From Blastocatellia bacterium (lineage in GTDB: Bacteria > Acidobacteriota > Blastocatellia > UBA7656), in assembly GCA_049273835.1 (NCBI GenBank), contig JBASRM010000547.1, positions 1 to 51,586 on the forward strand: 51,586 bases of DNA, written 5' to 3'. The notes below the pieces were generated by a model. The model saw only the letters and a list, made by a program, of their open reading frames with translations, was not told where the DNA came from and did no database searches. Both the position numbers and the translations under genes were made by a program. The number at the start of each line of letters is the position of its first letter. Positions within the stretch are counted from its first letter, which is position 1. Positions 1-51,586 of this stretch are shown here, piece by piece.

Positions 1-17
1 TGATCGAGCAGCCCTGT

Positions 18-965
18 ATGGTCGCGCGGCTGAGAAATGAAATGCAGGACGCCTGGCGAGAGTTCCGTGAGAACCCAAGGGTTTATGTCACGAGCGCGCT
101 GAACCGCGACGCCCGTGGAAACCAGCGCGATATGCTCTTGCGTGTAGGACTAGCAATCGCACTTCTGATGTACGCGTTCGCGTTTGTTTCGATGTTGGTC
201 TTCTGGTCTCTGGCTAACCACCAATCCAAGATTGGATCGAATTCAATCTACATCAATACGCATCTCGCGTATTGGCCAAAGGCTGAGTTACCCGACAGCG
301 CGGACAAGCCCGGAGGTGGCGGCGGCGGCGGTCACGACGAACAAAAGCCGCCGTCGGGTGGGAACCTTCCGGTGTTCACGCTCGCCGACCCAATAGTCGC
401 GCCGAATCCCAAACAGCCGCCGAGCCCACAGACATTGCCAATCATCGAAACCGTAAAAGTCGATCCGAGAATCCAATTCGAACGCGACGAGTTGACGCCG
501 ACCGGTTTACCCGATTTCGCGAGCGCTCTGCCTTCTTCCGGACCCGGCTCGGAGAGGGGAATAGGCACGGGATCAAAGGGCGGAATCGGAACGGGGATCG
601 GACCAGGCGTTGGACAAGGCAAGGGCGGCAACATCGGTGACGAGGGGTTTCAAATTGGAGGAAGGCCAAGAGCGTTTCTTCACCAGCCGGTCGTCGACGC
701 TCGGCCGGTGCTGCTCAATGAGCCCCGACCGCTCTATTCCGAAGAAGCGCGCCAACGGAAGATTCAAGGAGTAGTGCGCATAAGGTTGCTTGTGGACGAA
801 ACCGGCGCGGTGAAAGAAGTGGTGATATTGCGCGGTTTGCCCGGCGGTTTGAATGAGCAGGCCATTCGCGCAGCCTATCAAATGCGCTTCAGACCGGCGA
901 TGAAAGACGGAAAAACCGTTCCTTACTGGCTGAGCAATGTTGAGATTGAGTTCAACCTGAGATAG
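18..965 (+). CDS. TonB-family energy transducer (membrane anchor, Pro/Gly-rich spacer, TonB C-terminal domain)
   Basis: 315-aa ORF. Hydrophobic anchor LAIALLMYAFAFVSMLVFWSL. Low-complexity spacer (GGGGGG, PPSGG, GIGTGSKGGIGTGIGPG). C-terminus VRIRLLVDETGAVKEVVILRGL...RFRPAMKDGKTVPYWLSNVEIEFNL fits the TonB_C pattern. Confidence 0.8.
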   Translation: MVARLRNEMQDAWREFRENPRVYVTSALNRDARGNQRDMLLRVGLAIALLMYAFAFVSMLVFWSLANHQSKIGSNSIYINTHLAYWPKAELPDSADKPGGGGGGGHDEQKPPSGGNLPVFTLADPIVAPNPKQPPSPQTLPIIETVKVDPRIQFERDELTPTGLPDFASALPSSGPGSERGIGTGSKGGIGTGIGPGVGQGKGGNIGDEGFQIGGRPRAFLHQPVVDARPVLLNEPRPLYSEEARQRKIQGVVRIRLLVDETGAVKEVVILRGLPGGLNEQAIRAAYQMRFRPAMKDGKTVPYWLSNVEIEFNLR

Positions 966-1007
966 ACGGGTTGGCCTGTGAGGGTGTCTCAGTGCGGCTC
1001 TCCCTCT

Positions 1008-1403
1008 TTATTGTTGGGTCGCGGTTGATTCGCCGGCCCTCGGCGGTGGCGGCTCATCCGACGCATTGTAGTGAAATATATCGCCGTTAAGCCGGAGGAC
1101 AACGAACACAACATCAAGTTTGGGATCGTAGTCTCGAACTAAGTCTACGATCTCCTGGTTCGGCCAGCCGTTGCGTTTGGCTAAACGCTCACTGCCTTCC
1201 GCAATGTAATAACTGGGAACCTGAAGTTTGTCGCCTGACTTACCAGCATTTCTGAAGTTGATCACCACCGCGCCACGCCCTTCCTCCAGGTACTTCTGCC
1301 ATGCGAAGGCGGCGAACTCGCGCCACAGCGATCGGATGAATTTGATATGTCCGTCGGGCGTGTCCAGATCTTCAACGCGGCCCGTTTTCAGGGTTAGTCC
1401 CAT
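1008..1403 (-). CDS. hypothetical cytoplasmic protein (131 aa), no recognised domain
   Basis: Clean ORF with protein-like composition, convergent with the TonB gene. No motif I can name and no obvious SD. Confidence 0.5.
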   Translation of the reverse strand: MGLTLKTGRVEDLDTPDGHIKFIRSLWREFAAFAWQKYLEEGRGAVVINFRNAGKSGDKLQVPSYYIAEGSERLAKRNGWPNQEIVDLVRDYDPKLDVVFVVLRLNGDIFHYNASDEPPPPRAGESTATQQ

Positions 1404-1481
1404 AAGAATCGATATTACCGGAGTAGACGAATGAGCTCCTCAACCATCGAATCGATTCACATCGTTCCGCGTTCACGGCCT

Positions 1482-2939
1482 TCAGCGCGAAAGTCTCTGG
1501 GGCAAATTGGCAATTGCATAAGCCAGGACAGCCATCACTGCTGTGTTTTCGGCTAGCTCCCGGGGAACGACCTTATCGAGTGTGTCGGCGGCGGTGTGAT
1601 GATAGTTGAAGTAGATACGATTGTCTTGAATTGGCGCAAGCGTCGGCACACCTGCGGCGTCCAGGGGAGAAATGTCGGCGCCTTCCGCATCGCCGCTTTG
1701 CCTTATGATGCCGGCCCCGGACGCTTGCAGGAGATTCGCTACAGGCTGAAGCATCTCCACAGCTTTTGAGCTTGCGTGCACGGAGAATCCGACCGGATGG
1801 CCCGCGCCCAGGTCGCTCTCCATGGCGGCGATGTGATTCGCCAATTCCGCCTGATGATCCTGTGCATAGGTTCGTCCACCCATTAACCCATTCTCTTCGT
1901 TCATCCACGCGATTACTCGAATAGTCCGTTTGGGTCGCAGTCGGAGACCCTTGATGATCTGTGCAATTCCCATCGCCACCGCGACACCGGCCCCATCATC
2001 GAGAGCTCCGGTGCCAAGGTCCCAGGAGTCCAGATGACCAGAGACGATGATTACTTGTTCGGGATGCTCGGTGCCTTTGATGTCCGCGATCACGTTGTAG
2101 CTTTGAACGTCAGGAAGCGTCCGAGGAGTGAGGGTAATATGAATGCGAACCGAACCCTGCGATGACAAGTAAGCTATCAAGTCGGCATCCTCGGAGGTCA
2201 CCGCAGCGGCAGGAATCTTCGGAGCGTCCTCCGCGTATCGAAGAGCTCCAGTATGCGGCAAGCGATAGTCACCGCTTCCAACTGATCGAACGAGAGAGGC
2301 GACTGCTCCGAGCCGCGCTGCCGCGCTAGGGCCGGCCCCGCGATACACAACCGCTTGTCCGTACGCATCCAAAGCAAAGCCTTGAGCAGCCATCTGTTTG
2401 TCAAACCGCGAATTGAACAACACGATCTTGCCGGCGATCTTTTCACGCCGCAGCGACGCGAGTTGCTCGAACGTGTCGACGACTACAACCTCGGCGGTCA
2501 TCCCCTCGGAGGGAGTAGCGACGCTTCCACCAAGCGCAGTCAAAACAATCTTTTGCGTCGTCCCCGGCGCCTGACCCGAGAACTGCACTAGCTCGCCGCT
2601 CTCGGCGCCGCGGACCCAGTGGGGCACCATTACCTTCTCGAGCGCAACGGTTAGTCCCAGGCTGCGCATTTGTGTAGCAACATACTCGACCGCTTGTTCA
2701 GCCTGCGCAGAGCCGCTCAATCGCGGACCGATGTTGTTGCAGAGATGAGCTACCTGAGCGTAGGCATAATTACTTGATAAGGCGGCGTTGAGGACTTGTT
2801 TCAATTCCCCAAGCAGTTGGGGTGAGTATGAATCCGGTGGTTTTCGATCCGATTGTTGCGCGATCGACGGCAGGCTCAAAAACGCCGACAAGAAAATTGC
2901 CAGAATACTAAGGGGCGGGGCAGAGGTTTGGACTCTCAT
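1482..2939 (-). CDS. M28-family aminopeptidase with PA domain, secreted
   Basis: HLDSWDLGTGALDDGAGVAVAMGIAQ and WMNEENGLMG zinc-ligand motifs typical of M28. Start moved to the ATG at 2939 (MRVQTSAPPLSILAIFLSAFLSLPSIAQQ signal peptide), because the longer ORF runs through the htrA terminator hairpin. Confidence 0.85.
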   Translation of the reverse strand: MRVQTSAPPLSILAIFLSAFLSLPSIAQQSDRKPPDSYSPQLLGELKQVLNAALSSNYAYAQVAHLCNNIGPRLSGSAQAEQAVEYVATQMRSLGLTVALEKVMVPHWVRGAESGELVQFSGQAPGTTQKIVLTALGGSVATPSEGMTAEVVVVDTFEQLASLRREKIAGKIVLFNSRFDKQMAAQGFALDAYGQAVVYRGAGPSAAARLGAVASLVRSVGSGDYRLPHTGALRYAEDAPKIPAAAVTSEDADLIAYLSSQGSVRIHITLTPRTLPDVQSYNVIADIKGTEHPEQVIIVSGHLDSWDLGTGALDDGAGVAVAMGIAQIIKGLRLRPKRTIRVIAWMNEENGLMGGRTYAQDHQAELANHIAAMESDLGAGHPVGFSVHASSKAVEMLQPVANLLQASGAGIIRQSGDAEGADISPLDAAGVPTLAPIQDNRIYFNYHHTAADTLDKVVPRELAENTAVMAVLAYAIANLPQRLSR

Positions 2940-2945
2940 TCGAAA

Positions 2946-2951
2946 ATTATA
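2946..2951 (-). promoter_or_regulatory. perfect TATAAT -10 hexamer 6 nt upstream of the M28 ATG (possible leaderless transcript)
   Basis: Minus strand reads cctcccc-TATAAT-tttcga-ATG. No SD between hexamer and start. The -35 region is weak. Confidence 0.35.
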
Positions 2952-3000
2952 GGGGAGGAAGCTCGTCCCGCACAGAGCGCGATCGATCAGCCAGGCGTGG

Positions 3001-3035
3001 TTAAAAAATATGGGCGGCCGTGATCGGCCGCCCAT
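3001..3035 (-). terminator. intrinsic terminator downstream of htrA
   Basis: Perfect 11-bp stem atgggcggccg/cggccgcccat with 4-nt loop (3010-3035), followed on the minus strand by ATTTTTTAA. Confidence 0.8.
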
Positions 3036-3063
3036 AAATCTCAGACAGCTCAGATTCTCTCGA

Positions 3064-4518
3064 TCAGTCGAGCGTCACGCCAACAAATGATAGCTGGGCG
3101 TTTCGTTCGATCTGCAGGGTGATTTCTTTCTCGTTTCTCAGCGAAGACATCACTCTTGCGTAATCCTGGCGGTTGGTGATGGGCGAGCGATTGATGCGAT
3201 GAATAACATCGCCTCGTTGCAACCCAGCCTCACCCGCAGGACTGTTTGGCTGCACGCTTTGAATCACCACACCAGTCTGAACCCTCAGTTTCATCTGGCT
3301 GGCAAGGTCTTGGGTCAGATTCCCAACCGAGACGCCAAGCTTTACCCCTTCCTCCTCGGGTTGATCCCCTTCCGGTTGCGCGTCTTCGCCAATCCTGGAG
3401 GGACGTTCACCCAGCTTGATAGTGGCTACTCCAGGACGACCATCGCGAACATACTTGATTTGAGTCGCCTTTCCCACCGGAGTGTCGGCCACCATTTCAG
3501 TCAATTGCTTGGGCGACGTGACACGTTTGCCGTCGAACTCCACAATCACGTCACCACTCCGAAGGCCGGCATTTGCTGCGGGGCTGTAATCCCTGGGCAG
3601 ATCGGCTACGACCGCACCTTCGGTACCGGCATATCCCACGGAATCGGCAAGAGCGGGCGAAATTGGTTGAAGGCTCACGCCCAGGTAGCCGCGAGTGACT
3701 CGACCATTCTTGATCAGTTGAGCGTAAACCTTTGTGGCAAGATTGGAAGGAATGGCGAACCCAATCCCAGCACTTGTTCCTGTCTGCGAGAAGATCAGCG
3801 TGTTGATGCCCACCACTTCGCCTTCCATGTTGATGAGCGGTCCCCCGGAGTTGCCGGGGTTGATCGACGCATCTGTCTGGATAAAGTTCGTGAACTGGCC
3901 GGCGGCGCCACCGAGGTCACGGCCGGTTGCTGAAACTATCCCGGCCGTCATTGTTTGCTGAAGCCCGAACGGGCTGCCCAGCGCGATCACCCACTCGCCT
4001 TGTTCGAGTCTGTCCGAATCGCCCAACCTTGCAAAGGACAGGTTCTGCGCGTCGATCTTGATAACTGCGAGGTCTGTCTCGCTGTCTTTGCCAATTACTT
4101 TTGCTTTTAGCTCACGCCCATCGGCGAGCTTTACGTTGATCTGATCGGCGTCACCGGCTACGTGATTGTTGGTGAGTATGTAGCCGTCGGCGCTGATTAT
4201 TACCCCCGATCCCGTTCCTCGCTGCCGGCGCGGAGTCTGAAATCCTGGGATCTGGGGGAAACCTTCCGGCAGTTGTATCGAAGACCGCTTCGACCTCTCG
4301 ACCACATCTATGTTTACAACCGCAGGCTTGATCTGCTTTGCCACACTTATAAAAGTACGCGAAAGCTCCTGCGGAGACGGCAACTGGGCCTGGCGTTGGG
4401 CGAGAACTCTGCCACCTGTTTCGAAGCCCATCCCCGCAGCTACGGCTAAAGCGATGGCTAAAAAAAGAATCCGCGCACGCTCCGATCTTGTTTTGCTACT
4501 ATTCACATTGATATCCAT
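3064..4518 (-). CDS. htrA: HtrA/DegP/DegQ-family periplasmic serine endoprotease with two PDZ domains
   Basis: Catalytic triad motifs TNNHV, DLAVIKI, GNSGGPLINMEGEVVGINT. Two PDZ-like segments (GYLGVSLQP..., KLGVSVGNLT...). Start set at the ATG at 4518 (MDINVNSS... plus TM anchor), preceded by a GGGAGG SD. Confidence 0.9.
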   Translation of the reverse strand: MDINVNSSKTRSERARILFLAIALAVAAGMGFETGGRVLAQRQAQLPSPQELSRTFISVAKQIKPAVVNIDVVERSKRSSIQLPEGFPQIPGFQTPRRQRGTGSGVIISADGYILTNNHVAGDADQINVKLADGRELKAKVIGKDSETDLAVIKIDAQNLSFARLGDSDRLEQGEWVIALGSPFGLQQTMTAGIVSATGRDLGGAAGQFTNFIQTDASINPGNSGGPLINMEGEVVGINTLIFSQTGTSAGIGFAIPSNLATKVYAQLIKNGRVTRGYLGVSLQPISPALADSVGYAGTEGAVVADLPRDYSPAANAGLRSGDVIVEFDGKRVTSPKQLTEMVADTPVGKATQIKYVRDGRPGVATIKLGERPSRIGEDAQPEGDQPEEEGVKLGVSVGNLTQDLASQMKLRVQTGVVIQSVQPNSPAGEAGLQRGDVIHRINRSPITNRQDYARVMSSLRNEKEITLQIERNAQLSFVGVTLD

Positions 4519-4560
4519 CCTGTCCGAACCTCCCTGATAAACGTGTCGACGACTGGCAAG

Positions 4561-4588
4561 AGTATAGTGACGAGAAACGAGCGGCAAG
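4561..4588 (-). promoter_or_regulatory. candidate sigma70-type promoter for htrA
   Basis: Minus strand CTTGCC-16 nt-TATACT, about 40 nt upstream of the htrA start. Confidence 0.35.
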
Positions 4589-4697
4589 CTCTTCCGGGCT
4601 CGCCACTCGTTTTCGTTTCTGTTCCCCGGCACCTGTTACGCCTCGTCATTCTTCAACGCGCTGATAACCGGCATGTTTCATTATCCATTGAAACAGC

Positions 4698-5234
4698 TTA
4701 GCTGCTGGCCTCAACGCGCAGGTTGTTAGTCACCGAGAACACACCGGGCACACTGTTGACCGCCATATACGCTAGCTGGCTGTCCATACGGTTCGAGACA
4801 ACACCCTCCAGCGTCACGTGGCCATTCTTAACCACGATGTGTATGGACGGGTTCACGCCCATTGCGTAACGATACAGCCCGCCGGTGCGGAATAACGTTC
4901 TGTACGAGCGAGTTCGAATCGAATCGTCAAAGCCGGAGACCGGAAGCACTTCAATATTGTTAATCACCCGGTCAACCCCTTCGATCCTTGCGACCCGGCG
5001 CTCGGCATCCTTTCGCGTTGTGGGGCGCAAAACCTGGCCAGACAGCGTTACTGTGTCACCGTCGACTTTGTATTCGAGGTTATCAAACACGCCGTAATAC
5101 GGCAGGGTGACAAGCTGCTTTCTGACTCTCTCCCCAGTACTTCGCTGCGCTGGCGATGTGCCCGCGAAGGCAACTGACGCCGTCAGCGCTAGCAAAGCTA
5201 GCCCCACTATTAACTTATCTTTTATGGTCTTCAT
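4698..5234 (-). CDS. BON-domain protein (two BON domains, OsmY-like), secreted
   Basis: Signal peptide MKTIKDKLIVGLALLALTASVAFA. Two repeats of the BON pattern (VDGDTVTLSGQV...VDRVINNIEV and KNGHVTLEGVV...VFSVTNNLRV). AAAGGAGG SD directly upstream. Confidence 0.8.
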   Translation of the reverse strand: MKTIKDKLIVGLALLALTASVAFAGTSPAQRSTGERVRKQLVTLPYYGVFDNLEYKVDGDTVTLSGQVLRPTTRKDAERRVARIEGVDRVINNIEVLPVSGFDDSIRTRSYRTLFRTGGLYRYAMGVNPSIHIVVKNGHVTLEGVVSNRMDSQLAYMAVNSVPGVFSVTNNLRVEASS

Positions 5235-5267
5235 TCTTGCGACCTCCTTTGAATCTCTTACTGTTCT

Positions 5268-5849
5268 TCAATCCCATTCAATCTTCATTCTCTTTGCCGG
5301 CCTGTTTGTCACGGGGCCGAGTTTGTTAGATGCATACGATTGTTCCGCCGCTGTCCGACTCAAAGGAGCCTCGGGTTTGGCTATTTTGCGTTTCCTGATT
5401 TCGTCAGAAGCAGGCTGGGCTTCGTCCAGAACCCGAACGATTTTAACTAAAACCTCGAGCACCTCCGCTTGATCCTGGTCACCGAGACGCGATAAAGCCT
5501 GTTCAAAGGCCTGATTTCGACGTTCGCGGGACCTGTCGATGAGCCGCTTGCCTTTCATGGTCAGCACAACCATTACAGAGCGACGGTCAACTTCAGCGCC
5601 CCGGCGTTCGATTAATTCTTTTCGAACGAGGCGGTCAGTCAACTGCGATACAGCAGGAGCCGATATCCCGAGAGAACGCGCTAGCCGGGAAGTAGCCAAC
5701 GGCGACCCATCCAAAAGGCGGAGCGCCTGGGCTTGAGGCAAAGTCAGACCCATTTCAAGGGCTAATGTTCGATGATGATCCAACATCAATTCGAAAAAGC
5801 CCTCCATGAATTGGTCCAAAATACCTTCCGCTTCACCCTCTATTCGCAT
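5268..5849 (-). CDS. MarR-family transcriptional regulator
   Basis: Winged-helix segment LTLPQAQALRLLDGSPLATSRLARSLGISAPAVSQLTDRLVRKELIERRGAEVDRRSVMVVLTMKGKRL. 33 nt upstream of the BON gene on the same strand. Confidence 0.85.
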   Translation of the reverse strand: MRIEGEAEGILDQFMEGFFELMLDHHRTLALEMGLTLPQAQALRLLDGSPLATSRLARSLGISAPAVSQLTDRLVRKELIERRGAEVDRRSVMVVLTMKGKRLIDRSRERRNQAFEQALSRLGDQDQAEVLEVLVKIVRVLDEAQPASDEIRKRKIAKPEAPLSRTAAEQSYASNKLGPVTNRPAKRMKIEWD

Positions 5850-5875
5850 ATTACCTACTTAGGTTGACTTAATAT

Positions 5876-5889
5876 TTAATCTACATTAA
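5876..5889. promoter_or_regulatory. palindrome TTAAT-N4-ATTAA overlapping the predicted marR transcription start (candidate MarR operator)
   Basis: ttaatctacattaa lies in an AT-rich stretch immediately downstream of the predicted -10 element. Confidence 0.35.
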
Positions 5890-5891
5890 TT

Positions 5892-5920
5892 ATCCTACGC
5901 AAGAATCTGGTTTCTGTCAA
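5892..5920 (-). promoter_or_regulatory. candidate sigma70 promoter of the marR-BON operon
   Basis: Minus strand TTGACA (5920-5915), 17-nt spacer, TAGGAT (5897-5892). Confidence 0.5.
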
Positions 5921-5939
5921 CATAATGCTCTCACTTAAA

Positions 5940-6506
5940 TTATAGCTCCTCCAGTGGGTTAATCCGATTTCTCAACTGCCGAATCCGAGCACGCTCGCTC
6001 TCGAGCTCGCTGAGCTCCTTTTCCAAACGCAAGCGCTCGTTTCGGAATTGGTCAATTTGGGCGGCTGTTAAGCGTTTGCGACGGACCCTGGAAAGGCCCA
6101 GGAGCACAATCAGGACGACGGAAGCGTAAAACCACCAGCTTCCGACATAGCTCTTAGCCAAAAGCATAAACATTGCAATGACGACTATTACCATCGCGAA
6201 AACGCCATAAAGGGCGCAGCCAAGCTGGAGCGGCCCGCTCTGCTCTCTACTTTTCATCAACTCGACTTCCGAACTGGTTTCTTGGATCAGCTCCTCGAGC
6301 TCGGTCAGCCTGGAGTCGATTATCCCAAAAGGCGTCGTGGACATCGCGCTGGCTGCGTTGGATTCTCGTTCGAGGAGATTGATTGCTCCTTTGTGCTCGC
6401 GCACCTCGTAAGACGCGCCGCATCGCGCACAGATTACAGTGTCAAAGTCCAGCGGAATTTCGAGCGGTCTCTGGCATTGGGGACAGCTGGTCTGGATGAC
6501 GTTCAT
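5940..6506 (-). CDS. zinc-ribbon / transmembrane / coiled-coil protein of unknown function
   Basis: CPQC...CARC zinc-ribbon near the N-terminus, two hydrophobic helices (LGCALYGVFAMVIVVIAMFMLL, WWFYASVVLIVLLGL), C-terminal heptad-like ERLRLEKELSELESERARIRQL. Start is uncertain (ATG 6506 or 6539, or TTG 6551). Confidence 0.6.
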   Translation of the reverse strand: MNVIQTSCPQCQRPLEIPLDFDTVICARCGASYEVREHKGAINLLERESNAASAMSTTPFGIIDSRLTELEELIQETSSEVELMKSREQSGPLQLGCALYGVFAMVIVVIAMFMLLAKSYVGSWWFYASVVLIVLLGLSRVRRKRLTAAQIDQFRNERLRLEKELSELESERARIRQLRNRINPLEEL

Positions 6507-6667
6507 AGTCAGTCGCGCCTGCGCAGTAAATATCGTCATGACGCGGACCAAACTTCAAGTCAACACCACCGGCAATGAGCATAACTTTCAAACCCTGCCG
6601 GCGATATTGTATAGTACCTGATTCAACTCCCGGACGTTTCCTTCACTGATCAGGACGGAAGATTGAG

Positions 6668-8056
6668 ATGACTGATATTGATACCATCACGAGCCTGGCG
6701 AAGCGGCGAGGCTTCGCCTTTCAGTCCAGTGAGATTTATGGCGGACTTGGTTCAGTGTGGGACTACGGACCCCTGGGTGTGGAACTCAAAAACAATATTA
6801 AGCGGACATGGTGGCGTTCGGTGGTCTACGAACGCGACGATATGGTTGGGCTGGACGCGGGGATTCTCATGAACCGGCGCGTATGGAAGTACTCAGGTCA
6901 CGAAGAAACGTTCTCCGATCCGCTTGTTGATTGCCGCAAGTGCAAAGCCAGGCTGCGCGCCGACAAGGTGGAAGGGGACAAATGCCCCGAATGCGGTTCG
7001 GCTGACCTCACTGAGCCGCGTCAATTCAACCTGATGTTCAGAACTACGGTTGGTCCGGTTGAAGATGACTCAGGCCTCACCTATTTGAGACCCGAGACCG
7101 CCCAGGGGATATTTGTCAATTTCAAGAATGTTCTAGACACTACGAATCGGAAACTGCCTTTCGGTGTCGCACAAATCGGCAAGGCCTTTCGAAATGAAAT
7201 AACTCCCGGCAACTTCATCTTCCGAACCCGCGAGTTCGAGCAGATGGAGATCGAGTATTTTGTAAAGCCTCCTCAGGCCTTGAAGCCGGGGGAGACAAGC
7301 GACGATGAATGGCACGAGCGCTGGATTGAAGCTCGCTACAACTGGCACCTGACCCTGGGAATGCGCGCGGAGAATTTGAGGAAGTACGAACAGCCGAGCG
7401 GCGAGCTGGCGCACTATGCGAAACGCTGTGTAGATCTTCAATATCGGTTCTTCCCGGACCGCGAGGATGGTGAGAAGCAGTGGGATGAGCTCGAAGGAAT
7501 CGCTAACCGCACCGACTTCGACCTCAGGGCGCATTCCAAGAAACCGGTTGACTCCGAAGGCAAGCGGCTCAACCCGGACTCGACGGCCGATCTTACTTAT
7601 TTCGATCACGAAACCAATCAGCACCTCTTTCCTTATGTAATCGAACCCTCAGCCGGCGTCGACCGCAAAGTGCTCGCGTTCATGATGGACGCTTATCGCG
7701 AGGAAGAAGTGCGCGGCGAGAAGCGTGTGGTACTTAAGCTCCATCCTGATCTTGCGCCGATCAAGGTCGCCGTCCTTCCGCTAGCGAAAAACAAAGAGGG
7801 AATCGTCAACCTCGCCAAAGATATCAAGTCACTGCTTCAGCGGACCGGGGCGATGCGCGCAGTCTACGATGACACTGCTGGAATCGGAAAGTTGTACCGG
7901 CGCCAGGACGAGGTTGGAACGCCGTTTTGCGTGACCGTGGATCATCAATCGCTTGAAGACAATCAAGTCACGATTCGTGACCGGGACACAATGTTGCAGG
8001 AGCGCGTTCCAGTTGCAGAACTCGCGCGTCACATCGGCGAAAAGCTCGGGCTATAA
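6668..8056 (+). CDS. glyQS: glycine--tRNA ligase, dimeric GlyQS type
   Basis: N-terminus [43 protein letters not shown] plus class II motifs ([33 protein letters not shown]). Confidence 0.95.
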
Positions 8057-8120
8057 CTGGCTGCTCTTTTTGTCAGCTCCGCCCCTTCCACGTTAGTTTC
8101 CAGAGGATTATCCTACTCAA

Positions 8121-9542
8121 ATGAACGCCGATGTATTGAGCCTGTGTGAAGCTATGCGCGCCGCGGGAGGCCGCGCGATGCTCGTCGGCGGCTGGGTGCG
8201 GGACCGATTGTTGGGAATCGACTCGAAAGACTTCGACATAGAAGTCTATGGTCTCGAACCTCAGCGGCTTCGCGAAGTCCTCGAGCAGATTGGTCAGGTC
8301 AACACGGTCGGTGAGCACTTTTCAGTTTATAAACTTGTCTCGCAAAGCGCTCGATTCATTGGCAGTCAGACCAGTTCATCGACCGACGACGCGGAAAGGA
8401 TTGAGATAGACGTATCTCTTCCGCGGCGCGAGTCCAAATCGGGCCGTGGCCATAGGGGGTTTGTCATCGAAGGCGACCCAGGTATGAGCTTTGAGGACGC
8501 GGCGCGTCGTCGCGACTTTACGATCAATGCAATTCTTTATGACCCGCTATCGGACGAGACCCTCGATCCCTTCGGCGGGAAGAAAGACCTCAGACTTCGT
8601 ATTCTGAGAGCTGTTTCCGCGGATACGTTTATCGAAGACAGCCTTCGTGTTTTGCGGGCGGTTCAGTTGGCGGCCAGGTTTGAGATGACCATTGACCCCG
8701 CAACTAGAGAGCTCTGCCTCACGATTGAACTCTCGGATCTTCCTCGCGAACGAATTTGGGGTGAGATCGAAAAGCTGCTAACCCTTGCCGAGCACCCGTC
8801 GATCGGTTTGCAGGCAGCACTCGAACTCGAAGTCCTCACCAGGCTGTTTCCGGAGATTCACGCGCTGGTTGGCTGGCCGCAGGATGATACTCCGCTTCAC
8901 GAGGACGTCTTCGCCCATACGAAGCGCTCGATGGATGAAGCCGTCAAGCTGGCCGGCGATCTCTCAAAAGCGAAGCGGATCGCTGTCGTGCTTGCCACAT
9001 TATGTCACGAACTTGGCAAGCCGCTTACGAGGTCGCCGGTAGATAGCGTTTCGTCAAAAGATCACGACAAGCGGGTGGTGGAGCTGACGCGGCCGGTCTT
9101 GAACAAGCTCGGGCTTCACAGCATTGGTGGTTACGACGTGCGCTCGCAAGTGCTGGAGCTGGTGAGAGAGCATGGAAAGCCCAACGAGTTTTATCAAAGC
9201 GCTGAAACAACCGATGGCGATTTTCGCAGGCTAGCTCAACGCGTGGATCTGGATCTGGTTTATCGGGTCGCCAAAGCTTGTTCGTTGGGAGCGGGATCAG
9301 ACCCCACCGCCGAAGATTGGTTTATCCGGAGGGCCCGGGCGTTAGGCGTCGATCATGGACCGCTCCCGCCTCTGCTGCAGGGCCGGCACCTGCTCGAGGC
9401 AGGATTCGAACCCGGCCCACAAATGGGACGCGTGCTTCGCCGGGTGTACGAGCTGCAAATGGACGGTGAAGTTACGAATCTGGCAGATGCGTTGGCCGCC
9501 GCAGGGCCTCCGGTTAAGGCGTTCTCGCCTAACGAACCATAA
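8121..9542 (+). CDS. cca: CCA tRNA nucleotidyltransferase-family enzyme (class II nucleotidyltransferase head plus HD domain)
   Basis: LVGGWVRDRLLGIDSKDFDIEV, RRDFTINAILYD, HD-like CHELGK. Carries a Ser-rich insertion (SQSARFIGSQTSSSTDD). CCA-adding versus A-adding specificity cannot be told from sequence. Confidence 0.8.
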   Translation: MNADVLSLCEAMRAAGGRAMLVGGWVRDRLLGIDSKDFDIEVYGLEPQRLREVLEQIGQVNTVGEHFSVYKLVSQSARFIGSQTSSSTDDAERIEIDVSLPRRESKSGRGHRGFVIEGDPGMSFEDAARRRDFTINAILYDPLSDETLDPFGGKKDLRLRILRAVSADTFIEDSLRVLRAVQLAARFEMTIDPATRELCLTIELSDLPRERIWGEIEKLLTLAEHPSIGLQAALELEVLTRLFPEIHALVGWPQDDTPLHEDVFAHTKRSMDEAVKLAGDLSKAKRIAVVLATLCHELGKPLTRSPVDSVSSKDHDKRVVELTRPVLNKLGLHSIGGYDVRSQVLELVREHGKPNEFYQSAETTDGDFRRLAQRVDLDLVYRVAKACSLGAGSDPTAEDWFIRRARALGVDHGPLPPLLQGRHLLEAGFEPGPQMGRVLRRVYELQMDGEVTNLADALAAAGPPVKAFSPNEP

Positions 9543-9552
9543 GAATTTTCCG

Positions 9553-9581
9553 TTGACAGGCAGGCCCTTTGACGATATTCT
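9553..9581 (+). promoter_or_regulatory. candidate sigma70 promoter for feoAB
   Basis: TTGACA (9553-9558), 17-nt spacer, TATTCT (9576-9581). Confidence 0.45.
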
Positions 9582-9589
9582 TGCGTTTG

Positions 9590-9614
9590 GATAAATTGAA
9601 TTTCATTTTCATTT
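9590..9614. promoter_or_regulatory. Fur-box-like AT-rich imperfect palindrome downstream of the feo promoter
   Basis: gataaattgaatttcattttcattt. The core AATTGAATTTCATTT matches its own reverse complement at 12 of 15 positions and has GATAAT-like hexamers. Lies between the -10 element and the feoA start. Confidence 0.35.
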
Positions 9615-9638
9615 AGGTCCGGATCGAAAGAAGGACGT

Positions 9639-9857
9639 ATGAGCCTGTTGGACGCGCTTCATCATAGGTTGTATCGAGTAAAAGAGATTGAAGGCCCGGA
9701 GGCCGAGTGTCGCCGCTTATTGGATCTTGGCATTACGCCGGGGGAAGAACTGGCCATTGTTCAGTCGGTCCCGTTTGGCGATCCAGTGGTTGTGATGGTG
9801 AGAGGGATGCGGCTTGCCCTTCGGCGTCGGGAAGCCGCATGGATAAGGGTTCAGTGA
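9639..9857 (+). CDS. feoA: FeoA-family ferrous iron transport protein
   Basis: 72 aa. LGITPGEELAIVQSVPFGDPVVVMVRGMRLALRRREAAWIRV is the FeoA SH3-like pattern. Sits 6 nt upstream of feoB. Confidence 0.85.
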   Translation: MSLLDALHHRLYRVKEIEGPEAECRRLLDLGITPGEELAIVQSVPFGDPVVVMVRGMRLALRRREAAWIRVQ

Positions 9858-9863
9858 GCAAAC

Positions 9864-11858
9864 ATGCATTCAGTGGAAGTGGCTGCGTCGCCACCGAACA
9901 AGGAAGCCCATCAGGCGCTTCACCCTCCTGAGACAAAACCCAACCTGTCGACGGTCTGTCTGGCGGGCGCACCCAACGCGGGCAAGACCGCGCTGATGAA
10001 CGCGCTCACCGGCGGCAGTTTTCACACCGCAAACTACGCGGGCGTGACCGTGACGCTTTCACGCGGCAAGAGCAAAGCCGAATTTGGGCCGCCGGTGTTG
10101 CTCGTCGATCTGCCCGGAGTGCACAGCACATCGGCGGTTTCGCCGGAAGAGGAACTTTCCTGCCGGGTGATTGAAAACCGTCATCCCTCTGTAACACCTG
10201 ATGCCTTGATCGTGGCCGTCGACGCCACCCAGCTCGAACGACACCTTAAGTTTGCTTCATTCGTTGCGCGACAACAAAAACCGATGGTCATCGCGCTAAC
10301 CATGATGGACCTGCTCCCTCGAACGCAGCAGTCGGTCAACGTGCGAAAGCTCGAACGGGCGCTTGGAATTCCAGTCATCCCGGTTGACGGCCGCACCGGT
10401 TGGGGCGCTGCCGAGCTGATGAGTGTTCTTCAAAAAGCGTTAGCTAAACCGGTAACTCGAAGCGCACTTTCTGAATTGCCGGAGGAGCCGGTGTCTGCAT
10501 ACAAGCTCATCCGCGAACTACTGGAGAACAGCCAGGCCGTCAAAGATTCGAACCGGTTGGTGCTGGCTCGCGATTCATTCACTTCGAAAATCGACCGGAT
10601 CGTATTGCACCGTTTGCTCGGGTTTCCAATCTTTTTTGCGGTTCTCGTGGGACTATTCTCGTCGATCTTTTGGGTTGCACGCCCGTTTATGGATTTGATC
10701 GATTGGAGTTTTTCGCAAACCGGGAAGGGGTTGTTGGCTGTCTTGCCGGAGGGAGCGCTGTCTCACTTTCTTGCTGAAGGCGTCGTCGGTGGCGCCGGCG
10801 CCGTTGCCGTGTTTTTTCCGCAGATAGTAATTCTCTTCTGCTTAATGACGCTGCTGGAAGATTCAGGCTATCTTGCCCGCGGAGCTGCGATCGTCGACAG
10901 GCCGCTTTCATATCTCGGCTTGCACGGGCGATCTTTCGTGCCAATGCTTTCGGGGTTTGCGTGCGCCATTCCGGCGGTGCTCGCCGCGCGAACGATTCCC
11001 TCGCGTCGCGAGCGGCTGCTTACTATTTGGATATTGCCGTTGATGAGTTGCAGCGCAAGGCTGCCCGTGTATGCCCTCCTACTGGGCGCGCTCCTGCCGG
11101 GCGCCGCCTGGAAGGCTGGACTCGCGCTCGGCTTAATTTATGTCTTGAGTCTTTTGATAGGCGCGTTGGTAGCGGGTTTGATTAGCAGGTTGTTCCTGCG
11201 AAAGCACGCAGCTTCGCTGCTGGCGATGGAGATGCCGGTCTATAGAAGACCTCTCTTGAAACCGACGCTCAAAATGACTTGGTCGCGCTCGTCTGGGTAT
11301 CTCAAGCGCGCGGGAACGCCAATCGTGGTGATTTCGGCGTGCTTGTGGTTGTTGTCCAATTTCGGTCTCGGTTCGCATCAACCCGCAGCGGCTCGAGGTG
11401 AGCAATCGCGATTGGTTGCGGTCAGCGATCTGGATCACTCATTTGCTGCGGAGATTGGCCGGACTCTGGAACCCGCTCTGCGTCCAATGGGAGTCGATTG
11501 GCGAGTCGGTGTGGGCTTGATTTCGGCTTTTGCGGCCCGGGAGGTGTTCGTCAGCACCATGGCGATCGTCTTTCACGTAGCCGGCGACGAAGGCTCGCAA
11601 CAACAGGGTACCTTGCTCGATAGTATGCGCACGGCAACCTTTTTAGGATCCTCGCAACGAATCTTCACAACATCTACTATCATCGGTTTGATCGTCTTTT
11701 TCTTCTTCTCGCTGCAGTGCCTGTCGACGGTTGCAGTGGTGCGAAGCGAGACCAATTCCTGGCGTATCGCCGGGTTGCAACTTCTCTTTTATACCGGCAT
11801 CGGTTACGTGCTGTCAGCAACTGTGGTCGGGGGTCTCCGGCTGTTAGGGGTTGATTAG
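9864..11858 (+). CDS. feoB: ferrous iron transporter FeoB (G-domain plus polytopic membrane domain)
   Basis: G1 GAPNAGKTALMNALTG, DLPG, TMMD. Gate-motif-containing membrane domain with many TM helices. Confidence 0.92.
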   Translation: MHSVEVAASPPNKEAHQALHPPETKPNLSTVCLAGAPNAGKTALMNALTGGSFHTANYAGVTVTLSRGKSKAEFGPPVLLVDLPGVHSTSAVSPEEELSCRVIENRHPSVTPDALIVAVDATQLERHLKFASFVARQQKPMVIALTMMDLLPRTQQSVNVRKLERALGIPVIPVDGRTGWGAAELMSVLQKALAKPVTRSALSELPEEPVSAYKLIRELLENSQAVKDSNRLVLARDSFTSKIDRIVLHRLLGFPIFFAVLVGLFSSIFWVARPFMDLIDWSFSQTGKGLLAVLPEGALSHFLAEGVVGGAGAVAVFFPQIVILFCLMTLLEDSGYLARGAAIVDRPLSYLGLHGRSFVPMLSGFACAIPAVLAARTIPSRRERLLTIWILPLMSCSARLPVYALLLGALLPGAAWKAGLALGLIYVLSLLIGALVAGLISRLFLRKHAASLLAMEMPVYRRPLLKPTLKMTWSRSSGYLKRAGTPIVVISACLWLLSNFGLGSHQPAAARGEQSRLVAVSDLDHSFAAEIGRTLEPALRPMGVDWRVGVGLISAFAAREVFVSTMAIVFHVAGDEGSQQQGTLLDSMRTATFLGSSQRIFTTSTIIGLIVFFFFSLQCLSTVAVVRSETNSWRIAGLQLLFYTGIGYVLSATVVGGLRLLGVD

Positions 11859-12127
11859 CATTCATTCACCGCAGCCGGTGCGACGCAGTGCCCTGCTTTG
11901 ACACTCACAGACCTGAGGTCTAAGATAGCCCAAAGAAGGGCTGGGAGGGAGCAGTGCCACTAGCAAGATAGCCAAAAGGTCCGACCTGGGAGCCTCAAGG
12001 ATTACCGGGTTTCGCCCAGCGACAGTTGTTCCTTCAACTTGAGTTCTGGATCGGAGCGCGCGACGGTTGCCGCGCGTAACGTCAAAAAGAGTCGGGCTCC
12101 GAATGCGCCCGACCTCGGGAGGCCACA

Positions 12128-12805
12128 ATGAAAGACCGCATCAAATGGATTCTAGTCGGACTCGGGTTCACGTTCGGACTTCAGGTCATAATCTCCATCA
12201 TGTTCACCGCGATAGCCTACAGCAGCAAGAGCAGCCAGGCGGATGTAGTATCGGACACAGCGGTGGCTGTTGCTTTTGGCGCGACGGTCGGTGCGTTCTT
12301 GATCGGCGGTTTCGTGGTCGGTTGGCTGACCGAAGACCTGCGGCTGGTTGATTCGCTTATCGTGGCCGTCGCAACGCTTGCGCTGACCCTGCTGGTCTAC
12401 ACGGCGCTGCCCTCGGGTAATCAGCCTCAATTCGTCAGCGGATTTCTACTCTCCCATTTGACTCGCGGGCTGGTGTTCAGTGTACTCGGGCTGGCGGCTG
12501 CGGCGATAGGAGCGTACTGGGGTTGGCACTTGAAAGTGCCTCAAGAAGGTGTGGTCGATAGAATCGCGCTGGTAGTCGGGTTGGTCGGAGCAGTGGTCGG
12601 CCCGTTTGTACTGCTGGCTCTTGGGGGCTCGAATAGCCCCGGCGCGCCAAACCTGCCGTGGTATTTTCTGGTGATCGTGATTGTCTTGGTGCTGGTGATC
12701 GTGGGAGTTGGCTTTGTCCTATTTACTCGGGAGTCACATTACGAGGATGAAATATCGATCAGCCCCGAACACCACAAAGATCAAGATCCAGCCACTACAA
12801 ACTGA
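12128..12805 (+). CDS. polytopic membrane protein of unknown function (~6 TM)
   Basis: 225 aa, hydrophobic throughout, acidic/polar tail. GGGAGG SD 7 nt upstream of the ATG. Confidence 0.6.
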   Translation: MKDRIKWILVGLGFTFGLQVIISIMFTAIAYSSKSSQADVVSDTAVAVAFGATVGAFLIGGFVVGWLTEDLRLVDSLIVAVATLALTLLVYTALPSGNQPQFVSGFLLSHLTRGLVFSVLGLAAAAIGAYWGWHLKVPQEGVVDRIALVVGLVGAVVGPFVLLALGGSNSPGAPNLPWYFLVIVIVLVLVIVGVGFVLFTRESHYEDEISISPEHHKDQDPATTN

Positions 12806-12894
12806 CCATCGGGCTCTGTGGCCGGAAGGCTCGCCTTACCGGTGTCGCTAAACTGATTCGACCGCTTAAACGGCTACGTCACTCCGGCCCGCAG

Positions 12895-14853
12895 TTATGC
12901 TCCGTCATCGAGCCGAGGCTCTTTGATTACAGCACGAAGGTCGCGCGCCACCTCTGCGGCATCCTGGTATCGCTCGGCTACATCTTTCCTGAGTGTTCGT
13001 TCGATAATTGCGGCAAGCGCATCCGGCGCGTCCTTGCGATGCCTTTTTATCGGCGAAGGCGCTCGCTTCTTGATTGCTTCAATCGTTTGAAAATAAGTTT
13101 CGCCGTCAAAAGGCAGACGTCCGGTGGTCATCTCGTAGAGCACGACGCCCAGTGAGAAGATGTCGGCCACGTGTGTCACTTCGCCTCGCCCGGTAGCTTG
13201 TTCGGGCGACATATAGCTTACCGTTCCGAGGAGGACTCCTGATTCGGTAAGGCGTGCTTTGCCTGACGCGCGGGACAAAACGGGAAGCGGCTTCGCAAGG
13301 CCAAAGTCTAGTACTTTAACCTTACCTCTCGACGTGATCATAATGTTTGAAGACTTGATGTCTCGATGTACCACCCCGCGTTCATGCGCCTCAGCCAACG
13401 CTTCAGCTGACTGGATGCCGATGTCGAAGATCTCGCGCATTTCAAGCGGGCCGGCGTCAAGTCGCTCGGCGACAGTCTGACCCTCGACGTACTCCATTAC
13501 GATGTAAGGATTTCCGGACGCTTCGCCGATCTCGTGAATGGTGGCGATGTTGGGATGGTTGAGCTGTGAAGCCATTCGCGCTTCTCTCAAGAAGCGCTGC
13601 TTCATCGTCTCATCCTCCAGGTGCTTCGACGCCAATACCTTGATCGCCACCGTGCGTTGAAGCTCGGTATCATAGGATTCGAAGATCTCGCCCATCCCGC
13701 CCGCGCCAAGCGACCGTCGAATCTCGAATCGTCCGATGTGTCCCTCCGGTTCGATCAGCGGAGGCGCGGCCACTTTTTCAGTCTTGCCGTCGTGTACCGC
13801 CATCGCCGCCCGGTCCGTCTCCCGCAACTCGGTTGTAATGATGCGCGGCCGGGAGATCACCGATGAGAACAGCGTCGAAAAAATGCGCGGGCCCCGGTCG
13901 TCCTGGATAAAGTAGCCGGCGCGCTTGAGATCCTCGTAGATGTGCTCATGTTCCTTCTCTACGTGGCCTTGTTCGTTGAACTCCCGAATCGAGTGGCGGG
14001 GTCCCTCACTTAAGTGGTCCCAGATGAATCGAAACTGGCCCTTGGCTTCATCCAGAAACGTCGCTTCCACCTCTTCCCGATCGAGCTTGCTGTCGCTTTC
14101 AGCGAGATGATCAAAGTAAGCCGAACAAGCGATCTGCAAGAAGTAGGGGAAATATCCTGCAATTTCCATTATCCGGCGCCCGTAATTCTCCAGTGGCAGA
14201 CCCGCTTCCGACGACGGAACGACGATGAGCTCGAGAGCCTCCTTTCGCGTGAATGCGCGCAGGAACACGTTGGTAAAAATGTTGAAGAAAGGAGAGTCTG
14301 CGATGAGTTGTGTATGACAAAGTTCCTGCAGGTCGCGCGCCGAGCTCGTCACGTAAGCCACATCGTAATTGTTGGCGATCGATCGAAGAAATGAATAGAA
14401 CTCCAGATCAAATGCCCGGTTGGTGGTGATGGCGTCGAACTCGTCGAATAGGACAATCAGCTTGCGTCCATTGCGGCGAAAGTCTTCCAGCACCCCTCGG
14501 AGCGAGTCAAATGAGGGCTGGAGCTTTGCCAGCGATTTATCCCCGGTTTCCTTTGCGAGCAGCCCAAACAACTCCTTGAAAAACTCGGTGAGGGTCAGCC
14601 GGCGCTTTTGTTGAAGATCAATGAAGGCAAACGTGTAGGTCTCATGTTTGTCCAGGAAGCGTTCGCGAACCTCCGGCTGATTGATGAAGTAAAGCAGCGA
14701 CGATTTGCCGATGCGTCGTTCGCCCACCACTGAGATCGATTGCGGGCGCGACGCTCCAATTCGCGAGAAGATTTTCGACACCTCGCGCGCGCGACCGAAG
14801 AACTGCGCCGGGTCTTTGATTGCTACCCGATTGAGATAGGGATTGCGCGGCAT
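12895..14853 (-). CDS. fusion protein: N-terminal STAND-like P-loop ATPase (ATPase_2/AAA_35-like) plus C-terminal Hanks-type Ser/Thr protein kinase
   Basis: N-terminus NPYLNRVAIKDPAQFFGRAREV, Walker A GERRIGKSSL, Walker B LIVLFDEFD. C-terminus GAGGMGEIF, VAIKVL, HRDIKSSN, DFGLAK, SYMSPEQ. No TM segment seen. Confidence 0.85.
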   Translation of the reverse strand: MPRNPYLNRVAIKDPAQFFGRAREVSKIFSRIGASRPQSISVVGERRIGKSSLLYFINQPEVRERFLDKHETYTFAFIDLQQKRRLTLTEFFKELFGLLAKETGDKSLAKLQPSFDSLRGVLEDFRRNGRKLIVLFDEFDAITTNRAFDLEFYSFLRSIANNYDVAYVTSSARDLQELCHTQLIADSPFFNIFTNVFLRAFTRKEALELIVVPSSEAGLPLENYGRRIMEIAGYFPYFLQIACSAYFDHLAESDSKLDREEVEATFLDEAKGQFRFIWDHLSEGPRHSIREFNEQGHVEKEHEHIYEDLKRAGYFIQDDRGPRIFSTLFSSVISRPRIITTELRETDRAAMAVHDGKTEKVAAPPLIEPEGHIGRFEIRRSLGAGGMGEIFESYDTELQRTVAIKVLASKHLEDETMKQRFLREARMASQLNHPNIATIHEIGEASGNPYIVMEYVEGQTVAERLDAGPLEMREIFDIGIQSAEALAEAHERGVVHRDIKSSNIMITSRGKVKVLDFGLAKPLPVLSRASGKARLTESGVLLGTVSYMSPEQATGRGEVTHVADIFSLGVVLYEMTTGRLPFDGETYFQTIEAIKKRAPSPIKRHRKDAPDALAAIIERTLRKDVAERYQDAAEVARDLRAVIKEPRLDDGA

Positions 14854-14918
14854 TGGTCAGCACCTGTGTAACGCGGACCTCACAAGCAGATTCCGCGGCG
14901 TTGCGAAACGAACTGATT

Positions 14919-17900
14919 CTAAAGCGTGCGCACTTCTTTCACCACCTGCCAGATTGAATGCGAGCGGCGGATCCACAATCGCAGTAAATCGATCTTAAAC
15001 CTGAATCCATCGGTGGTGTCTTTCTCCAACAGCTCGCGGCGGAACATCTCTTCAAGCGTCAGTCTTATGGTGTTCTCCGAAAGGTTGACCGGGTAATCGC
15101 TGGCCCTCACCGCCGAGCGCAATTCACCGGCCGTCGCGTATCCGGTGCCGTCCGCAAGAACTTCTCCCAGTAGTGACAGCACCAGCTTCTCGTCGTCCGA
15201 AAGCGCGTCCCAGGTATAGATCATTTGCGGAAGCGGGTTGTCTACGATTTCCGTGATTACCCGGCCCAAATCGGCGACCGTTACCCAGTTCTGCCGGTGC
15301 TCGTTCAAGTGGTCAACGACGTTTTGACAGATGACCTGCGTGTAAAATGGCTGACCCGCAGTCAACCGGTAGATTACGTCCAACACCCCCCGCCCATACA
15401 CGACTCGGCCCTGTACCGGATCGGTGATCAACCGGACGGTGTCTTTCTCCGACAAGAAGCCGACCTTGCGAAACAGCGATCGTCTCAGCAACTCGCGCCA
15501 GTATTTTCTGTCTCGCTCCTCGAGCCTCCGCGAGCCCGTGAAGATCAACGCAAGTCGTTCCTTGTTATCCATCAGGCCCGCCAAAAAGGTAAACAGTTCA
15601 TGGGAGAGCTTGCCCTCGTCTACTTTACCTTCGAGCAACTCATACTCGTCCATGAGGATGAGCAGCGTCCGATCGCCTAGCGAACGCAACACGTCATCGA
15701 GAAAGTCCAAAAACATCGGGTACGGATTTCGGGCGTCGAATGAAGGTACGGATATGGCCTGCGACTGCGCCAGAGATGATTGCCTTGGTCCGCCGGATGG
15801 CAGGACGCCTACGGCCACCGCGCCGGAAGGGCCGCTCGATTCAAGCTCATGAAGCGCGCGGCTGTTTGCTCGCCCGACGGCTTCGGCGATCAAACGGGAT
15901 ATCCGCGCGAAGAACTCGGAGTCGGACGCAATCACCATCTCTTGAAGATCGACAAACACCGGTATGAAGCGCGCGCCCAATCGTCCGCCCGCCACTTGAT
16001 ACAGAATCGAGCTCTTGCCCACGCGACGCTCACCGCAAAAAACTATCACCACTCCCTGACTTGTCCCCTCCAGTTTCGTGCGCACGTATCGGAAGTCGTC
16101 CTCCCGTCCAAAGAACATCTTTTCCGTGCGGATAGGGTTGCCCACAATGAAGGGGTTCGGTTCGACTGGAACATAGGTTCGGAGTTCCCTGGGAAGGACA
16201 TATTCGCGATCGCCGAGCCGGCGAGCGGCGAAAGCGGCGACCAGCGCCAATCCGATGGCTGCGATTGCCAGCGCGTAGAACCACCAGGTCTTCCAGAACG
16301 GTGAGCCAACTCGCACCGACAGCGTAGCCGCCGGGCCGTTCGCGCCGTACAAATCCCGGTTCAACGCCATAAGCTCGAAAGTGTGCGTTCCTTCGTCCAG
16401 GTCAAGTCGGGACACGTCCCGCTCGGCTCCCTGTTGGACTGGTAAGACTTCCCAACGGCCGCTCTCTGCACCCGAGTTGATGCGATAGAGGTAGCGCGGC
16501 TGACCGCTCATGCTTGCAGCAGAGAAACGGAAAGTAAGCCGGTGGCGGCCAAAGGACACATCATACGATCCCGACTCAGATACGGGCTGAGTGCGGCCAT
16601 CCACTTCAAGCGAGACCTCACCCGGAGGCGAGACGCGGACCGGGATGTGCCGTACCGCGCCCTTGTTGGTTGCTATCCAGATATGATCCTGCAAGTCTTG
16701 CGTTATCAAATTGATGCGGCTACCGGTCAGCGCTTGAGCTTCACCAGAATAGACCGTGGACAGAATATGCCCGCCGAACCTGCAGAATTTCTTGACCTGA
16801 CCCTCATCCGTCCCGGTCCACAGATACCCGTCCCGGTCGACGAACATCGTGCTTGTAGGTTCAACCTCAAACGTCTCAAATGTGGATCCGTCGTATGCCT
16901 GAATTCCTGCTCTGCTGGCTACCAATAATCGGTCATTGAATCGAACCACCCATCGCGTATCATTGTCGGCAAGACCGCGCGCCGCATCGATCAAGCCCGA
17001 TTCACCCGTAGCCAAATCCAGCCTGACTACTCCGCGGGCCGTCGAAAACCACAGGCGCCCATCCGTATCTTCCAAAACGTGTCTTACGTCGTAGCCGGCG
17101 AGCGCGGGCAAATTCTGCAACTGGCCCTCTCGATACACAGATGCGCCCCGCGTCGTCGCAAACACGATGGCCGAGCCGTCAGCGATCGCCCTCACCCACT
17201 GGACGTTATTTGACGCGAGCCCGCTGCCTTCGTTGAACTGAGTGAGAGTTTCTCCTGTCCAACGCAGCGCGCCCTGCTCGGTGGCAAACCACGCAGAGCC
17301 GGTTCGATCGACCGCAACCGCCTGGACGCTGATCCCGGCGCGGAACCCTTCGACTGGAACAAAGCGCTCGCCTTCGAGCCGCGACACGCCGCCTGGAGTC
17401 AAAAACCACAAACCACTCTGCCCGCGCGTGCCTGGTGTAAGCGCGATCGCGTGTACGTCGTTGTCGGCAAGACCGCGGCTGGTTGTGAAATTCACGAAGC
17501 TGTAGAGATCCGAACTGATCGCCCCGTTGTCGCTTGCAAACCAGAGGTGGCCTTCGCGGCCGGTGAAGATAGCGCTGATGCGATCGCGCTCCAGGAAGTT
17601 GACACGCTGAGACTCGCGCCGCAGTGCGTCGTAGATGACCACTCCCCCCGAGTCGAGGGCAAACCACATTCGGCTGCCCTGGTCCTGACCTATCGTGCGA
17701 ACTATCGCGTCAACAGAGCTGCCGGGGGTGAGTTGGGTTCCCACACTCACCCTGCGAACGCTGCCGCCGTCGATTAACATCAGGCCCCGCGCTGTCGCAA
17801 GCCATACCTTTCCCGTACCGTCCACAAATACCGCGCGAGCATCGATCACCGGTTCCCGGCGTTGTGCTGGGTTCTTAGTCTCCTGCGACTCAAGCCATTG

Positions 17901-19100
17901 TTCGAGAGATCTCAATCGATCGCCTTCAAAAACGGATACACAGCCTGCGGCCGCGATCCAGATGCGTCCAATCTGATCCTGGGCGACGGCTCTTACGTCA
18001 GTTAGCGGAACCTCCTCAGGGCTTGATACAGGGATCATCGTTTGGCCGTCGAACCGAAACAACCCGGCCGCGGCGGCAACCCAAACGACCCCGGTTGAAT
18101 CAACAAAGACCTGTCGAGGGTCGTCCACCTGAAGCGGGGCGGCGGCTTCACCACCTCGCTTGGTGATTCGCCTCAGGGTCTTGGCAGTCGCGAGCCACAT
18201 GGTCCCGAGTCGATCTTCGGCGATCGATCGAATATCTTCGCCGGCTAATTGCTCGAACGCGGATCCTGTTGCTCCTGACGACTTAAACTCTGATCCGTTG
18301 AATCGCGCGACACCCTTGTCGGTGCCAAACCACAGCCAGCCCTCGCTGTCCTGGAACGCTGCCTGAACATTCTTTGAGGGAAGGTTCGGTACGGTGTAAC
18401 GCGAAACCGACTTTTCATTGATTGGAATTACGGGAGCGACCAAAAGCTGAAGCGGGAACTCGGTGGTGATTCCGGCGGAAATGAAGACATCGTTACGGTA
18501 TTCGTCGTAGCCTCGAAGCGTTGCGCCGAGCTGATAAGACCCGGGCGCTAGCCTGCCAAAGTATGCGTCGCCGTAGGCATCAGTGCCGCTGCGAGCTGCA
18601 ACCGCGCCGACCGCGGCTCGATCCTTCGCATAGAGGCTGACTGTCACGCCGGAAAGCGGCTGGTTAGCAGCATCCAACACGGCGACGTGCAGCGACGACG
18701 GGGCAAGCTTGATCGGCGGGGCGGCAAAGGTTTCATCCGGCCGCAGCGTTATGTTCACAACCTCTTTCTTGAATCGCGCGGCTTCAACTGTGATGCGATA
18801 CGGCGCGGCCCTAAGGTTGCGAAACTCGAATCTGCCGTCCGCCTGGGTGCTGGTGGACCGTGACAGATCTCCCGAACCGAGAGTTACCCTGGCGTTTGCC
18901 AAAGGCACGCCGCGATCGTCTTGAATGACCCCGATTATGGCGCCCGCTTCGTTTTGAGCACTGCTATGCCGTGCGCTGAGGACTCTTGAGCCACCCACCA
19001 GGAGAATGATTGCGATGAATAGAACGAACGAGCTGCGCCTTCCGACGGTGCGCCCAGAGAATTGGTTGGTTGGGAAGCGCGTAGACACTTCTAAAAACAT
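14919..19100 (-). CDS. transmembrane sensor: 2x CarboxypepD_reg-like, double Reg_prop beta-propeller, Y_Y_Y-like domain, TM helix, cytoplasmic STAND-like P-loop ATPase with helical/wHTH-like tail
   Basis: About 14 blades of the type FQDSEGWLWFGTDKGVARF / VAQDQIGRIWIAAAGCVSVF / VLEDTDGRLWFSTARGVVRL. PRYLYRINSGAESGRWEVL (Y_Y_Y-like). TM WWFYALAIAAIGLALVAAFAA (about 16218-16286). NPFIVGNPIRTEKMFFGRED, Walker A GERRVGKSSI (about 16008-16037), Walker B LLILMDEYE. Confidence 0.85.
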   Translation of the reverse strand: MFLEVSTRFPTNQFSGRTVGRRSSFVLFIAIILLVGGSRVLSARHSSAQNEAGAIIGVIQDDRGVPLANARVTLGSGDLSRSTSTQADGRFEFRNLRAAPYRITVEAARFKKEVVNITLRPDETFAAPPIKLAPSSLHVAVLDAANQPLSGVTVSLYAKDRAAVGAVAARSGTDAYGDAYFGRLAPGSYQLGATLRGYDEYRNDVFISAGITTEFPLQLLVAPVIPINEKSVSRYTVPNLPSKNVQAAFQDSEGWLWFGTDKGVARFNGSEFKSSGATGSAFEQLAGEDIRSIAEDRLGTMWLATAKTLRRITKRGGEAAAPLQVDDPRQVFVDSTGVVWVAAAAGLFRFDGQTMIPVSSPEEVPLTDVRAVAQDQIGRIWIAAAGCVSVFEGDRLRSLEQWLESQETKNPAQRREPVIDARAVFVDGTGKVWLATARGLMLIDGGSVRRVSVGTQLTPGSSVDAIVRTIGQDQGSRMWFALDSGGVVIYDALRRESQRVNFLERDRISAIFTGREGHLWFASDNGAISSDLYSFVNFTTSRGLADNDVHAIALTPGTRGQSGLWFLTPGGVSRLEGERFVPVEGFRAGISVQAVAVDRTGSAWFATEQGALRWTGETLTQFNEGSGLASNNVQWVRAIADGSAIVFATTRGASVYREGQLQNLPALAGYDVRHVLEDTDGRLWFSTARGVVRLDLATGESGLIDAARGLADNDTRWVVRFNDRLLVASRAGIQAYDGSTFETFEVEPTSTMFVDRDGYLWTGTDEGQVKKFCRFGGHILSTVYSGEAQALTGSRINLITQDLQDHIWIATNKGAVRHIPVRVSPPGEVSLEVDGRTQPVSESGSYDVSFGRHRLTFRFSAASMSGQPRYLYRINSGAESGRWEVLPVQQGAERDVSRLDLDEGTHTFELMALNRDLYGANGPAATLSVRVGSPFWKTWWFYALAIAAIGLALVAAFAARRLGDREYVLPRELRTYVPVEPNPFIVGNPIRTEKMFFGREDDFRYVRTKLEGTSQGVVIVFCGERRVGKSSILYQVAGGRLGARFIPVFVDLQEMVIASDSEFFARISRLIAEAVGRANSRALHELESSGPSGAVAVGVLPSGGPRQSSLAQSQAISVPSFDARNPYPMFLDFLDDVLRSLGDRTLLILMDEYELLEGKVDEGKLSHELFTFLAGLMDNKERLALIFTGSRRLEERDRKYWRELLRRSLFRKVGFLSEKDTVRLITDPVQGRVVYGRGVLDVIYRLTAGQPFYTQVICQNVVDHLNEHRQNWVTVADLGRVITEIVDNPLPQMIYTWDALSDDEKLVLSLLGEVLADGTGYATAGELRSAVRASDYPVNLSENTIRLTLEEMFRRELLEKDTTDGFRFKIDLLRLWIRRSHSIWQVVKEVRTL

Positions 19101-19251
19101 TTAATGAGGAAGCCGGGCTACTCGCAAGGTCGAGTATACACGCGGTAGAAGAAGGCTGCCAAGAAACGAGAGTTGCAACCCGACGCCCGGTAGAGAGAAT
19201 GGGTTTTACCAGAGTTCGATGAATGCGAAGCTGAGTGCCTCTAACTCTTGC

Positions 19252-20223
19252 TTACTGACCGGCCTCGAAAATCCTGCGAGGGTTATCCACGAGCATTGTC
19301 TTGATTTGTTCGTCTGTGACCCCGCGGTTCTTCAATGCCGGAATCACGTCGTTGTGTATGTGCAAATAATTCCAGTTCGGCAGCACTGCCGGCAACGCGG
19401 CTTCCGGCAGCCAATCGTTAAAGCAAGCGGCATCGTGAGAGAGCACCATCTTTTCCGCATAGCCACGCTCGCACATCCTTGCGACTGTGTTTACGCGATC
19501 CTCGAACGGGAGTAAGACGTCTATGCCGAAGCGGTCCATACCTATGTAAGAGCCATTTGCGATCAGCTTCTCAAGGTAACCTAGATCGGTCGTATCGCCC
19601 GAGTGGCCGATGATTACTCGCGACAGGTCCACACCTTCTTCCTGAAAAATGCGCTGCTGATCGAGTCCTCGCTCAGTGTGCGCGTGGGTGTGTGTCGAGA
19701 TTGGGACGCCGGTGCGGCGATGCGCCTGAGCGACCGCGCGAAGCACACGCTCGACTCCTGGAGTCACACCCGGTTGGTCAGTTGCGCACTTCAGAATGGC
19801 AGCTTTGACGCCGGTGCCAGCGATGCCTTCCTGGATGTCCCTAACGAACATTTCGACCATCATCTCCGGCCCGCCAAGCTCAGTGCCCGGCCCCTGGAAG
19901 TGAAAGTACATCGGCACGTCGTTGTAGGTATAGACGCCGGTAGCCACAACGATGTTGAGCCGAGTCTTCGAAGCAATCTTTTGTATTCGGGGAATGTATC
20001 GCCCAAGCCCGATGACTGTCAGGTCAACTATCGAATCGGCCCCGCGGCTCTTAAGTTCATTTAAACGTTCGATTGCATCGCCGATTCGCCGCTCTTCGTC
20101 TCCCCACGGTTCGGGGAAGTTCTGCATGATCTCTGTTGAAAGGACAAAGACATGCTCATGCATCAGCGTTACGCCCAACTGACCGCAATCAATCGAACCT
20201 CGAACCGTATTAACCGATGCCAT
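19252..20223 (-). CDS. phosphotriesterase-family amidohydrolase (phosphotriesterase-like lactonase type)
   Basis: GVTLMHEHVF (His-x-His), AILKCA (candidate carbamylated Lys), STHTHAHT, IIGHSGD, LSHDAA. Start set at the ATG at 20223, which has a GGAGAA SD. Confidence 0.85.
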   Translation of the reverse strand: MASVNTVRGSIDCGQLGVTLMHEHVFVLSTEIMQNFPEPWGDEERRIGDAIERLNELKSRGADSIVDLTVIGLGRYIPRIQKIASKTRLNIVVATGVYTYNDVPMYFHFQGPGTELGGPEMMVEMFVRDIQEGIAGTGVKAAILKCATDQPGVTPGVERVLRAVAQAHRRTGVPISTHTHAHTERGLDQQRIFQEEGVDLSRVIIGHSGDTTDLGYLEKLIANGSYIGMDRFGIDVLLPFEDRVNTVARMCERGYAEKMVLSHDAACFNDWLPEAALPAVLPNWNYLHIHNDVIPALKNRGVTDEQIKTMLVDNPRRIFEAGQ

Positions 20224-20424
20224 GTGTTCTCCAAATCCCAGCGGATGGTTGCCGCGCTCGCCAACCAAACGAGTAGAGGGCACTGACGAACTCCGGGAGT
20301 GAGTGCCCTGCGGAGCCCAAATACTAATACGCGGTCATAGACGCGGCAAGCAAACCTCCCGGCGGCGGATGAAAATGATCGCGATCGGCCAAAAAGGCCG
20401 ACGTGGTCAACGTCACAGCGTTGA

Positions 20425-20453
20425 TTGACCTCGGCGCAGCTAGGTGCGATATT
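20425..20453 (+). promoter_or_regulatory. candidate sigma70 promoter for the metallophosphoesterase gene
   Basis: TTGACC (20425-20430), 17-nt spacer, GATATT (20448-20453), about 40 nt upstream of the ATG at 20494. Confidence 0.4.
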
Positions 20454-20493
20454 TGTCGCCTCAACCAACCTGGCCCGCGAGGGAGGAAAGCTC

Positions 20494-22953
20494 ATGCCGA
20501 CTGCCACGGGATCACAGCCGCCTGATTTATATCCGAAACCTGATCGCGAACGAGACTTCAAAGGGCCGGTGAGGTGGCTCCTGGGACCGCAGCTCATAGC
20601 CAGCCTCAAGTGGCTCGCCCTGTACACGGCCTTCAAAGGCAAGCTCGATCCGCGAGACTGGATGCGTGCGCGGCCGATTCACCTGGACGGGCCGGACAGA
20701 TCAAACAATGCGGAGGACGTCTCGGCTGATGAGTACTGGTTTGATTACTTCGCCGATACCGGCGATGGGCAGTTGGCGACATACAGCATTGCGTATCTGT
20801 GTTTGAGGAATCTTTGGGTCGCAACGGACCCTCGCGTCGATTCGCCGATCGACATGGGCAAAACATCAGACTCCGGAATGAAGCTCCCGCGTGGGGAATT
20901 CCTGTTCGTAGGAGGTGACACAGCTTACCATCAGGCCGATTACCCGACGCTGGGGCTGCGGTTTCAGGCGCCGTTCAAATGGGCTTACGAAGATCTCAGG
21001 AAAGAGGCGGCAATCTCGGATGACGAGCCACGGAGACCCTTGTTTGGCATTCCCGGAAATCATGACTACTACGATTTGATTGACGGCTTCGGCCGCCAGT
21101 TCGCGGAGCCTACCAGCGAGGAGGGGCAGAAGAACCGAGAGGGGCTGCGGCCGCAGTTGTCAATTCCTGGCTTCAAGCGTAGTCAAACGGCAAGCTATCT
21201 GGCACTCAAGCTCCCGTTCGATTGGTGGCTCTGGGGACTCGACAATGAGGCTGGCAGACTGGACATACGTCAGCAGGAGTTTTTCAAAGGGCTCAGTTCC
21301 AAGAAACCCGACAAACTCATCGTCGCCACGCCGGAGCCAGGCACAGTCTTCGGCCGTTGTGCTCGCTCGGGTGATAAAGTTTCGAAGGCATTCGCGGATC
21401 TGAATCTCGAACAGCCTTTCTTATTGGATCTGAAACTGCCTCCTGGAACCTGCAGACTGGATCTGTCCGGCGACGCGCATCTCTACGCGCGCTATTGGGG
21501 ACCTTCGGCAGCGAGTCCCGGTGAGGAGCCCGCCGCGGACAATTACGCTTCCGTCGTGTCGGGTCTCGGCGGCGCGTTCCTCCACTCGTCGGATACCGAT
21601 GTGGGCGAGATCAAAGCGCAAACACGCTATCCACCACGGGAGGTCTCGCGAGTCGAAACCGCTCGCAGGTTGTTCAGCCCGGTAAATATCATCTCGGGAG
21701 GATACGTGGCGATATTCGGCGCTGTCGCCGCGGCTATTGTCTTTTTTGGCGCAACCGTTCCGGTGAGCAGCAGCGTGGTCGTTGAGAAAGCATTCGCAGC
21801 GTTGAATCTGACTCTTCCGCCCCTTTCGAGGCCATCGGGGCTTTTCCCCGACATCACCTGGCCCCAGCACAACCTTGCTCAAGCGGCTAACTTTTCAATG
21901 CTCGAGATTGCCCTGCGAGTGGTCTTGCTCATCGGGTCTGTAATACTTGTGGCCGTCAGCGTTCAGCAATCAAAGTCGATGATAAACTCCTCTCGAAAGG
22001 GCGAAGACGTATTTCGGCGCTATCGTATTCGGATCGCGATTCTGCTTACTGCCGGTTTGGCGTGTCTGGTGTTTGGCGTCTGGCGGCTGGTTGAGTACCG
22101 AGACAACCTGTCACCCTTTCAATGCAGCCTTCTCATTCTGTTTGCGCTGCTCTGGAGCGCGAACGCCTTAGCGGCGAGCGTCGTCTATTCGGAATGGCTT
22201 TTCAAACGCGCTTATACCGAGATCATCAAGTGGTGGCACTATTGGCCGGTTATGTTACTCGTCGTTCTCGGGGCTGCGTTTCCAGTCCTCGGCTTCGGCT
22301 TCTTCGGGAGGTATCCGGCGGAGTACGTGTTCGTCGATGTTCTGTTTGCATTGGTGGTTTTGGGCGGTGCAGCCGCTTTGATTATTGGAGCATTCGTTGC
22401 CGGGGGCGCACATCAGGGACCCGCCGGAAAAGCGGGCTTCTTTCTGCTCGGAGTATGGCACGCATTGTTGCAGGTAGCGGTTCCCTTCCTGATGGCGAGA
22501 TACGGTGACTGGCGCTCGTGGCTTGGGGGACTCGCCGCAGTCTTAGTTTTTTGGCTCGCGGGGAACTGGCTGGTAGCCAAGCTCAGATTCAGACAGAGTC
22601 TTTTGATAGTCTGGCTGCTCTATGGTGTGGTTTTAATTGGACTGCCCTTGTATCTACGAGGAGCATCAGCCCCGTCCTCTGAATCCTGGATCGCGCGGAT
22701 GTTGGTCGCGGTTCTGCTTGGGGCGCTGATGAGTTGTGTAACGCTTGGCTGGTATTTTGCGGTCTCGCTTGCGTTCAACGGGCACAACGAACAAGCAGGC
22801 GGCGCCGCGCGAATAGAACGCTTCAAGGAGTTCATGCGAATTCGCCTTACGGCTAGCGGTCTCACTGCCTACGTGATAGGAATCGACAAACCCGAGATGA
22901 ACGGAAAGAACCTGCGCCCCAGAATCATCGATGTGTTTGATCTGAAGGTTTGA
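20494..22953 (+). CDS. calcineurin-like metallophosphoesterase fused to a large polytopic membrane domain
   Basis: Motifs FADTGDG, FVGGDTAYHQADY, GIPGNHDYYD, LSGDAHLYARY. The C-terminal ~430 aa has about 10 hydrophobic helices. ATG at 20494 is preceded by a GGAGG SD (the track start at 20425 is TTG). Confidence 0.8.
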   Translation: MPTATGSQPPDLYPKPDRERDFKGPVRWLLGPQLIASLKWLALYTAFKGKLDPRDWMRARPIHLDGPDRSNNAEDVSADEYWFDYFADTGDGQLATYSIAYLCLRNLWVATDPRVDSPIDMGKTSDSGMKLPRGEFLFVGGDTAYHQADYPTLGLRFQAPFKWAYEDLRKEAAISDDEPRRPLFGIPGNHDYYDLIDGFGRQFAEPTSEEGQKNREGLRPQLSIPGFKRSQTASYLALKLPFDWWLWGLDNEAGRLDIRQQEFFKGLSSKKPDKLIVATPEPGTVFGRCARSGDKVSKAFADLNLEQPFLLDLKLPPGTCRLDLSGDAHLYARYWGPSAASPGEEPAADNYASVVSGLGGAFLHSSDTDVGEIKAQTRYPPREVSRVETARRLFSPVNIISGGYVAIFGAVAAAIVFFGATVPVSSSVVVEKAFAALNLTLPPLSRPSGLFPDITWPQHNLAQAANFSMLEIALRVVLLIGSVILVAVSVQQSKSMINSSRKGEDVFRRYRIRIAILLTAGLACLVFGVWRLVEYRDNLSPFQCSLLILFALLWSANALAASVVYSEWLFKRAYTEIIKWWHYWPVMLLVVLGAAFPVLGFGFFGRYPAEYVFVDVLFALVVLGGAAALIIGAFVAGGAHQGPAGKAGFFLLGVWHALLQVAVPFLMARYGDWRSWLGGLAAVLVFWLAGNWLVAKLRFRQSLLIVWLLYGVVLIGLPLYLRGASAPSSESWIARMLVAVLLGALMSCVTLGWYFAVSLAFNGHNEQAGGAARIERFKEFMRIRLTASGLTAYVIGIDKPEMNGKNLRPRIIDVFDLKV

Positions 22954-23028
22954 GCATTTTGCTGAGCGCAGTTCCGGCAGCGGGTCTGGCGCAGACAATG
23001 GACGAGCATTGTATGCCCGCTTGACCAG

Positions 23029-23331
23029 GTGTTGGCGGAGGCGAACCAATTAGGCACGCCGCTCACGATTCTCTGTTTCAATATCGCCGGGCTGCGCACG
23101 GTAAATGAATCATTCGGCTATCAAGCGGGTGATGGCGTGTTGGCGGAAGCAGCCCGGAGGCTGCGCGAGGCCATTGCCGAGGATGGGATGTTGAGCCGTA
23201 TTGCGGGGGATGAATTCATATGTCTACTCAACGAGCAGACGCGCGAGCAGGCAATGCATCTCGGCCAAAAGGCTCAGGAACAGGTTGGCTTAGCCAAGCT
23301 CAAAGTACGACCGGACCAATATGCTCATTGA
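23029..23331 (+). pseudogene. truncated, degenerate GGDEF-domain remnant
   Basis: 100 codons from a GTG. LTILCFNIAGLRTVNESFGYQAGDGVL...MLSRIAGDEFICLL matches the GGDEF core, but the metal-site DxD is replaced (FNIAG), the signature is AGDEF, and both the N-terminal DxLTGLxNR segment and the C-terminal ~50 aa are absent. Confidence 0.55.
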
Positions 23332-23414
23332 ACAAAACCGCGATCAAGGCGCAAGCCCCGGGTTTTTCAACTTCGAAAGGAAGCGGCTCGATTGCTCTGG
23401 TAAGTTAACCCTGT

Positions 23415-24194
23415 TCACGATAGACGGTAGCCGGCGGCGATGTTTAACGTTTGGCCGGTGATGTTGCGACCCTCTTCGGAAGCTAAAAAGACAGCCATCG
23501 CGGCGATATCTTCCTCTTCCACCATCCGCTTGAGCGCAGTGGGCTCGACGTATTGACGCTCGACTTCCTCATAAGGAAGATTCATCTCTTTCGCACGATC
23601 GCGAATCACACGCTCTATTCGCGGGCCTCTTACGGGCCCCGGAGCGATCGCGTTCGCGGTTATACCGTAGCGGCCGCCTTCTTCTGCCAGGGTTCGGGTA
23701 AGCCCAATCATTCCCCATTTTGAAACGCAATAAGGACTACGGAAGGCGTAGGCCTGGAGTCCTGCGATCGATGTTATATTTATGATCGTCCCGGTACGGC
23801 GCTCGATCATGTGCGGGAGCGTATGTTTCGCACATAAGAACGCGCCGGTGAGGTTCACTGCAATTGTGTGGTCCCATTCGGCGCGTCTAACGTTTGGCAC
23901 CAGCGCCGTCGGTCCGGCGATACCCGCATTGTTTATAAGAATGTCTAGCGTACCGAACTCGCCCAGCACGGCAGAAACCATGTGCTCGACGCTTGATTCG
24001 TCAGCCACATCGGTGAGCACCGCTCGCGCCCGCCCTTTCGAACCGCGGATCTCATTCTCAACACTTTCTATTTTTTCCGCGGTGGGTCCCGCCAGTACAA
24101 CGGACGCACCTTCACCGGCGAAACGTAGCGCAATAGAGCGGCCTATCCCGCCGCCGCCGCCTGTCACGATTGCTACTTTGCCTTCAAGCTTCAT
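23415..24194 (-). CDS. SDR-family oxidoreductase (classical short-chain dehydrogenase/reductase)
   Basis: TGGGGGIGRSIA cofactor motif, NNAG, catalytic S...YCVSK. Start set at the ATG at 24194 (MKLEGKVAIVTGG) with an AGGAG SD. Confidence 0.9.
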   Translation of the reverse strand: MKLEGKVAIVTGGGGGIGRSIALRFAGEGASVVLAGPTAEKIESVENEIRGSKGRARAVLTDVADESSVEHMVSAVLGEFGTLDILINNAGIAGPTALVPNVRRAEWDHTIAVNLTGAFLCAKHTLPHMIERRTGTIINITSIAGLQAYAFRSPYCVSKWGMIGLTRTLAEEGGRYGITANAIAPGPVRGPRIERVIRDRAKEMNLPYEEVERQYVEPTALKRMVEEEDIAAMAVFLASEEGRNITGQTLNIAAGYRLS

Positions 24195-24827
24195 CTGACG
24201 CTCCTGTGTTTTGACCTGGTGACCGTTGACTTCGATGACCCCGCGTTTCACGTCGCGCCTATCATAGCCCATCAAGCGTCCATCGGGTAGGCAATGGATC
24301 CCGATCAAATCCTAATTCCCGTCGCGCTGGAAAGAGTGCTCAAAAAAGGATTGGCACAACGTAACACCACGTACATTCGCCGCCATACCACCCGAGTCTG
24401 AGAAAGACGTAGAAGGCCGTTTCAAACCGTGCGCCGGGAACGCAAAGCGGGTAGGAAGCGCGCGTGACGGCTGATTTGCGGGTGACAGGATTTGTCTTTT
24501 CTCAACTAGCAGTTTATGTAAATCGCGGCTACGTAGCAGCGCCGCACTTGCGCAACACCGACAGCTAACGACCGAAATTGTAAAGCGTTGCACGGGAGAG
24601 TTTCCTGGAGGAACCCGCGCCCGGCACGCCTCATAACACGCTGCAACTGGTTGGTCTAGGGAGGCATCAAAGTTGCTGAAAAGGTCGCTAGCCGCAACCC
24701 GATTAGGGACGAGCGGCAGAGTTGAAATGAACAAGAGTTGGCGTTTGCAAGCCAACCTGGGGAATAAGGAAGACTAGGACGCAGTATAAAGAGGTATTGA
24801 GGAAAGGGCGCGGAAAGAGAGTTTGAA

Positions 24828-25955
24828 ATGACTAGCAACGGACAAAAAAGAAAGCTGATAGCCCTCGATCCCAATACAAAGAGCGGAGTCGCGGAGCAGT
24901 TTGAATCGGGGCTTCGTGCCCGAGTGATTGGGCAGGATCGAGCAATCCGCAGCATCAGCTCGCTTTATCAAGTATTTCAGGCGGGGATGACCAGCCCATC
25001 CCGTCCGATAGGCACGATGCTGTTTCTCGGTCCAACGGGATCAGGCAAGACACATGTTGTCGAGGCAGCCGCCGAAATCTTATTCGGCGATCGCAACGCT
25101 GTCATCAAGATCGACTGCTCGGAGTTTCAACACTCGCACGAGATAGCGAAACTCATAGGCTCGCCGCCCGGCTACCTCGGTCATCGCGAAACATCGCCGT
25201 TGCTGACTCAAGAGAGTCTTGAAAAATATCGGACTGAGCGCGACCCGTTTACGCTTGTTCTGTTTGACGAGATTGAGAAGGCGTCCGACTCTCTCTGGCA
25301 GTTGCTGCTCGGCGTCCTCGACAAAGCGACCCTGACTCTTGGCGATAACCGAAGGGTCGACTTCTCGCAGACGATGATATTCATGACGTCGAATCTGGGC
25401 GCAAAAGAGATGAGCGAGCTTATCACCGGCTCGATCGGGTTTGCTCCGACAAAGAGCGGAAGCATGGCCGGCGATGACCTGGACCAGAAGATATATCGCA
25501 CGGCGTCGGAGGCTGCTAAGAGGAAATTTTCGCCCGAGTTCATGAATCGAATAGACAAGGTCGTGGTCTTCCGCAGCCTCAAGCATCCGGAGCTTTGCAG
25601 TATCCTTGATCTCGAGTTGAAGTCGGTTCAACGTCGTGTTTACGACGGCGCCGGAGAGCAGTTCACCTTCTCGCTGACAGAAGGCGCGAGAGAGTTCTTG
25701 CTGGTCGAAGGAATCGAGTATCGATACGGCGCGCGGCACTTGAAACGCGCAATCGAGCGATTCCTGGTAAACCCGCTCGCGAACCTGTCAGCAACCGGGC
25801 AGGTGCGGCTTGGCGACACGGTAATTGTCGACATCAACGCTGAGACCCAGAAGCTCGCGTTTTATCGCGATGATTCCGATACTGCCAGGGCTGCCGCCGC
25901 GGTGGAGGCAATACAGGCGATGAAGGCCAATACCGATAGTCGCATCGCTGCGTAA
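24828..25955 (+). CDS. stand-alone Clp/Hsp100 D2-type AAA+ ATPase (AAA_2 plus ClpB_D2-small-like)
   Basis: RVIGQDRAIRSISSLYQVFQAGMTSPSRPIGTMLFLGPTGSGKTHVVEAAAE (Walker A), LVLFDEIEKA (Walker B), IFMTSNLG (sensor 1), YGARHLKRAIE (sensor 2). No N-domain, D1 or middle domain. Confidence 0.85.
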   Translation: MTSNGQKRKLIALDPNTKSGVAEQFESGLRARVIGQDRAIRSISSLYQVFQAGMTSPSRPIGTMLFLGPTGSGKTHVVEAAAEILFGDRNAVIKIDCSEFQHSHEIAKLIGSPPGYLGHRETSPLLTQESLEKYRTERDPFTLVLFDEIEKASDSLWQLLLGVLDKATLTLGDNRRVDFSQTMIFMTSNLGAKEMSELITGSIGFAPTKSGSMAGDDLDQKIYRTASEAAKRKFSPEFMNRIDKVVVFRSLKHPELCSILDLELKSVQRRVYDGAGEQFTFSLTEGAREFLLVEGIEYRYGARHLKRAIERFLVNPLANLSATGQVRLGDTVIVDINAETQKLAFYRDDSDTARAAAAVEAIQAMKANTDSRIAA

Positions 25956-25979
25956 CAATTCCGAAGCGAATACTCAAAT

Positions 25980-26010
25980 GGCCGGCAGTCCACACTTGCC
26001 GGCCTTTTTT
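25980..26010 (+). terminator. intrinsic terminator after the Clp-like ATPase gene
   Basis: ggccggca / tgccggcc 8-bp stem with 9-nt loop, followed by TTTTTT. Confidence 0.75.
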
Positions 26011-26105
26011 GTGCTCGAACGAGAAGTTCTTCAAGCAGGATTGATCTCGTGACTCCTGCAGATACGCCAGGAAACATCCTTCGGCCGGCCGGCAGGAGAA
26101 GGCCG

Positions 26106-28247
26106 TTACCCGACGGCAGCCAGACCGAACTTCGGTTCCAGACGAACAGCTTCGACAAGCCTGGCGGTTTCTCGAGAATTGCGGCGTGCCGTCAGCATAT
26201 GCTCCGCCTCGCGCTTGGCAGCCTCGAGCAGTACATAGTCTCGTATGATGTTGCCCACTCGGAATGCGGGCAAGCCTGATTGCCGAGTGCCCATCACCTC
26301 GCCGGGCCCGCGTATTTCCAAATCCTTCTCCGCGATTTTAAAGCCGTCGTTGGTCTCTTCCATTATGGCCAGCCGTTCGCGGGCTTCGTGCGAGCGCTTG
26401 TCGCCCGCCAGCAATATGCAGTAAGCCTGCTCATCCCCGCGGCCGACTCGTCCCCGCAGTTGATGGAGTTGAGAAAGCCCGAATCGTTCGGCGTGCTCGA
26501 CGATCATTATGCTCGCGTTCGGCACGTCAACGCCGACTTCGATCACGGTGGTTGACACCAGAATGTGAATCGCTCCATTCCGGAACTCATCCATCACGGC
26601 GTCCTTCCCTTCCTGCTTCATCCGCCCATGAACCAATCCGACTCTTAAGCTGGGAAAGACGGAGGTCTGCAGGTGCTCAGCCATCTGAGTTGCGTTTAAC
26701 AGATCGAGTTTTTCTGACTCTTCCACCAGCGGGTAGACTATGTAGGCCTGGGCACCCTCGTGTATCTTCTGGCCCACGAATTGGTAGATCTTCCGCCGCG
26801 CTTCCTCGCCTCGGACCCGAGTGATCACCGGTTTTCTTCCCGGCGGCATTTCGTCGATGATCGACAAGTCCAGATCACCATATACGCTCATAACCAGCGA
26901 CCTCGGAATAGGTGTGGCAGTCATCACCAGCACATCGGGGTTGTATCCGCGGTTGATCAGCCCCGCGCGCTGGAGCACACCGAAACGGTGCTGCTCATCG
27001 ATAACTACAAATCCCAGCTTATGAAATTTGACTGTTTCTTGAATCAGCGCGTGTGTACCTATGACCAGATCAATTTCGCCAGCTTCAATGTCCGCGTGAA
27101 GCTGGCGCTTGCGGGCAGTCGAAAGCGATCCGGTGAGAAGCTCGACTCGATAGGGTGTCGCGGCCAGCATTTGTTTTACGTTTCGTGCGTGTTGTTCGCC
27201 CAGAATCTCGGTCGGCACCATTATCGCCGCTTGATAACCGTTTTCGATCGCGACGATCGCCGCTTGAACGGCGACGATCGTTTTCCCGGAGCCGACGTCG
27301 CCTTGGAGCAGACGGTTCATGGGTTTTGCGCTGGTCATATCGGCGACGATTTCGCGCAGCACCCGCTTTTGGGCGTTGGTGGGCTTGAACGGCAGCACCG
27401 CTCGAACGGCGTCACGTAAACGGTCGTTAACTTCTATGACGGTCCCCTTCGGCGACTCCTCGCGTCCCTGCCGGCGCAACCCCATCGCCAGCGACAACCA
27501 AAAGAACTCCTCAAAGATCAATCTCTGATGAGCTGGAGACTCGAACTTGTTGTAGTCGTCGAGCGGGGCGTCGTCCGCTGGAAAGTGAATCTGCCGCAAC
27601 GCAGCTGCCGCCGGTATCAGCTTGTTGCGGGTGACGACTTCCCTTGGAATGCGCTCTTCAATCTCGGAAGCGTCAAGCCTCTCCAGGACGTGATGCACAA
27701 TCGAGCGAAGCTGCTTCGTCCGCATTTCACCGACTTTGCGATAAACCGGAACCCTGCGTCCTGTGTGAATGGGGTCCGCATCATCGTCATCCAAAGTGAA
27801 CTCGTATTCCGGATTCTCAACTTCGTAGAAGCCGCGGCGGCTGCGCTTCCACTGGCCATAGAGCAACACCCGCCGCCCTTGCTTGAATGAATTCTGAAGA
27901 TAACCCTGATTCCACCAGAACGCCCGCACCTGGCCGGTTTGATCCGTGCCGGAGATTTCGAAAATGCGAAGCCTGCCGCCCTTAACCGCATATGTCCCGG
28001 AGATTCTCACCTCAGCCTCGATGGTAGCCCACATTCCGTTTTGCAAGTCGCGTATGTGCGCAAGATTCGACCGGTCTTCGTAGCGCATTGGCAGGTTGTG
28101 AATCAAATCGTCCACCGTCACTTGATGCGCGGTGGTGGCGGGGGTTGAAGAGGCCACACCCTCCGCCAGCTTTTGTGCGGTTTTCATTGCCACGCGCGGA
28201 ATCTCATGAAGATGCAATTCGTATAGTGGGGTTGTCAGTTTGATCAA
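26106..28247 (-). CDS. recG: ATP-dependent DNA helicase RecG
   Basis: 713 aa. Wedge domain followed by SF2 helicase motifs LLQGDVGSGKT, VVIDEQHRFGV, MTATPIPR, QLHQLRGRVGRG. Confidence 0.93.
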   Translation of the reverse strand: MIKLTTPLYELHLHEIPRVAMKTAQKLAEGVASSTPATTAHQVTVDDLIHNLPMRYEDRSNLAHIRDLQNGMWATIEAEVRISGTYAVKGGRLRIFEISGTDQTGQVRAFWWNQGYLQNSFKQGRRVLLYGQWKRSRRGFYEVENPEYEFTLDDDDADPIHTGRRVPVYRKVGEMRTKQLRSIVHHVLERLDASEIEERIPREVVTRNKLIPAAAALRQIHFPADDAPLDDYNKFESPAHQRLIFEEFFWLSLAMGLRRQGREESPKGTVIEVNDRLRDAVRAVLPFKPTNAQKRVLREIVADMTSAKPMNRLLQGDVGSGKTIVAVQAAIVAIENGYQAAIMVPTEILGEQHARNVKQMLAATPYRVELLTGSLSTARKRQLHADIEAGEIDLVIGTHALIQETVKFHKLGFVVIDEQHRFGVLQRAGLINRGYNPDVLVMTATPIPRSLVMSVYGDLDLSIIDEMPPGRKPVITRVRGEEARRKIYQFVGQKIHEGAQAYIVYPLVEESEKLDLLNATQMAEHLQTSVFPSLRVGLVHGRMKQEGKDAVMDEFRNGAIHILVSTTVIEVGVDVPNASIMIVEHAERFGLSQLHQLRGRVGRGDEQAYCILLAGDKRSHEARERLAIMEETNDGFKIAEKDLEIRGPGEVMGTRQSGLPAFRVGNIIRDYVLLEAAKREAEHMLTARRNSRETARLVEAVRLEPKFGLAAVG

Positions 28248-28405
28248 GATGATGGCCTCGGGACGAAGTTCCCAGGTTCATCGGAATAGTAGGCGAGCGT
28301 CACAACCAGGGTCAACAACGATCGCCGCGAAGGCTTAAGAACCGTCAGCGTGCGTGCCGGAAGCCGCCCTATAAGATTTCCGGATGGGTTGGTAGAATCA
28401 CGACC

Positions 28406-29803
28406 ATGCTTAAGAAACTATTGATCGCCCCGGCGCTAGTGATGTTGCTATCCGTTTTCGCCGCCGCCGCAACACCGACAATGCGGCTTGATTACTATCA
28501 CACGGGCAACGCTTCGCAAGAGATGTTCAGCATCGACCGCGTGGTCATTGAGCCGCTCCCCTGGCCCGGCAACCCGAGTAAGAACATCGACGAAACAAAC
28601 CTGGGGAAATACCTGTTCGAGGTCAGAGAACGAACGACGAATCACCTTCTGTATTCGCGCGGGTTCGCTTCGATCTACGGGGAGTGGGAGACCACCGATG
28701 AAGCCAAGAGCGCGAATCGCACCTTTCACGAATCGCTCCGATTCCCAGCGCCTCAGTCAGCGGTCCAAATCGTGTTAAAAAAACGCGACGCGAATAATGC
28801 GTTTCGCGAGATATGGTCTACGATCGTCGATCCGAAAGACATTTTTATCGACACGTCAAAACTCGCGTCTCCGGGTCCGTTGATCGAGATTCAGAAGAGC
28901 GGCGACCCGGCTGACAAGGTCGATTTCTTGATTCTTGGTGACGGCTACACGACCGCGGAACGAGGTAAGTTTGAAAAGGATGCCCGCCGGCTGGTCGAGA
29001 TCCTGTTTGGGGCTTCTCCTTACAAAGAACATCGAAGCGACTTCAACGTGTGGGCGCTGTGCCCCGCGGCCCAGCAGTCGGGGGTCTCGCGACCGTCAAC
29101 CGGGGTTCATCGAGCCTCACCGCTGGGCGCAACCTATGATGCGTTCGGATCCGAGCGATACGTTTTGACCTTTGAGAATAAGGCGCTTCGCAACATCGCC
29201 GGTTTTGCGCCCTACGAGTTCATTGAGATCATAACCAACTCGCGGACTTACGGCGGTGGTGGAATCTTCGGCTTGTACAGCACGGTTGCCGCCGACAGCG
29301 AGCAGGCGCCATATGTTTTCGTTCACGAGTTCGGGCATCACTTCGCCGGTCTTGCTGATGAATATTACACGTCGCCGGTCGCGTATCTTCCGGTCACGAT
29401 ACGTACTGAGCCGTGGGAGCCCAACGCTACCGCACTACTGGATCCGGCAAACTTGAAGTGGAAGGATTTGGTAAAGCAGGGCACGCCGATTCCCACGCCT
29501 TGGCAGAAGGAAGAATACGAGACCCACTCGCGCGAATACTCGATTCGACGCGCAAAGATTCGAGCGGATAATCGGCCCGAGTCGGAGATGGAGGCGCTTT
29601 TTCGCGAGAACCGCGAATGGGAAATAAAGTTCTTCGCGGCCGAAAAATACGCAGGCAAGGTCGGAGCTTTTGAAGGGGCGATGTACGAAGCCAAGGGTTA
29701 CTACCGGCCGGAGGTGGATTGCATTATGTTCACTCGAAGCCAGTCGTTTTGTGCAGTTTGCCGGCGAGGGATAAATCGGGTGATCGGGCTTTACACGCGC
29801 TAG
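28406..29803 (+). CDS. M64-family (IgA-peptidase-like) zinc metallopeptidase, secreted
   Basis: Signal peptide MLKKLLIAPALVMLLSVFAAAA. GGGGIFGLYSTVAAD...VFVHEFGHHFAGLADEY (HExxH). Confidence 0.85.
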   Translation: MLKKLLIAPALVMLLSVFAAAATPTMRLDYYHTGNASQEMFSIDRVVIEPLPWPGNPSKNIDETNLGKYLFEVRERTTNHLLYSRGFASIYGEWETTDEAKSANRTFHESLRFPAPQSAVQIVLKKRDANNAFREIWSTIVDPKDIFIDTSKLASPGPLIEIQKSGDPADKVDFLILGDGYTTAERGKFEKDARRLVEILFGASPYKEHRSDFNVWALCPAAQQSGVSRPSTGVHRASPLGATYDAFGSERYVLTFENKALRNIAGFAPYEFIEIITNSRTYGGGGIFGLYSTVAADSEQAPYVFVHEFGHHFAGLADEYYTSPVAYLPVTIRTEPWEPNATALLDPANLKWKDLVKQGTPIPTPWQKEEYETHSREYSIRRAKIRADNRPESEMEALFRENREWEIKFFAAEKYAGKVGAFEGAMYEAKGYYRPEVDCIMFTRSQSFCAVCRRGINRVIGLYTR

Positions 29804-29890
29804 TCGGAACTGAAACCCTCGAGACAGGGAGGAAAATTGAAACTTTCTGTCTGGGCGGTCTTTGCGAGACTTGGCGATCTTTGCGAAACG

Positions 29891-30003
29891 AGCCTTAAAT
29901 GCGACGGCGAGATTTCAGGTTTCACAGATTCTTAGCGCCTGCAAACCGAAACCAGCCTTAATACGACGGCGAGATTTCAGGCTTCGCAGATTTCAGGTTT
30001 CGC
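29891..30003. repeat. short direct repeats in a 3'-3' intergenic region
   Basis: agccttaaatgcgacggcgagatttcaggtttc (29891-29923) and agccttaatacgacggcgagatttcaggcttc (29954-29985), plus a third partial agatttcaggtttc (29988-30001). Upstream pair tctttgcgaRac at about 29859 and 29877. Confidence 0.7.
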
Positions 30004-30005
30004 GC

Positions 30006-30041
30006 AAAAGAGCAGCCATCGAATGCTGGCTGCTCTTTTTT
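30006..30041. terminator. strong bidirectional intrinsic terminator between the M64 peptidase and TonB-dependent receptor genes
   Basis: aaaagagcagcca-loop-tggctgctctttttt. 10-13-bp stem with an A-run upstream and a T-run downstream, so it can serve both convergent genes. Confidence 0.8.
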
Positions 30042-30055
30042 CGAGGTGTCCGAAA

Positions 30056-33000
30056 CTAAAAGCCGAATTTCAATCCAAACTGAATCTCCCTTGCGCGGCG
30101 CGTCGAGAACACTTGCCCAAACTGCGGATTTGAACTCTGCTTTACCAGGTTCTCCACGCTATTGAATGCCGGATCGGTAGGCAGCAGATTCGGCACAGTC
30201 TGGAAAATGTCGTTGATCGTGGTGTTGTTGAACACGTTGAAGAACTCAGCCCGAAATTGAATTCGATACCTCTCCGCGACATGCCAGTTCTTGGCGATGT
30301 TCAGATCGGTGCCGCGGAAGGTCGGGAACCGAAACGGCGAGCGGCCTGACGTCCCGATCTCGCCCACCCCGGTCGGTATGAACGCCAGCGGGTTGATGTA
30401 GTACGGCACCGTGGTTCCGGGGACTCCGACTGGCACGTTCTCGAACGGATCGCTCACCTGATTTGGCCGAGTGCCTCGCGGACCGGGTCCGGTTGCCTGA
30501 ACCACGCGGTTCAACGGCAACCCCGTTTGCACGGTGGTTATCCCTGAGATCTGCCAACCCCCGAAGATCTGATTAACCACGGGTCTCGCGAGGAAGCCAT
30601 CCTTGGGATAGGGTACTTCGTAGACGTAACTGGCTTTGAAGACGTGCGTGCGGTCGAATCGCGCGACCGCTCGTTCGATCGCGAAGTTGTTGCGCACCTG
30701 CGGAATATCTATGGTGTCCCTATCGTTTGTCGAATCGGTCAGGTTCTTCGACCACGTGTAAGACAACTGGGCGGACAACCCTTTGACGTTCTGAATTCTC
30801 AACGCGCTGATCAGCGCGTGATATCGAAAGGTCGCCGTAGTCTGCCGGTCGGTGATCGTCGTGTAGCCCCTGAACGGACGTGCAAGGTTTATGCAGTTGT
30901 TCGGGTTGTTCGAAGCGTTTAGCGCTGGATCGCAACCCGCAACGCCCTTCGCCGCCGCCAGGATTTCCTGAGGCGTCGGCGCGTTGATGTCAACCGGCCG
31001 AGTTTGATGGTTCCCGCCAGATCCCAAATATCCGATCTCAAACGCCGTCGCCTTGCCGATCTGCCGCTGAATGGTAAGGTTCCACTGCTGAGTGATCGGC
31101 GTTATGAATGGGCTGGTGGTCGTTATGAGCGCACGCGGCGCCAGGGTGCCTGGCGGCGCTCCGGCTGCCGGATTGTCATAAGTGATCGGCGCGGCGATAG
31201 TACCGGTTAGACTCACCGTGTTCACAAAGGGCGGATTGGTGAATGTGTTCTCCTCCAGTGTGCCGCCTAAGACCTGATCGTAGTAGATACCGTACCCGCC
31301 TCGGATAACCATCTGGTCTCGCCCGCCGGTAAGCCTTGCAACGAGCCCGCTACCGGCTGAAGGACTCCAGGCGAATCCAACCCGCGGGCCGAAGTTGTTC
31401 TTGTCCAACTGTTGAATCCTTCTGCCGAACGGGGAATTCCTGTTGGCAATCACGATCCCGTTCAGAACATCCCCTACTCCTTTCACGAGCTGGGTACCGG
31501 TGGCATTCGCAAAAGGCGGTGCGTTGGCTGCCACGTAGTTTTCAGGAAAAAATGCAGTAAGCACGTCGTCGGCGTCAACCGGAGTGCGAAACAGTTGATA
31601 TCGCAACCCGTAGTCGAGCTGAAGATTCGGTTTTGCCTTCCAGGTGTCCTGCGCGTAGAACTCGGTTCTTCCAAACCGGAGTTGATTTGTAACGTCGACC
31701 TCACTTTCGGAGTATGCGCTTGCTCGGCCGAGCAGAAAATCGGCTAACGGTCTTCCGCTTCCCGACACGCCGCTCCTAGCAGTCTGCGAACCGTTGAAGC
31801 TGAATGCCCCCTGGGTTGCATTCGCCGCGTTTTCATTTTTTCGCTCCCAGCTCATGTCTACGCCGAACTTCATCGTGTGCGGACCTCGAACCCAGGTGAG
31901 ATTGTCCTTGGGATTGAAGTTCTTGTAGTGGATCCCGATGATCTGCCCGGAGCCAAGCGACGAGAAGCCGGTGATGTTGATAGTGGGGGGTAAGTCGGAG
32001 TTGTTTTGCGGGAACAATTCCTTGCTCGGTATGGTTACATTTTGTTTTGTCCATTGCCCCACAAGGTCGTCGGTGATGTCGTTGCCGGAATAGGCGAATG
32101 TCGCTTCGTTTACGATGCTCGTTCCAAAAGTGCTGATAAGCGAGACCGAAAAGACCTGACCCGGGACGTTGGTCTTGGTAGTGGCGATGTTTGGAATCTG
32201 AAACGTCCTGCCCTGAAACAAACCGCCCGGCTCCTGAGTGAAGCTCAGATCGTGAGTGTACCGGCCGGTGAGCTGATGCATGGAGCTAATGCCATGGTCA
32301 ATCCGCAGAGTCTCCTGCCGTGTGTTGTTGATCCCAGGAGCAAGCGCCAGTATGCGATTTGGATCTATTCCAGGGGTCGTCGAAGGTAACGTCGGCTCGG
32401 GGAAGAGTTTCAGTATCGCCAATGCCGTCGGATCCAATCTGTTTGCGGGAATCTGTCTGTCGGTGAACTCATTGCCAGTTACTGGATCGAACAGCCTTCC
32501 TGTTGCCTGCGAAAAATCGCCGCGACGCTCGCGAAGTGTCGGTACCGTTACGAAGTTCTCGGCGGGCTGCCGGATGATACGCCTCCATTCCTGCGAGAAG
32601 AAGAAAAACGTTTTGTCGTGCCCACGCGAGTAGATGCGCGGTATCCAAATCGGGCCGCTGAATGTGTAGCCGAAATTGTTGTAGCGGAGTACGGACCGCG
32701 GGGTGCGTTCTTCGCCGCACGTTTTTCCAATCGGCGCCACCTCGCCGAGATCGCAAAAGCGCCCGGCTGCGTTGCCCAGAAAGCTGTTGGCGTTGAACGC
32801 GTCATTGCGCAGGAACTCATAAAGGCCCCCGTGAAATTCGCGTCCGCCTCCGCGGGTGATCACGTTTACAACTCCGCCCGATGCCCGGCCGAATTCGGCG
32901 GTCGGGACAGATGTGATTACTTTGAACTCCTGGATCGAATCGACTGTGGGCATGGAAAGCAAAGTGATGTTCGACCCCACATCGACGTTCGCAACTCCAT

Positions 33001-33589
33001 CGACAAGGTAGTTGGTCGAGTTGCGACGGTTTCCGCCGATCAGGATGGTGGTTAGATTGGTCAGGCCGATTCCAGCTTCTGCCGTTTCATCCGTGGTAAC
33101 TCCGGGAACCAGCGTGACCAGCTGGAGGAAGCTGCGATTGTTGAGCGGTATCTCGACCACTTTCCGATTCTCGATCACATCGCCGACCGTCGGCGAAGAT
33201 TGTACAACCGGGGCATCGGCGGTGACCGTCACCTGCTCGCTGAGCGCACCCGGCTCGAGCTGGATGTTGATCGTTTTTCGGTCGTTTACCAACATCTCAA
33301 CGCTTTTATTGACATACTCCTTGAAGCCCTGCACCTTGACCGAAATATCATAGATACCGGGCGGGATTGAGGGCAGCGTGTAGTATCCGTCTTCGGCTGA
33401 CTTGGTCTTGCGCTCCTCCCGGGTGCTGGCGCTGGTAATTGTGATATCGGCGTCGCCGATTGCAGCCCCGGCAGTGTCGGTTATCTGGCCGGTAATAGTA
33501 GCCGTTGTTTCCTGCGCGATCCCGTTTGTGGCAGAGATTTGAAACAACAGCGCCGAGGCCAGAACGATTGCAGATAGTCGATGCCTCAT
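30056..33589 (-). CDS. TonB-dependent outer-membrane receptor with N-terminal CarboxypepD_reg domain
   Basis: Signal peptide. ITGQITDTAGAAIGDADITI...GIYDISVKVQGFKEY (CarboxypepD_reg). Plug region, long beta-barrel, terminal ...FGLKFGF. AGGAGG SD. Confidence 0.9.
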   Translation of the reverse strand: MRHRLSAIVLASALLFQISATNGIAQETTATITGQITDTAGAAIGDADITITSASTREERKTKSAEDGYYTLPSIPPGIYDISVKVQGFKEYVNKSVEMLVNDRKTINIQLEPGALSEQVTVTADAPVVQSSPTVGDVIENRKVVEIPLNNRSFLQLVTLVPGVTTDETAEAGIGLTNLTTILIGGNRRNSTNYLVDGVANVDVGSNITLLSMPTVDSIQEFKVITSVPTAEFGRASGGVVNVITRGGGREFHGGLYEFLRNDAFNANSFLGNAAGRFCDLGEVAPIGKTCGEERTPRSVLRYNNFGYTFSGPIWIPRIYSRGHDKTFFFFSQEWRRIIRQPAENFVTVPTLRERRGDFSQATGRLFDPVTGNEFTDRQIPANRLDPTALAILKLFPEPTLPSTTPGIDPNRILALAPGINNTRQETLRIDHGISSMHQLTGRYTHDLSFTQEPGGLFQGRTFQIPNIATTKTNVPGQVFSVSLISTFGTSIVNEATFAYSGNDITDDLVGQWTKQNVTIPSKELFPQNNSDLPPTINITGFSSLGSGQIIGIHYKNFNPKDNLTWVRGPHTMKFGVDMSWERKNENAANATQGAFSFNGSQTARSGVSGSGRPLADFLLGRASAYSESEVDVTNQLRFGRTEFYAQDTWKAKPNLQLDYGLRYQLFRTPVDADDVLTAFFPENYVAANAPPFANATGTQLVKGVGDVLNGIVIANRNSPFGRRIQQLDKNNFGPRVGFAWSPSAGSGLVARLTGGRDQMVIRGGYGIYYDQVLGGTLEENTFTNPPFVNTVSLTGTIAAPITYDNPAAGAPPGTLAPRALITTTSPFITPITQQWNLTIQRQIGKATAFEIGYLGSGGNHQTRPVDINAPTPQEILAAAKGVAGCDPALNASNNPNNCINLARPFRGYTTITDRQTTATFRYHALISALRIQNVKGLSAQLSYTWSKNLTDSTNDRDTIDIPQVRNNFAIERAVARFDRTHVFKASYVYEVPYPKDGFLARPVVNQIFGGWQISGITTVQTGLPLNRVVQATGPGPRGTRPNQVSDPFENVPVGVPGTTVPYYINPLAFIPTGVGEIGTSGRSPFRFPTFRGTDLNIAKNWHVAERYRIQFRAEFFNVFNNTTINDIFQTVPNLLPTDPAFNSVENLVKQSSNPQFGQVFSTRRAREIQFGLKFGF

Positions 33590-33750
33590 TGTTGAGTACC
33601 TCCTAGAGTAATGCGGAAACCTCGGTCGATGGCGTTCGACCAGGCAAAAAGATTGCGTTTCCCACTGGGTTTCGTAGGGGACGCCCCACTTTTAAAGGAA
33701 TCTGCGTCTCTTTGGTGCGGCTTCGTGCCGTGAGTCGCACTCAAAAACAA

Positions 33751-36318
33751 TCAATAGAGCAGATATTTCTGCCTTGTCCGCGCGAACTCGGCAAGGCCTG
33801 CCTGCCATGTCGCCGCGATTTGTGAAGGCGACTTGCCTTCCTTGAGAGCGGCCAGAGTTGCACGGTTTGCAAGCAATCGCAAGTAGTCCTCGACTCTCCA
33901 GACGCCCGCGTATGCCCTGTTCAATTGATAGGCGATTTCCACGCCCACAGTGACAGGACGGAAAGCTCCGCGGTCGGTGATCACGATATTCACACCGCTG
34001 CATTCATCATTAGCAAACTTCGATGCCTTCGGAGTAAATCTTATCGGCAGGAACCGCACACCCGCCAGTCCCGCTCGATTAAGCGCCTCCGCGAGTTTCT
34101 GTCCGTCAAGCCACGGCGCGCCTATCACTTCAAAGGGCGTGTCCGTTCCCCGGCCCACTGAAAGGTTCGTCGTCTCGAGCAGTCCGATGCCAGGATAAAG
34201 GAGCGCTTCGGTGAGGCTGCGCATATTGGGTGACGGGTTTATCCAAGTCAGGGCGGTGCCGTCATAGTAGTCCGCGCGCCGCCAACCTTCCATCTTTATC
34301 ACGGTAAGATCCGCGCCTATCTTCCGCTCTGAGTTGAACAGCAGCGCGAGCTCCCCTATCGTCATTCCGTAGCGGACCGGGATCGCGTGATACGAAGTGA
34401 ACGAGTACGACGGCCGCTCGGTGAGCTCTCGATCTGCCACCGGGCCTTCGATATCGTAGCCGTTGATCGGATTTGGGCGGTCCAGCACAACGAACCTGAT
34501 CTTGTTCTTCGCTGCCTCTTCCATCGCGATCCCGCAGGTCGTCAAATAGGTATAGAACCGGGTGCCGACCTCCTGAATATCGAATACCAGGGTGTCGATG
34601 TCCTTTAGCATTTCCGGTGACGGTCGCCGCGATTCGTTCTGATAAAGGCTGTAAACAGGCAACCCAGTTTTTTCTTCGCGAGTCTGGCCTACCCAGGTGT
34701 CCTCGGCTCCGCGCAAGCCATGCTCCGGCGAAAACAGGGCAACCAGCTTCAAGGTTTTCGCAGTTGCCAGCAGCTCAATCGTCGAGCGTCCCTCACGATC
34801 GCGTCCGGTATGATTTGTTATCAATCCGACTCTGCGGCCCTCGAGTTGTCTGTAACCGTCGCGCGCAAGCACGTCAATCCCGTTGAGCACCGGATGAAGC
34901 GCTCCCGTAGGAATTGCGCGTGTGATGACAGCACGCGGCGCATCGACGAACTGCGGCGGTGTTTTCAACGCCTTAAAGATTGGTGCATGTGGAGGCTCGG
35001 TGATCGCGCCCGCGACGATCGAGGCCACCAACGAACGCAACCGAGTCACATCACCCTTCCCATCAGGATGAACGCGATTTGTCAGTAACACGACGAATGT
35101 TTGGCTCGCGGGATCGAGCCAAATACTCGTGCCCGTGAAACCGGTATGACCAAAAGTTCCCACCGGAAAGAGATCTCCGCGATTCGAAGAGTATGAAGTA
35201 TTGATGTCCCACCCGATACCTCGCATTTGCGACGTAGGAAGCGTCTGAGCGCTGACCATTCGCTCGATCGAATAGGGAGCAAGAACCCGCTTGCCGTTAT
35301 ATTCGCCGTTGTTGAGGATCATCTGACAGAAGATCGCGAGATCGTCTGCGCTGGAAAACAAGCCCGCGTGTCCGGCTACGCCGCCCATCTCGTAAGCGCG
35401 GGGGTCATGAACCTCGCCACGCATCCAGCGGCCTTCGCGGTTTTCGGTGGGGGCGATTCGCGCAGCGCCAAAGCTCTTGTGGGCTTGCAAAAGCTCCCGA
35501 AGTTTTTCCGTTGTAAGGAGTCCTCGCGATCGAATCGTGTTGTCAAGAACCTGCAGATTGCCGCGAAAGAAAGTCTCCCTCATACCGAGCGGCGTAAAGA
35601 TGTTCGAAGCGGCGAAGTCGTCGATACGTTTGCCAGAAACACGGTGGACAATTTCAGCGGCGACGATGAAACCAACGTCGGAATAGACGAAGCGGCTGCC
35701 GGGCTCGTAGCCTGGCCGCAGTTCGTAAATCAATGAAAGCGGGTCTACCGTTTTGCCAACATAGTCGGCGATCTCGTTATCCGGCGGAAGCCCCGCGCGA
35801 TGGGTCATCAACTGCTCGACTGTGATTCGCTCTTTGCCGTTCTTAGCGAACTCAGGGACGTAGCGCGCGACCGGATCGGCAAGTGAGACCTTGCCTCGTT
35901 CAACGAGAATCATCAGAGAGGTTGCCGTCGCGACGACCTTGGTCAGGGAAGCCAGATCGAATATCGTATCAGCGGTCATTGTTTCGCGCTTAGGTTCAAT
36001 CGCGCGATCGCCGAACGCCTTTCGAAAAACGATCCGGCCTTTGCGAGCAACCAGAACTACCGCACCCGGCGCTTCTTTGCGAGCGATCGACTCGAGCACC
36101 GCTTCGTCGATTTTAGCGAGCCGCTCGGTGGACATTCCAACAGACTCGGGAGCCGCAGGTCTGAGTTTTGAGGTTTGTGTTCTACCATCTCGACCAGTGG
36201 TCCGTTGTGCAATCAGCGTAGAAGGAAAAACGAGGGCAAGCGCCGCAATCCCTACTATCGATCCCCGAAGCTTTGTGCTTCTTTGCGTCTTTGCTCGAAA
36301 CTCGCAACCCATTTTCAT
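33751..36318 (-). CDS. fusion: serine beta-lactamase-fold hydrolase (AmiE/YbbE-like) plus DUF1343/NamZ-like exo-beta-N-acetylmuramidase domain, secreted
   Basis: N-half has the S-x-x-K motif in FDLASLTKVVATATSLMIL and HTGFTGTS (KTG-like box). C-half has VGLITNHTGRDREGRSTIELL...LFSPEHGLRGAED, typical of DUF1343. Start at the ATG at 36318 (alternatives 36312, or TTG 36351). Confidence 0.85.
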   Translation of the reverse strand: MKMGCEFRAKTQRSTKLRGSIVGIAALALVFPSTLIAQRTTGRDGRTQTSKLRPAAPESVGMSTERLAKIDEAVLESIARKEAPGAVVLVARKGRIVFRKAFGDRAIEPKRETMTADTIFDLASLTKVVATATSLMILVERGKVSLADPVARYVPEFAKNGKERITVEQLMTHRAGLPPDNEIADYVGKTVDPLSLIYELRPGYEPGSRFVYSDVGFIVAAEIVHRVSGKRIDDFAASNIFTPLGMRETFFRGNLQVLDNTIRSRGLLTTEKLRELLQAHKSFGAARIAPTENREGRWMRGEVHDPRAYEMGGVAGHAGLFSSADDLAIFCQMILNNGEYNGKRVLAPYSIERMVSAQTLPTSQMRGIGWDINTSYSSNRGDLFPVGTFGHTGFTGTSIWLDPASQTFVVLLTNRVHPDGKGDVTRLRSLVASIVAGAITEPPHAPIFKALKTPPQFVDAPRAVITRAIPTGALHPVLNGIDVLARDGYRQLEGRRVGLITNHTGRDREGRSTIELLATAKTLKLVALFSPEHGLRGAEDTWVGQTREEKTGLPVYSLYQNESRRPSPEMLKDIDTLVFDIQEVGTRFYTYLTTCGIAMEEAAKNKIRFVVLDRPNPINGYDIEGPVADRELTERPSYSFTSYHAIPVRYGMTIGELALLFNSERKIGADLTVIKMEGWRRADYYDGTALTWINPSPNMRSLTEALLYPGIGLLETTNLSVGRGTDTPFEVIGAPWLDGQKLAEALNRAGLAGVRFLPIRFTPKASKFANDECSGVNIVITDRGAFRPVTVGVEIAYQLNRAYAGVWRVEDYLRLLANRATLAALKEGKSPSQIAATWQAGLAEFARTRQKYLLY

Positions 36319-36367
36319 GTTGATAACTCTTCCAAACCCGGAGACTCGCAATCCATCTTAGCCGTCT

Positions 36368-37843
36368 TCAATCAACAGCATGTTCCAACGCAGGCAGCTT
36401 CCGATCAAGGACCAGGCTGGCGGTGTAACCAGCCAAAAACGTTACCATCGAGCCGATCAGCACGTACCACTGCCACGATACATTGAGACCCGCCCAGACA
36501 AAGACCATTACCGCAATTCCGGTGATGACGCCGGCAAGTGCTCCGGCCTGCTTCACACGCCTGGTCAGCGTGCTCAGAAAAAACAAGCCCAGAATCGGAC
36601 CGTTCGTGAACGAAGCTATCGAGAGCACCGTGTCTACTATGCGGCGGTCCTTGCCGATCACGTATAGCGCGGCGGCTATCTGTACCGCTCCCCACACGGC
36701 AGTTACAACGTGCGATACGCGCATATAATGCGCTTGTGACCGGTTGGGGGCAATTAAGGGTTGATAGAAGTCCGTGATCGAAGTTGACGCCAACGCGTTT
36801 AACGATGAGGACATCGCCGCCGCGAGCATCGCCGCTATCACCAGACCGATTACTCCAGTCGGAAGCTCGTTGACGATGAAGTGTGAAAAGACCCGATCGG
36901 CGCTCAAGTCCGCCGGCAGCGTTTGATAGCGGCTGTAAAAAACGAACAGCATTACGCCGATCAGCAGAAACATTACGAACTGGGTGAAGACGATTAATCC
37001 GCTTGCCAGCAGCGCCTTCGCCGCCTGACGCGAATCTTTGCTGCACAGATATCGCTGCACAAGGTATTGGTCGGTCCCATGGGTCGAGGTTGTAAGAAAC
37101 GCGCCTCCAATCACGCCGGACCAGAACGTGTAGCTGCGCGAGAGGTCAATCGCGAAATCAAAGACCTGAAACTTGCCGGCTTCGCTCCCCACCGCGACTA
37201 CTTCATTCCAGCCTCCCCGTATCAAGTTCAGCAGGATCAATCCGGCGATTAACGCACCCGCATTGTAGATCAGGAGCTGGATGACTTCTATCCAGATGAC
37301 CGCGGTGATGCCGCCGAGATAGGTAAACACGATCATCACCGCGCCGATGATCAGGATCGATTTCCAATCCGCCCAGCCGGTGAGGGCAACAAGCGGAATC
37401 GCAGTCGCGTAAAGACGGACCCCGTCCGACAGCGATCGCGTGACAATAAACAGTGATGCGGCTACTCGCTTTACCGCCCCGCCGAATCTGCGGTCGAGAA
37501 TCTGGTAAACCGTAAACAGCTCGCCGCGAAAATACAGAGGGATGAATAGAGCCACAATGATCAGCCTGCCAAGCATGTAGCCGGCGACCAGTTGCATGAA
37601 AGTAAAGTTACCGCCTTCGCCTCGAGTATTCGCGGCAAAGGCGAAAGCAGGGACGCTTATGAAAGTGACTACCGAAGTCTCAGTGGCAACAATCGAAGCG
37701 GCGAGGGCCCACCAGGGTACTTCATGGTCCGAGAGGAAATAATCGCGCAGGTCTTTTTGTTTGCGGCTGAAGAACCAACCGAGCAGGACAACTCCCGCAA
37801 GGTAAGCGACTATTATGATCAGATCAAGAGCATGAAGATGCAT
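36368..37843 (-). CDS. sodium:solute symporter (SSS) family transporter
   Basis: 491 aa, about 13 TM. N-terminal [30 protein letters not shown] and [13 protein letters not shown] are typical of SSF. Confidence 0.88.
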
Positions 37844-37921
37844 GTCTCAAGCGTTGGGCAGGCTTGAATAGTAGCATAGACGCCAGCGCAAGTCTGGTTA
37901 TTCCCGGACGCATGCTGAAGC

Positions 37922-38935
37922 TTATGTTACTTCCGTTTGCATCTGAGCAAGCTTCGCGGCGCCGATGGCCGGCGGGAATAATGGCGGGCCAATTTGAGCA
38001 CGAGGTGCGGCCAATATTACAGTTTCACGCAATGACTCCAACACAAACTCACCAGATCTGAAGACGCTTCCAACGTAAACGACTCGAAAGGCGTTCGGAC
38101 CGAGCGCGAGCTTCTCGATCACTGATGCGGCGAGCCGTCCAAGTTCGCGGCCGGCGCCGGCCAATATGCCGCGCGCAACCTCATCACCTTTACACGCCGC
38201 CTCGTGCACAAGCTCTGCCAGCGGCGCGATGTCCACGGGCTCTGAGTCGCTGTTGTAGATCACCCCGGGTAAATCGCTGGGACCCGCTACTCCCAGCCTG
38301 CTACAGATTCTTTCAGCCAGAGCGGTTCTTGATGATCGTCCATCAAACGAAGACACCACCGCCTTGAGCGCGCGCTGCGCGATGTCATATCCGGATCCCT
38401 CATCGCTAAGAGTGGGTCCAAAACCCCCTGCGCGTGCCTGCTGGCCGGCTTCGTTGATGCCGATCGCAATTGACCCTGTGCCGGCTATCACAACGACACC
38501 GGGCTTTCCATCGAGTGCACCCTCGAGTGCCGCGCGCGCATCAGTTACCAGCTCGAGTCCCGCCACTCGCAGCGCCTCGTCGAGTGCATCCTTCATCGTG
38601 TGATAGTGGATGGGATGATTGATTCCGGCAATTGCAGCGCAAGCGGAGTCGACATCGTCACGCTCGATCCCGGCTTGCGAACACGCCTCGGCGACGGCCT
38701 CATCGATGTGCGCGACGGCTTCTTCGAGGCCGACGCGCAACGGGTTGGCCGCGCCGCTGAAGCCCTCGCCAATAATTCGAAACGAGGAGTCGGTTACGAC
38801 GGCGTTCGTCTTTGTGCCGCCACCGTCAATGCCCAGAAAGTATTTCTCCAAGCCCGAACGTGTCGAACGTGGTACCCGGTCAATTGTTGTTCGGTTGGGG
38901 CCGTTTGCGTTATCGGTCGTGAGGATCTTTGACAT
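37922..38935 (-). CDS. BadF/BadG/BcrA/BcrD-type ATPase, predicted N-acetylglucosamine/N-acetylmuramic acid kinase
   Basis: FLGIDGGGTKTNAVV phosphate-1 motif, VVIAGTGSIAIG, LSDEGSGYDIA. Starts 9 nt after the SIS gene stop. Confidence 0.82.
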   Translation of the reverse strand: MSKILTTDNANGPNRTTIDRVPRSTRSGLEKYFLGIDGGGTKTNAVVTDSSFRIIGEGFSGAANPLRVGLEEAVAHIDEAVAEACSQAGIERDDVDSACAAIAGINHPIHYHTMKDALDEALRVAGLELVTDARAALEGALDGKPGVVVIAGTGSIAIGINEAGQQARAGGFGPTLSDEGSGYDIAQRALKAVVSSFDGRSSRTALAERICSRLGVAGPSDLPGVIYNSDSEPVDIAPLAELVHEAACKGDEVARGILAGAGRELGRLAASVIEKLALGPNAFRVVYVGSVFRSGEFVLESLRETVILAAPRAQIGPPLFPPAIGAAKLAQMQTEVT

Positions 38936-38944
38936 AAAAAAGCT

Positions 38945-40027
38945 TCAGACGTTTAACAGCACTGTACGCTCCAGATGGCGAGGCGCATCGGGATTCAAAT
39001 CGCGAGCCGCAGCCCGCCAATAGGCCAATAACTGCCCAACGTGAGCGTACAACGCCGGGCGCAAAGCCTCGCAATACGGATAACCGGCTTCCGATGGCGG
39101 ACCGATCAGGATCTCGGGGTCGGAATCCATAAACTGCGAATGCTGGGAATCCACTACTAAAGTCCGCGCGCCGGTTGTCGTTATTTCATGAACCAGCGTC
39201 TCCAGGTGCCGGCGCTCGGCTTCTGCGGGAAATATGATGACCTGGTCCGCCAAGTTCAGAGTTGCCTTCGGGCCGTGCCTGAACTCGAGGGTGCGATAGC
39301 TGAATGCTGTCTCGAGAGCCATTTCGGTAAGCTTCAATGCACATTCATCGGCAAGCCCCTTCATCGGACCCGAACCCAGGAAAAAGAACCGGTTGATGCT
39401 TTCATCCTCGGCGAGCGGCCGGATCAATTGCTCAGTCGATTGAAGCGCGCGATCGATGAGCGTGGGCAAGTGCGCAATAGCATCTGCGTGATGGCTTCCT
39501 GCCACTCCGTCCGCAAGCAAATACAAGCCGGCGAGCATGCACGTAAACGCCTGAGTCATGACCACGGAGTGCTCTGCGCATTCGGTGAATACGATCTCAG
39601 AGTCGCAGGCTTTGCCGGCGATCCCGCGATCGGTTGTGATCGCGAGAGAGCGCGCTCCGTAGGTTCGCTTGAGTCGTTCGACCGCGAGCCGCACCTCAGT
39701 CGTTCCGCCGCTTCGCGAGATCGCAATCACAAGAGGCTTTGCGTCCCGCGCGAGGTAGTGTTCGGGAAAGTGCGCCAGCTCGGACGATGCGACGGCGGTA
39801 ACCGGCCGGCCAAACATCTCACTCCACGCGAATGAGGCGCATAGGGCGAGGTGATGGGACGAGCCGCACCCGGTGATGATGATGTCACTATAATCGTCAA
39901 CGGGAAGAAACTCCCTGAATATGCGGCTGCGCTCTCCGGCGAGGTCAACCGTTCGCTGACAGGAGGTAGCCTGATGATAGATCTCGCTGAGTGTTACATT
40001 GAGCTTAAGGGGTACTTCTTCGAACAT
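38945..40027 (-). CDS. double-SIS-domain sugar-phosphate isomerase/deaminase (GlmS C-terminal / AgaS / NagB-II-like)
   Basis: IIITGCGSSHHLALCASFAWSE, AISRSGGTTE, second SIS FFFLGSGPMKGLADECALKLTE. Start set at the ATG at 40027 (MFEEVPLK...). Confidence 0.8.
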   Translation of the reverse strand: MFEEVPLKLNVTLSEIYHQATSCQRTVDLAGERSRIFREFLPVDDYSDIIITGCGSSHHLALCASFAWSEMFGRPVTAVASSELAHFPEHYLARDAKPLVIAISRSGGTTEVRLAVERLKRTYGARSLAITTDRGIAGKACDSEIVFTECAEHSVVMTQAFTCMLAGLYLLADGVAGSHHADAIAHLPTLIDRALQSTEQLIRPLAEDESINRFFFLGSGPMKGLADECALKLTEMALETAFSYRTLEFRHGPKATLNLADQVIIFPAEAERRHLETLVHEITTTGARTLVVDSQHSQFMDSDPEILIGPPSEAGYPYCEALRPALYAHVGQLLAYWRAAARDLNPDAPRHLERTVLLNV

Positions 40028-40219
40028 CTCAACCTTCTTGGCCTTTACTCTTTTATAGCCCTCGTCGAAGCGATTGTAAATCAATTTATTATTATAGTTA
40101 CGATAACAGATCGTTGTTCCACACAGGTCACAGGCGGGTAACAACCCACAAATCAAATCAGGAATGTAGTGTCTATTCTTAATTTATTGATCAGTGAATC
40201 TATGACGAACAGGAGAGTT

Positions 40220-40675
40220 ATGACCCGACGGATTGCTTTGGTTTTCCTGGCCATTAGCTGTTTCTCGACTAGCTTCAGGGCTGCGGCCGGTCCCAGAAGC
40301 CCAATCCTGGACGACCAGCTAACCCCGTATTCCTCTATCGCACCGCCCTTCATCACGCCCGCCAAAGATGTGTTTGTCGTGCGTGAGGGAGACTCAATCG
40401 TCCTGACCGTGACGGCCACATGCCTGCTCGAGGATGAGAGCGAGACCCAGTTTGAGTTGGCGGGTTCCGCGCCGGGTTTTATTCACCTGTCGGCCCCGTA
40501 TCGCAACGAGCAACGGCGCACCGAGTATGCGGAAGGATTGGGTGTGGCGTTGATCTCGCCCCAGATCGGAGATGCCGGAAAATATGTTGTGAGTATTCTA
40601 GTCAGATCGTGCAACGGGAAAGTGGAGCGGGTGATCACATTTAAGGTGCGCGTCAAATCGGCTCTACTGACCTAA
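40220..40675 (+). CDS. small secreted protein, possibly Ig-like fold, unknown function
   Basis: AGGAGA SD before the ATG at 40220. Signal peptide MTRRIALVFLAISCFSTSFRAAAG. Beta-rich remainder. Confidence 0.5.
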   Translation: MTRRIALVFLAISCFSTSFRAAAGPRSPILDDQLTPYSSIAPPFITPAKDVFVVREGDSIVLTVTATCLLEDESETQFELAGSAPGFIHLSAPYRNEQRRTEYAEGLGVALISPQIGDAGKYVVSILVRSCNGKVERVITFKVRVKSALLT

Positions 40676-40877
40676 GAAGTCAGACCCTAGTTCAAGCCTA
40701 AGCTTACGCTTTGCGTTAAACACAGGCGTCCCCAGGATGGCATCACAAGTCACCACCGGTCGTGTCGAAATCTGGAGTCCAAGACCAGGCTGCGTTGACG
40801 GCATCGGCTCTCGACTTTGCCGCTCGAGCTCGAATCGCTATCATGACCATTCGCGTATCGACGAGCGTCCCGCTCCT

Positions 40878-41792
40878 ATGGAACTAAGGCTCCTAAGAAC
40901 CTTCAAGGCGGTCGCAGAAGCTGATTCATTCACTCAAGCGGCCGCACGCATACACGTGACCCAGGCGGCGGTCAGTGTTCACATTCGTCAGCTAGAAGAA
41001 GAAGTAGGCGCTCCGCTCTTCTTGCGTGTCAACAAGAAGCTATATCTCACCGAAGCCGGTCGCGCGTTGCTGGGTCATGCCGAAACTATCCTTCGCGCTC
41101 ACGACGAGGCCAAGGCCGACCTCGCAGCGATCGGGGGGCCCTCGCAAGGACGCTTACATCTGGGGGTCGCCTCGACCGCGGTAACGGTCCATCCTTTGCC
41201 CGAGATCTTAAGTGAGATCAAACGCGCATACCCGCTACTTGACTTATCAGTCGCCGGCGGCACTAGCGACTGGATAATTGAGCAGATCGTTGGCGGCGAT
41301 ATTGACGCCGGACTAGTGTCGCTTCCGGTTCAGGCATCGGACGTTCTGACTCAAACTCTCCGAGCTGACCGCCTGGTCGCGGCGATGAGCCCGAAACATA
41401 AGCTGGCACGCTCCCGTTTGATCAGCGCCGAGGAACTCGCCTCTGAACAGTTAATACTAGGCGAGAAAGGCGGGAACACCCGCAGATTGATCGACTTGTT
41501 CTTCGAAAAGAACAAACAAGAGCCGAAGATCGTGATGGAGCTTCAGCGCACAGAGGCGATAATTAAGATGGTCGAGCTGGGATTTGGCGTGACCATTGTT
41601 CCGCGCGGAACGGTTCAAACGCACGTAGCGCGGGGCAGCTTGCGCGCGGTGCCTGTGCGCGAGCTCGACGCCCAATGGGAGTTTGGTGTCGCCTATTTGA
41701 AAAGCGATTATCTGCCCCCGGCACTCGAATCGTTCTTAAAGCTTTGTCGCGCGTTCATCGGCGGCGAGGGTGGTGAAAGGCTCGGCGAGTAA
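40878..41792 (+). CDS. LysR-family transcriptional regulator
   Basis: MELRLLRTFKAVAEADSFTQAAARIHVTQAAVSVHIRQLEEEVGAPLF (HTH_1) followed by a LysR substrate-binding domain. The longer upstream extension was rejected. Confidence 0.9.
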   Translation: MELRLLRTFKAVAEADSFTQAAARIHVTQAAVSVHIRQLEEEVGAPLFLRVNKKLYLTEAGRALLGHAETILRAHDEAKADLAAIGGPSQGRLHLGVASTAVTVHPLPEILSEIKRAYPLLDLSVAGGTSDWIIEQIVGGDIDAGLVSLPVQASDVLTQTLRADRLVAAMSPKHKLARSRLISAEELASEQLILGEKGGNTRRLIDLFFEKNKQEPKIVMELQRTEAIIKMVELGFGVTIVPRGTVQTHVARGSLRAVPVRELDAQWEFGVAYLKSDYLPPALESFLKLCRAFIGGEGGERLGE

Positions 41793-41839
41793 GACTCGCC
41801 GTCAGATTGCAAGGACCTGGGTTTGAGTTCGAGCCGGGT

Positions 41840-41869
41840 TTGAGCATTTTGCACCTGACTTGGTATACT
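41840..41869 (+). promoter_or_regulatory. candidate promoter for the M36 peptidase gene (extended -10 type)
   Basis: TTGAGC, 18-nt spacer, TGgTATACT. Confidence 0.3.
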
Positions 41870-41939
41870 CGGCGATCTTCGTTTCCAGTCCGAGGCGTTT
41901 CAATAGATCCGCAGATTCAACCTAAGCTGGAGTCGTTTC

Positions 41940-44873
41940 ATGTTAGTCTCGAGCAGTAAATGCCCCCGCATACTAATCGTATCTTCAGTTGTTCTCTGCT
42001 TCGCGCTTCAGCTCCCGATTGGGGCTTCTCCTGGCGGCGCCCCGCGACTGGCTTCAGACGGCGGACTATCGGAGTTTGAACCGCTTCCGAATTTTGACGC
42101 AAGACAACTGCGCGTCAATAGCGATCGGGAGCTCACGGTCGCATCAAGCAAGCGAGTCCTTTCCATTCGCTCCGCCACCGAGAACGTGGTGCTGACCTGG
42201 AATGACGAGCTCGACTTGCCGCATCACATGCTTTCTGGTGAAGCGCCCCTCACAACCGCATCAAGAGACGATGCAATCCAGATCGCAAAGCGATTTGTTC
42301 GAGACAACAGATCGTTGTTTGCGATAAGCGATCTTCAGCTCGAGTCGGCTCGAGTGGCGGCGCGCGAAACAGCCGAGAAGCAGGGATTCACAAGACTTGT
42401 GCTCGAACAGCAAGTGGATGGCATTCGAGTTTTCGATTCCGAGATGCTGTTTATCATCGACCGCCAGGGTAGGCTGCATTCCGAGTCGGGAAGCTTTATT
42501 CCTGAGCTGGATCGGATGGAGCTTGATTCATCACCCGGTCTTACTCCTGAAAGTGCGCTCCTTCGCGCCGCACACTTTTGTGGTGCCGAGCTTACCGGCG
42601 ATGCTGTTGCGACGCCCGGCGATCGGGGCGGGCGAAACCGAGTGCTGTTTTTATCGGAGGAGGTGGATGAACGCTCGGAAGCCAGTCTTATCTTTTACCC
42701 GATCGCGCGAGACGAGGTCAGGCTTGCCTATCAGGTCTTGCTGTATGGAGTACCGTCAAAGCTCGATGCTTACCTGCTGTTGATCGATGCACATTCGGGC
42801 GAGTTGCTGCGCCGCGATTCGCTTACCTACACCCTGGCCGCTCCGATGGGGCGTGTGTTCAAGGGAGAGAATCCATCCGCCGTTCAACGCGAGTTGGTTG
42901 CGTTCGAAGGTGACGCGACCGCTTCACCTGCAGGCTGGGTCACTGCCAATCGCACGGCCGGGAACAACACTCAGGTTTACTTCAACCCTGAACTTCTCGG
43001 AGGCGAGACCATAAAGGGCAACGTCGAGGGCGACTTCGATTATGAGATCGATCTTACGCCTGGACGCTCTCCTTTGAAGTCGTCCGATGCATCGGGGGCG
43101 AACCTGTTCTACTGGATCAACCTTGCTCATGACCGGTTCTATGCCCTGGGGTTCGATGAGACTTCGCGCAACTTTCAGTTAGACAACCTCGGCAAGGCCG
43201 GCCGCGGCGGCGATCCGGTTCGAGCTGAAACGCTGCGCGGCGCGGCAATCGATCCGGCTGCCACGAATCAACTTGTACGCAACAATGCTTACTTCCAAAC
43301 CGCTCTTGACGGCACGCAGCCGCTGCTGGCGATGTTGATGTGGAACGCAACCGTTAACGGACAACTCGTAGATTTGGACTGCTCGTACGATGCCGGCGTG
43401 ACCATTCACGAATACACTCACGGCGTATCGACTCGGCTCGCGGGGACTGATAACAGCACCGGGCTGAGGTCGACTCAAGGCGGTGGAATGGGAGAAGGGT
43501 GGTCTGACTTCTTCGCCATATCCTTCCTGACCGGCGACCAGCCGCTTGACGGCGCACACGCCGCCGGCAGCTATGTGACCGGGCGCGCGAGGGGAGTGAG
43601 GAATTATCCCTACAGCACTCGCCAGGATATCGACCCGCTTACCTTCGGTGATATTCGCTCTTACACGGAGGTGCATGCGCAGGGAACGGTGTGGTGTTCG
43701 ATGTTATGGGATATGCGGCAGGCCTTCATCGAGCGCTATGGATTTCAACTTGGAAAGGATGCCGCTGAGCGTCTGGTAATCAGCGGTCTAAAGGCGACGC
43801 CTCTTGCGCCGACGTTTGTCGATGCGCGCGATGCGATACTTCTCGCGGACCGGCTGACCAACGGCGGCGCCAATCAGGCATTGATCTGGCGAGCGTTCGC
43901 GGGTCGAGGATTGGGTAAATCGGCGATCGCCTCGCTGATATCGCCGAGCTCCGGATTTCGAATTGTAGCGACAGAGGGTTACGATGTGCCCCCCGAGTTT
44001 TCGTCAGGTTCGCTGGTTATTAACGATAAACCATCAACTCCGGCTGTGATCGGCGAGCTGCTTCCGCTTATTGTTGTCGACCGCGATGTCGCCGCTTCGT
44101 CGATCAACGTGGTTGCCACGAACACGGTGACCGGTGCTACAGCGGCAATAACCCTCGCGCAGAGCGCGCCCGGCAGGTTCGCCGGGTCGCTCAGATGCGT
44201 GTCGCCCGGGCAAGATGGCGGGCCCGACGTCGCCCTTGCCGCCTCACCAGGAGATGCGATATCGATTACCTATGCCAACGCGCGTGACGAAGCCGGCGTG
44301 CCGGAGACCATCGAAGCGCGAACCGTCGCCGGCCGACGCATCGAGGTGTACGCGACAGATTTTGAGCACGGTTTCGGAGATTGGCTCCTCTCAAGCTTGT
44401 GGCACGGAACCGAGCGACGAGCGGCCAGCGCTACTCACTCGCTGTACTACGCAAAACAGAAGGGCGTCAATGAAGCCAAGTCGTTCGCCCCGGTCGGCAT
44501 CAGCGGATCAGCTTATTCCCCCGCGGCGGACTTCCAGAGTCTTCCCGGGGCGCGTCTGGACTTCGACTATGCTTTTCTCGGCGCAGTGCAGGGAAAGACC
44601 AGTGGCGATCTGTTCACGATCAACGCAAGGAATTATCCGTTTTTCGGCACGAGTCAGTTGACCGCCGAGGATCCTCGACTCCAGTTGACTTTCGATCTGC
44701 GCCCCGATGGCTCTGCAACATTCAAACAGGCAAGCATCGATTTTCGGTTCCTGGGCACCGGCAACGCCTACCTCAATCTGCTGTTCACCGCATCGAGTGC
44801 AGACATCGTGCGGAAGAAGCTTGAAGGCTTGTACGTGGACAACATCCGTATGACCGCCGTTTTGACGCGGTGA
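41940..44873 (+). CDS. M36 (fungalysin)-family extracellular metalloproteinase with N-terminal propeptide and ~300-aa C-terminal extension
   Basis: Signal peptide. HEYTHGVSTRL zinc motif and GGMGEGWSDFFA. Long C-terminal beta-rich region after about aa 660. Confidence 0.87.
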   Translation: MLVSSSKCPRILIVSSVVLCFALQLPIGASPGGAPRLASDGGLSEFEPLPNFDARQLRVNSDRELTVASSKRVLSIRSATENVVLTWNDELDLPHHMLSGEAPLTTASRDDAIQIAKRFVRDNRSLFAISDLQLESARVAARETAEKQGFTRLVLEQQVDGIRVFDSEMLFIIDRQGRLHSESGSFIPELDRMELDSSPGLTPESALLRAAHFCGAELTGDAVATPGDRGGRNRVLFLSEEVDERSEASLIFYPIARDEVRLAYQVLLYGVPSKLDAYLLLIDAHSGELLRRDSLTYTLAAPMGRVFKGENPSAVQRELVAFEGDATASPAGWVTANRTAGNNTQVYFNPELLGGETIKGNVEGDFDYEIDLTPGRSPLKSSDASGANLFYWINLAHDRFYALGFDETSRNFQLDNLGKAGRGGDPVRAETLRGAAIDPAATNQLVRNNAYFQTALDGTQPLLAMLMWNATVNGQLVDLDCSYDAGVTIHEYTHGVSTRLAGTDNSTGLRSTQGGGMGEGWSDFFAISFLTGDQPLDGAHAAGSYVTGRARGVRNYPYSTRQDIDPLTFGDIRSYTEVHAQGTVWCSMLWDMRQAFIERYGFQLGKDAAERLVISGLKATPLAPTFVDARDAILLADRLTNGGANQALIWRAFAGRGLGKSAIASLISPSSGFRIVATEGYDVPPEFSSGSLVINDKPSTPAVIGELLPLIVVDRDVAASSINVVATNTVTGATAAITLAQSAPGRFAGSLRCVSPGQDGGPDVALAASPGDAISITYANARDEAGVPETIEARTVAGRRIEVYATDFEHGFGDWLLSSLWHGTERRAASATHSLYYAKQKGVNEAKSFAPVGISGSAYSPAADFQSLPGARLDFDYAFLGAVQGKTSGDLFTINARNYPFFGTSQLTAEDPRLQLTFDLRPDGSATFKQASIDFRFLGTGNAYLNLLFTASSADIVRKKLEGLYVDNIRMTAVLTR

Positions 44874-44935
44874 GACAAGAGAGTATCTTTTCGCAAACGC
44901 AACCGCGCTGCCTATGTCGACGCTGTTCACCGCAC

Positions 44936-46120
44936 TCAGCGCCGCAGAGTCTCAACCACTGAGATGAATTCGGAAGGCGGGGGTGCTGTGAACTCCAACC
45001 ATTCGCCGCCCGCAGGATGATGAAACGCCAGCTTCCACGCATGCAGGCACAAACGCGGTGCCGGATTTGAATCGCGATTTGCGGAGGCCGCGTCCTCACG
45101 CGGACGAACATCGGTCCTAAATCCGTGATCCGAAATCGGCAATCCTCGGTCGGAATGTATGTCGTCGCCGACGATCGGATGCCCCAGGTGAGCGCAATGG
45201 ATTCGTAGCTGATTGGTGCGGCCAGTCACCGGCTCCAGCTCGAGAAGAGTAACCGGTCCGAGTCTTTCAATGACCTTGAATCGCGTCTCGGCCTGTTTGC
45301 CGCCTTCAATGACGCGCCAATGAGGACGCTGGTCTGGGTCTCGCCCAATTGGCGCGGTGATGGATCCGGCGGCTTCTTCGACAGTGCCCCGCACCAATGC
45401 GAGATATCGCTTTTCGACAAGCCGCTTTCGAAAATGCCGCGACAGCACGCCGAGCGCCTTAGGCGTCTTCGCCACTACGATCAAACCCGAGGTCGCGCGG
45501 TCAAGCCTGTGCACCAGCCCGGGACGAACAAGCGAATGTTGTTGTCCGTGAGCTGCCGGTTCCGGGTCCCGAGTTTCGAGTTCAGCGCTTGCGCTAACCG
45601 CATTGGTCCGGGCGTCAGGCCCAACACCCTCAACCTGTTGATGCGCTGTCGTCAACTGGCCCGCTGAGCCTCGATGCCGAGACCGCAAACCGCCGAATAA
45701 GTGTTTGTTCAAATGATAAGCCAAGGCGTTGGCAAGAGTGCCCGTCTTCACGCTCATCGTCGGATGGACAAGCATTCCTGCAGGCTTGACCACTACGATC
45801 AAGTGGTCATCTTCGGTGACTATTTCGAGTGGAATCGGCTCCGGAGACATTGCTGTAGGAGCGCCTTCATCAAACGATATTTCGACAAAATCACCGGGAG
45901 CTATTCGTTGACCAGCTCGAGCCGCGGCACCATTCACAATGCACGCGCCCGCTTCGATAAGATTCGCAATGCGCATTTGGCTGAGATTTCCAAAGCGCGA
46001 TGCGAAGAAGTCATCGACTCGACGGCCCGCGTCCGTTGTCTCGACGAGAAACTGAAAGAAATAACCCATAAGCCGGCGTTGAACGCTGCGAGTGTTCACC
46101 TTCACATTACGATCCAGCAT
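44936..46120 (-). CDS. RluA-family (RluD-type) 23S rRNA pseudouridine synthase with S4 domain and an internal low-complexity insertion
   Basis: S4-like RVDDFFASRFGNLSQMRIANLIEAGACIVNG. Catalytic HRLDRATSGLIVVAKT. Start placed at the ATG at 46120 (alternative 46069), downstream of the stop of the preceding gene at 46326. Confidence 0.82.
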   Translation of the reverse strand: MLDRNVKVNTRSVQRRLMGYFFQFLVETTDAGRRVDDFFASRFGNLSQMRIANLIEAGACIVNGAAARAGQRIAPGDFVEISFDEGAPTAMSPEPIPLEIVTEDDHLIVVVKPAGMLVHPTMSVKTGTLANALAYHLNKHLFGGLRSRHRGSAGQLTTAHQQVEGVGPDARTNAVSASAELETRDPEPAAHGQQHSLVRPGLVHRLDRATSGLIVVAKTPKALGVLSRHFRKRLVEKRYLALVRGTVEEAAGSITAPIGRDPDQRPHWRVIEGGKQAETRFKVIERLGPVTLLELEPVTGRTNQLRIHCAHLGHPIVGDDIHSDRGLPISDHGFRTDVRPREDAASANRDSNPAPRLCLHAWKLAFHHPAGGEWLEFTAPPPSEFISVVETLRR

Positions 46121-46325
46121 CGAACCTCCCGCATTATTGCACACATACTGGTGCATGCCGGGCTGCACGGGGTCATCGGTAATAATGAGAATCCTGATAA
46201 TTTCGGCGTGACTGATAACGGAAGGCTGGATTAGGGACCATGGCCACGAACACTTGGGAAGCTTCGTTCCTTTGTGATTTGGTGGCGCCCCAAAGAAGTG
46301 TAACGGCGCCCTGGCGTGGTGGCTC

Positions 46326-48554
46326 TTATCGTCGAAGCACTCGTACCGCACCCTCTTGATTGACAACTCGAATGATCGCACCTGCGTTACCCGCGTCACC
46401 CAGCCTGCTGCCATCGCTGAGCGTCCCCTTCTGGACAAGCACCCTGCCACCCTTCTTGATCAAAGGGTCCTTGTTGAAGGTCAAACACAACCCGGCCTTT
46501 GCTAGCTCGACGCGCGTTCCGAAGGAGGCGAATCGGCCTCCCAAACGCAATACGTTACCCAAGTCCGACGATTCGATCAGCGTTAGGTCAGCAATATTCT
46601 CAGGCAGCTCCGGTACCCTAAAAAGAAACACCGAGTTGTCAGGTTGGCCGCACGCGACATATGCAAAGTGAGTAGGTCGCGGAGGCTGGCCCAGGCCGGC
46701 TGAAGAAACGTTGACCGTCAAGCAAGCGACGCCTCGAGGTTTCGGACATGTCGACGTTGTGATCGGAGGCGCCGAGACCACCTGATCGATCCTTGTATCG
46801 ATCACGCCCGCGATTCCTAAACTGTCATTCGTAAAGACAACGGTGCTGGGCTGAATATCCAAAGCATTAGACGCACATGCGGCGATGCCAAAGGGTCCGC
46901 CCCCTCCTCCGCCTGCTTGAAGGGTCCTGCCCGTTATTGGATCTTTCGTCAGTGGAGCGGTGGGAGCCGGAATTCCCGACGCGCCGGCGCTACCCGGTTC
47001 TGTTCCGCGGGTGGTGTCGTCGATGATTGCCCGGATAAATGTGTCTTTGCAAGTGTCGAACTCAGCCAGGGCTCCATTGGGCGTAACATCTCCCTCAGAG
47101 CTCGACCAATAGGTGACGTACAGATTGCCGTTTGAGGGCGATATGGCTCCAGTCCACGGATTCTGGGCGATTGCCGGCCGCGGAAGGACCGGAGGCGAGG
47201 GGCCGATATGGAGCGGGAACTGGATTGGAGGGGCTGGGATGTCTTTTATTTTCTTATCAGTCCGCGTATCGATCACCGACACGGTACCGTCCCCGAAGTT
47301 GGTCACATAGATCTTCGCTCCGCCGAGCGATGCAATGCAGCTAGACGGGTCGTGTCCAACGGGTATCTCGGCGACTTTCTGATCGTTTGCGGTGTTGATC
47401 ACATCGACCCGGTTAGCTCCGCCGCACGGAACATACAACTTGCTGGCCGCGATCGCCGGGAACCTGGGGCCCTTGCCAATGTTTACTATCAGGCTCTGGG
47501 TGTAGCTTCCGTTGGTCTGTCTTGTTAATACCGCGACGCGTCCCTGATTGATCGTCGAGTAGTCCACCGGAAACTCTTTCGAGGGAACCGTGTTCGAGCC
47601 AAAAAGCGTCACGTACACTTTGCCCAGGCCGCTGCTACCGGCGACACCGAACGGGCCAAGCGGTGGACCGCACGTCACACAAGCTCGTGGATCTACGATG
47701 GTGATGTTCTTGAATGTATTGTTCGTTGTGTTGATGATCGTCACGTTATCCGAGACCAGATTTGCAACGATCACCTCCGCGTCCAGCGTGCCAACGCCCC
47801 ACGGTTCCACCGCGGACGGGTCTTTGATCGTCGTAATCGGCATCGGATCGACCGTTCCAAGTTCGGCGGTCGCGCGGATGAGAAAGCTACCCGGCGCACA
47901 GAACTCGGAGGGTTTGAATCCGTCGGCGAGCGTTCGCCAGACTTCGCCCGCATCAACCGTGAAAAACGATTCCGAACCGGGCAGCTTCGATTTACCCGGA
48001 CTGTCGAATAGCGCGGGCTTGTCCGCAATTCCAAATTCATCCATCGCGCCCACAACGAAGCTGCCCTTCTGAATTGTCAAGGGTGTGATCAGGTTGAAGG
48101 TCATTATCTGATCGGTGCCTCGCACGCGACCGATGAGTGTTGCATCCGGCGATTGCCCGTTACCGGGCCCATCGCTGTCCGGGTCGAGGTAGACCACTAT
48201 GCGATAAAGCGAATCGGGTCGGACGCCGCTCATCAACCCGCGTTCGAATCCGATGGTGATGGAGCGAAGGGTCGCCGGATAAGTGGCAGGAGTAAGCTTA
48301 TTCACCCAACCGAATCCTGGTTTGCCTATTAGCATTTCCGGCGGCCCTAACGCACACTCGGCGACGCCGTCGTCGATCGCGATCTCAACAACCTGCCCTG
48401 CAGGTTCGACCCCTTGCGCGCCACTGACGATTGTAAAGACCGGTCGAAGCGGGAGGATATACCCCAATAGAATCAGCATCACCACCGGACCCGCACCGCG
48501 TGCCTTCGACACAAATCCGCGAGAGGCACTATTAAGGCTGTTCACTTCATTCAC
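46326..48554 (-). CDS. large secreted/anchored protein with YVTN-type beta-propeller repeats, unknown function
   Basis: N-terminal anchor PVVMLILLGYILPL. Repeats such as KIYVTNFGDGTVSVIDTRTDKKI, NRVDVINTANDQKVAEIPVG, VSDNVTIINTTNNTF. GGGGGG loop. The start is GTG and is uncertain. Confidence 0.7.
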   Translation of the reverse strand: MNEVNSLNSASRGFVSKARGAGPVVMLILLGYILPLRPVFTIVSGAQGVEPAGQVVEIAIDDGVAECALGPPEMLIGKPGFGWVNKLTPATYPATLRSITIGFERGLMSGVRPDSLYRIVVYLDPDSDGPGNGQSPDATLIGRVRGTDQIMTFNLITPLTIQKGSFVVGAMDEFGIADKPALFDSPGKSKLPGSESFFTVDAGEVWRTLADGFKPSEFCAPGSFLIRATAELGTVDPMPITTIKDPSAVEPWGVGTLDAEVIVANLVSDNVTIINTTNNTFKNITIVDPRACVTCGPPLGPFGVAGSSGLGKVYVTLFGSNTVPSKEFPVDYSTINQGRVAVLTRQTNGSYTQSLIVNIGKGPRFPAIAASKLYVPCGGANRVDVINTANDQKVAEIPVGHDPSSCIASLGGAKIYVTNFGDGTVSVIDTRTDKKIKDIPAPPIQFPLHIGPSPPVLPRPAIAQNPWTGAISPSNGNLYVTYWSSSEGDVTPNGALAEFDTCKDTFIRAIIDDTTRGTEPGSAGASGIPAPTAPLTKDPITGRTLQAGGGGGGPFGIAACASNALDIQPSTVVFTNDSLGIAGVIDTRIDQVVSAPPITTSTCPKPRGVACLTVNVSSAGLGQPPRPTHFAYVACGQPDNSVFLFRVPELPENIADLTLIESSDLGNVLRLGGRFASFGTRVELAKAGLCLTFNKDPLIKKGGRVLVQKGTLSDGSRLGDAGNAGAIIRVVNQEGAVRVLRR

Positions 48555-48875
48555 CTCGCAGGGCCGATCGCCCGATCCAGGGAATCTTTAGCGGGCACCG
48601 ATGATGTCGATTCCAAGCTCGTCGTCGCGTATTCAGGCGGAAACTGGAAGCCCTTTTATTTTATCTGCTCGGCCTTTCGACTGAATGCGACAACGAATCA
48701 GTAGCGCTACCAAATCGGAAGAGCACCTCGTATGCCAGCTTTTGTTGTGAACGATAGTGAACAATGAAGGGGGATGTTGATGTTCGGCCGTCGAGCCTGG
48801 CAACAAGCGTCCCAGAACTCGGGCATAAAGTACCGGTGTTGGTAAGATAGTTGTCAGTTGCCCGGTAGGAGATGC

Positions 48876-50021
48876 TCAGATAAGACCGTTCCCGCGGCGA
48901 AGCAGGTTTTCGGCTTCCTCGAGCACTGATGAGTCCGTATCCGTCCTCAGACAATGTTCGGCAGCCGGCAACGCGCGCTTTCCGTCAAGCTCACCGACAG
49001 CCCAGAGCGCGTGGCTTCGAATTAGAGGCTCCGGATCATTCTCAATTCGCGCGATGAGTGCCGGCACAACCGCAATTGCGCACACGTTGGCTGCAACCAC
49101 CGCGGCATTTCGAAGCAGCCCTCGACGCTTCGGCCGGGTGATAGGCGTGCCTCGAAACCGGGCGCGAAACTCGTCGTCGGTTGCAATCGAGAGAACCTCA
49201 ACCAGATCGAGCCGAGTACCGGCGCCGGCCTCCGGCCGAAACTCGGACCACGAGGTCGGCGAGGCAAAACGATTAAATGGGCAGACGTCCTGGCACACAT
49301 CGCATCCGAAAATCCATTCACCTATTGCCGAACGGAGTTCACGCGGGATCGCGCCTTTGTTTTCAATAGTCAGATACGAGATGCATTTGCGCGAGTCGAG
49401 CCGGTAGGGGCCGGCAAAGGCGTCTGTCGGGCACGCGTCAATGCAGCGGTGACAACTGCCGCACGTGACTTTTATCTTGCGGTCGTCGGCGGGGAGTTCA
49501 AGATCAAGCAGAATCTCCGACAGGAAAAACCAGGAGCCATTTCGTGGTTGTATCAGGTTTGTGTTTTTCCCGAAGAATCCCAGACCCGCCCTGGCCGCGG
49601 CGGCGCGTTCCATCAACGGAACCGCATCGACGAAGCAGCGCGCGTGAACCGATCGGCCGGCAATATGCTCTATCCTGCTAACGAGCGATTGAAGCCGCGG
49701 TTTCACCACGTCGTGATAGTCGAGTCCCCAGGCGTATCGAGCTACTCGCCCGTAACGATTTTCGTGCTCAAAGACTGGCGCCTCCGAATAGTGGTCGACT
49801 GCGAGCGTTATCAAAGACTGAGAATACGGCACAAGCGCGCGTGGCTGAGCGTGCAACTCAGGCCGGCGGGTCATGTAATCCATACCCGCGGCGAAGCCTT
49901 CCTCACGCCAGAGCTGGTAGGCATTGTCGTCGCGATGGAGCGGCTCGACCGAGGTTATGCCGGCAACCTCGAAGCCGAGATCACGAGCAGCGTGTTTGAT
50001 TTTCGCTACTAGCTCATTCAC
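48876..50021 (-). CDS. queG: tRNA epoxyqueuosine(34) reductase QueG
   Basis: CGSCHRCIDACPTDAF, CISYLTIE, CDVCQDVCPFN 4Fe-4S motifs. C-terminal HEAT-like repeats. Confidence 0.9.
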   Translation of the reverse strand: MNELVAKIKHAARDLGFEVAGITSVEPLHRDDNAYQLWREEGFAAGMDYMTRRPELHAQPRALVPYSQSLITLAVDHYSEAPVFEHENRYGRVARYAWGLDYHDVVKPRLQSLVSRIEHIAGRSVHARCFVDAVPLMERAAAARAGLGFFGKNTNLIQPRNGSWFFLSEILLDLELPADDRKIKVTCGSCHRCIDACPTDAFAGPYRLDSRKCISYLTIENKGAIPRELRSAIGEWIFGCDVCQDVCPFNRFASPTSWSEFRPEAGAGTRLDLVEVLSIATDDEFRARFRGTPITRPKRRGLLRNAAVVAANVCAIAVVPALIARIENDPEPLIRSHALWAVGELDGKRALPAAEHCLRTDTDSSVLEEAENLLRRGNGLI

Positions 50022-50355
50022 GAGGAAAGGCTATCTATGGGCTGCGCAGCGTGTCAATGAATCGTAGACACTCGACAAGCGTCACGAGGGTTGGGCTCTC
50101 AGAAATGCAGGGACCAACCCGTGACCTCGCTTGGGAGGCGGACGAGCTCTGCAACTGAGCGCAACTCTGAATTTCTAGCGCTCGGTGAAGACTGTCCCGA
50201 TTATCATTCGAGCCTGTTCCCTAACCTTACACACAAATAGCAAATTGCGAGGATTCGAAGAGAATTCTGGTGGCATTCTCCTTGCGCTATTTCACAAGCA
50301 TCGGTGTGCAAAGGGCTTAGGCCAGTTTGAATTCTACAGACAAAGGAGGTCTCGA

Positions 50356-51138
50356 ATGAAACCCGTCATCGGTATATTCAACTCACGCTCTGAAGCCGTG
50401 CGCGCGAGCGAACAATTGCAGTCAGCAGGTGTCCCGCCGGATAGAATCAATATGTTAACTCCCGGAACCTCTGAAGAGCTTCAGGCTGTCCCGACAACAG
50501 AAACAGAGCCGCCGGGTATGGGCGAAGCGATAGGCGCCGTAGTCGGCGGAGCAATCGGCGCGGCGGGAGGATTGAGTTTAGGCGCCGCAGCAGCGAGCTT
50601 CCTGGTGCCGGGAGTAGGCCCGGTACTCGCCGTTGGACTATTGGGGGCGGCGTTGTTCGGAACCGGTGGCGCAGTAGCCGGTGCAATCGCCGGCGACTCA
50701 TTCGATGAGACGCTCGCGGAAGGCCTGCCGATCGATGAGATGTTTGTATATGAAGACGCACTCAGACAGGGCCGCTCAATTGTAATCGTCCTTTCAAACG
50801 ACAACGAACACGCGAACCTCGCGCGAAAGGTTTTGGAACAATCGGGGGCGGAGAGTATCGATTCGGCTCGCGATAATTGGTGGCTCGGAGTGCGCGATGC
50901 AGAAGAGGAGCAATATCGGGGCATGGGGCGCGATTTCAACGGGGCAGAGCTGGACTATCGAAACGGGTTCGAAGCGGCATTGAGGCCCCAGATTCGCGGC
51001 AGGTCGTATGACGAAGCCGTCAATTACTTGATGACTCATTACCCTGAGAACTACCGCGGCGAGTCTTTCAAGACCGGGTACGAGCGGGGAATTAGTTACC
51101 AGAAGGAGCTGTCGAAGAAGCGGAAAGCGTCGGCTTAA
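50356..51138 (+). CDS. YflT-like general-stress-type protein with central glycine-zipper hydrophobic segment
   Basis: AAAGGAGG SD before the ATG at 50356. MKPVIGIFNSRSEAVRASEQLQSAGVPPDRI, then GAVVGGAIGAAGGLSLGAAAASFLVPGVGPVLAVGLLGAALFGTGGAVAGAIAG. Confidence 0.65.
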   Translation: MKPVIGIFNSRSEAVRASEQLQSAGVPPDRINMLTPGTSEELQAVPTTETEPPGMGEAIGAVVGGAIGAAGGLSLGAAAASFLVPGVGPVLAVGLLGAALFGTGGAVAGAIAGDSFDETLAEGLPIDEMFVYEDALRQGRSIVIVLSNDNEHANLARKVLEQSGAESIDSARDNWWLGVRDAEEEQYRGMGRDFNGAELDYRNGFEAALRPQIRGRSYDEAVNYLMTHYPENYRGESFKTGYERGISYQKELSKKRKASA

Positions 51139-51228
51139 AGGCGCTGGGACGCATTGTCGAGGTTTGACGTCGCGCATAGCGGGTGTGGACGATGTCTTGT
51201 GATCAGAAGCGAACAAAAGGAAACGAAA

Positions 51229-51339
51229 ATGAATCGGCTCAATCTAAGCGTATTTGCGCTCGTAACACTGTTCACACTCGTGCTGAGCGTGAGCGTTCTC
51301 GCAAGTGACAACGGCAACTCAAAAGCAGCGAGCGCATAG
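51229..51339 (+). CDS. possible 36-aa signal-peptide-like small ORF (doubtful)
   Basis: AAGGAAA 8 nt upstream. MNRLNLSVFALVTLFTLVLSVSVLASDNGNSKAASA is essentially only a signal peptide. Confidence 0.25.
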   Translation: MNRLNLSVFALVTLFTLVLSVSVLASDNGNSKAASA

Positions 51340-51406
51340 CAGACGGGGAAACCCGCCACGCTCACCGCGAAGCTGGTGGACCCGGAGAAGAAAGCTAAGG
51401 AGAAGA

Positions 51407-51478
51407 TGAGTTCAAGCTTTAGCTTGCCGGCGTCGCGAAGCAGCCTAAAGGCTGAACTCAGAACGTTACTCAGAACGT
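51407..51478. repeat. 72-nt repeat unit, copy 1 (imperfect ~52-nt palindrome plus 12-nt tandem motif)
   Basis: tgagttcaagctttagcttgccggcgtcgcgaagcagcctaaaggctgaactcagaacgttactcagaacgt, identical to copy 2. Confidence 0.9.
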
Positions 51479-51492
51479 CACCGGCGGCGTTC

Positions 51493-51564
51493 TGAGTTCA
51501 AGCTTTAGCTTGCCGGCGTCGCGAAGCAGCCTAAAGGCTGAACTCAGAACGTTACTCAGAACGT
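51493..51564. repeat. 72-nt repeat unit, copy 2 (72/72 identical to copy 1, offset 86 nt)
   Basis: Direct comparison of the two stretches base by base. Confidence 0.9.
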
Positions 51565-51586
51565 TACTCAGAACGCTACTCAGAAC
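51543..51586. repeat. 12-nt tandem repeat ctcagaacgyta, at least 3.7 units, truncated by the window end
   Basis: ctcagaacgtta ctcagaacgtta ctcagaacgcta ctcagaac. Two units also occur at 51457-51480. Confidence 0.85.

Follow-up and report, generated by a model that had tools for sequence, protein, structure and literature searches.

Two neighbouring genes on the minus strand of a 51,586-nt stretch of DNA from a Blastocatellia bacterium (the window), identified by ORF calling and translation, raise the question of how a membrane protein with a large sensor and a soluble protein ending in a kinase might work together when each carries a P-loop ATPase. The host is a soil acidobacterium. The initial annotation had placed the two genes 65 nt apart, and the same open reading frames were found here, with the following features.

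19133..19162, minus strand: promoter-like site TTGGCA-18-TATACT (consensus scan, 10/12 matches; function only predicted)
14919..19100, minus strand: gene 1, single-pass membrane receptor with a cytoplasmic ORC/STAND-like ATPase, 1393 aa (ORF, translation, Pfam, homologues)
18969..19049, minus strand: gene 1 residues 18-44, N-terminal hydrophobic helix, signal peptide or signal anchor (Kyte-Doolittle window mean 2.29)
18441..18944, minus strand: gene 1 residues ~53-220, two CarboxypepD_reg (transthyretin/Ig-like) sandwiches (Pfam PF13620, E 1.2e-24, two stretches)
16641..18407, minus strand: gene 1 residues ~232-820, double beta-propeller of 14 Reg_prop-type blades (Pfam Reg_prop E 9e-31, Foldseek, and blade motifs, 12 found by regular expression and 2 by eye)
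16305..16628, minus strand: gene 1 residues ~825-932, membrane-adjoining Y_Y_Y-like Ig domain (structural match to full hybrid two-component sensor ectodomains)
16212..16289, minus strand: gene 1 residues 938-963, transmembrane helix (hydropathy 2.35; helix 939-959 in the AlphaFold model)
14922..16157, minus strand: gene 1 residues 982-1393, ATPase module (AlphaFold, Foldseek, motifs across homologues)
14854..14918, minus strand: 65-nt spacer between gene 1 and gene 2 (AGGTG 9 nt before the gene 2 ATG)
12895..14853, minus strand: gene 2, soluble nSTAND2 ATPase fused to a Ser/Thr kinase, 652 aa (ORF, translation, Pfam)
13834..14853, minus strand: gene 2 residues 1-340, ATPase module (PF20702, 216 bits over residues 34-285; family alignment; homology to the gene 1 module)
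12910..13725, minus strand: gene 2 residues 377-648, Hanks-type Ser/Thr kinase domain (Pkinase E 6e-49, Pfam span 377-630; motifs)

The architecture first proposed for gene 1, with two CarboxypepD_reg-like sandwiches, about 14 Reg_prop-type blades, a Y_Y_Y-like domain, one transmembrane helix and a cytoplasmic P-loop ATPase, is borne out by Pfam, hydropathy and structural modelling. The AlphaFold model has beta strands across residues 53-218, the region of the sandwiches. Y_Y_Y was not called in the Pfam scan of gene 1 itself and is called in the homologues P0030 and P0037; the model of residues 1-960 (pLDDT 84) aligns in Foldseek with the periplasmic sensors BT4663, BT3049 and BT4673 over ~790 columns (E 1e-31 to 1e-28), and the Y_Y_Y-like reading therefore stands. 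Judged from this model, the periplasmic part of gene 1 is predicted to fold like the glycan sensor BT4663 of Bacteroides. The signal anchor assigned to the N-terminus stands as a hydrophobic helix, with which a signal peptide is equally compatible. The sequence RRLGDRE follows the transmembrane helix on its cytoplasmic side.

The cytoplasmic module of gene 1 runs from an NPF...FFGRE leader through the P-loop domain and a helical lid with the AGQPFYTQVICQ motif to a winged helix. Its motifs, including Walker A (GERRVGKS, residues 1023-1030) and Walker B (DEYE, residues 1151-1154), are invariant across 70 homologues. A low-confidence Ser-rich insert (residues ~1089-1125) lies within the nucleotide-binding domain and is absent from the 13 homologues aligned with gene 1. 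The AlphaFold model of the module (pLDDT 90.5, pTM 0.85) matches ORC/Cdc6, the archaeal structures 2FNA and 2QEN, and plant NLRs in Foldseek (E ~1e-10). In the Pfam scan the match to ATPase_2 is weak (22.9 bits, under the 33.2-bit cut-off), and HisKA, HATPase_c and receiver domains are absent. Gene 1 ends in the cytoplasm not with a histidine kinase but with a P-loop ATPase of ORC/STAND-like type that has a lid and a winged helix.

Gene 2 had been read as the same kind of ATPase followed by a complete Hanks kinase, with no transmembrane segment, and Pfam together with the full motif set agrees. The ATPase module comprises an NPYLNRV...FFGR leader, the AGYFPYFLQIACS lid motif and a short winged helix; its Walker A (GERRIGKS, residues 44-51) and Walker B (DEFD, residues 137-140) are invariant in the family alignment. 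The kinase retains the complete set of catalytic motifs (GAGGMG, VAIK, HRDIK, DFG, SPE). Hydropathy and motif analysis found no transmembrane helix, Pfam and sequence analysis no sensor domain of the protein's own, and the Pfam scan listed no MalT-type match. The nSTAND families take their definition from the literature on biological conflict systems, a point counted against a signal relay between the two proteins.

The motif pairs quoted earlier for the two ATPases are all present, with Walker A and B intact in both. BLASTP aligns the modules over 339 columns at 25% identity (E 1e-16), and hhalign of the two family profiles gives a probability of 99.4% over 330 columns (E 8.8e-22), so that the kinship proposed for the NTPase regions holds at profile level. 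By these sequence comparisons, the modules are homologous far beyond chance. Further relatives bear on their use: in P0291, a soluble protein known from one 3.3-kb metagenome contig, an nSTAND2-type and a gene-1-type module are joined with motifs intact in both, a fusion which supports a putative direct cooperation of the two ATPases, while P0384, likewise counted against a relay, combines a gene-1-type ATPase with TIR, FHA and kinase domains.

The promoter-like site, the top-scoring one on the minus strand in 12000-20500, ends 33 nt upstream of the gene 1 ATG, and neither promoter-like nor terminator-like sites were found on the minus strand of the 65-nt spacer; a promoter-like site upstream of gene 1 alone, with none in the gap, was counted in favour of operon structure. 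Homologous pairs are spaced by 1-150 nt or overlap by 4-14 nt. Some Blastocatellia have 0.7-3.3 kb of inserted genes separating the pair, tight co-transcription thus not being obligatory, and in several genomes the insertions are restriction-modification and BrnT/BrnA cassettes.

The conserved neighbourhood supposed in the initial annotation was found across phyla, genomic contexts and sensor domains. Among the species-representative loci informative by virtue of at least 2.5 kb of downstream sequence, the partner lies on the same strand in 52 of 64, a count that overstates independent support because most of these loci belong to a single class, where they are orthologous and share synteny. 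Pairing is also seen in 27 of 31 informative loci from metagenomes, gathered with seeds from a different subfamily of PEGA type, and in Calditrichaceae, Glassbacteria and Gemmatimonadales; in the single Eisenbacteria locus the receptor is unpaired. About one locus in five (~19%) has no partner within 6 kb, so a receptor gene can occur without a kinase gene nearby. The ectodomains joined to gene-1-type ATPases include Reg_prop/Y_Y_Y, PEGA, CarboxypepD_reg, dCache-family (PF14827), periplasmic binding protein/ANF_receptor, FGE-sulfatase and PD40 types, placed N- or C-terminal of the transmembrane helix and in some cases with a HAMP linker; the periplasmic-binding-protein and HAMP types belong to the wider family, and pairing itself persists over Reg_prop, PEGA and dCache-family sensors. 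The output domain of the partners is a kinase, at one end or the other, a PP2C phosphatase or a nucleotide cyclase; it is missing from those of L086, L165 and L166, and no toxin-type effector was seen on any partner. Such swapping of sensors and outputs is modularity typical of signalling, and the signalling-type outputs support the idea of a relay. Downstream synteny (orf225 in 34 loci, FeoB in 25), conservation of the gene 2 ATPase (78-91%) equal to or higher than that of FeoB (67-82%), and near-absence of the family from 72,556 plasmids are the behaviour of core genes; the sensor (mean 53%) diverges faster than the gene 2 ATPase. The pair lies in syntenic chromosomal surroundings rather than in a defence island.

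Based on this evidence, it is reasonably probable that the two proteins form one transmembrane signalling unit, in which nucleotide-dependent hetero-assembly of the ATPases activates the kinase. We infer the hetero-assembly, the direction of the signal, the proximity activation of the kinase, the ligand and the substrates. The double propeller and Y_Y_Y domain of gene 1 would bind an extracellular ligand in the periplasm, plausibly a glycan, and binding would shift the membrane-bound ATPase of the receptor to another nucleotide or oligomer state. This ATPase would then assemble with that of gene 2, bringing kinase domains close enough together for trans-autophosphorylation; the activated kinase would phosphorylate cytoplasmic targets, and ATP hydrolysis could reset the complex.

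An anti-phage or conflict system, as a variant of the paired-STAND (nSTAND2) operons, would have the membrane protein sense envelope damage or an attacking phage, with the kinase shutting the cell down, an effector role proposed for kinase-based defence genes. The gene 2 ATPase belongs to a family named in the conflict-system literature, cassettes of restriction-modification and BrnT/BrnA type lie inside several pairs, P0384 carries TIR and FHA, and the annotation of a distant relative encoded on an Acinetobacter plasmid includes a DNA methylase. We nevertheless regard this role as unlikely, given that the pair is essentially absent from plasmids, that its neighbours are housekeeping genes, and that the locus is syntenic class-wide with proteins conserved like FeoB rather than fast-evolving. 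The PADLOC models PD-T4-6, mad6 and MkoA give good scores for the kinase domain, but the PADLOC HMMs match gene 2 over this generic domain only (residues 373-647) and gene 1 not at all, in keeping with the exclusion of known defence systems. In place of the kinase, partners carry PP2C or nucleotide cyclase as output rather than nucleases, HEPN, TIR or pore formers, and the ectodomains, HAMP and periplasmic binding proteins of the wider family included, are nutrient or environment sensor types.

Adjacency could instead reflect duplication history alone, each ATPase forming homo-oligomers, with gene 1 for example a membrane-tethered regulator acting through its winged helix and gene 2 a self-contained PknK-like STAND-kinase. 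ATPase and winged helix are complete in each protein, the winged helices of ORC/Cdc6 bind DNA, and unpaired receptors and tolerated cassettes would fit such independence. It is nonetheless improbable, because across phyla the genes remain neighbours in the same order on one strand, closely spaced or overlapping, because pairing outlasts changes of sensor type, receptor topology, partner domain order and genome location, and because a fusion of both modules exists and gene 2 lacks a sensor of its own. Reverse or feedback wiring, in which the receptor is a target of the kinase, its Ser-rich insert being phosphorylated for instance, and the output is the gene 1 ATPase/winged helix or a membrane scaffold, seems very unlikely. 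The position of the insert in the nucleotide-binding domain is suggestive, and since partners without an output exist, the ATPase pair alone must do something; however, an insert missing from all 13 aligned homologues cannot be conserved logic, and a varying partner enzyme (kinase, PP2C, cyclase) is the behaviour expected of an output module.

Recurring across several phyla, the receptor-to-kinase pair looks like an uncharacterised route by which bacteria pass outside signals inward. With the Bacteroides hybrid two-component sensors BT4663, BT3049 and BT4673, the top structural matches to its ectodomain (E ~1e-31), gene 1 shares a periplasmic double Reg_prop propeller and Y_Y_Y domain followed by one transmembrane helix, but those sensors continue on one chain into histidine kinase, receiver and AraC, where gene 1 has an ORC/STAND-like ATPase. 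Receptor Hanks kinases (PknB with PASTA, PknD with a beta-propeller) likewise place a cytoplasmic Ser/Thr kinase under an extracytoplasmic sensor; there, sensor, helix and kinase form one dimerisation-activated polypeptide, whereas here two ATPase modules intervene and two polypeptides are involved. Mycobacterium tuberculosis PknK is a STAND-kinase fusion, and MalT and AfsR are classical soluble STAND regulators; in proteins of this type the output, a Hanks kinase or other, is joined to a switch NTPase thought to act by nucleotide-dependent oligomerisation, and the protein is soluble with sensor repeats on the same chain. The present sensor, by comparison, is extracellular and carried by a second, membrane-anchored paralogue, and the NTPase is of nSTAND2/ATPase_2 type. 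Paired or helper NLRs (sensor NLR with NRC helper; NAIP with NLRC4) also use a sensor NTPase to activate a paralogous NTPase carrying the output, and plant NRC3 and a wheat resistosome are among the Foldseek fold matches of the gene 1 ATPase; as cytosolic immune receptors with LRR sensors and no close sequence kinship, they are analogous in logic only. NCBIfam has a model for neither ATPase and no solved structure is close: the nearest folds for ATPase, lid and winged helix, those of archaeal MNS/ATPase_2 proteins SSO1545 (PDB 2FNA) and PAB2304 (PDB 2QEN) and of ORC/Cdc6, show 12-16% identity, and the archaeal proteins are without known function, membrane anchor, sensor or kinase partner.

No description of a sensor-ATPase/ATPase-kinase pair was found in the literature, and the earlier statement that the pair matches no named system holds for characterised systems; it does not extend to the ATPase of gene 2, which is Pfam nSTAND2, or to predicted systems. 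The closest precedent is the predicted two-gene nSTAND2 'counter-invader' operon of Kaur, Iyer, Burroughs and Aravind (eLife 2021, Fig. 6C and source data; PMC8195603), in which two neighbouring genes both code for MNS-like STAND NTPases with a winged helix, which are predicted to form a hetero-multimer. Their nSTAND2 alignment includes Calditrichaeota RMG61681.1, plainly of gene 2 type, and a related Calditrichaeota operon occupies one row of a supplementary table, undiscussed. In the published operon, described as mobile and mostly proteobacterial, one partner has eroded nucleotide motifs with HEPN or GT4, and the inactive nSTAND2 sequence gives no match at all to Pfam PF20702. The pair described here keeps both P-loops intact: one partner carries its kinase effector on an active ATPase, the other is a receptor that spans the membrane, and both are encoded at a syntenic locus of the chromosome. 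It differs from the published operon in every feature but the paired STAND layout.

The receptor gene (gene 1) and the gene for its ATPase–kinase partner (gene 2) form a two-gene module that is real, conserved and found widely. Both open reading frames were recovered with exactly the coordinates first proposed for them and with 65 nt in between:

14919-19100, minus strand: gene 1, 1393 aa, membrane receptor with a cytoplasmic ORC/STAND-like ATPase
12895-14853, minus strand: gene 2, 652 aa, soluble nSTAND2 ATPase followed by a Hanks Ser/Thr kinase

A promoter-like site lies directly upstream of gene 1, neither a promoter-like nor a terminator-like site was found on the minus strand of the 65-nt gap, and an AGGTG stands 9 nt ahead of the gene 2 start; judged from these sequence signals, co-transcription of the two genes is plausible.

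The outside portion of gene 1 was borne out as initially annotated. Pfam returned both CarboxypepD_reg domains (E 1e-24) as well as the Reg_prop repeats (E 9e-31), and the estimate of about 14 blades agrees with the 14 motifs counted (12 by regular expression, two by eye). Hydrophobic helices occupy residues 18-44 and 938-963. The model of residues 1-960 (pLDDT 84) resembles the periplasmic domains of BT4663, BT3049 and BT4673 over ∼790 columns (E 1e-31 to 1e-28), which upholds the double propeller with a membrane-proximal Y_Y_Y-like domain. The cytoplasmic module, modelled by AlphaFold from 70 homologues (pLDDT 90.5, pTM 0.85), folds into an alpha/beta P-loop domain with a helical lid and has a winged helix at its C-terminus. 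Model and fold matches both display the STAND layout, from the P-loop with Walker A/B through a helical domain to a winged helix; the best folds are ORC/Cdc6 and the archaeal 2FNA and 2QEN (E ∼1e-10, 10-16% identity), and plant NLRs (NRC3, wheat resistosome) rank lower. A sequence search of the PDB with the ATPase gave a marginal match to 2FNA only and no closer solved structure. Given the BT4663-type ectodomain and the ATPase module, gene 1 as modelled resembles a glycan-type sensor that has a switch-type ATPase, not a histidine kinase, for its output in the cytoplasm. Within the nucleotide-binding domain, residues ∼1089-1125 (window 15726-15836, minus strand) form a Ser/Gly/Pro-rich, low-confidence insert that is missing in all 13 homologues aligned with it and may act as a linker or be a target of phosphorylation.

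Gene 2 is the proposed fusion of an ATPase to a complete Hanks kinase: Pfam places nSTAND2 at residues 34-285 and the kinase domain at 377-630, the motifs GAGGMG, VAIK, HRDIK, DFG and SPE are all found and, in agreement with the claimed lack of a transmembrane segment, no hydrophobic helix was detected. The PF20702 score of 216 bits, against a gathering cut-off of 24 bits, makes gene 2 a member of nSTAND2. The gene 1 ATPase gave no match to PF20702 even at E up to 1 and a sub-threshold match to ATPase_2 at residues 996-1222 (22.9-26.5 bits vs the Pfam cut-off of 33.2); its relation to the gene 2 family is visible only by BLASTP and profile–profile comparison. These confirm that the two ATPase modules are related, with BLASTP aligning 339 columns at 25% identity (E 1e-16) and hhalign relating the two families at a probability of 99.4% (E 8.8e-22). 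Common to both are some unusual features, namely an N-terminal NP(Y/F) leader before FFGR, the P-loop GERRxGKS and Walker B DE(Y/F)(E/D), intact and conserved in both families, and the lid motif AG..P..Q..C. AGQP of gene 1 and AGYFP of gene 2 are conserved in the lid helix region and, judged by eye only, may correspond to the STAND GxP motif. By Pfam, gene 1 has a sensor without an effector, and gene 2 an effector without a sensor.

Conservation of the pair as neighbours was established from GTDB species representatives. Scanning these with the gene 1 ATPase alignment gave 259 relatives, the best 79 loci of which were kept; a same-strand gene 2 homologue lies downstream in 52 of the 64 loci counted, namely those with at least 2.5 kb of downstream sequence, a fraction that overstates independent support because many are orthologous Blastocatellia loci with common synteny (downstream orf225, a 225-aa ORF, in 34 loci and FeoB in 25). 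The gaps are mostly 6-150 nt. Stronger evidence of pairing than this count comes from loci in which context, sensor or gene order has changed. The pair occurs in other genomic contexts at spacings of 1 nt and 26 nt (loci L089-L091). At L004 the outside domain is of another, unannotated kind, and the two genes overlap by 14 nt. L005 has a PEGA-type receptor, with the ATPase first and the outside domain after the transmembrane helix, and a partner of reversed order, kinase before ATPase, which overlaps the receptor by 4 nt. The pair was also found in assemblies titled Glassbacteria, Gemmatimonadales and Calditrichaceae. A second, independent scan of metagenome contigs with a PEGA-type seed (receptors having a PEGA outside domain) showed a same-strand nSTAND2-type gene at 27 of 31 informative loci, the kinase preceding the ATPase in 17, following it in 5 and being absent from 5. 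For roughly a fifth of the receptors, no partner lies within reach. That these have a different adjacent partner was considered and rejected, their neighbours (TonB receptor, pseudouridine synthase, permease, SAM synthetase, sigma-54 regulator) being unrelated genes.

Across paired loci, mean identity to the window proteins is 75% for the receptor ATPase, 79% for the partner ATPase, 76% for the kinase and 53% for the outside sensor; FeoB in those loci has 67-82%. The cytoplasmic parts are kept as tightly as FeoB, a housekeeping transporter, and the sensor drifts. Such a pattern agrees with a relay that is conserved while its input can adapt, and disagrees with the fast diversification typical of immune sensors.

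The window is ordinary chromosomal DNA with housekeeping neighbours, among them a class II aminoacyl-tRNA synthetase, a CCA-adding enzyme or poly(A) polymerase, and FeoB; it also encodes a phosphotriesterase-family protein, a short-chain dehydrogenase, a ClpX-like ATPase, RecG and peptidases. By its relatives it belongs to Blastocatellia (Acidobacteriota). Further features are as follows:

12128-12805, plus strand: orf225, 225 aa, some six hydrophobic helices, flanked by feoB and the 3' end of gene 2
20425-22953, plus strand: 842-aa ORF, no Pfam or NCBIfam match
33751-38935, minus strand: fusion of a beta-lactamase fold to NamZ (exo-N-acetylmuramidase), beside a sodium:solute symporter and a BadF/BcrA-type ATPase
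46326-48554, minus strand: 742-aa ORF, no Pfam match at E up to 1e-5

The NamZ cluster looks like an ordinary cell-wall sugar recycling cluster. No family match was obtained for orf225 (NCBIfam has none). It was considered as a module member and rejected, for in Blastocatellia it accompanies FeoB, and loci that have the pair in another context lack it; its association is probably with FeoB. Several contigs that are clearly Blastocatellia-like in gene content and sequence are titled 'uncultured Clostridia bacterium', 'Actinomycetota' or 'archaeon' (L007, L009, L023, L032, L040 and others; L066; L078), and these MAGs are probably mislabelled or mis-binned.

A search of 72,556 plasmids returned no match to the gene 2 module and four matches only, all weak, to the gene 1 module, and a plasmid or mobile origin of the pair was rejected on this result. 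The plasmid match H1 (NZ_MH220285.1, 199686-200933, Acinetobacter ursingii) is distantly related to the gene 1 ATPase (26.5% identity, 96% of the query) and falls within a feature that carries the annotation 'N-6 DNA methylase'; the metagenome homologue P0011 has the source name 'type I restriction enzyme M protein'. Inserted cassettes were noticed in the otherwise short spacer between the two genes in several Blastocatellia genomes, at L017, L019, L023 and L044 (about 7240-10240), at L029, L034 and L074 (about 7290-8220), at L021 and L067, and at L053 and L054. One type pairs an EcoRV-like endonuclease with a D12 N6-adenine methyltransferase and in some cases adds an IS200-type transposase; elsewhere the insert is a BrnT/BrnA toxin–antitoxin pair, an unknown ORF of 110 aa or a mixed set of genes spanning ∼3 kb. 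This spacer looks like a hot spot for insertion.

Beyond the pair itself, the family is large and modular. Searched with a profile of the gene 1 ATPase, 1.84 billion representative proteins yielded 10,320 relatives at E ≤1e-3 and 2,748 (50% identity clusters) at E ≤1e-30, the receptor family being found in poorly studied lineages of soil and sediment (Acidobacteriota, Calditrichaeota, Gemmatimonadales, Glassbacteria, KSB1, Poribacteria). In a Pfam census of 46 diverse representatives, the ATPase stands at either protein end and is combined with Reg_prop (10), Y_Y_Y (5), PEGA (8), CarboxypepD_reg (8), periplasmic binding protein/ANF_receptor (2), FGE-sulfatase (2), PD40 (2) and HAMP (2), as well as with TPR and Kelch domains; two homologues (P0057, P0058) have a dCache-family domain (PF14827). 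The output of the partner is a Ser/Thr kinase at either terminus, a PP2C (SpoIIE) phosphatase in L152 or a class III nucleotide cyclase in P0237 and L163, and L086, L165 and L166 have no output domain. Nuclease, HEPN, pore-forming and NADase domains were not seen on the partner. The sets of sensors and outputs are the repertoires of signal-transduction proteins. A split variant at L086 (1280-7104) has, in this order, a PEGA membrane protein (809 aa), a TPR protein and two adjacent nSTAND2 genes of 363 and 389 aa without an enzyme output domain. Both module types are joined in P0291, a soluble protein of 751 aa with an nSTAND2-type module at 6-299, a gene-1-type module at 374-751 and intact Walker motifs in both. 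Known from a single 3.3-kb contig, this fusion is, at the level of sequence, a classic sign of two proteins that would work together.

Anatomy, homology, intact nucleotide sites, conserved pairing, modular swaps and the fusion protein are all backed by data, and their best-supported reading, which we hold to be more probable than not, is a relay in which nucleotide-dependent hetero-assembly of the ATPases activates the kinase. A ligand would bind the periplasmic propellers of gene 1, and the change would be passed by the single transmembrane helix to the receptor ATPase, which would then assemble, in a nucleotide-dependent manner, with the paralogous ATPase of gene 2. The kinase domains, thus clustered, would trans-activate and phosphorylate cytoplasmic targets, and ATP hydrolysis would reset the complex. 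The ATPase contact, the direction of flow, activation by proximity, the ligand and the substrates are what we infer here. Reverse or feedback wiring onto the receptor we regard as very improbable. Tandem paralogues acting independently of each other are unlikely, as pairing persists through every other change.

A function in defence or conflict, to which we assign a comparably small probability, would agree with the origin of the nSTAND name and with the occurrence of restriction–modification or toxin–antitoxin cassettes between the genes in some genomes. It might also draw on P0384, a soluble protein of 1214 aa without a transmembrane helix that combines Pkinase, FHA, TIR_2 and a gene-1-type ATPase; this module can therefore also occur in conflict-like architectures. 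The gene 2 kinase matches PADLOC models as well, but when the PADLOC-DB 2.0 HMMs were run, the match was to the generic kinase domain only, and gene 1 had none. Genomic context, conservation and output types all speak against defence.

Tentatively, and with slightly less than an even chance in our estimate, the pairs may represent a widespread, unrecognised class of transmembrane signalling in which a receptor ATPase replaces the histidine kinase and passes the signal on by assembling, in a nucleotide-dependent manner, with an output-bearing paralogue (Ser/Thr kinase, PP2C phosphatase or nucleotide cyclase), serving environmental sensing and not immunity. By analogy with sensor/helper NLR pairs, it would be their equivalent in two chains that span the membrane. 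Bacterial signalling across the membrane is usually classed under a few schemes, namely two-component systems, chemoreceptors, anti-sigma/ECF pairs, receptor Ser/Thr kinases, membrane-bound cyclases and c-di-GMP enzymes. Here, an ORC/STAND-like ATPase is what classical sensors (Reg_prop/Y_Y_Y, PEGA, dCache-family, periplasmic binding protein, HAMP-linked) connect to, and its gene nearly always neighbours that of a paralogous ATPase bearing a signalling enzyme. If the relay is true, it would provide a new input route into bacterial Ser/Thr phosphorylation and cyclic-nucleotide signalling, STAND-type switches would serve routine sensing across the membrane, and a simple bacterial model would be at hand for one NLR-like ATPase activating another. 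The components are from known superfamilies and the paired-STAND idea has computational precedent, and therefore the pair is not categorically new; its transmembrane wiring and signalling-type outputs appear undescribed and are experimentally tractable.

Comparison with known systems bears out that the pair is neither a two-component system, as no HisKA/HATPase_c, receiver or DNA-binding domain was found by Pfam in gene 1 or gene 2, nor a receptor kinase, as the kinase polypeptide has no transmembrane helix or extracellular sensor. Hybrid two-component sensors of the BT4663 type share only the ectodomain (Reg_prop double propeller and Y_Y_Y) with gene 1, and the receptor Hanks kinases PknB/PknD share only the complete Hanks catalytic domain with gene 2. 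STAND-kinases of the PknK type consist of one soluble polypeptide, and paired NLRs are alike in logic only. Each of these systems has a single part in common with the pair and is wired in another way. The STAND definition, which reportedly goes back to Leipe et al. in 2004, is said to demand a Walker A/B P-loop, a helical domain with a GxP-type motif and a winged helix, with sensor and effector on the NTPase polypeptide and ligand-driven nucleotide exchange and oligomerisation.

The initial claim that no named system corresponds to the pair stands in one part. No paper describing a receptor-ATPase and ATPase–kinase pair was found in open-access text, NCBIfam has no family for either ATPase, and a survey of STAND NTPases in Nature (2026), confined to defence clades, leaves the present architecture unmentioned. 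It gives way in the other part, the gene 2 ATPase being Pfam nSTAND2 and the nearest published precedent being a computational prediction by Kaur et al. 2021 (PMC8195603) of an nSTAND2 operon of two genes, whose adjacent STAND NTPases are proposed to form a hetero-multimer. Both systems have two adjacent genes, each encoding a STAND NTPase with a winged helix. In the system of Kaur et al., however, one partner has eroded nucleotide motifs, whereas both are intact here; the inactive partner bears HEPN or GT4 in place of the Hanks kinase of gene 2 and the PP2C or nucleotide cyclase of its relatives; a membrane receptor, which gene 1 is, is lacking; and the system is described as mobile, in contrast to a locus with housekeeping neighbours and conserved synteny. 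Equating Pfam nSTAND2 with their inactive nSTAND2 was rejected, for WP_094198012.1 matches no Pfam family. The link between the two systems is RMG61681.1 from Calditrichaeota, the single active member of their alignment, which is clearly of the gene 2 type and is not taken up in their main text (PMC8195603); at L072, a Calditrichaceae locus, a gene-1-type receptor lies upstream of an RMG61681.1-like arrangement.

Follow-up and report, generated by a model that had tools for sequence, protein, structure and literature searches.

Hybrid two-component sensors (HTCS) of Bacteroides, such as BT4663, BT3049, and BT4673 (PDB 4a2l/4a2m, 3v9f, and 3ott/3va6), consist of two seven-bladed Reg_prop propellers, a Y_Y_Y domain, and one transmembrane (TM) helix that leads to HisKA, HATPase_c, receiver, and HTH_AraC domains. 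Classical STAND proteins such as Apaf-1, the plant NLR resistosomes, and MalT share a tripartite core of P-loop base, helical lid, and winged helix, with the sensor as a cytosolic C-terminal repeat array. PknK from Mycobacterium tuberculosis joins a Ser/Thr kinase to a STAND-class NTPase, a MalT-like ATPase with C-terminal repeats. PknK is not known to have a dedicated membrane receptor partner. Finally, Kaur, Iyer, Burroughs, and Aravind (2021, eLife 10:e70394, PMC8195603) described nSTAND2 operons in which two neighboring genes both code for a STAND NTPase with a winged helix behind it. One of the two NTPases is inactive and carries TPR together with HEPN or GT4 effectors, and the systems are soluble, mobile, and mostly proteobacterial.

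Here we compare these systems with a receptor gene and its neighbor from a soil bacterium of the Blastocatellia (assembly GCA_049273835.1). The window analyzed is the 51,586-nt stretch of contig JBASRM010000547.1.

An extracytoplasmic sensor of the HTCS type

The receptor is encoded by a single intact ATG-started ORF (Table 1), and intact orthologous ORFs of 1290–1550 residues occur in about 57 species-level genomes. A promoter-like site, identified by a consensus scan, lies 33 nt 5′ of the start codon. Hydropathy analysis reveals only two hydrophobic segments in the protein. The first could serve as a signal peptide or as a signal anchor, and the second is the TM helix. Positive charges precede the first segment and follow the second, which places the propellers outside the cytoplasm.

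The receptor is a single-pass membrane protein with an ectodomain homologous to the ligand-binding ectodomain of the Bacteroides hybrid sensors. Pfam detects Reg_prop with an E value of 9e-31, and phmmer against the PDB retrieves the periplasmic domain of BT3049 (3v9f, 9e-26) and BT4663 (4a2l, 1.5e-18). An AF2 model of residues 226–940 (pLDDT 90.4, pTM 0.88) shows 56 strands, equivalent to 14 blades, followed by a seven-stranded Ig-like domain. Foldseek gives BT4663, BT3049, and BT4673 as the best matches to this model, in full-length alignments (E 4.5e-34 to 1e-30). The Ig-like domain falls inside these alignments and corresponds colinearly to the Y_Y_Y domain in 3v9f. The Pfam Y_Y_Y HMM misses this domain even at E ≤ 10; it recognizes the domain in relatives of identical architecture (P0264, P0336, and the L085 protein) with E values of 1e-11 to 4e-14. 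Two PF13620 stretches mark the CarboxypepD_reg domains in front of the propellers, and the second stretch is also matched by SdrD_B, Big_1, and SpaA. The original prediction had described an HTCS-type periplasmic sensor with about 14 Reg_prop repeats, a Y_Y_Y domain, a single TM helix, and two extra CarboxypepD_reg domains. This domain reading holds at every point that we checked.

In contrast to the Bacteroides sensors, the receptor contains the two added N-terminal CarboxypepD_reg domains, and its gene lies outside any polysaccharide-utilization locus: no polysaccharide-utilization genes stand beside it within the window. Glycan sensing by this receptor would be an extrapolation from Bacteroides.

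Table 1. Features of the receptor–partner locus in window coordinates (all on the minus strand)
Feature	Position	Basis or remarks
Promoter-like site TTGGCA-18-TATACT	19133..19162	10/12 consensus matches; consensus match only
Receptor gene	14919..19100	1393-aa ORF: signal/anchor, CarboxypepD_reg x2, 14-blade double propeller, Y_Y_Y-type Ig, TM, 430-aa cytoplasmic module
N-terminal hydrophobic segment, aa 25-43	18972..19028	Kyte-Doolittle scan; preceded by RRSS
CarboxypepD_reg domain 1, aa 55-124	18729..18938	Pfam PF13620, E 1.2e-24, two stretches
CarboxypepD_reg/prealbumin-like domain 2, aa about 136-193	18522..18695	Second PF13620 stretch
Two seven-bladed Reg_prop beta-propellers, aa about 232-818	16647..18407	56 strands; Pfam, PDB sequence matches, AF2, Foldseek
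Y_Y_Y-type Ig-like domain, aa about 827-931	16308..16622	AF2 seven-strand domain; motif RYLYRINSG..W
Single TM helix, aa 941-959	16224..16280	Hydropathy; followed by ARRLGDRE
AAA+/STAND P-loop base	15465..16160	Pfam, motif scan, AF2, Foldseek, family alignment
Disordered Ala/Gly/Ser-rich insert in base, aa about 1078-1125	15726..15869	pLDDT below 50
Helical lid domain, aa about 1218-1298	15207..15449	AF2 and family alignment; conserved RLTAGQPFYTQVICQ
Winged-helix domain, aa about 1302-1368	14997..15197	AF2 helix-helix-helix-hairpin topology
Two conserved C-terminal helices	14928..14990	AF2 and family alignment; DLLRLWIRRSHSIWQVVKE
Intergenic spacer, 65 nt	14854..14918	Sequence scan
Partner nSTAND2 NTPase module, aa 1-345	13819..14853	Pfam PF20702 E 8e-64; Walker A GERRIGKSS, Walker B LIVLFDEFD
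Partner Hanks-type Ser/Thr kinase domain, tail, stop codon	12895..13725	Pfam Pkinase E 6e-49

A STAND/ORC-type switch in place of a histidine kinase

The cytoplasmic part of the receptor is an nSTAND2-like STAND/ORC-type AAA+ switch with intact motifs for ATP binding and hydrolysis, unlike the HTCS proteins with their HisKA, HATPase_c, receiver, and HTH_AraC domains. Even at E ≤ 10, Pfam matches in this part are limited to ATPase_2, AAA_14, AAA_22, and nSTAND1, with none to HisKA/HATPase_c, receiver, AraC, or GGDEF families. AF2 models residues from about 971 to 1393 (pLDDT 89.4, pTM 0.83) as an alpha/beta base, then a helical lid, and at the C terminus a winged helix with two further helices. 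Since these domains fill the whole region, they leave no room for a cryptic copy of any of the four output types. The P-loop base contains Walker A (GERRVGKS, residues 1023–1030) and Walker B (LLILMDE, residues 1146–1152) motifs, a conserved N-terminal NPFIVGNPI..FFGRE motif, a sensor-1-like FTGS, and an invariant arginine at position 1196. The disordered insert in the base is poorly conserved (47–64 residues in close Blastocatellia orthologues, 13–18 elsewhere) and is lineage-specific.

Foldseek ranks Orc1/Cdc6 proteins as the best relatives of the cytoplasmic model, with full-length alignments that take in their winged-helix domains. Plant NLR resistosomes, including NRC3 and wheat resistosome chains, follow lower in the list, and RuvB, RFC, and proteasome ATPases are also among the matches. 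The original prediction of a Walker A/B NTPase followed by a helical region and a possible winged helix, without a standard two-component or GGDEF output, is therefore borne out by motifs, Pfam, AF2, and Foldseek. A sigma54 activator identity was rejected, as neither PF00158 nor HTH_8 matches the receptor ATPase. The module shares the tripartite core of Apaf-1, NLRs, and MalT. It differs from them in that it is structurally closer to Orc1/Cdc6 than to NB-ARC, in that the sensor is extracellular, N-terminal, and separated from the NTPase by a TM helix, and in that the effector resides on a second polypeptide.

A paralogous NTPase fused to a kinase is encoded next to the receptor

This second polypeptide is the product of the gene directly downstream (12895–14853, minus strand). 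The original prediction overlooked this nSTAND2-kinase neighbor and its recurrent pairing with the receptor. The kinase motifs GxGxxG, VAIK, HRDIKSSN, DFG, and SPE are intact, and no TM helix was found in the protein. The partner is a soluble protein that combines an nSTAND2 NTPase with a Ser/Thr kinase that is active as judged by these motifs. We predict that the two genes form an operon: the gap between them measures 65 nt, an RBS-like AGGTG precedes the partner ATG by 6 nt (ctgacc), no terminator-like sequence was detected in the spacer, and the promoter-like site lies ahead of the receptor gene.

The two NTPases are homologous. BLASTP aligns them with 25% identity over about 340 residues (E 2e-16), and hhalign aligns the two families with 99.6% probability over 278 columns (E 5e-25). 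Both families keep Walker A, Walker B, and sensor-like motifs, so that the two proteins look like catalytically competent paralogues. The failure of the Pfam nSTAND2 HMM to match the receptor module shows that they have diverged considerably. In the operons of Kaur et al., by contrast, one NTPase is inactive. The present pair also differs from those operons in that one NTPase is tethered to the membrane and linked to an extracytoplasmic sensor, in that a kinase (PP2C, cyclase, or TIR in relatives) is attached to the other, and in that the locus is syntenic chromosomal DNA.

The pairing is conserved. In 59 of 80 related loci, a same-strand gene for an nSTAND2-kinase lies downstream of the receptor gene. 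Of the remainder, nine are truncated, which leaves 71 informative loci: the 59 paired ones and 12 that have no linked partner within 2.5–10 kb. The gaps mostly measure 6–150 bp, and in PEGA-type and 651-aa-type relatives the two genes overlap, by 4 and 14 bp. FeoB and a 225-aa membrane protein flank the pair, and both are also syntenic among close Blastocatellia genomes. Adjacency within this group is for this reason weak evidence, and the argument rests on distant clades. The pair recurs across phyla and across receptors with propeller, TPR, or PEGA ectodomains: TPR receptors of Glassbacteria and Gemmatimonadales are paired with a Zn-ribbon-kinase-nSTAND2 protein, and PEGA receptors keep the kinase partner as well. 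The domain order of the partner varies between clades (NTPase-kinase or kinase-NTPase), which together with the nSTAND2 type of its NTPase sets it apart from PknK.

Both halves of the pair are modular. Proteins with this ATPase module make up a large family, as yet unnamed, whose members cross the membrane once and have interchangeable ectodomains; in 150 family representatives, the TM helix adjoins the module on its N- or C-terminal side. In relatives with a C-terminal ectodomain, the terminal helices (DLLRLWIRRSHSIWQVVKE) stand directly N-terminal of the TM helix. Ectodomain relatives with 23–30% identity and the same single-pass layout bear HisKA/HATPase, HisKA_3, PP2C, sigma54-type AAA+, Pkinase, GGDEF, cyclase, CHAT, or nSTAND1 outputs, which identifies the sensor as a portable input module. 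The original prediction saw the novelty in the swap of the output domain. Such swaps are not unusual on this sensor; what is new is the ATPase module. In the other sensors the output is directly fused and belongs to a named family (P0178 and P0233, for example, are Reg_prop/Y_Y_Y-Pkinase fusions), whereas the present receptor needs a second protein for catalytic output. Partner-type nSTAND2 modules with 41–50% identity carry Pkinase, SpoIIE PP2C, Guanylate_cyc, or TIR domains, and not every nSTAND2-PP2C or nSTAND2-TIR gene has a receptor gene next to it. Two loci (L085 and L086) encode, in this order, a Reg_prop-Y_Y_Y-ATPase receptor, an nSTAND2 protein with a C-terminal region named class 3 adenylate cyclase by JGI, and a cNMP-binding PP2C. 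In P0381, a receptor-type ATPase module and Pkinase-FHA-TIR are joined in one polypeptide. Since partner relatives swap the kinase for PP2C, cyclase, or TIR, the ATPase is probably a coupling switch. The earlier view of the ATPase as the output thus stands insofar as standard outputs are absent from the receptor, but the terminal output is probably the kinase encoded 65 bp downstream.

How the pair may transmit a signal

At slightly better than even confidence, we propose that receptor and partner form a modular signaling pair in which ligand-driven co-assembly of the two NTPases activates the kinase. Binding of a ligand outside the cell would alter the packing of the juxtamembrane NTPase modules of the receptor and license their nucleotide-dependent oligomerization. 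The receptor modules would then co-assemble, NTPase to NTPase, with the partner and gather kinase domains at the membrane, where these could activate each other by trans-autophosphorylation and phosphorylate downstream targets. Ligand-licensed, nucleotide-dependent oligomerization that gathers effector domains is likely a feature shared with classical STAND proteins. The paired NTPase modules would thereby form the interface between transmitter and receiver in a system of two proteins with interchangeable sensor and output domains. As a precedent for such co-assembly, Kaur et al. [quoted passage not shown] The 12 loci without a linked partner, the nSTAND2-PP2C and nSTAND2-TIR genes that lack a neighboring receptor, and the considerable divergence of the two NTPases speak against it.

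The proteins could also be functionally linked without forming an NTPase hetero-oligomer, a possibility that we rate as unlikely. The receptor would homo-oligomerize, the kinase would phosphorylate the receptor as feedback or join it via another surface, and the partner NTPase would be an independent autoinhibitory switch, on the model of kinase-STAND fusions such as PknK. A conserved operon indicates a functional link and not how the proteins touch, and two NTPases with complete catalytic motifs could each cycle alone. What this explanation does not account for is that the partner always bears a paralogue of the receptor module, whatever its output domain. It also counts against this explanation that the receptor module has no Ser-rich loop other than the poorly conserved, lineage-specific insert.

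An improbable alternative is a conflict or defense system of the NLR/STAND kind, in which a fast-evolving ectodomain detects, on the cell surface, an invader or a molecule from a competitor and the kinase (TIR in some cases) arrests or kills the cell. The STAND ancestry of the module, the prediction that paired nSTAND2 operons counter invaders (PMC8195603), and the TIR domains in the P0381 fusion and as a partner output (P0464) would fit this idea. So would the much faster divergence of the ectodomain: identities are 48–72% versus 70–86% for the cytoplasmic module within Blastocatellia, and 28–35% versus 55–64% in the next tier. PADLOC kinase models match the partner kinase, but these matches are generic, and PADLOC recognizes neither the receptor nor either NTPase. 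Furthermore, the pair is found on contigs of up to 7.9 Mb in a conserved chromosomal housekeeping neighborhood (aminoacyl-tRNA synthetase, CCA/poly(A) polymerase, FeoB, RecG), with no adjoining defense or mobile-element genes, and the commonest outputs (kinase, PP2C, and cyclase, in one case followed by a cNMP-binding phosphatase) are ordinary signaling domains.

We consider it more doubtful still that the system works inside-out, with the ATPase assembling, remodeling, or anchoring envelope ectodomains (propeller, PEGA, CarboxypepD_reg) without an inward signal, and the kinase merely as a regulator. Many family members do bear PEGA, CarboxypepD_reg, or Ig-like ectodomains, which are often structural or wall-associated, and AAA+ modules commonly do mechanical work, with RuvB, RFC, and proteasome ATPases present in the Foldseek list. 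However, the best structural relatives are switch or initiator AAA+ proteins with a winged helix (Orc1/Cdc6, NLRs) and not pore-loop unfoldases, a single TM helix is ill suited to transmit mechanical work, and the ectodomain is of the BT4663 ligand-binding type. Finally, a membrane-tethered one-component transcription factor, in which the conserved winged helix binds DNA upon ATPase oligomerization as in MalT-like STAND activators or ToxR-like regulators, is very improbable: the winged helices of Orc1/Cdc6 bind DNA, but that of STAND proteins is part of the nucleotide-controlled switch (NB-ARC, NACHT) and not a DNA reader, in most members no more than about 15–30 residues separate the winged helix and terminal helices from the TM helix, no Pfam HTH family was detected, and the conserved kinase partner would be left unexplained.

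The adjacency of receptor and partner, the homology of their NTPases, and the conservation of the pair are established features of this family. The combination of a sensor-ATPase with an ATPase-kinase points to an uncharacterized and widespread bacterial route of transmembrane signaling.

The receptor and its ectodomain

The receptor gene (see the table below) is a single ORF that starts with ATG and runs without interruption. Intact orthologues of 1290–1550 residues are present in some 57 species-level genomes, almost all of them from Blastocatellia (Acidobacteriota), and an assembly artefact is excluded. Pfam recognizes Reg_prop repeats (E = 9e-31) and, as the original prediction had it, two CarboxypepD_reg stretches. 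Hydropathy analysis finds exactly two hydrophobic segments, residues 25–43, preceded by RRSS, and residues 941–959, followed by ARRLGDRE. Together with these flanking charges, the two segments place residues 44–940 outside the cytoplasm and residues 960–1393 inside, which agrees with the proposal of extracytoplasmic propellers joined to the cytoplasm by one transmembrane (TM) helix (residues 941–959).

Among PDB sequences, phmmer matches the periplasmic domains of the Bacteroides hybrid two-component sensors BT3049 (3v9f, 9e-26) and BT4663 (4a2l, 1.5e-18). These alignments reach weakly and colinearly into the Y_Y_Y domain. An AF2 model of residues 226–940, built with 40 homologues (pLDDT 90.4, pTM 0.88), contains 56 strands that form the 14 blades of two seven-bladed propellers and, after them, an Ig-like domain of seven strands. 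Its top Foldseek matches are BT4663, BT3049 and BT4673, with full-length alignments (E = 4.5e-34 to 1e-30); PorZ follows 17 orders of magnitude weaker. The Pfam Y_Y_Y HMM does not match the isolated pre-TM segment even at E ≤ 10. This miss is resolved, because the fold is evident in the model and in the Foldseek alignments, and because the HMM does detect the domain in relatives of the same architecture. The predicted double propeller plus Y_Y_Y arrangement is therefore borne out.

The focal protein shares with sensor kinases of hybrid two-component systems (HTCS) the periplasmic double seven-bladed Reg_prop propeller and the Y_Y_Y Ig-like domain between propellers and TM helix. In contrast to these kinases, it contains no cytoplasmic HisKA, HATPase_c, receiver or HTH_AraC domain. 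The sensor falls within the ectodomain family of HTCS, yet the cytoplasmic features that define an HTCS are missing. A polysaccharide-utilization context can also be rejected, as the neighbors in the window are housekeeping genes.

A cluster resembling MurNAc/peptidoglycan recycling, with a divergent LysR regulator alongside, lies more than 11 kb from the receptor gene and has no evident link to it. It codes for a CarboxypepD_reg protein with an 838-position OMP beta-barrel, a fusion of beta-lactamase and NamZ (exo-beta-N-acetylmuramidase), an SSF symporter, a BadF/BcrA-type ATPase and a SIS-domain protein. Two further ORFs in the window, of 842 and 742 residues, have no Pfam match at E ≤ 1e-5. 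By eye, the N-terminal half of the former contains motifs (GGDTAYH, GNHDYYD) like those of calcineurin-type metallophosphoesterases; its C-terminal half is strongly hydrophobic and probably polytopic. This ORF is kept only in the closest related locus (L071, 76% identity).

Coordinates of features in the window and in related loci
Feature	Sequence	Position	Strand	Product or size
Receptor gene	window	14919–19100	−	1393 aa
Disordered insert in the ATPase base	window	15726–15869	−	aa ~1078–1125; 47–64 aa
Partner gene	window	12895–14853	−	652 aa
Multi-TM protein gene	window	12128–12805	+	225 aa
FeoB gene	window	9864–11858		
ORF with metallophosphoesterase-like motifs	window	20425–22953	+	842 aa
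MurNAc-recycling-like cluster	window	30056–41792		
ORF without Pfam match	window	46326–48554	−	742 aa
Three-gene row with phosphatase	L085	1497–8750		
Three-gene row with phosphatase	L086	699–7952		
Six-gene row	L073	3253–14051		
NMT1-type genes and pair of the 651-aa receptor class	L082	4036–9979		

The cytoplasmic NTPase module and its family

In a Pfam scan of the whole protein, the C-terminal third gives weak sub-threshold P-loop matches alone (ATPase_2, AAA_22, AAA_14). Residues 971–1393 scanned separately at E ≤ 10 return ATPase_2, AAA_14, AAA_22, a trace of nSTAND1 and nothing else. The AF2 model of the cytoplasmic region, built with 39 homologues (pLDDT 89.4, pTM 0.83), explains it in full. 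An alpha/beta P-loop base, which carries the Walker A (GERRVGKS) and Walker B (LLILMDE) motifs, is followed by a helical lid, a winged helix of three helices and a hairpin, and two more conserved helices; the protein ends 25 residues past the winged helix. Foldseek matches this model best to archaeal and eukaryotic Orc1/Cdc6, followed by RFC, RuvB and plant NLR resistosome chains. The Pfam, AF2 and Foldseek results agree on the predicted Walker A/B NTPase with a helical region and no standard output domain, and the winged helix, which had been suggested as possible, is real in the model. Residues 960–1393 hide no HisKA, HATPase_c, REC, AraC or GGDEF domain, since no Pfam or NCBIfam model of these domains matches and the predicted structure is AAA+ throughout; HisKA, HATPase_c, receiver and HTH_AraC models stay silent even at E ≤ 10 on the isolated region.

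Based on this model, the cytoplasmic region has the three-tier architecture of an AAA+/STAND switch. As in STAND-class NTPases, a Walker A/B P-loop is followed by a helical domain and a winged helix, according to motifs, AF2 and Foldseek. STAND proteins usually carry cytosolic C-terminal sensor repeats on the same polypeptide, whereas the sensor of the focal protein is N-terminal and extracytoplasmic. Sigma54-dependent AAA+ activators combine Sigma54_activat (PF00158), including a GAFTGA loop, with HTH_8 (PF02954). Neither family matches the focal protein, though such fusions exist on related ectodomains.

The sole disordered part of the model is an Ala/Gly/Ser-rich insert. Only close Blastocatellia orthologues contain it, with poor sequence conservation among them, and the corresponding stretch in other clades spans 13–18 residues. 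Being lineage-specific and poorly conserved, this Ser-rich insert was rejected as a conserved phospho-acceptor loop of general occurrence.

The cytoplasmic module itself is strongly conserved, with the motifs NPYIVGNPI..MFFGRE, GERRxGKxSILYQ, DEYE, FTGS, GQPFYTQVICQ, NPLPQMIY.W and DL.R.WIRR.HS.W. Searched against 1.84 billion clusters at 50% identity, a module profile, which kept some flanking columns, retrieved 2582 representatives at E ≤ 1e-30. They come from Acidobacteriota, Gemmatimonadota, Calditrichota, Glassbacteria, Poribacteria and other phyla. Among the best 150 representatives, 91 have the order module-TM-ectodomain and about 44 the order ectodomain-TM-module, and in both layouts no more than a few tens of residues separate the TM helix from the module. 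The ectodomains are of the Reg_prop/Y_Y_Y (sometimes with Laminin_G or Ig-like domains), PEGA/CarboxypepD_reg, TPR or PF14827 type. These proteins are named "hypothetical", "AAA+ ATPase superfamily predicted ATPase" or "two-component regulator propeller domain-containing protein" in their sources, and the ATPase module is not covered by any curated family.

A paralogous NTPase-kinase encoded next to the receptor

The original prediction overlooked the gene 65 bases downstream of the receptor gene on the same strand. Its soluble product combines an N-terminal nSTAND2 NTPase (Pfam E = 8e-64) with a C-terminal Hanks-type Ser/Thr kinase (Pkinase, E = 6e-49) that contains the GxGxxG, VAIK, HRD, DFG and APE-like motifs. 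The spacer between the two genes contains an RBS-like AGGTG and no terminator-like site; the best promoter-like site of the region is located just upstream of the receptor gene.

The focal protein is not matched by the nSTAND2 HMM (PF20702) at the gathering score; a few close homologues do carry this domain (P0018, P0042). Comparison of the focal-module family with the partner nSTAND2 family by hhalign gives 99.6% probability (E = 5e-25, 278 columns), and BLASTP aligns the two modules with 25% identity over ~340 residues (E = 2e-16). Walker A, Walker B and sensor-like motifs are kept in both families. Judged from these alignments, the two NTPases are paralogues, and the focal module is best treated as a divergent sister family of nSTAND2.

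Is this pairing conserved? Relatives of the ATPase module were sought in one genome of each species; 212 were found, and 80 loci were kept. Nine loci are truncated. A gene for an nSTAND2 protein with a kinase follows downstream on the same strand in 59 of the 71 informative loci, usually after a gap of 6–150 bp; the other twelve have no partner within the available 2.5–10 kb. Adjacency in close Blastocatellia says little, because flanking genes are syntenic there too. Pairing also holds in distant lineages with a different receptor ectodomain. A TPR-TM-ATPase of 900–920 residues is the receptor in Glassbacteria, Gemmatimonadales and an "archaeon" bin; the partner there has the reversed order Zn-ribbon-kinase-nSTAND2, and a ThuA-like gene lies between the two. 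In metagenomic relatives, receptor and partner genes overlap by 4 bp (PEGA type, ATPase-TM-PEGA) or 14 bp (651-aa type).

In Blastocatellia, the multi-TM gene that converges with the kinase gene (no Pfam match) and the FeoB gene occupy the same position in most loci (43–80% identity), which may reflect either a functional link or plain synteny. In six loci from Glassbacteria, Gemmatimonadales and the "archaeon" bin (L072–L074, L077, L079, L080), the pair is part of a conserved six-gene row coding for an FG-GAP/dockerin protein, a lipoprotein-like ORF of 194 residues, a FadL/TodX-type outer-membrane channel, the TPR receptor, the secreted ThuA-like protein and the partner. The 651-aa receptor class has two TM helices and no Pfam-recognized ectodomain; at one locus of this class (L082), two genes for NMT1-type periplasmic binding proteins lie directly upstream of the pair, an order which suggests that a separate binding protein may deliver the ligand. 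Six loci (L050, L051, L053, L061, L065, L066) code for full-length Reg_prop receptor-ATPases with no nSTAND2 partner within 10 kb. Identity in this subclade is 55–64% in the module and ~30% in the ectodomain. Its members may be paralogues with a common partner gene at another site, or they may work alone.

Partner-type nSTAND2 relatives with 41–50% identity are attached to Pkinase, SpoIIE-type PP2C, Guanylate_cyc or TIR domains. Linkage of the non-kinase types to receptors is mixed: a cyclase-type gene adjoins a Reg_prop receptor gene, and no receptor gene lies next to the PP2C-type and TIR-type nSTAND2 genes examined. In two loci (L085, L086), consecutive genes code for a receptor, an nSTAND2 protein and a cNMP-binding PP2C phosphatase. 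This receptor (1435 residues, Reg_prop-Y_Y_Y) has a module 45% identical to the focal one (E = 3e-112). JGI names the C-terminal region of the nSTAND2 protein a class 3 adenylate cyclase, an assignment that Pfam does not confirm here but does confirm in P0419. In L085, another nSTAND2 gene lies further upstream of this cascade. Finally, one soluble metagenomic representative (P0381, 1214 residues) unites Pkinase, FHA and TIR_2 domains with a focal-type ATPase module in a single chain. This protein ties the module to kinase signaling and, via TIR, possibly to immunity.

A model for signal transfer and its alternatives

How may the two proteins work together? The architecture, the sequence-inferred topology, the homology of the NTPases, their intact motifs and those of the kinase, the variable partner outputs and an operonic pairing conserved across sensor types are all established and form the ground on which a mechanism can be built. 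The ectodomain of BT4663 works as a dimer. By binding to the propeller/Y_Y_Y ectodomain, a ligand could alter the arrangement of the juxtamembrane NTPase modules and so permit nucleotide-dependent assembly. Through its paralogous NTPase the partner would join the receptor, which would bring kinase domains into clusters and so activate them. We consider it fairly probable that ligand-triggered co-assembly of the receptor and partner NTPases activates the kinase. Precedents are the induced-proximity signaling of STAND/NLR proteins and the hetero-multimer predicted for two-gene STAND operons (PMC8195603).

The nSTAND2 operons of that study (Kaur et al. 2021) also consist of two adjacent genes, each coding for a STAND NTPase with a winged helix, but their make-up differs from that of the receptor-partner pair. 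One of their NTPases is catalytically eroded, whereas Walker A and Walker B are intact and conserved in both NTPases here. The effector is HEPN or GT4 in those operons, while the variable domains here are an ectodomain and a kinase, and one protein is a membrane receptor. In contrast to their mobile distribution, the present locus is chromosomal and syntenic.

The main alternative, a functional link between receptor and partner that does not involve an NTPase hetero-oligomer, appears unlikely. A surface-sensing conflict system would fit the STAND ancestry of the module, the occasional TIR domains and the much faster evolution of the ectodomain compared with the cytoplasmic core. However, the surroundings are chromosomal and housekeeping in nature (aminoacyl-tRNA synthetase, CCA/poly(A) polymerase, FeoB, RecG; contigs up to 7.9 Mb), defense and mobile-element genes are absent, and the outputs are typical of signal transduction. 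The models of PADLOC-DB v2 match neither the focal protein nor either NTPase, and the partner is hit by generic kinase-domain models only (PD-T4-6, mad6). A conflict role is quite improbable. A known defense system is rejected, given this silence and an insignificant NCBIfam DS8_antiphage score (13 bits against a cut-off of 790). An inside-out mechanical role of the ATPase is very improbable, and a membrane-tethered transcription factor is the least credible reading.

Beyond this pair, we tentatively suggest that paired nSTAND2-type NTPases constitute a general, hitherto unrecognized modular scheme of bacterial signaling with two-component-like logic. A sensor-TM-NTPase "transmitter" might communicate with an NTPase "receiver"-output protein by nucleotide-dependent hetero-oligomerization rather than phosphotransfer. 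Both ends might be interchangeable, with double propeller/Y_Y_Y, TPR, PEGA, Ig-like, Laminin_G or Cache-like sensors and Ser/Thr kinase, PP2C phosphatase, nucleotide cyclase or TIR outputs.

The output swap that the original prediction singled out as the novelty is real, but the swap alone is not new, because swapping is common on Reg_prop/Y_Y_Y sensors. New are the unnamed family of membrane receptor-NTPases and its conserved pairing with NTPase-output proteins. We found no description of the receptor-partner pair in the searchable literature, the coverage of which is incomplete, and the pair goes unmentioned in PMC7159879 and PMC13581612.

Accounts of bacterial transmembrane signaling usually center on histidine kinases, chemoreceptors, ECF anti-sigma factors, membrane Ser/Thr kinases and cyclases. 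The receptor described here joins the ectodomain of a well-studied sensor class to a STAND-type ATPase, with a paralogous ATPase-kinase encoded next to it, and the module defines thousands of unnamed proteins. If the NTPases do co-assemble, the pair would be a membrane-spanning counterpart of apoptosome/NLR "induced proximity" that serves ordinary environmental sensing. It would also offer a defined system for studying how a single TM helix controls a STAND switch, and a handle on perception in the abundant and little-studied Acidobacteria of soil.
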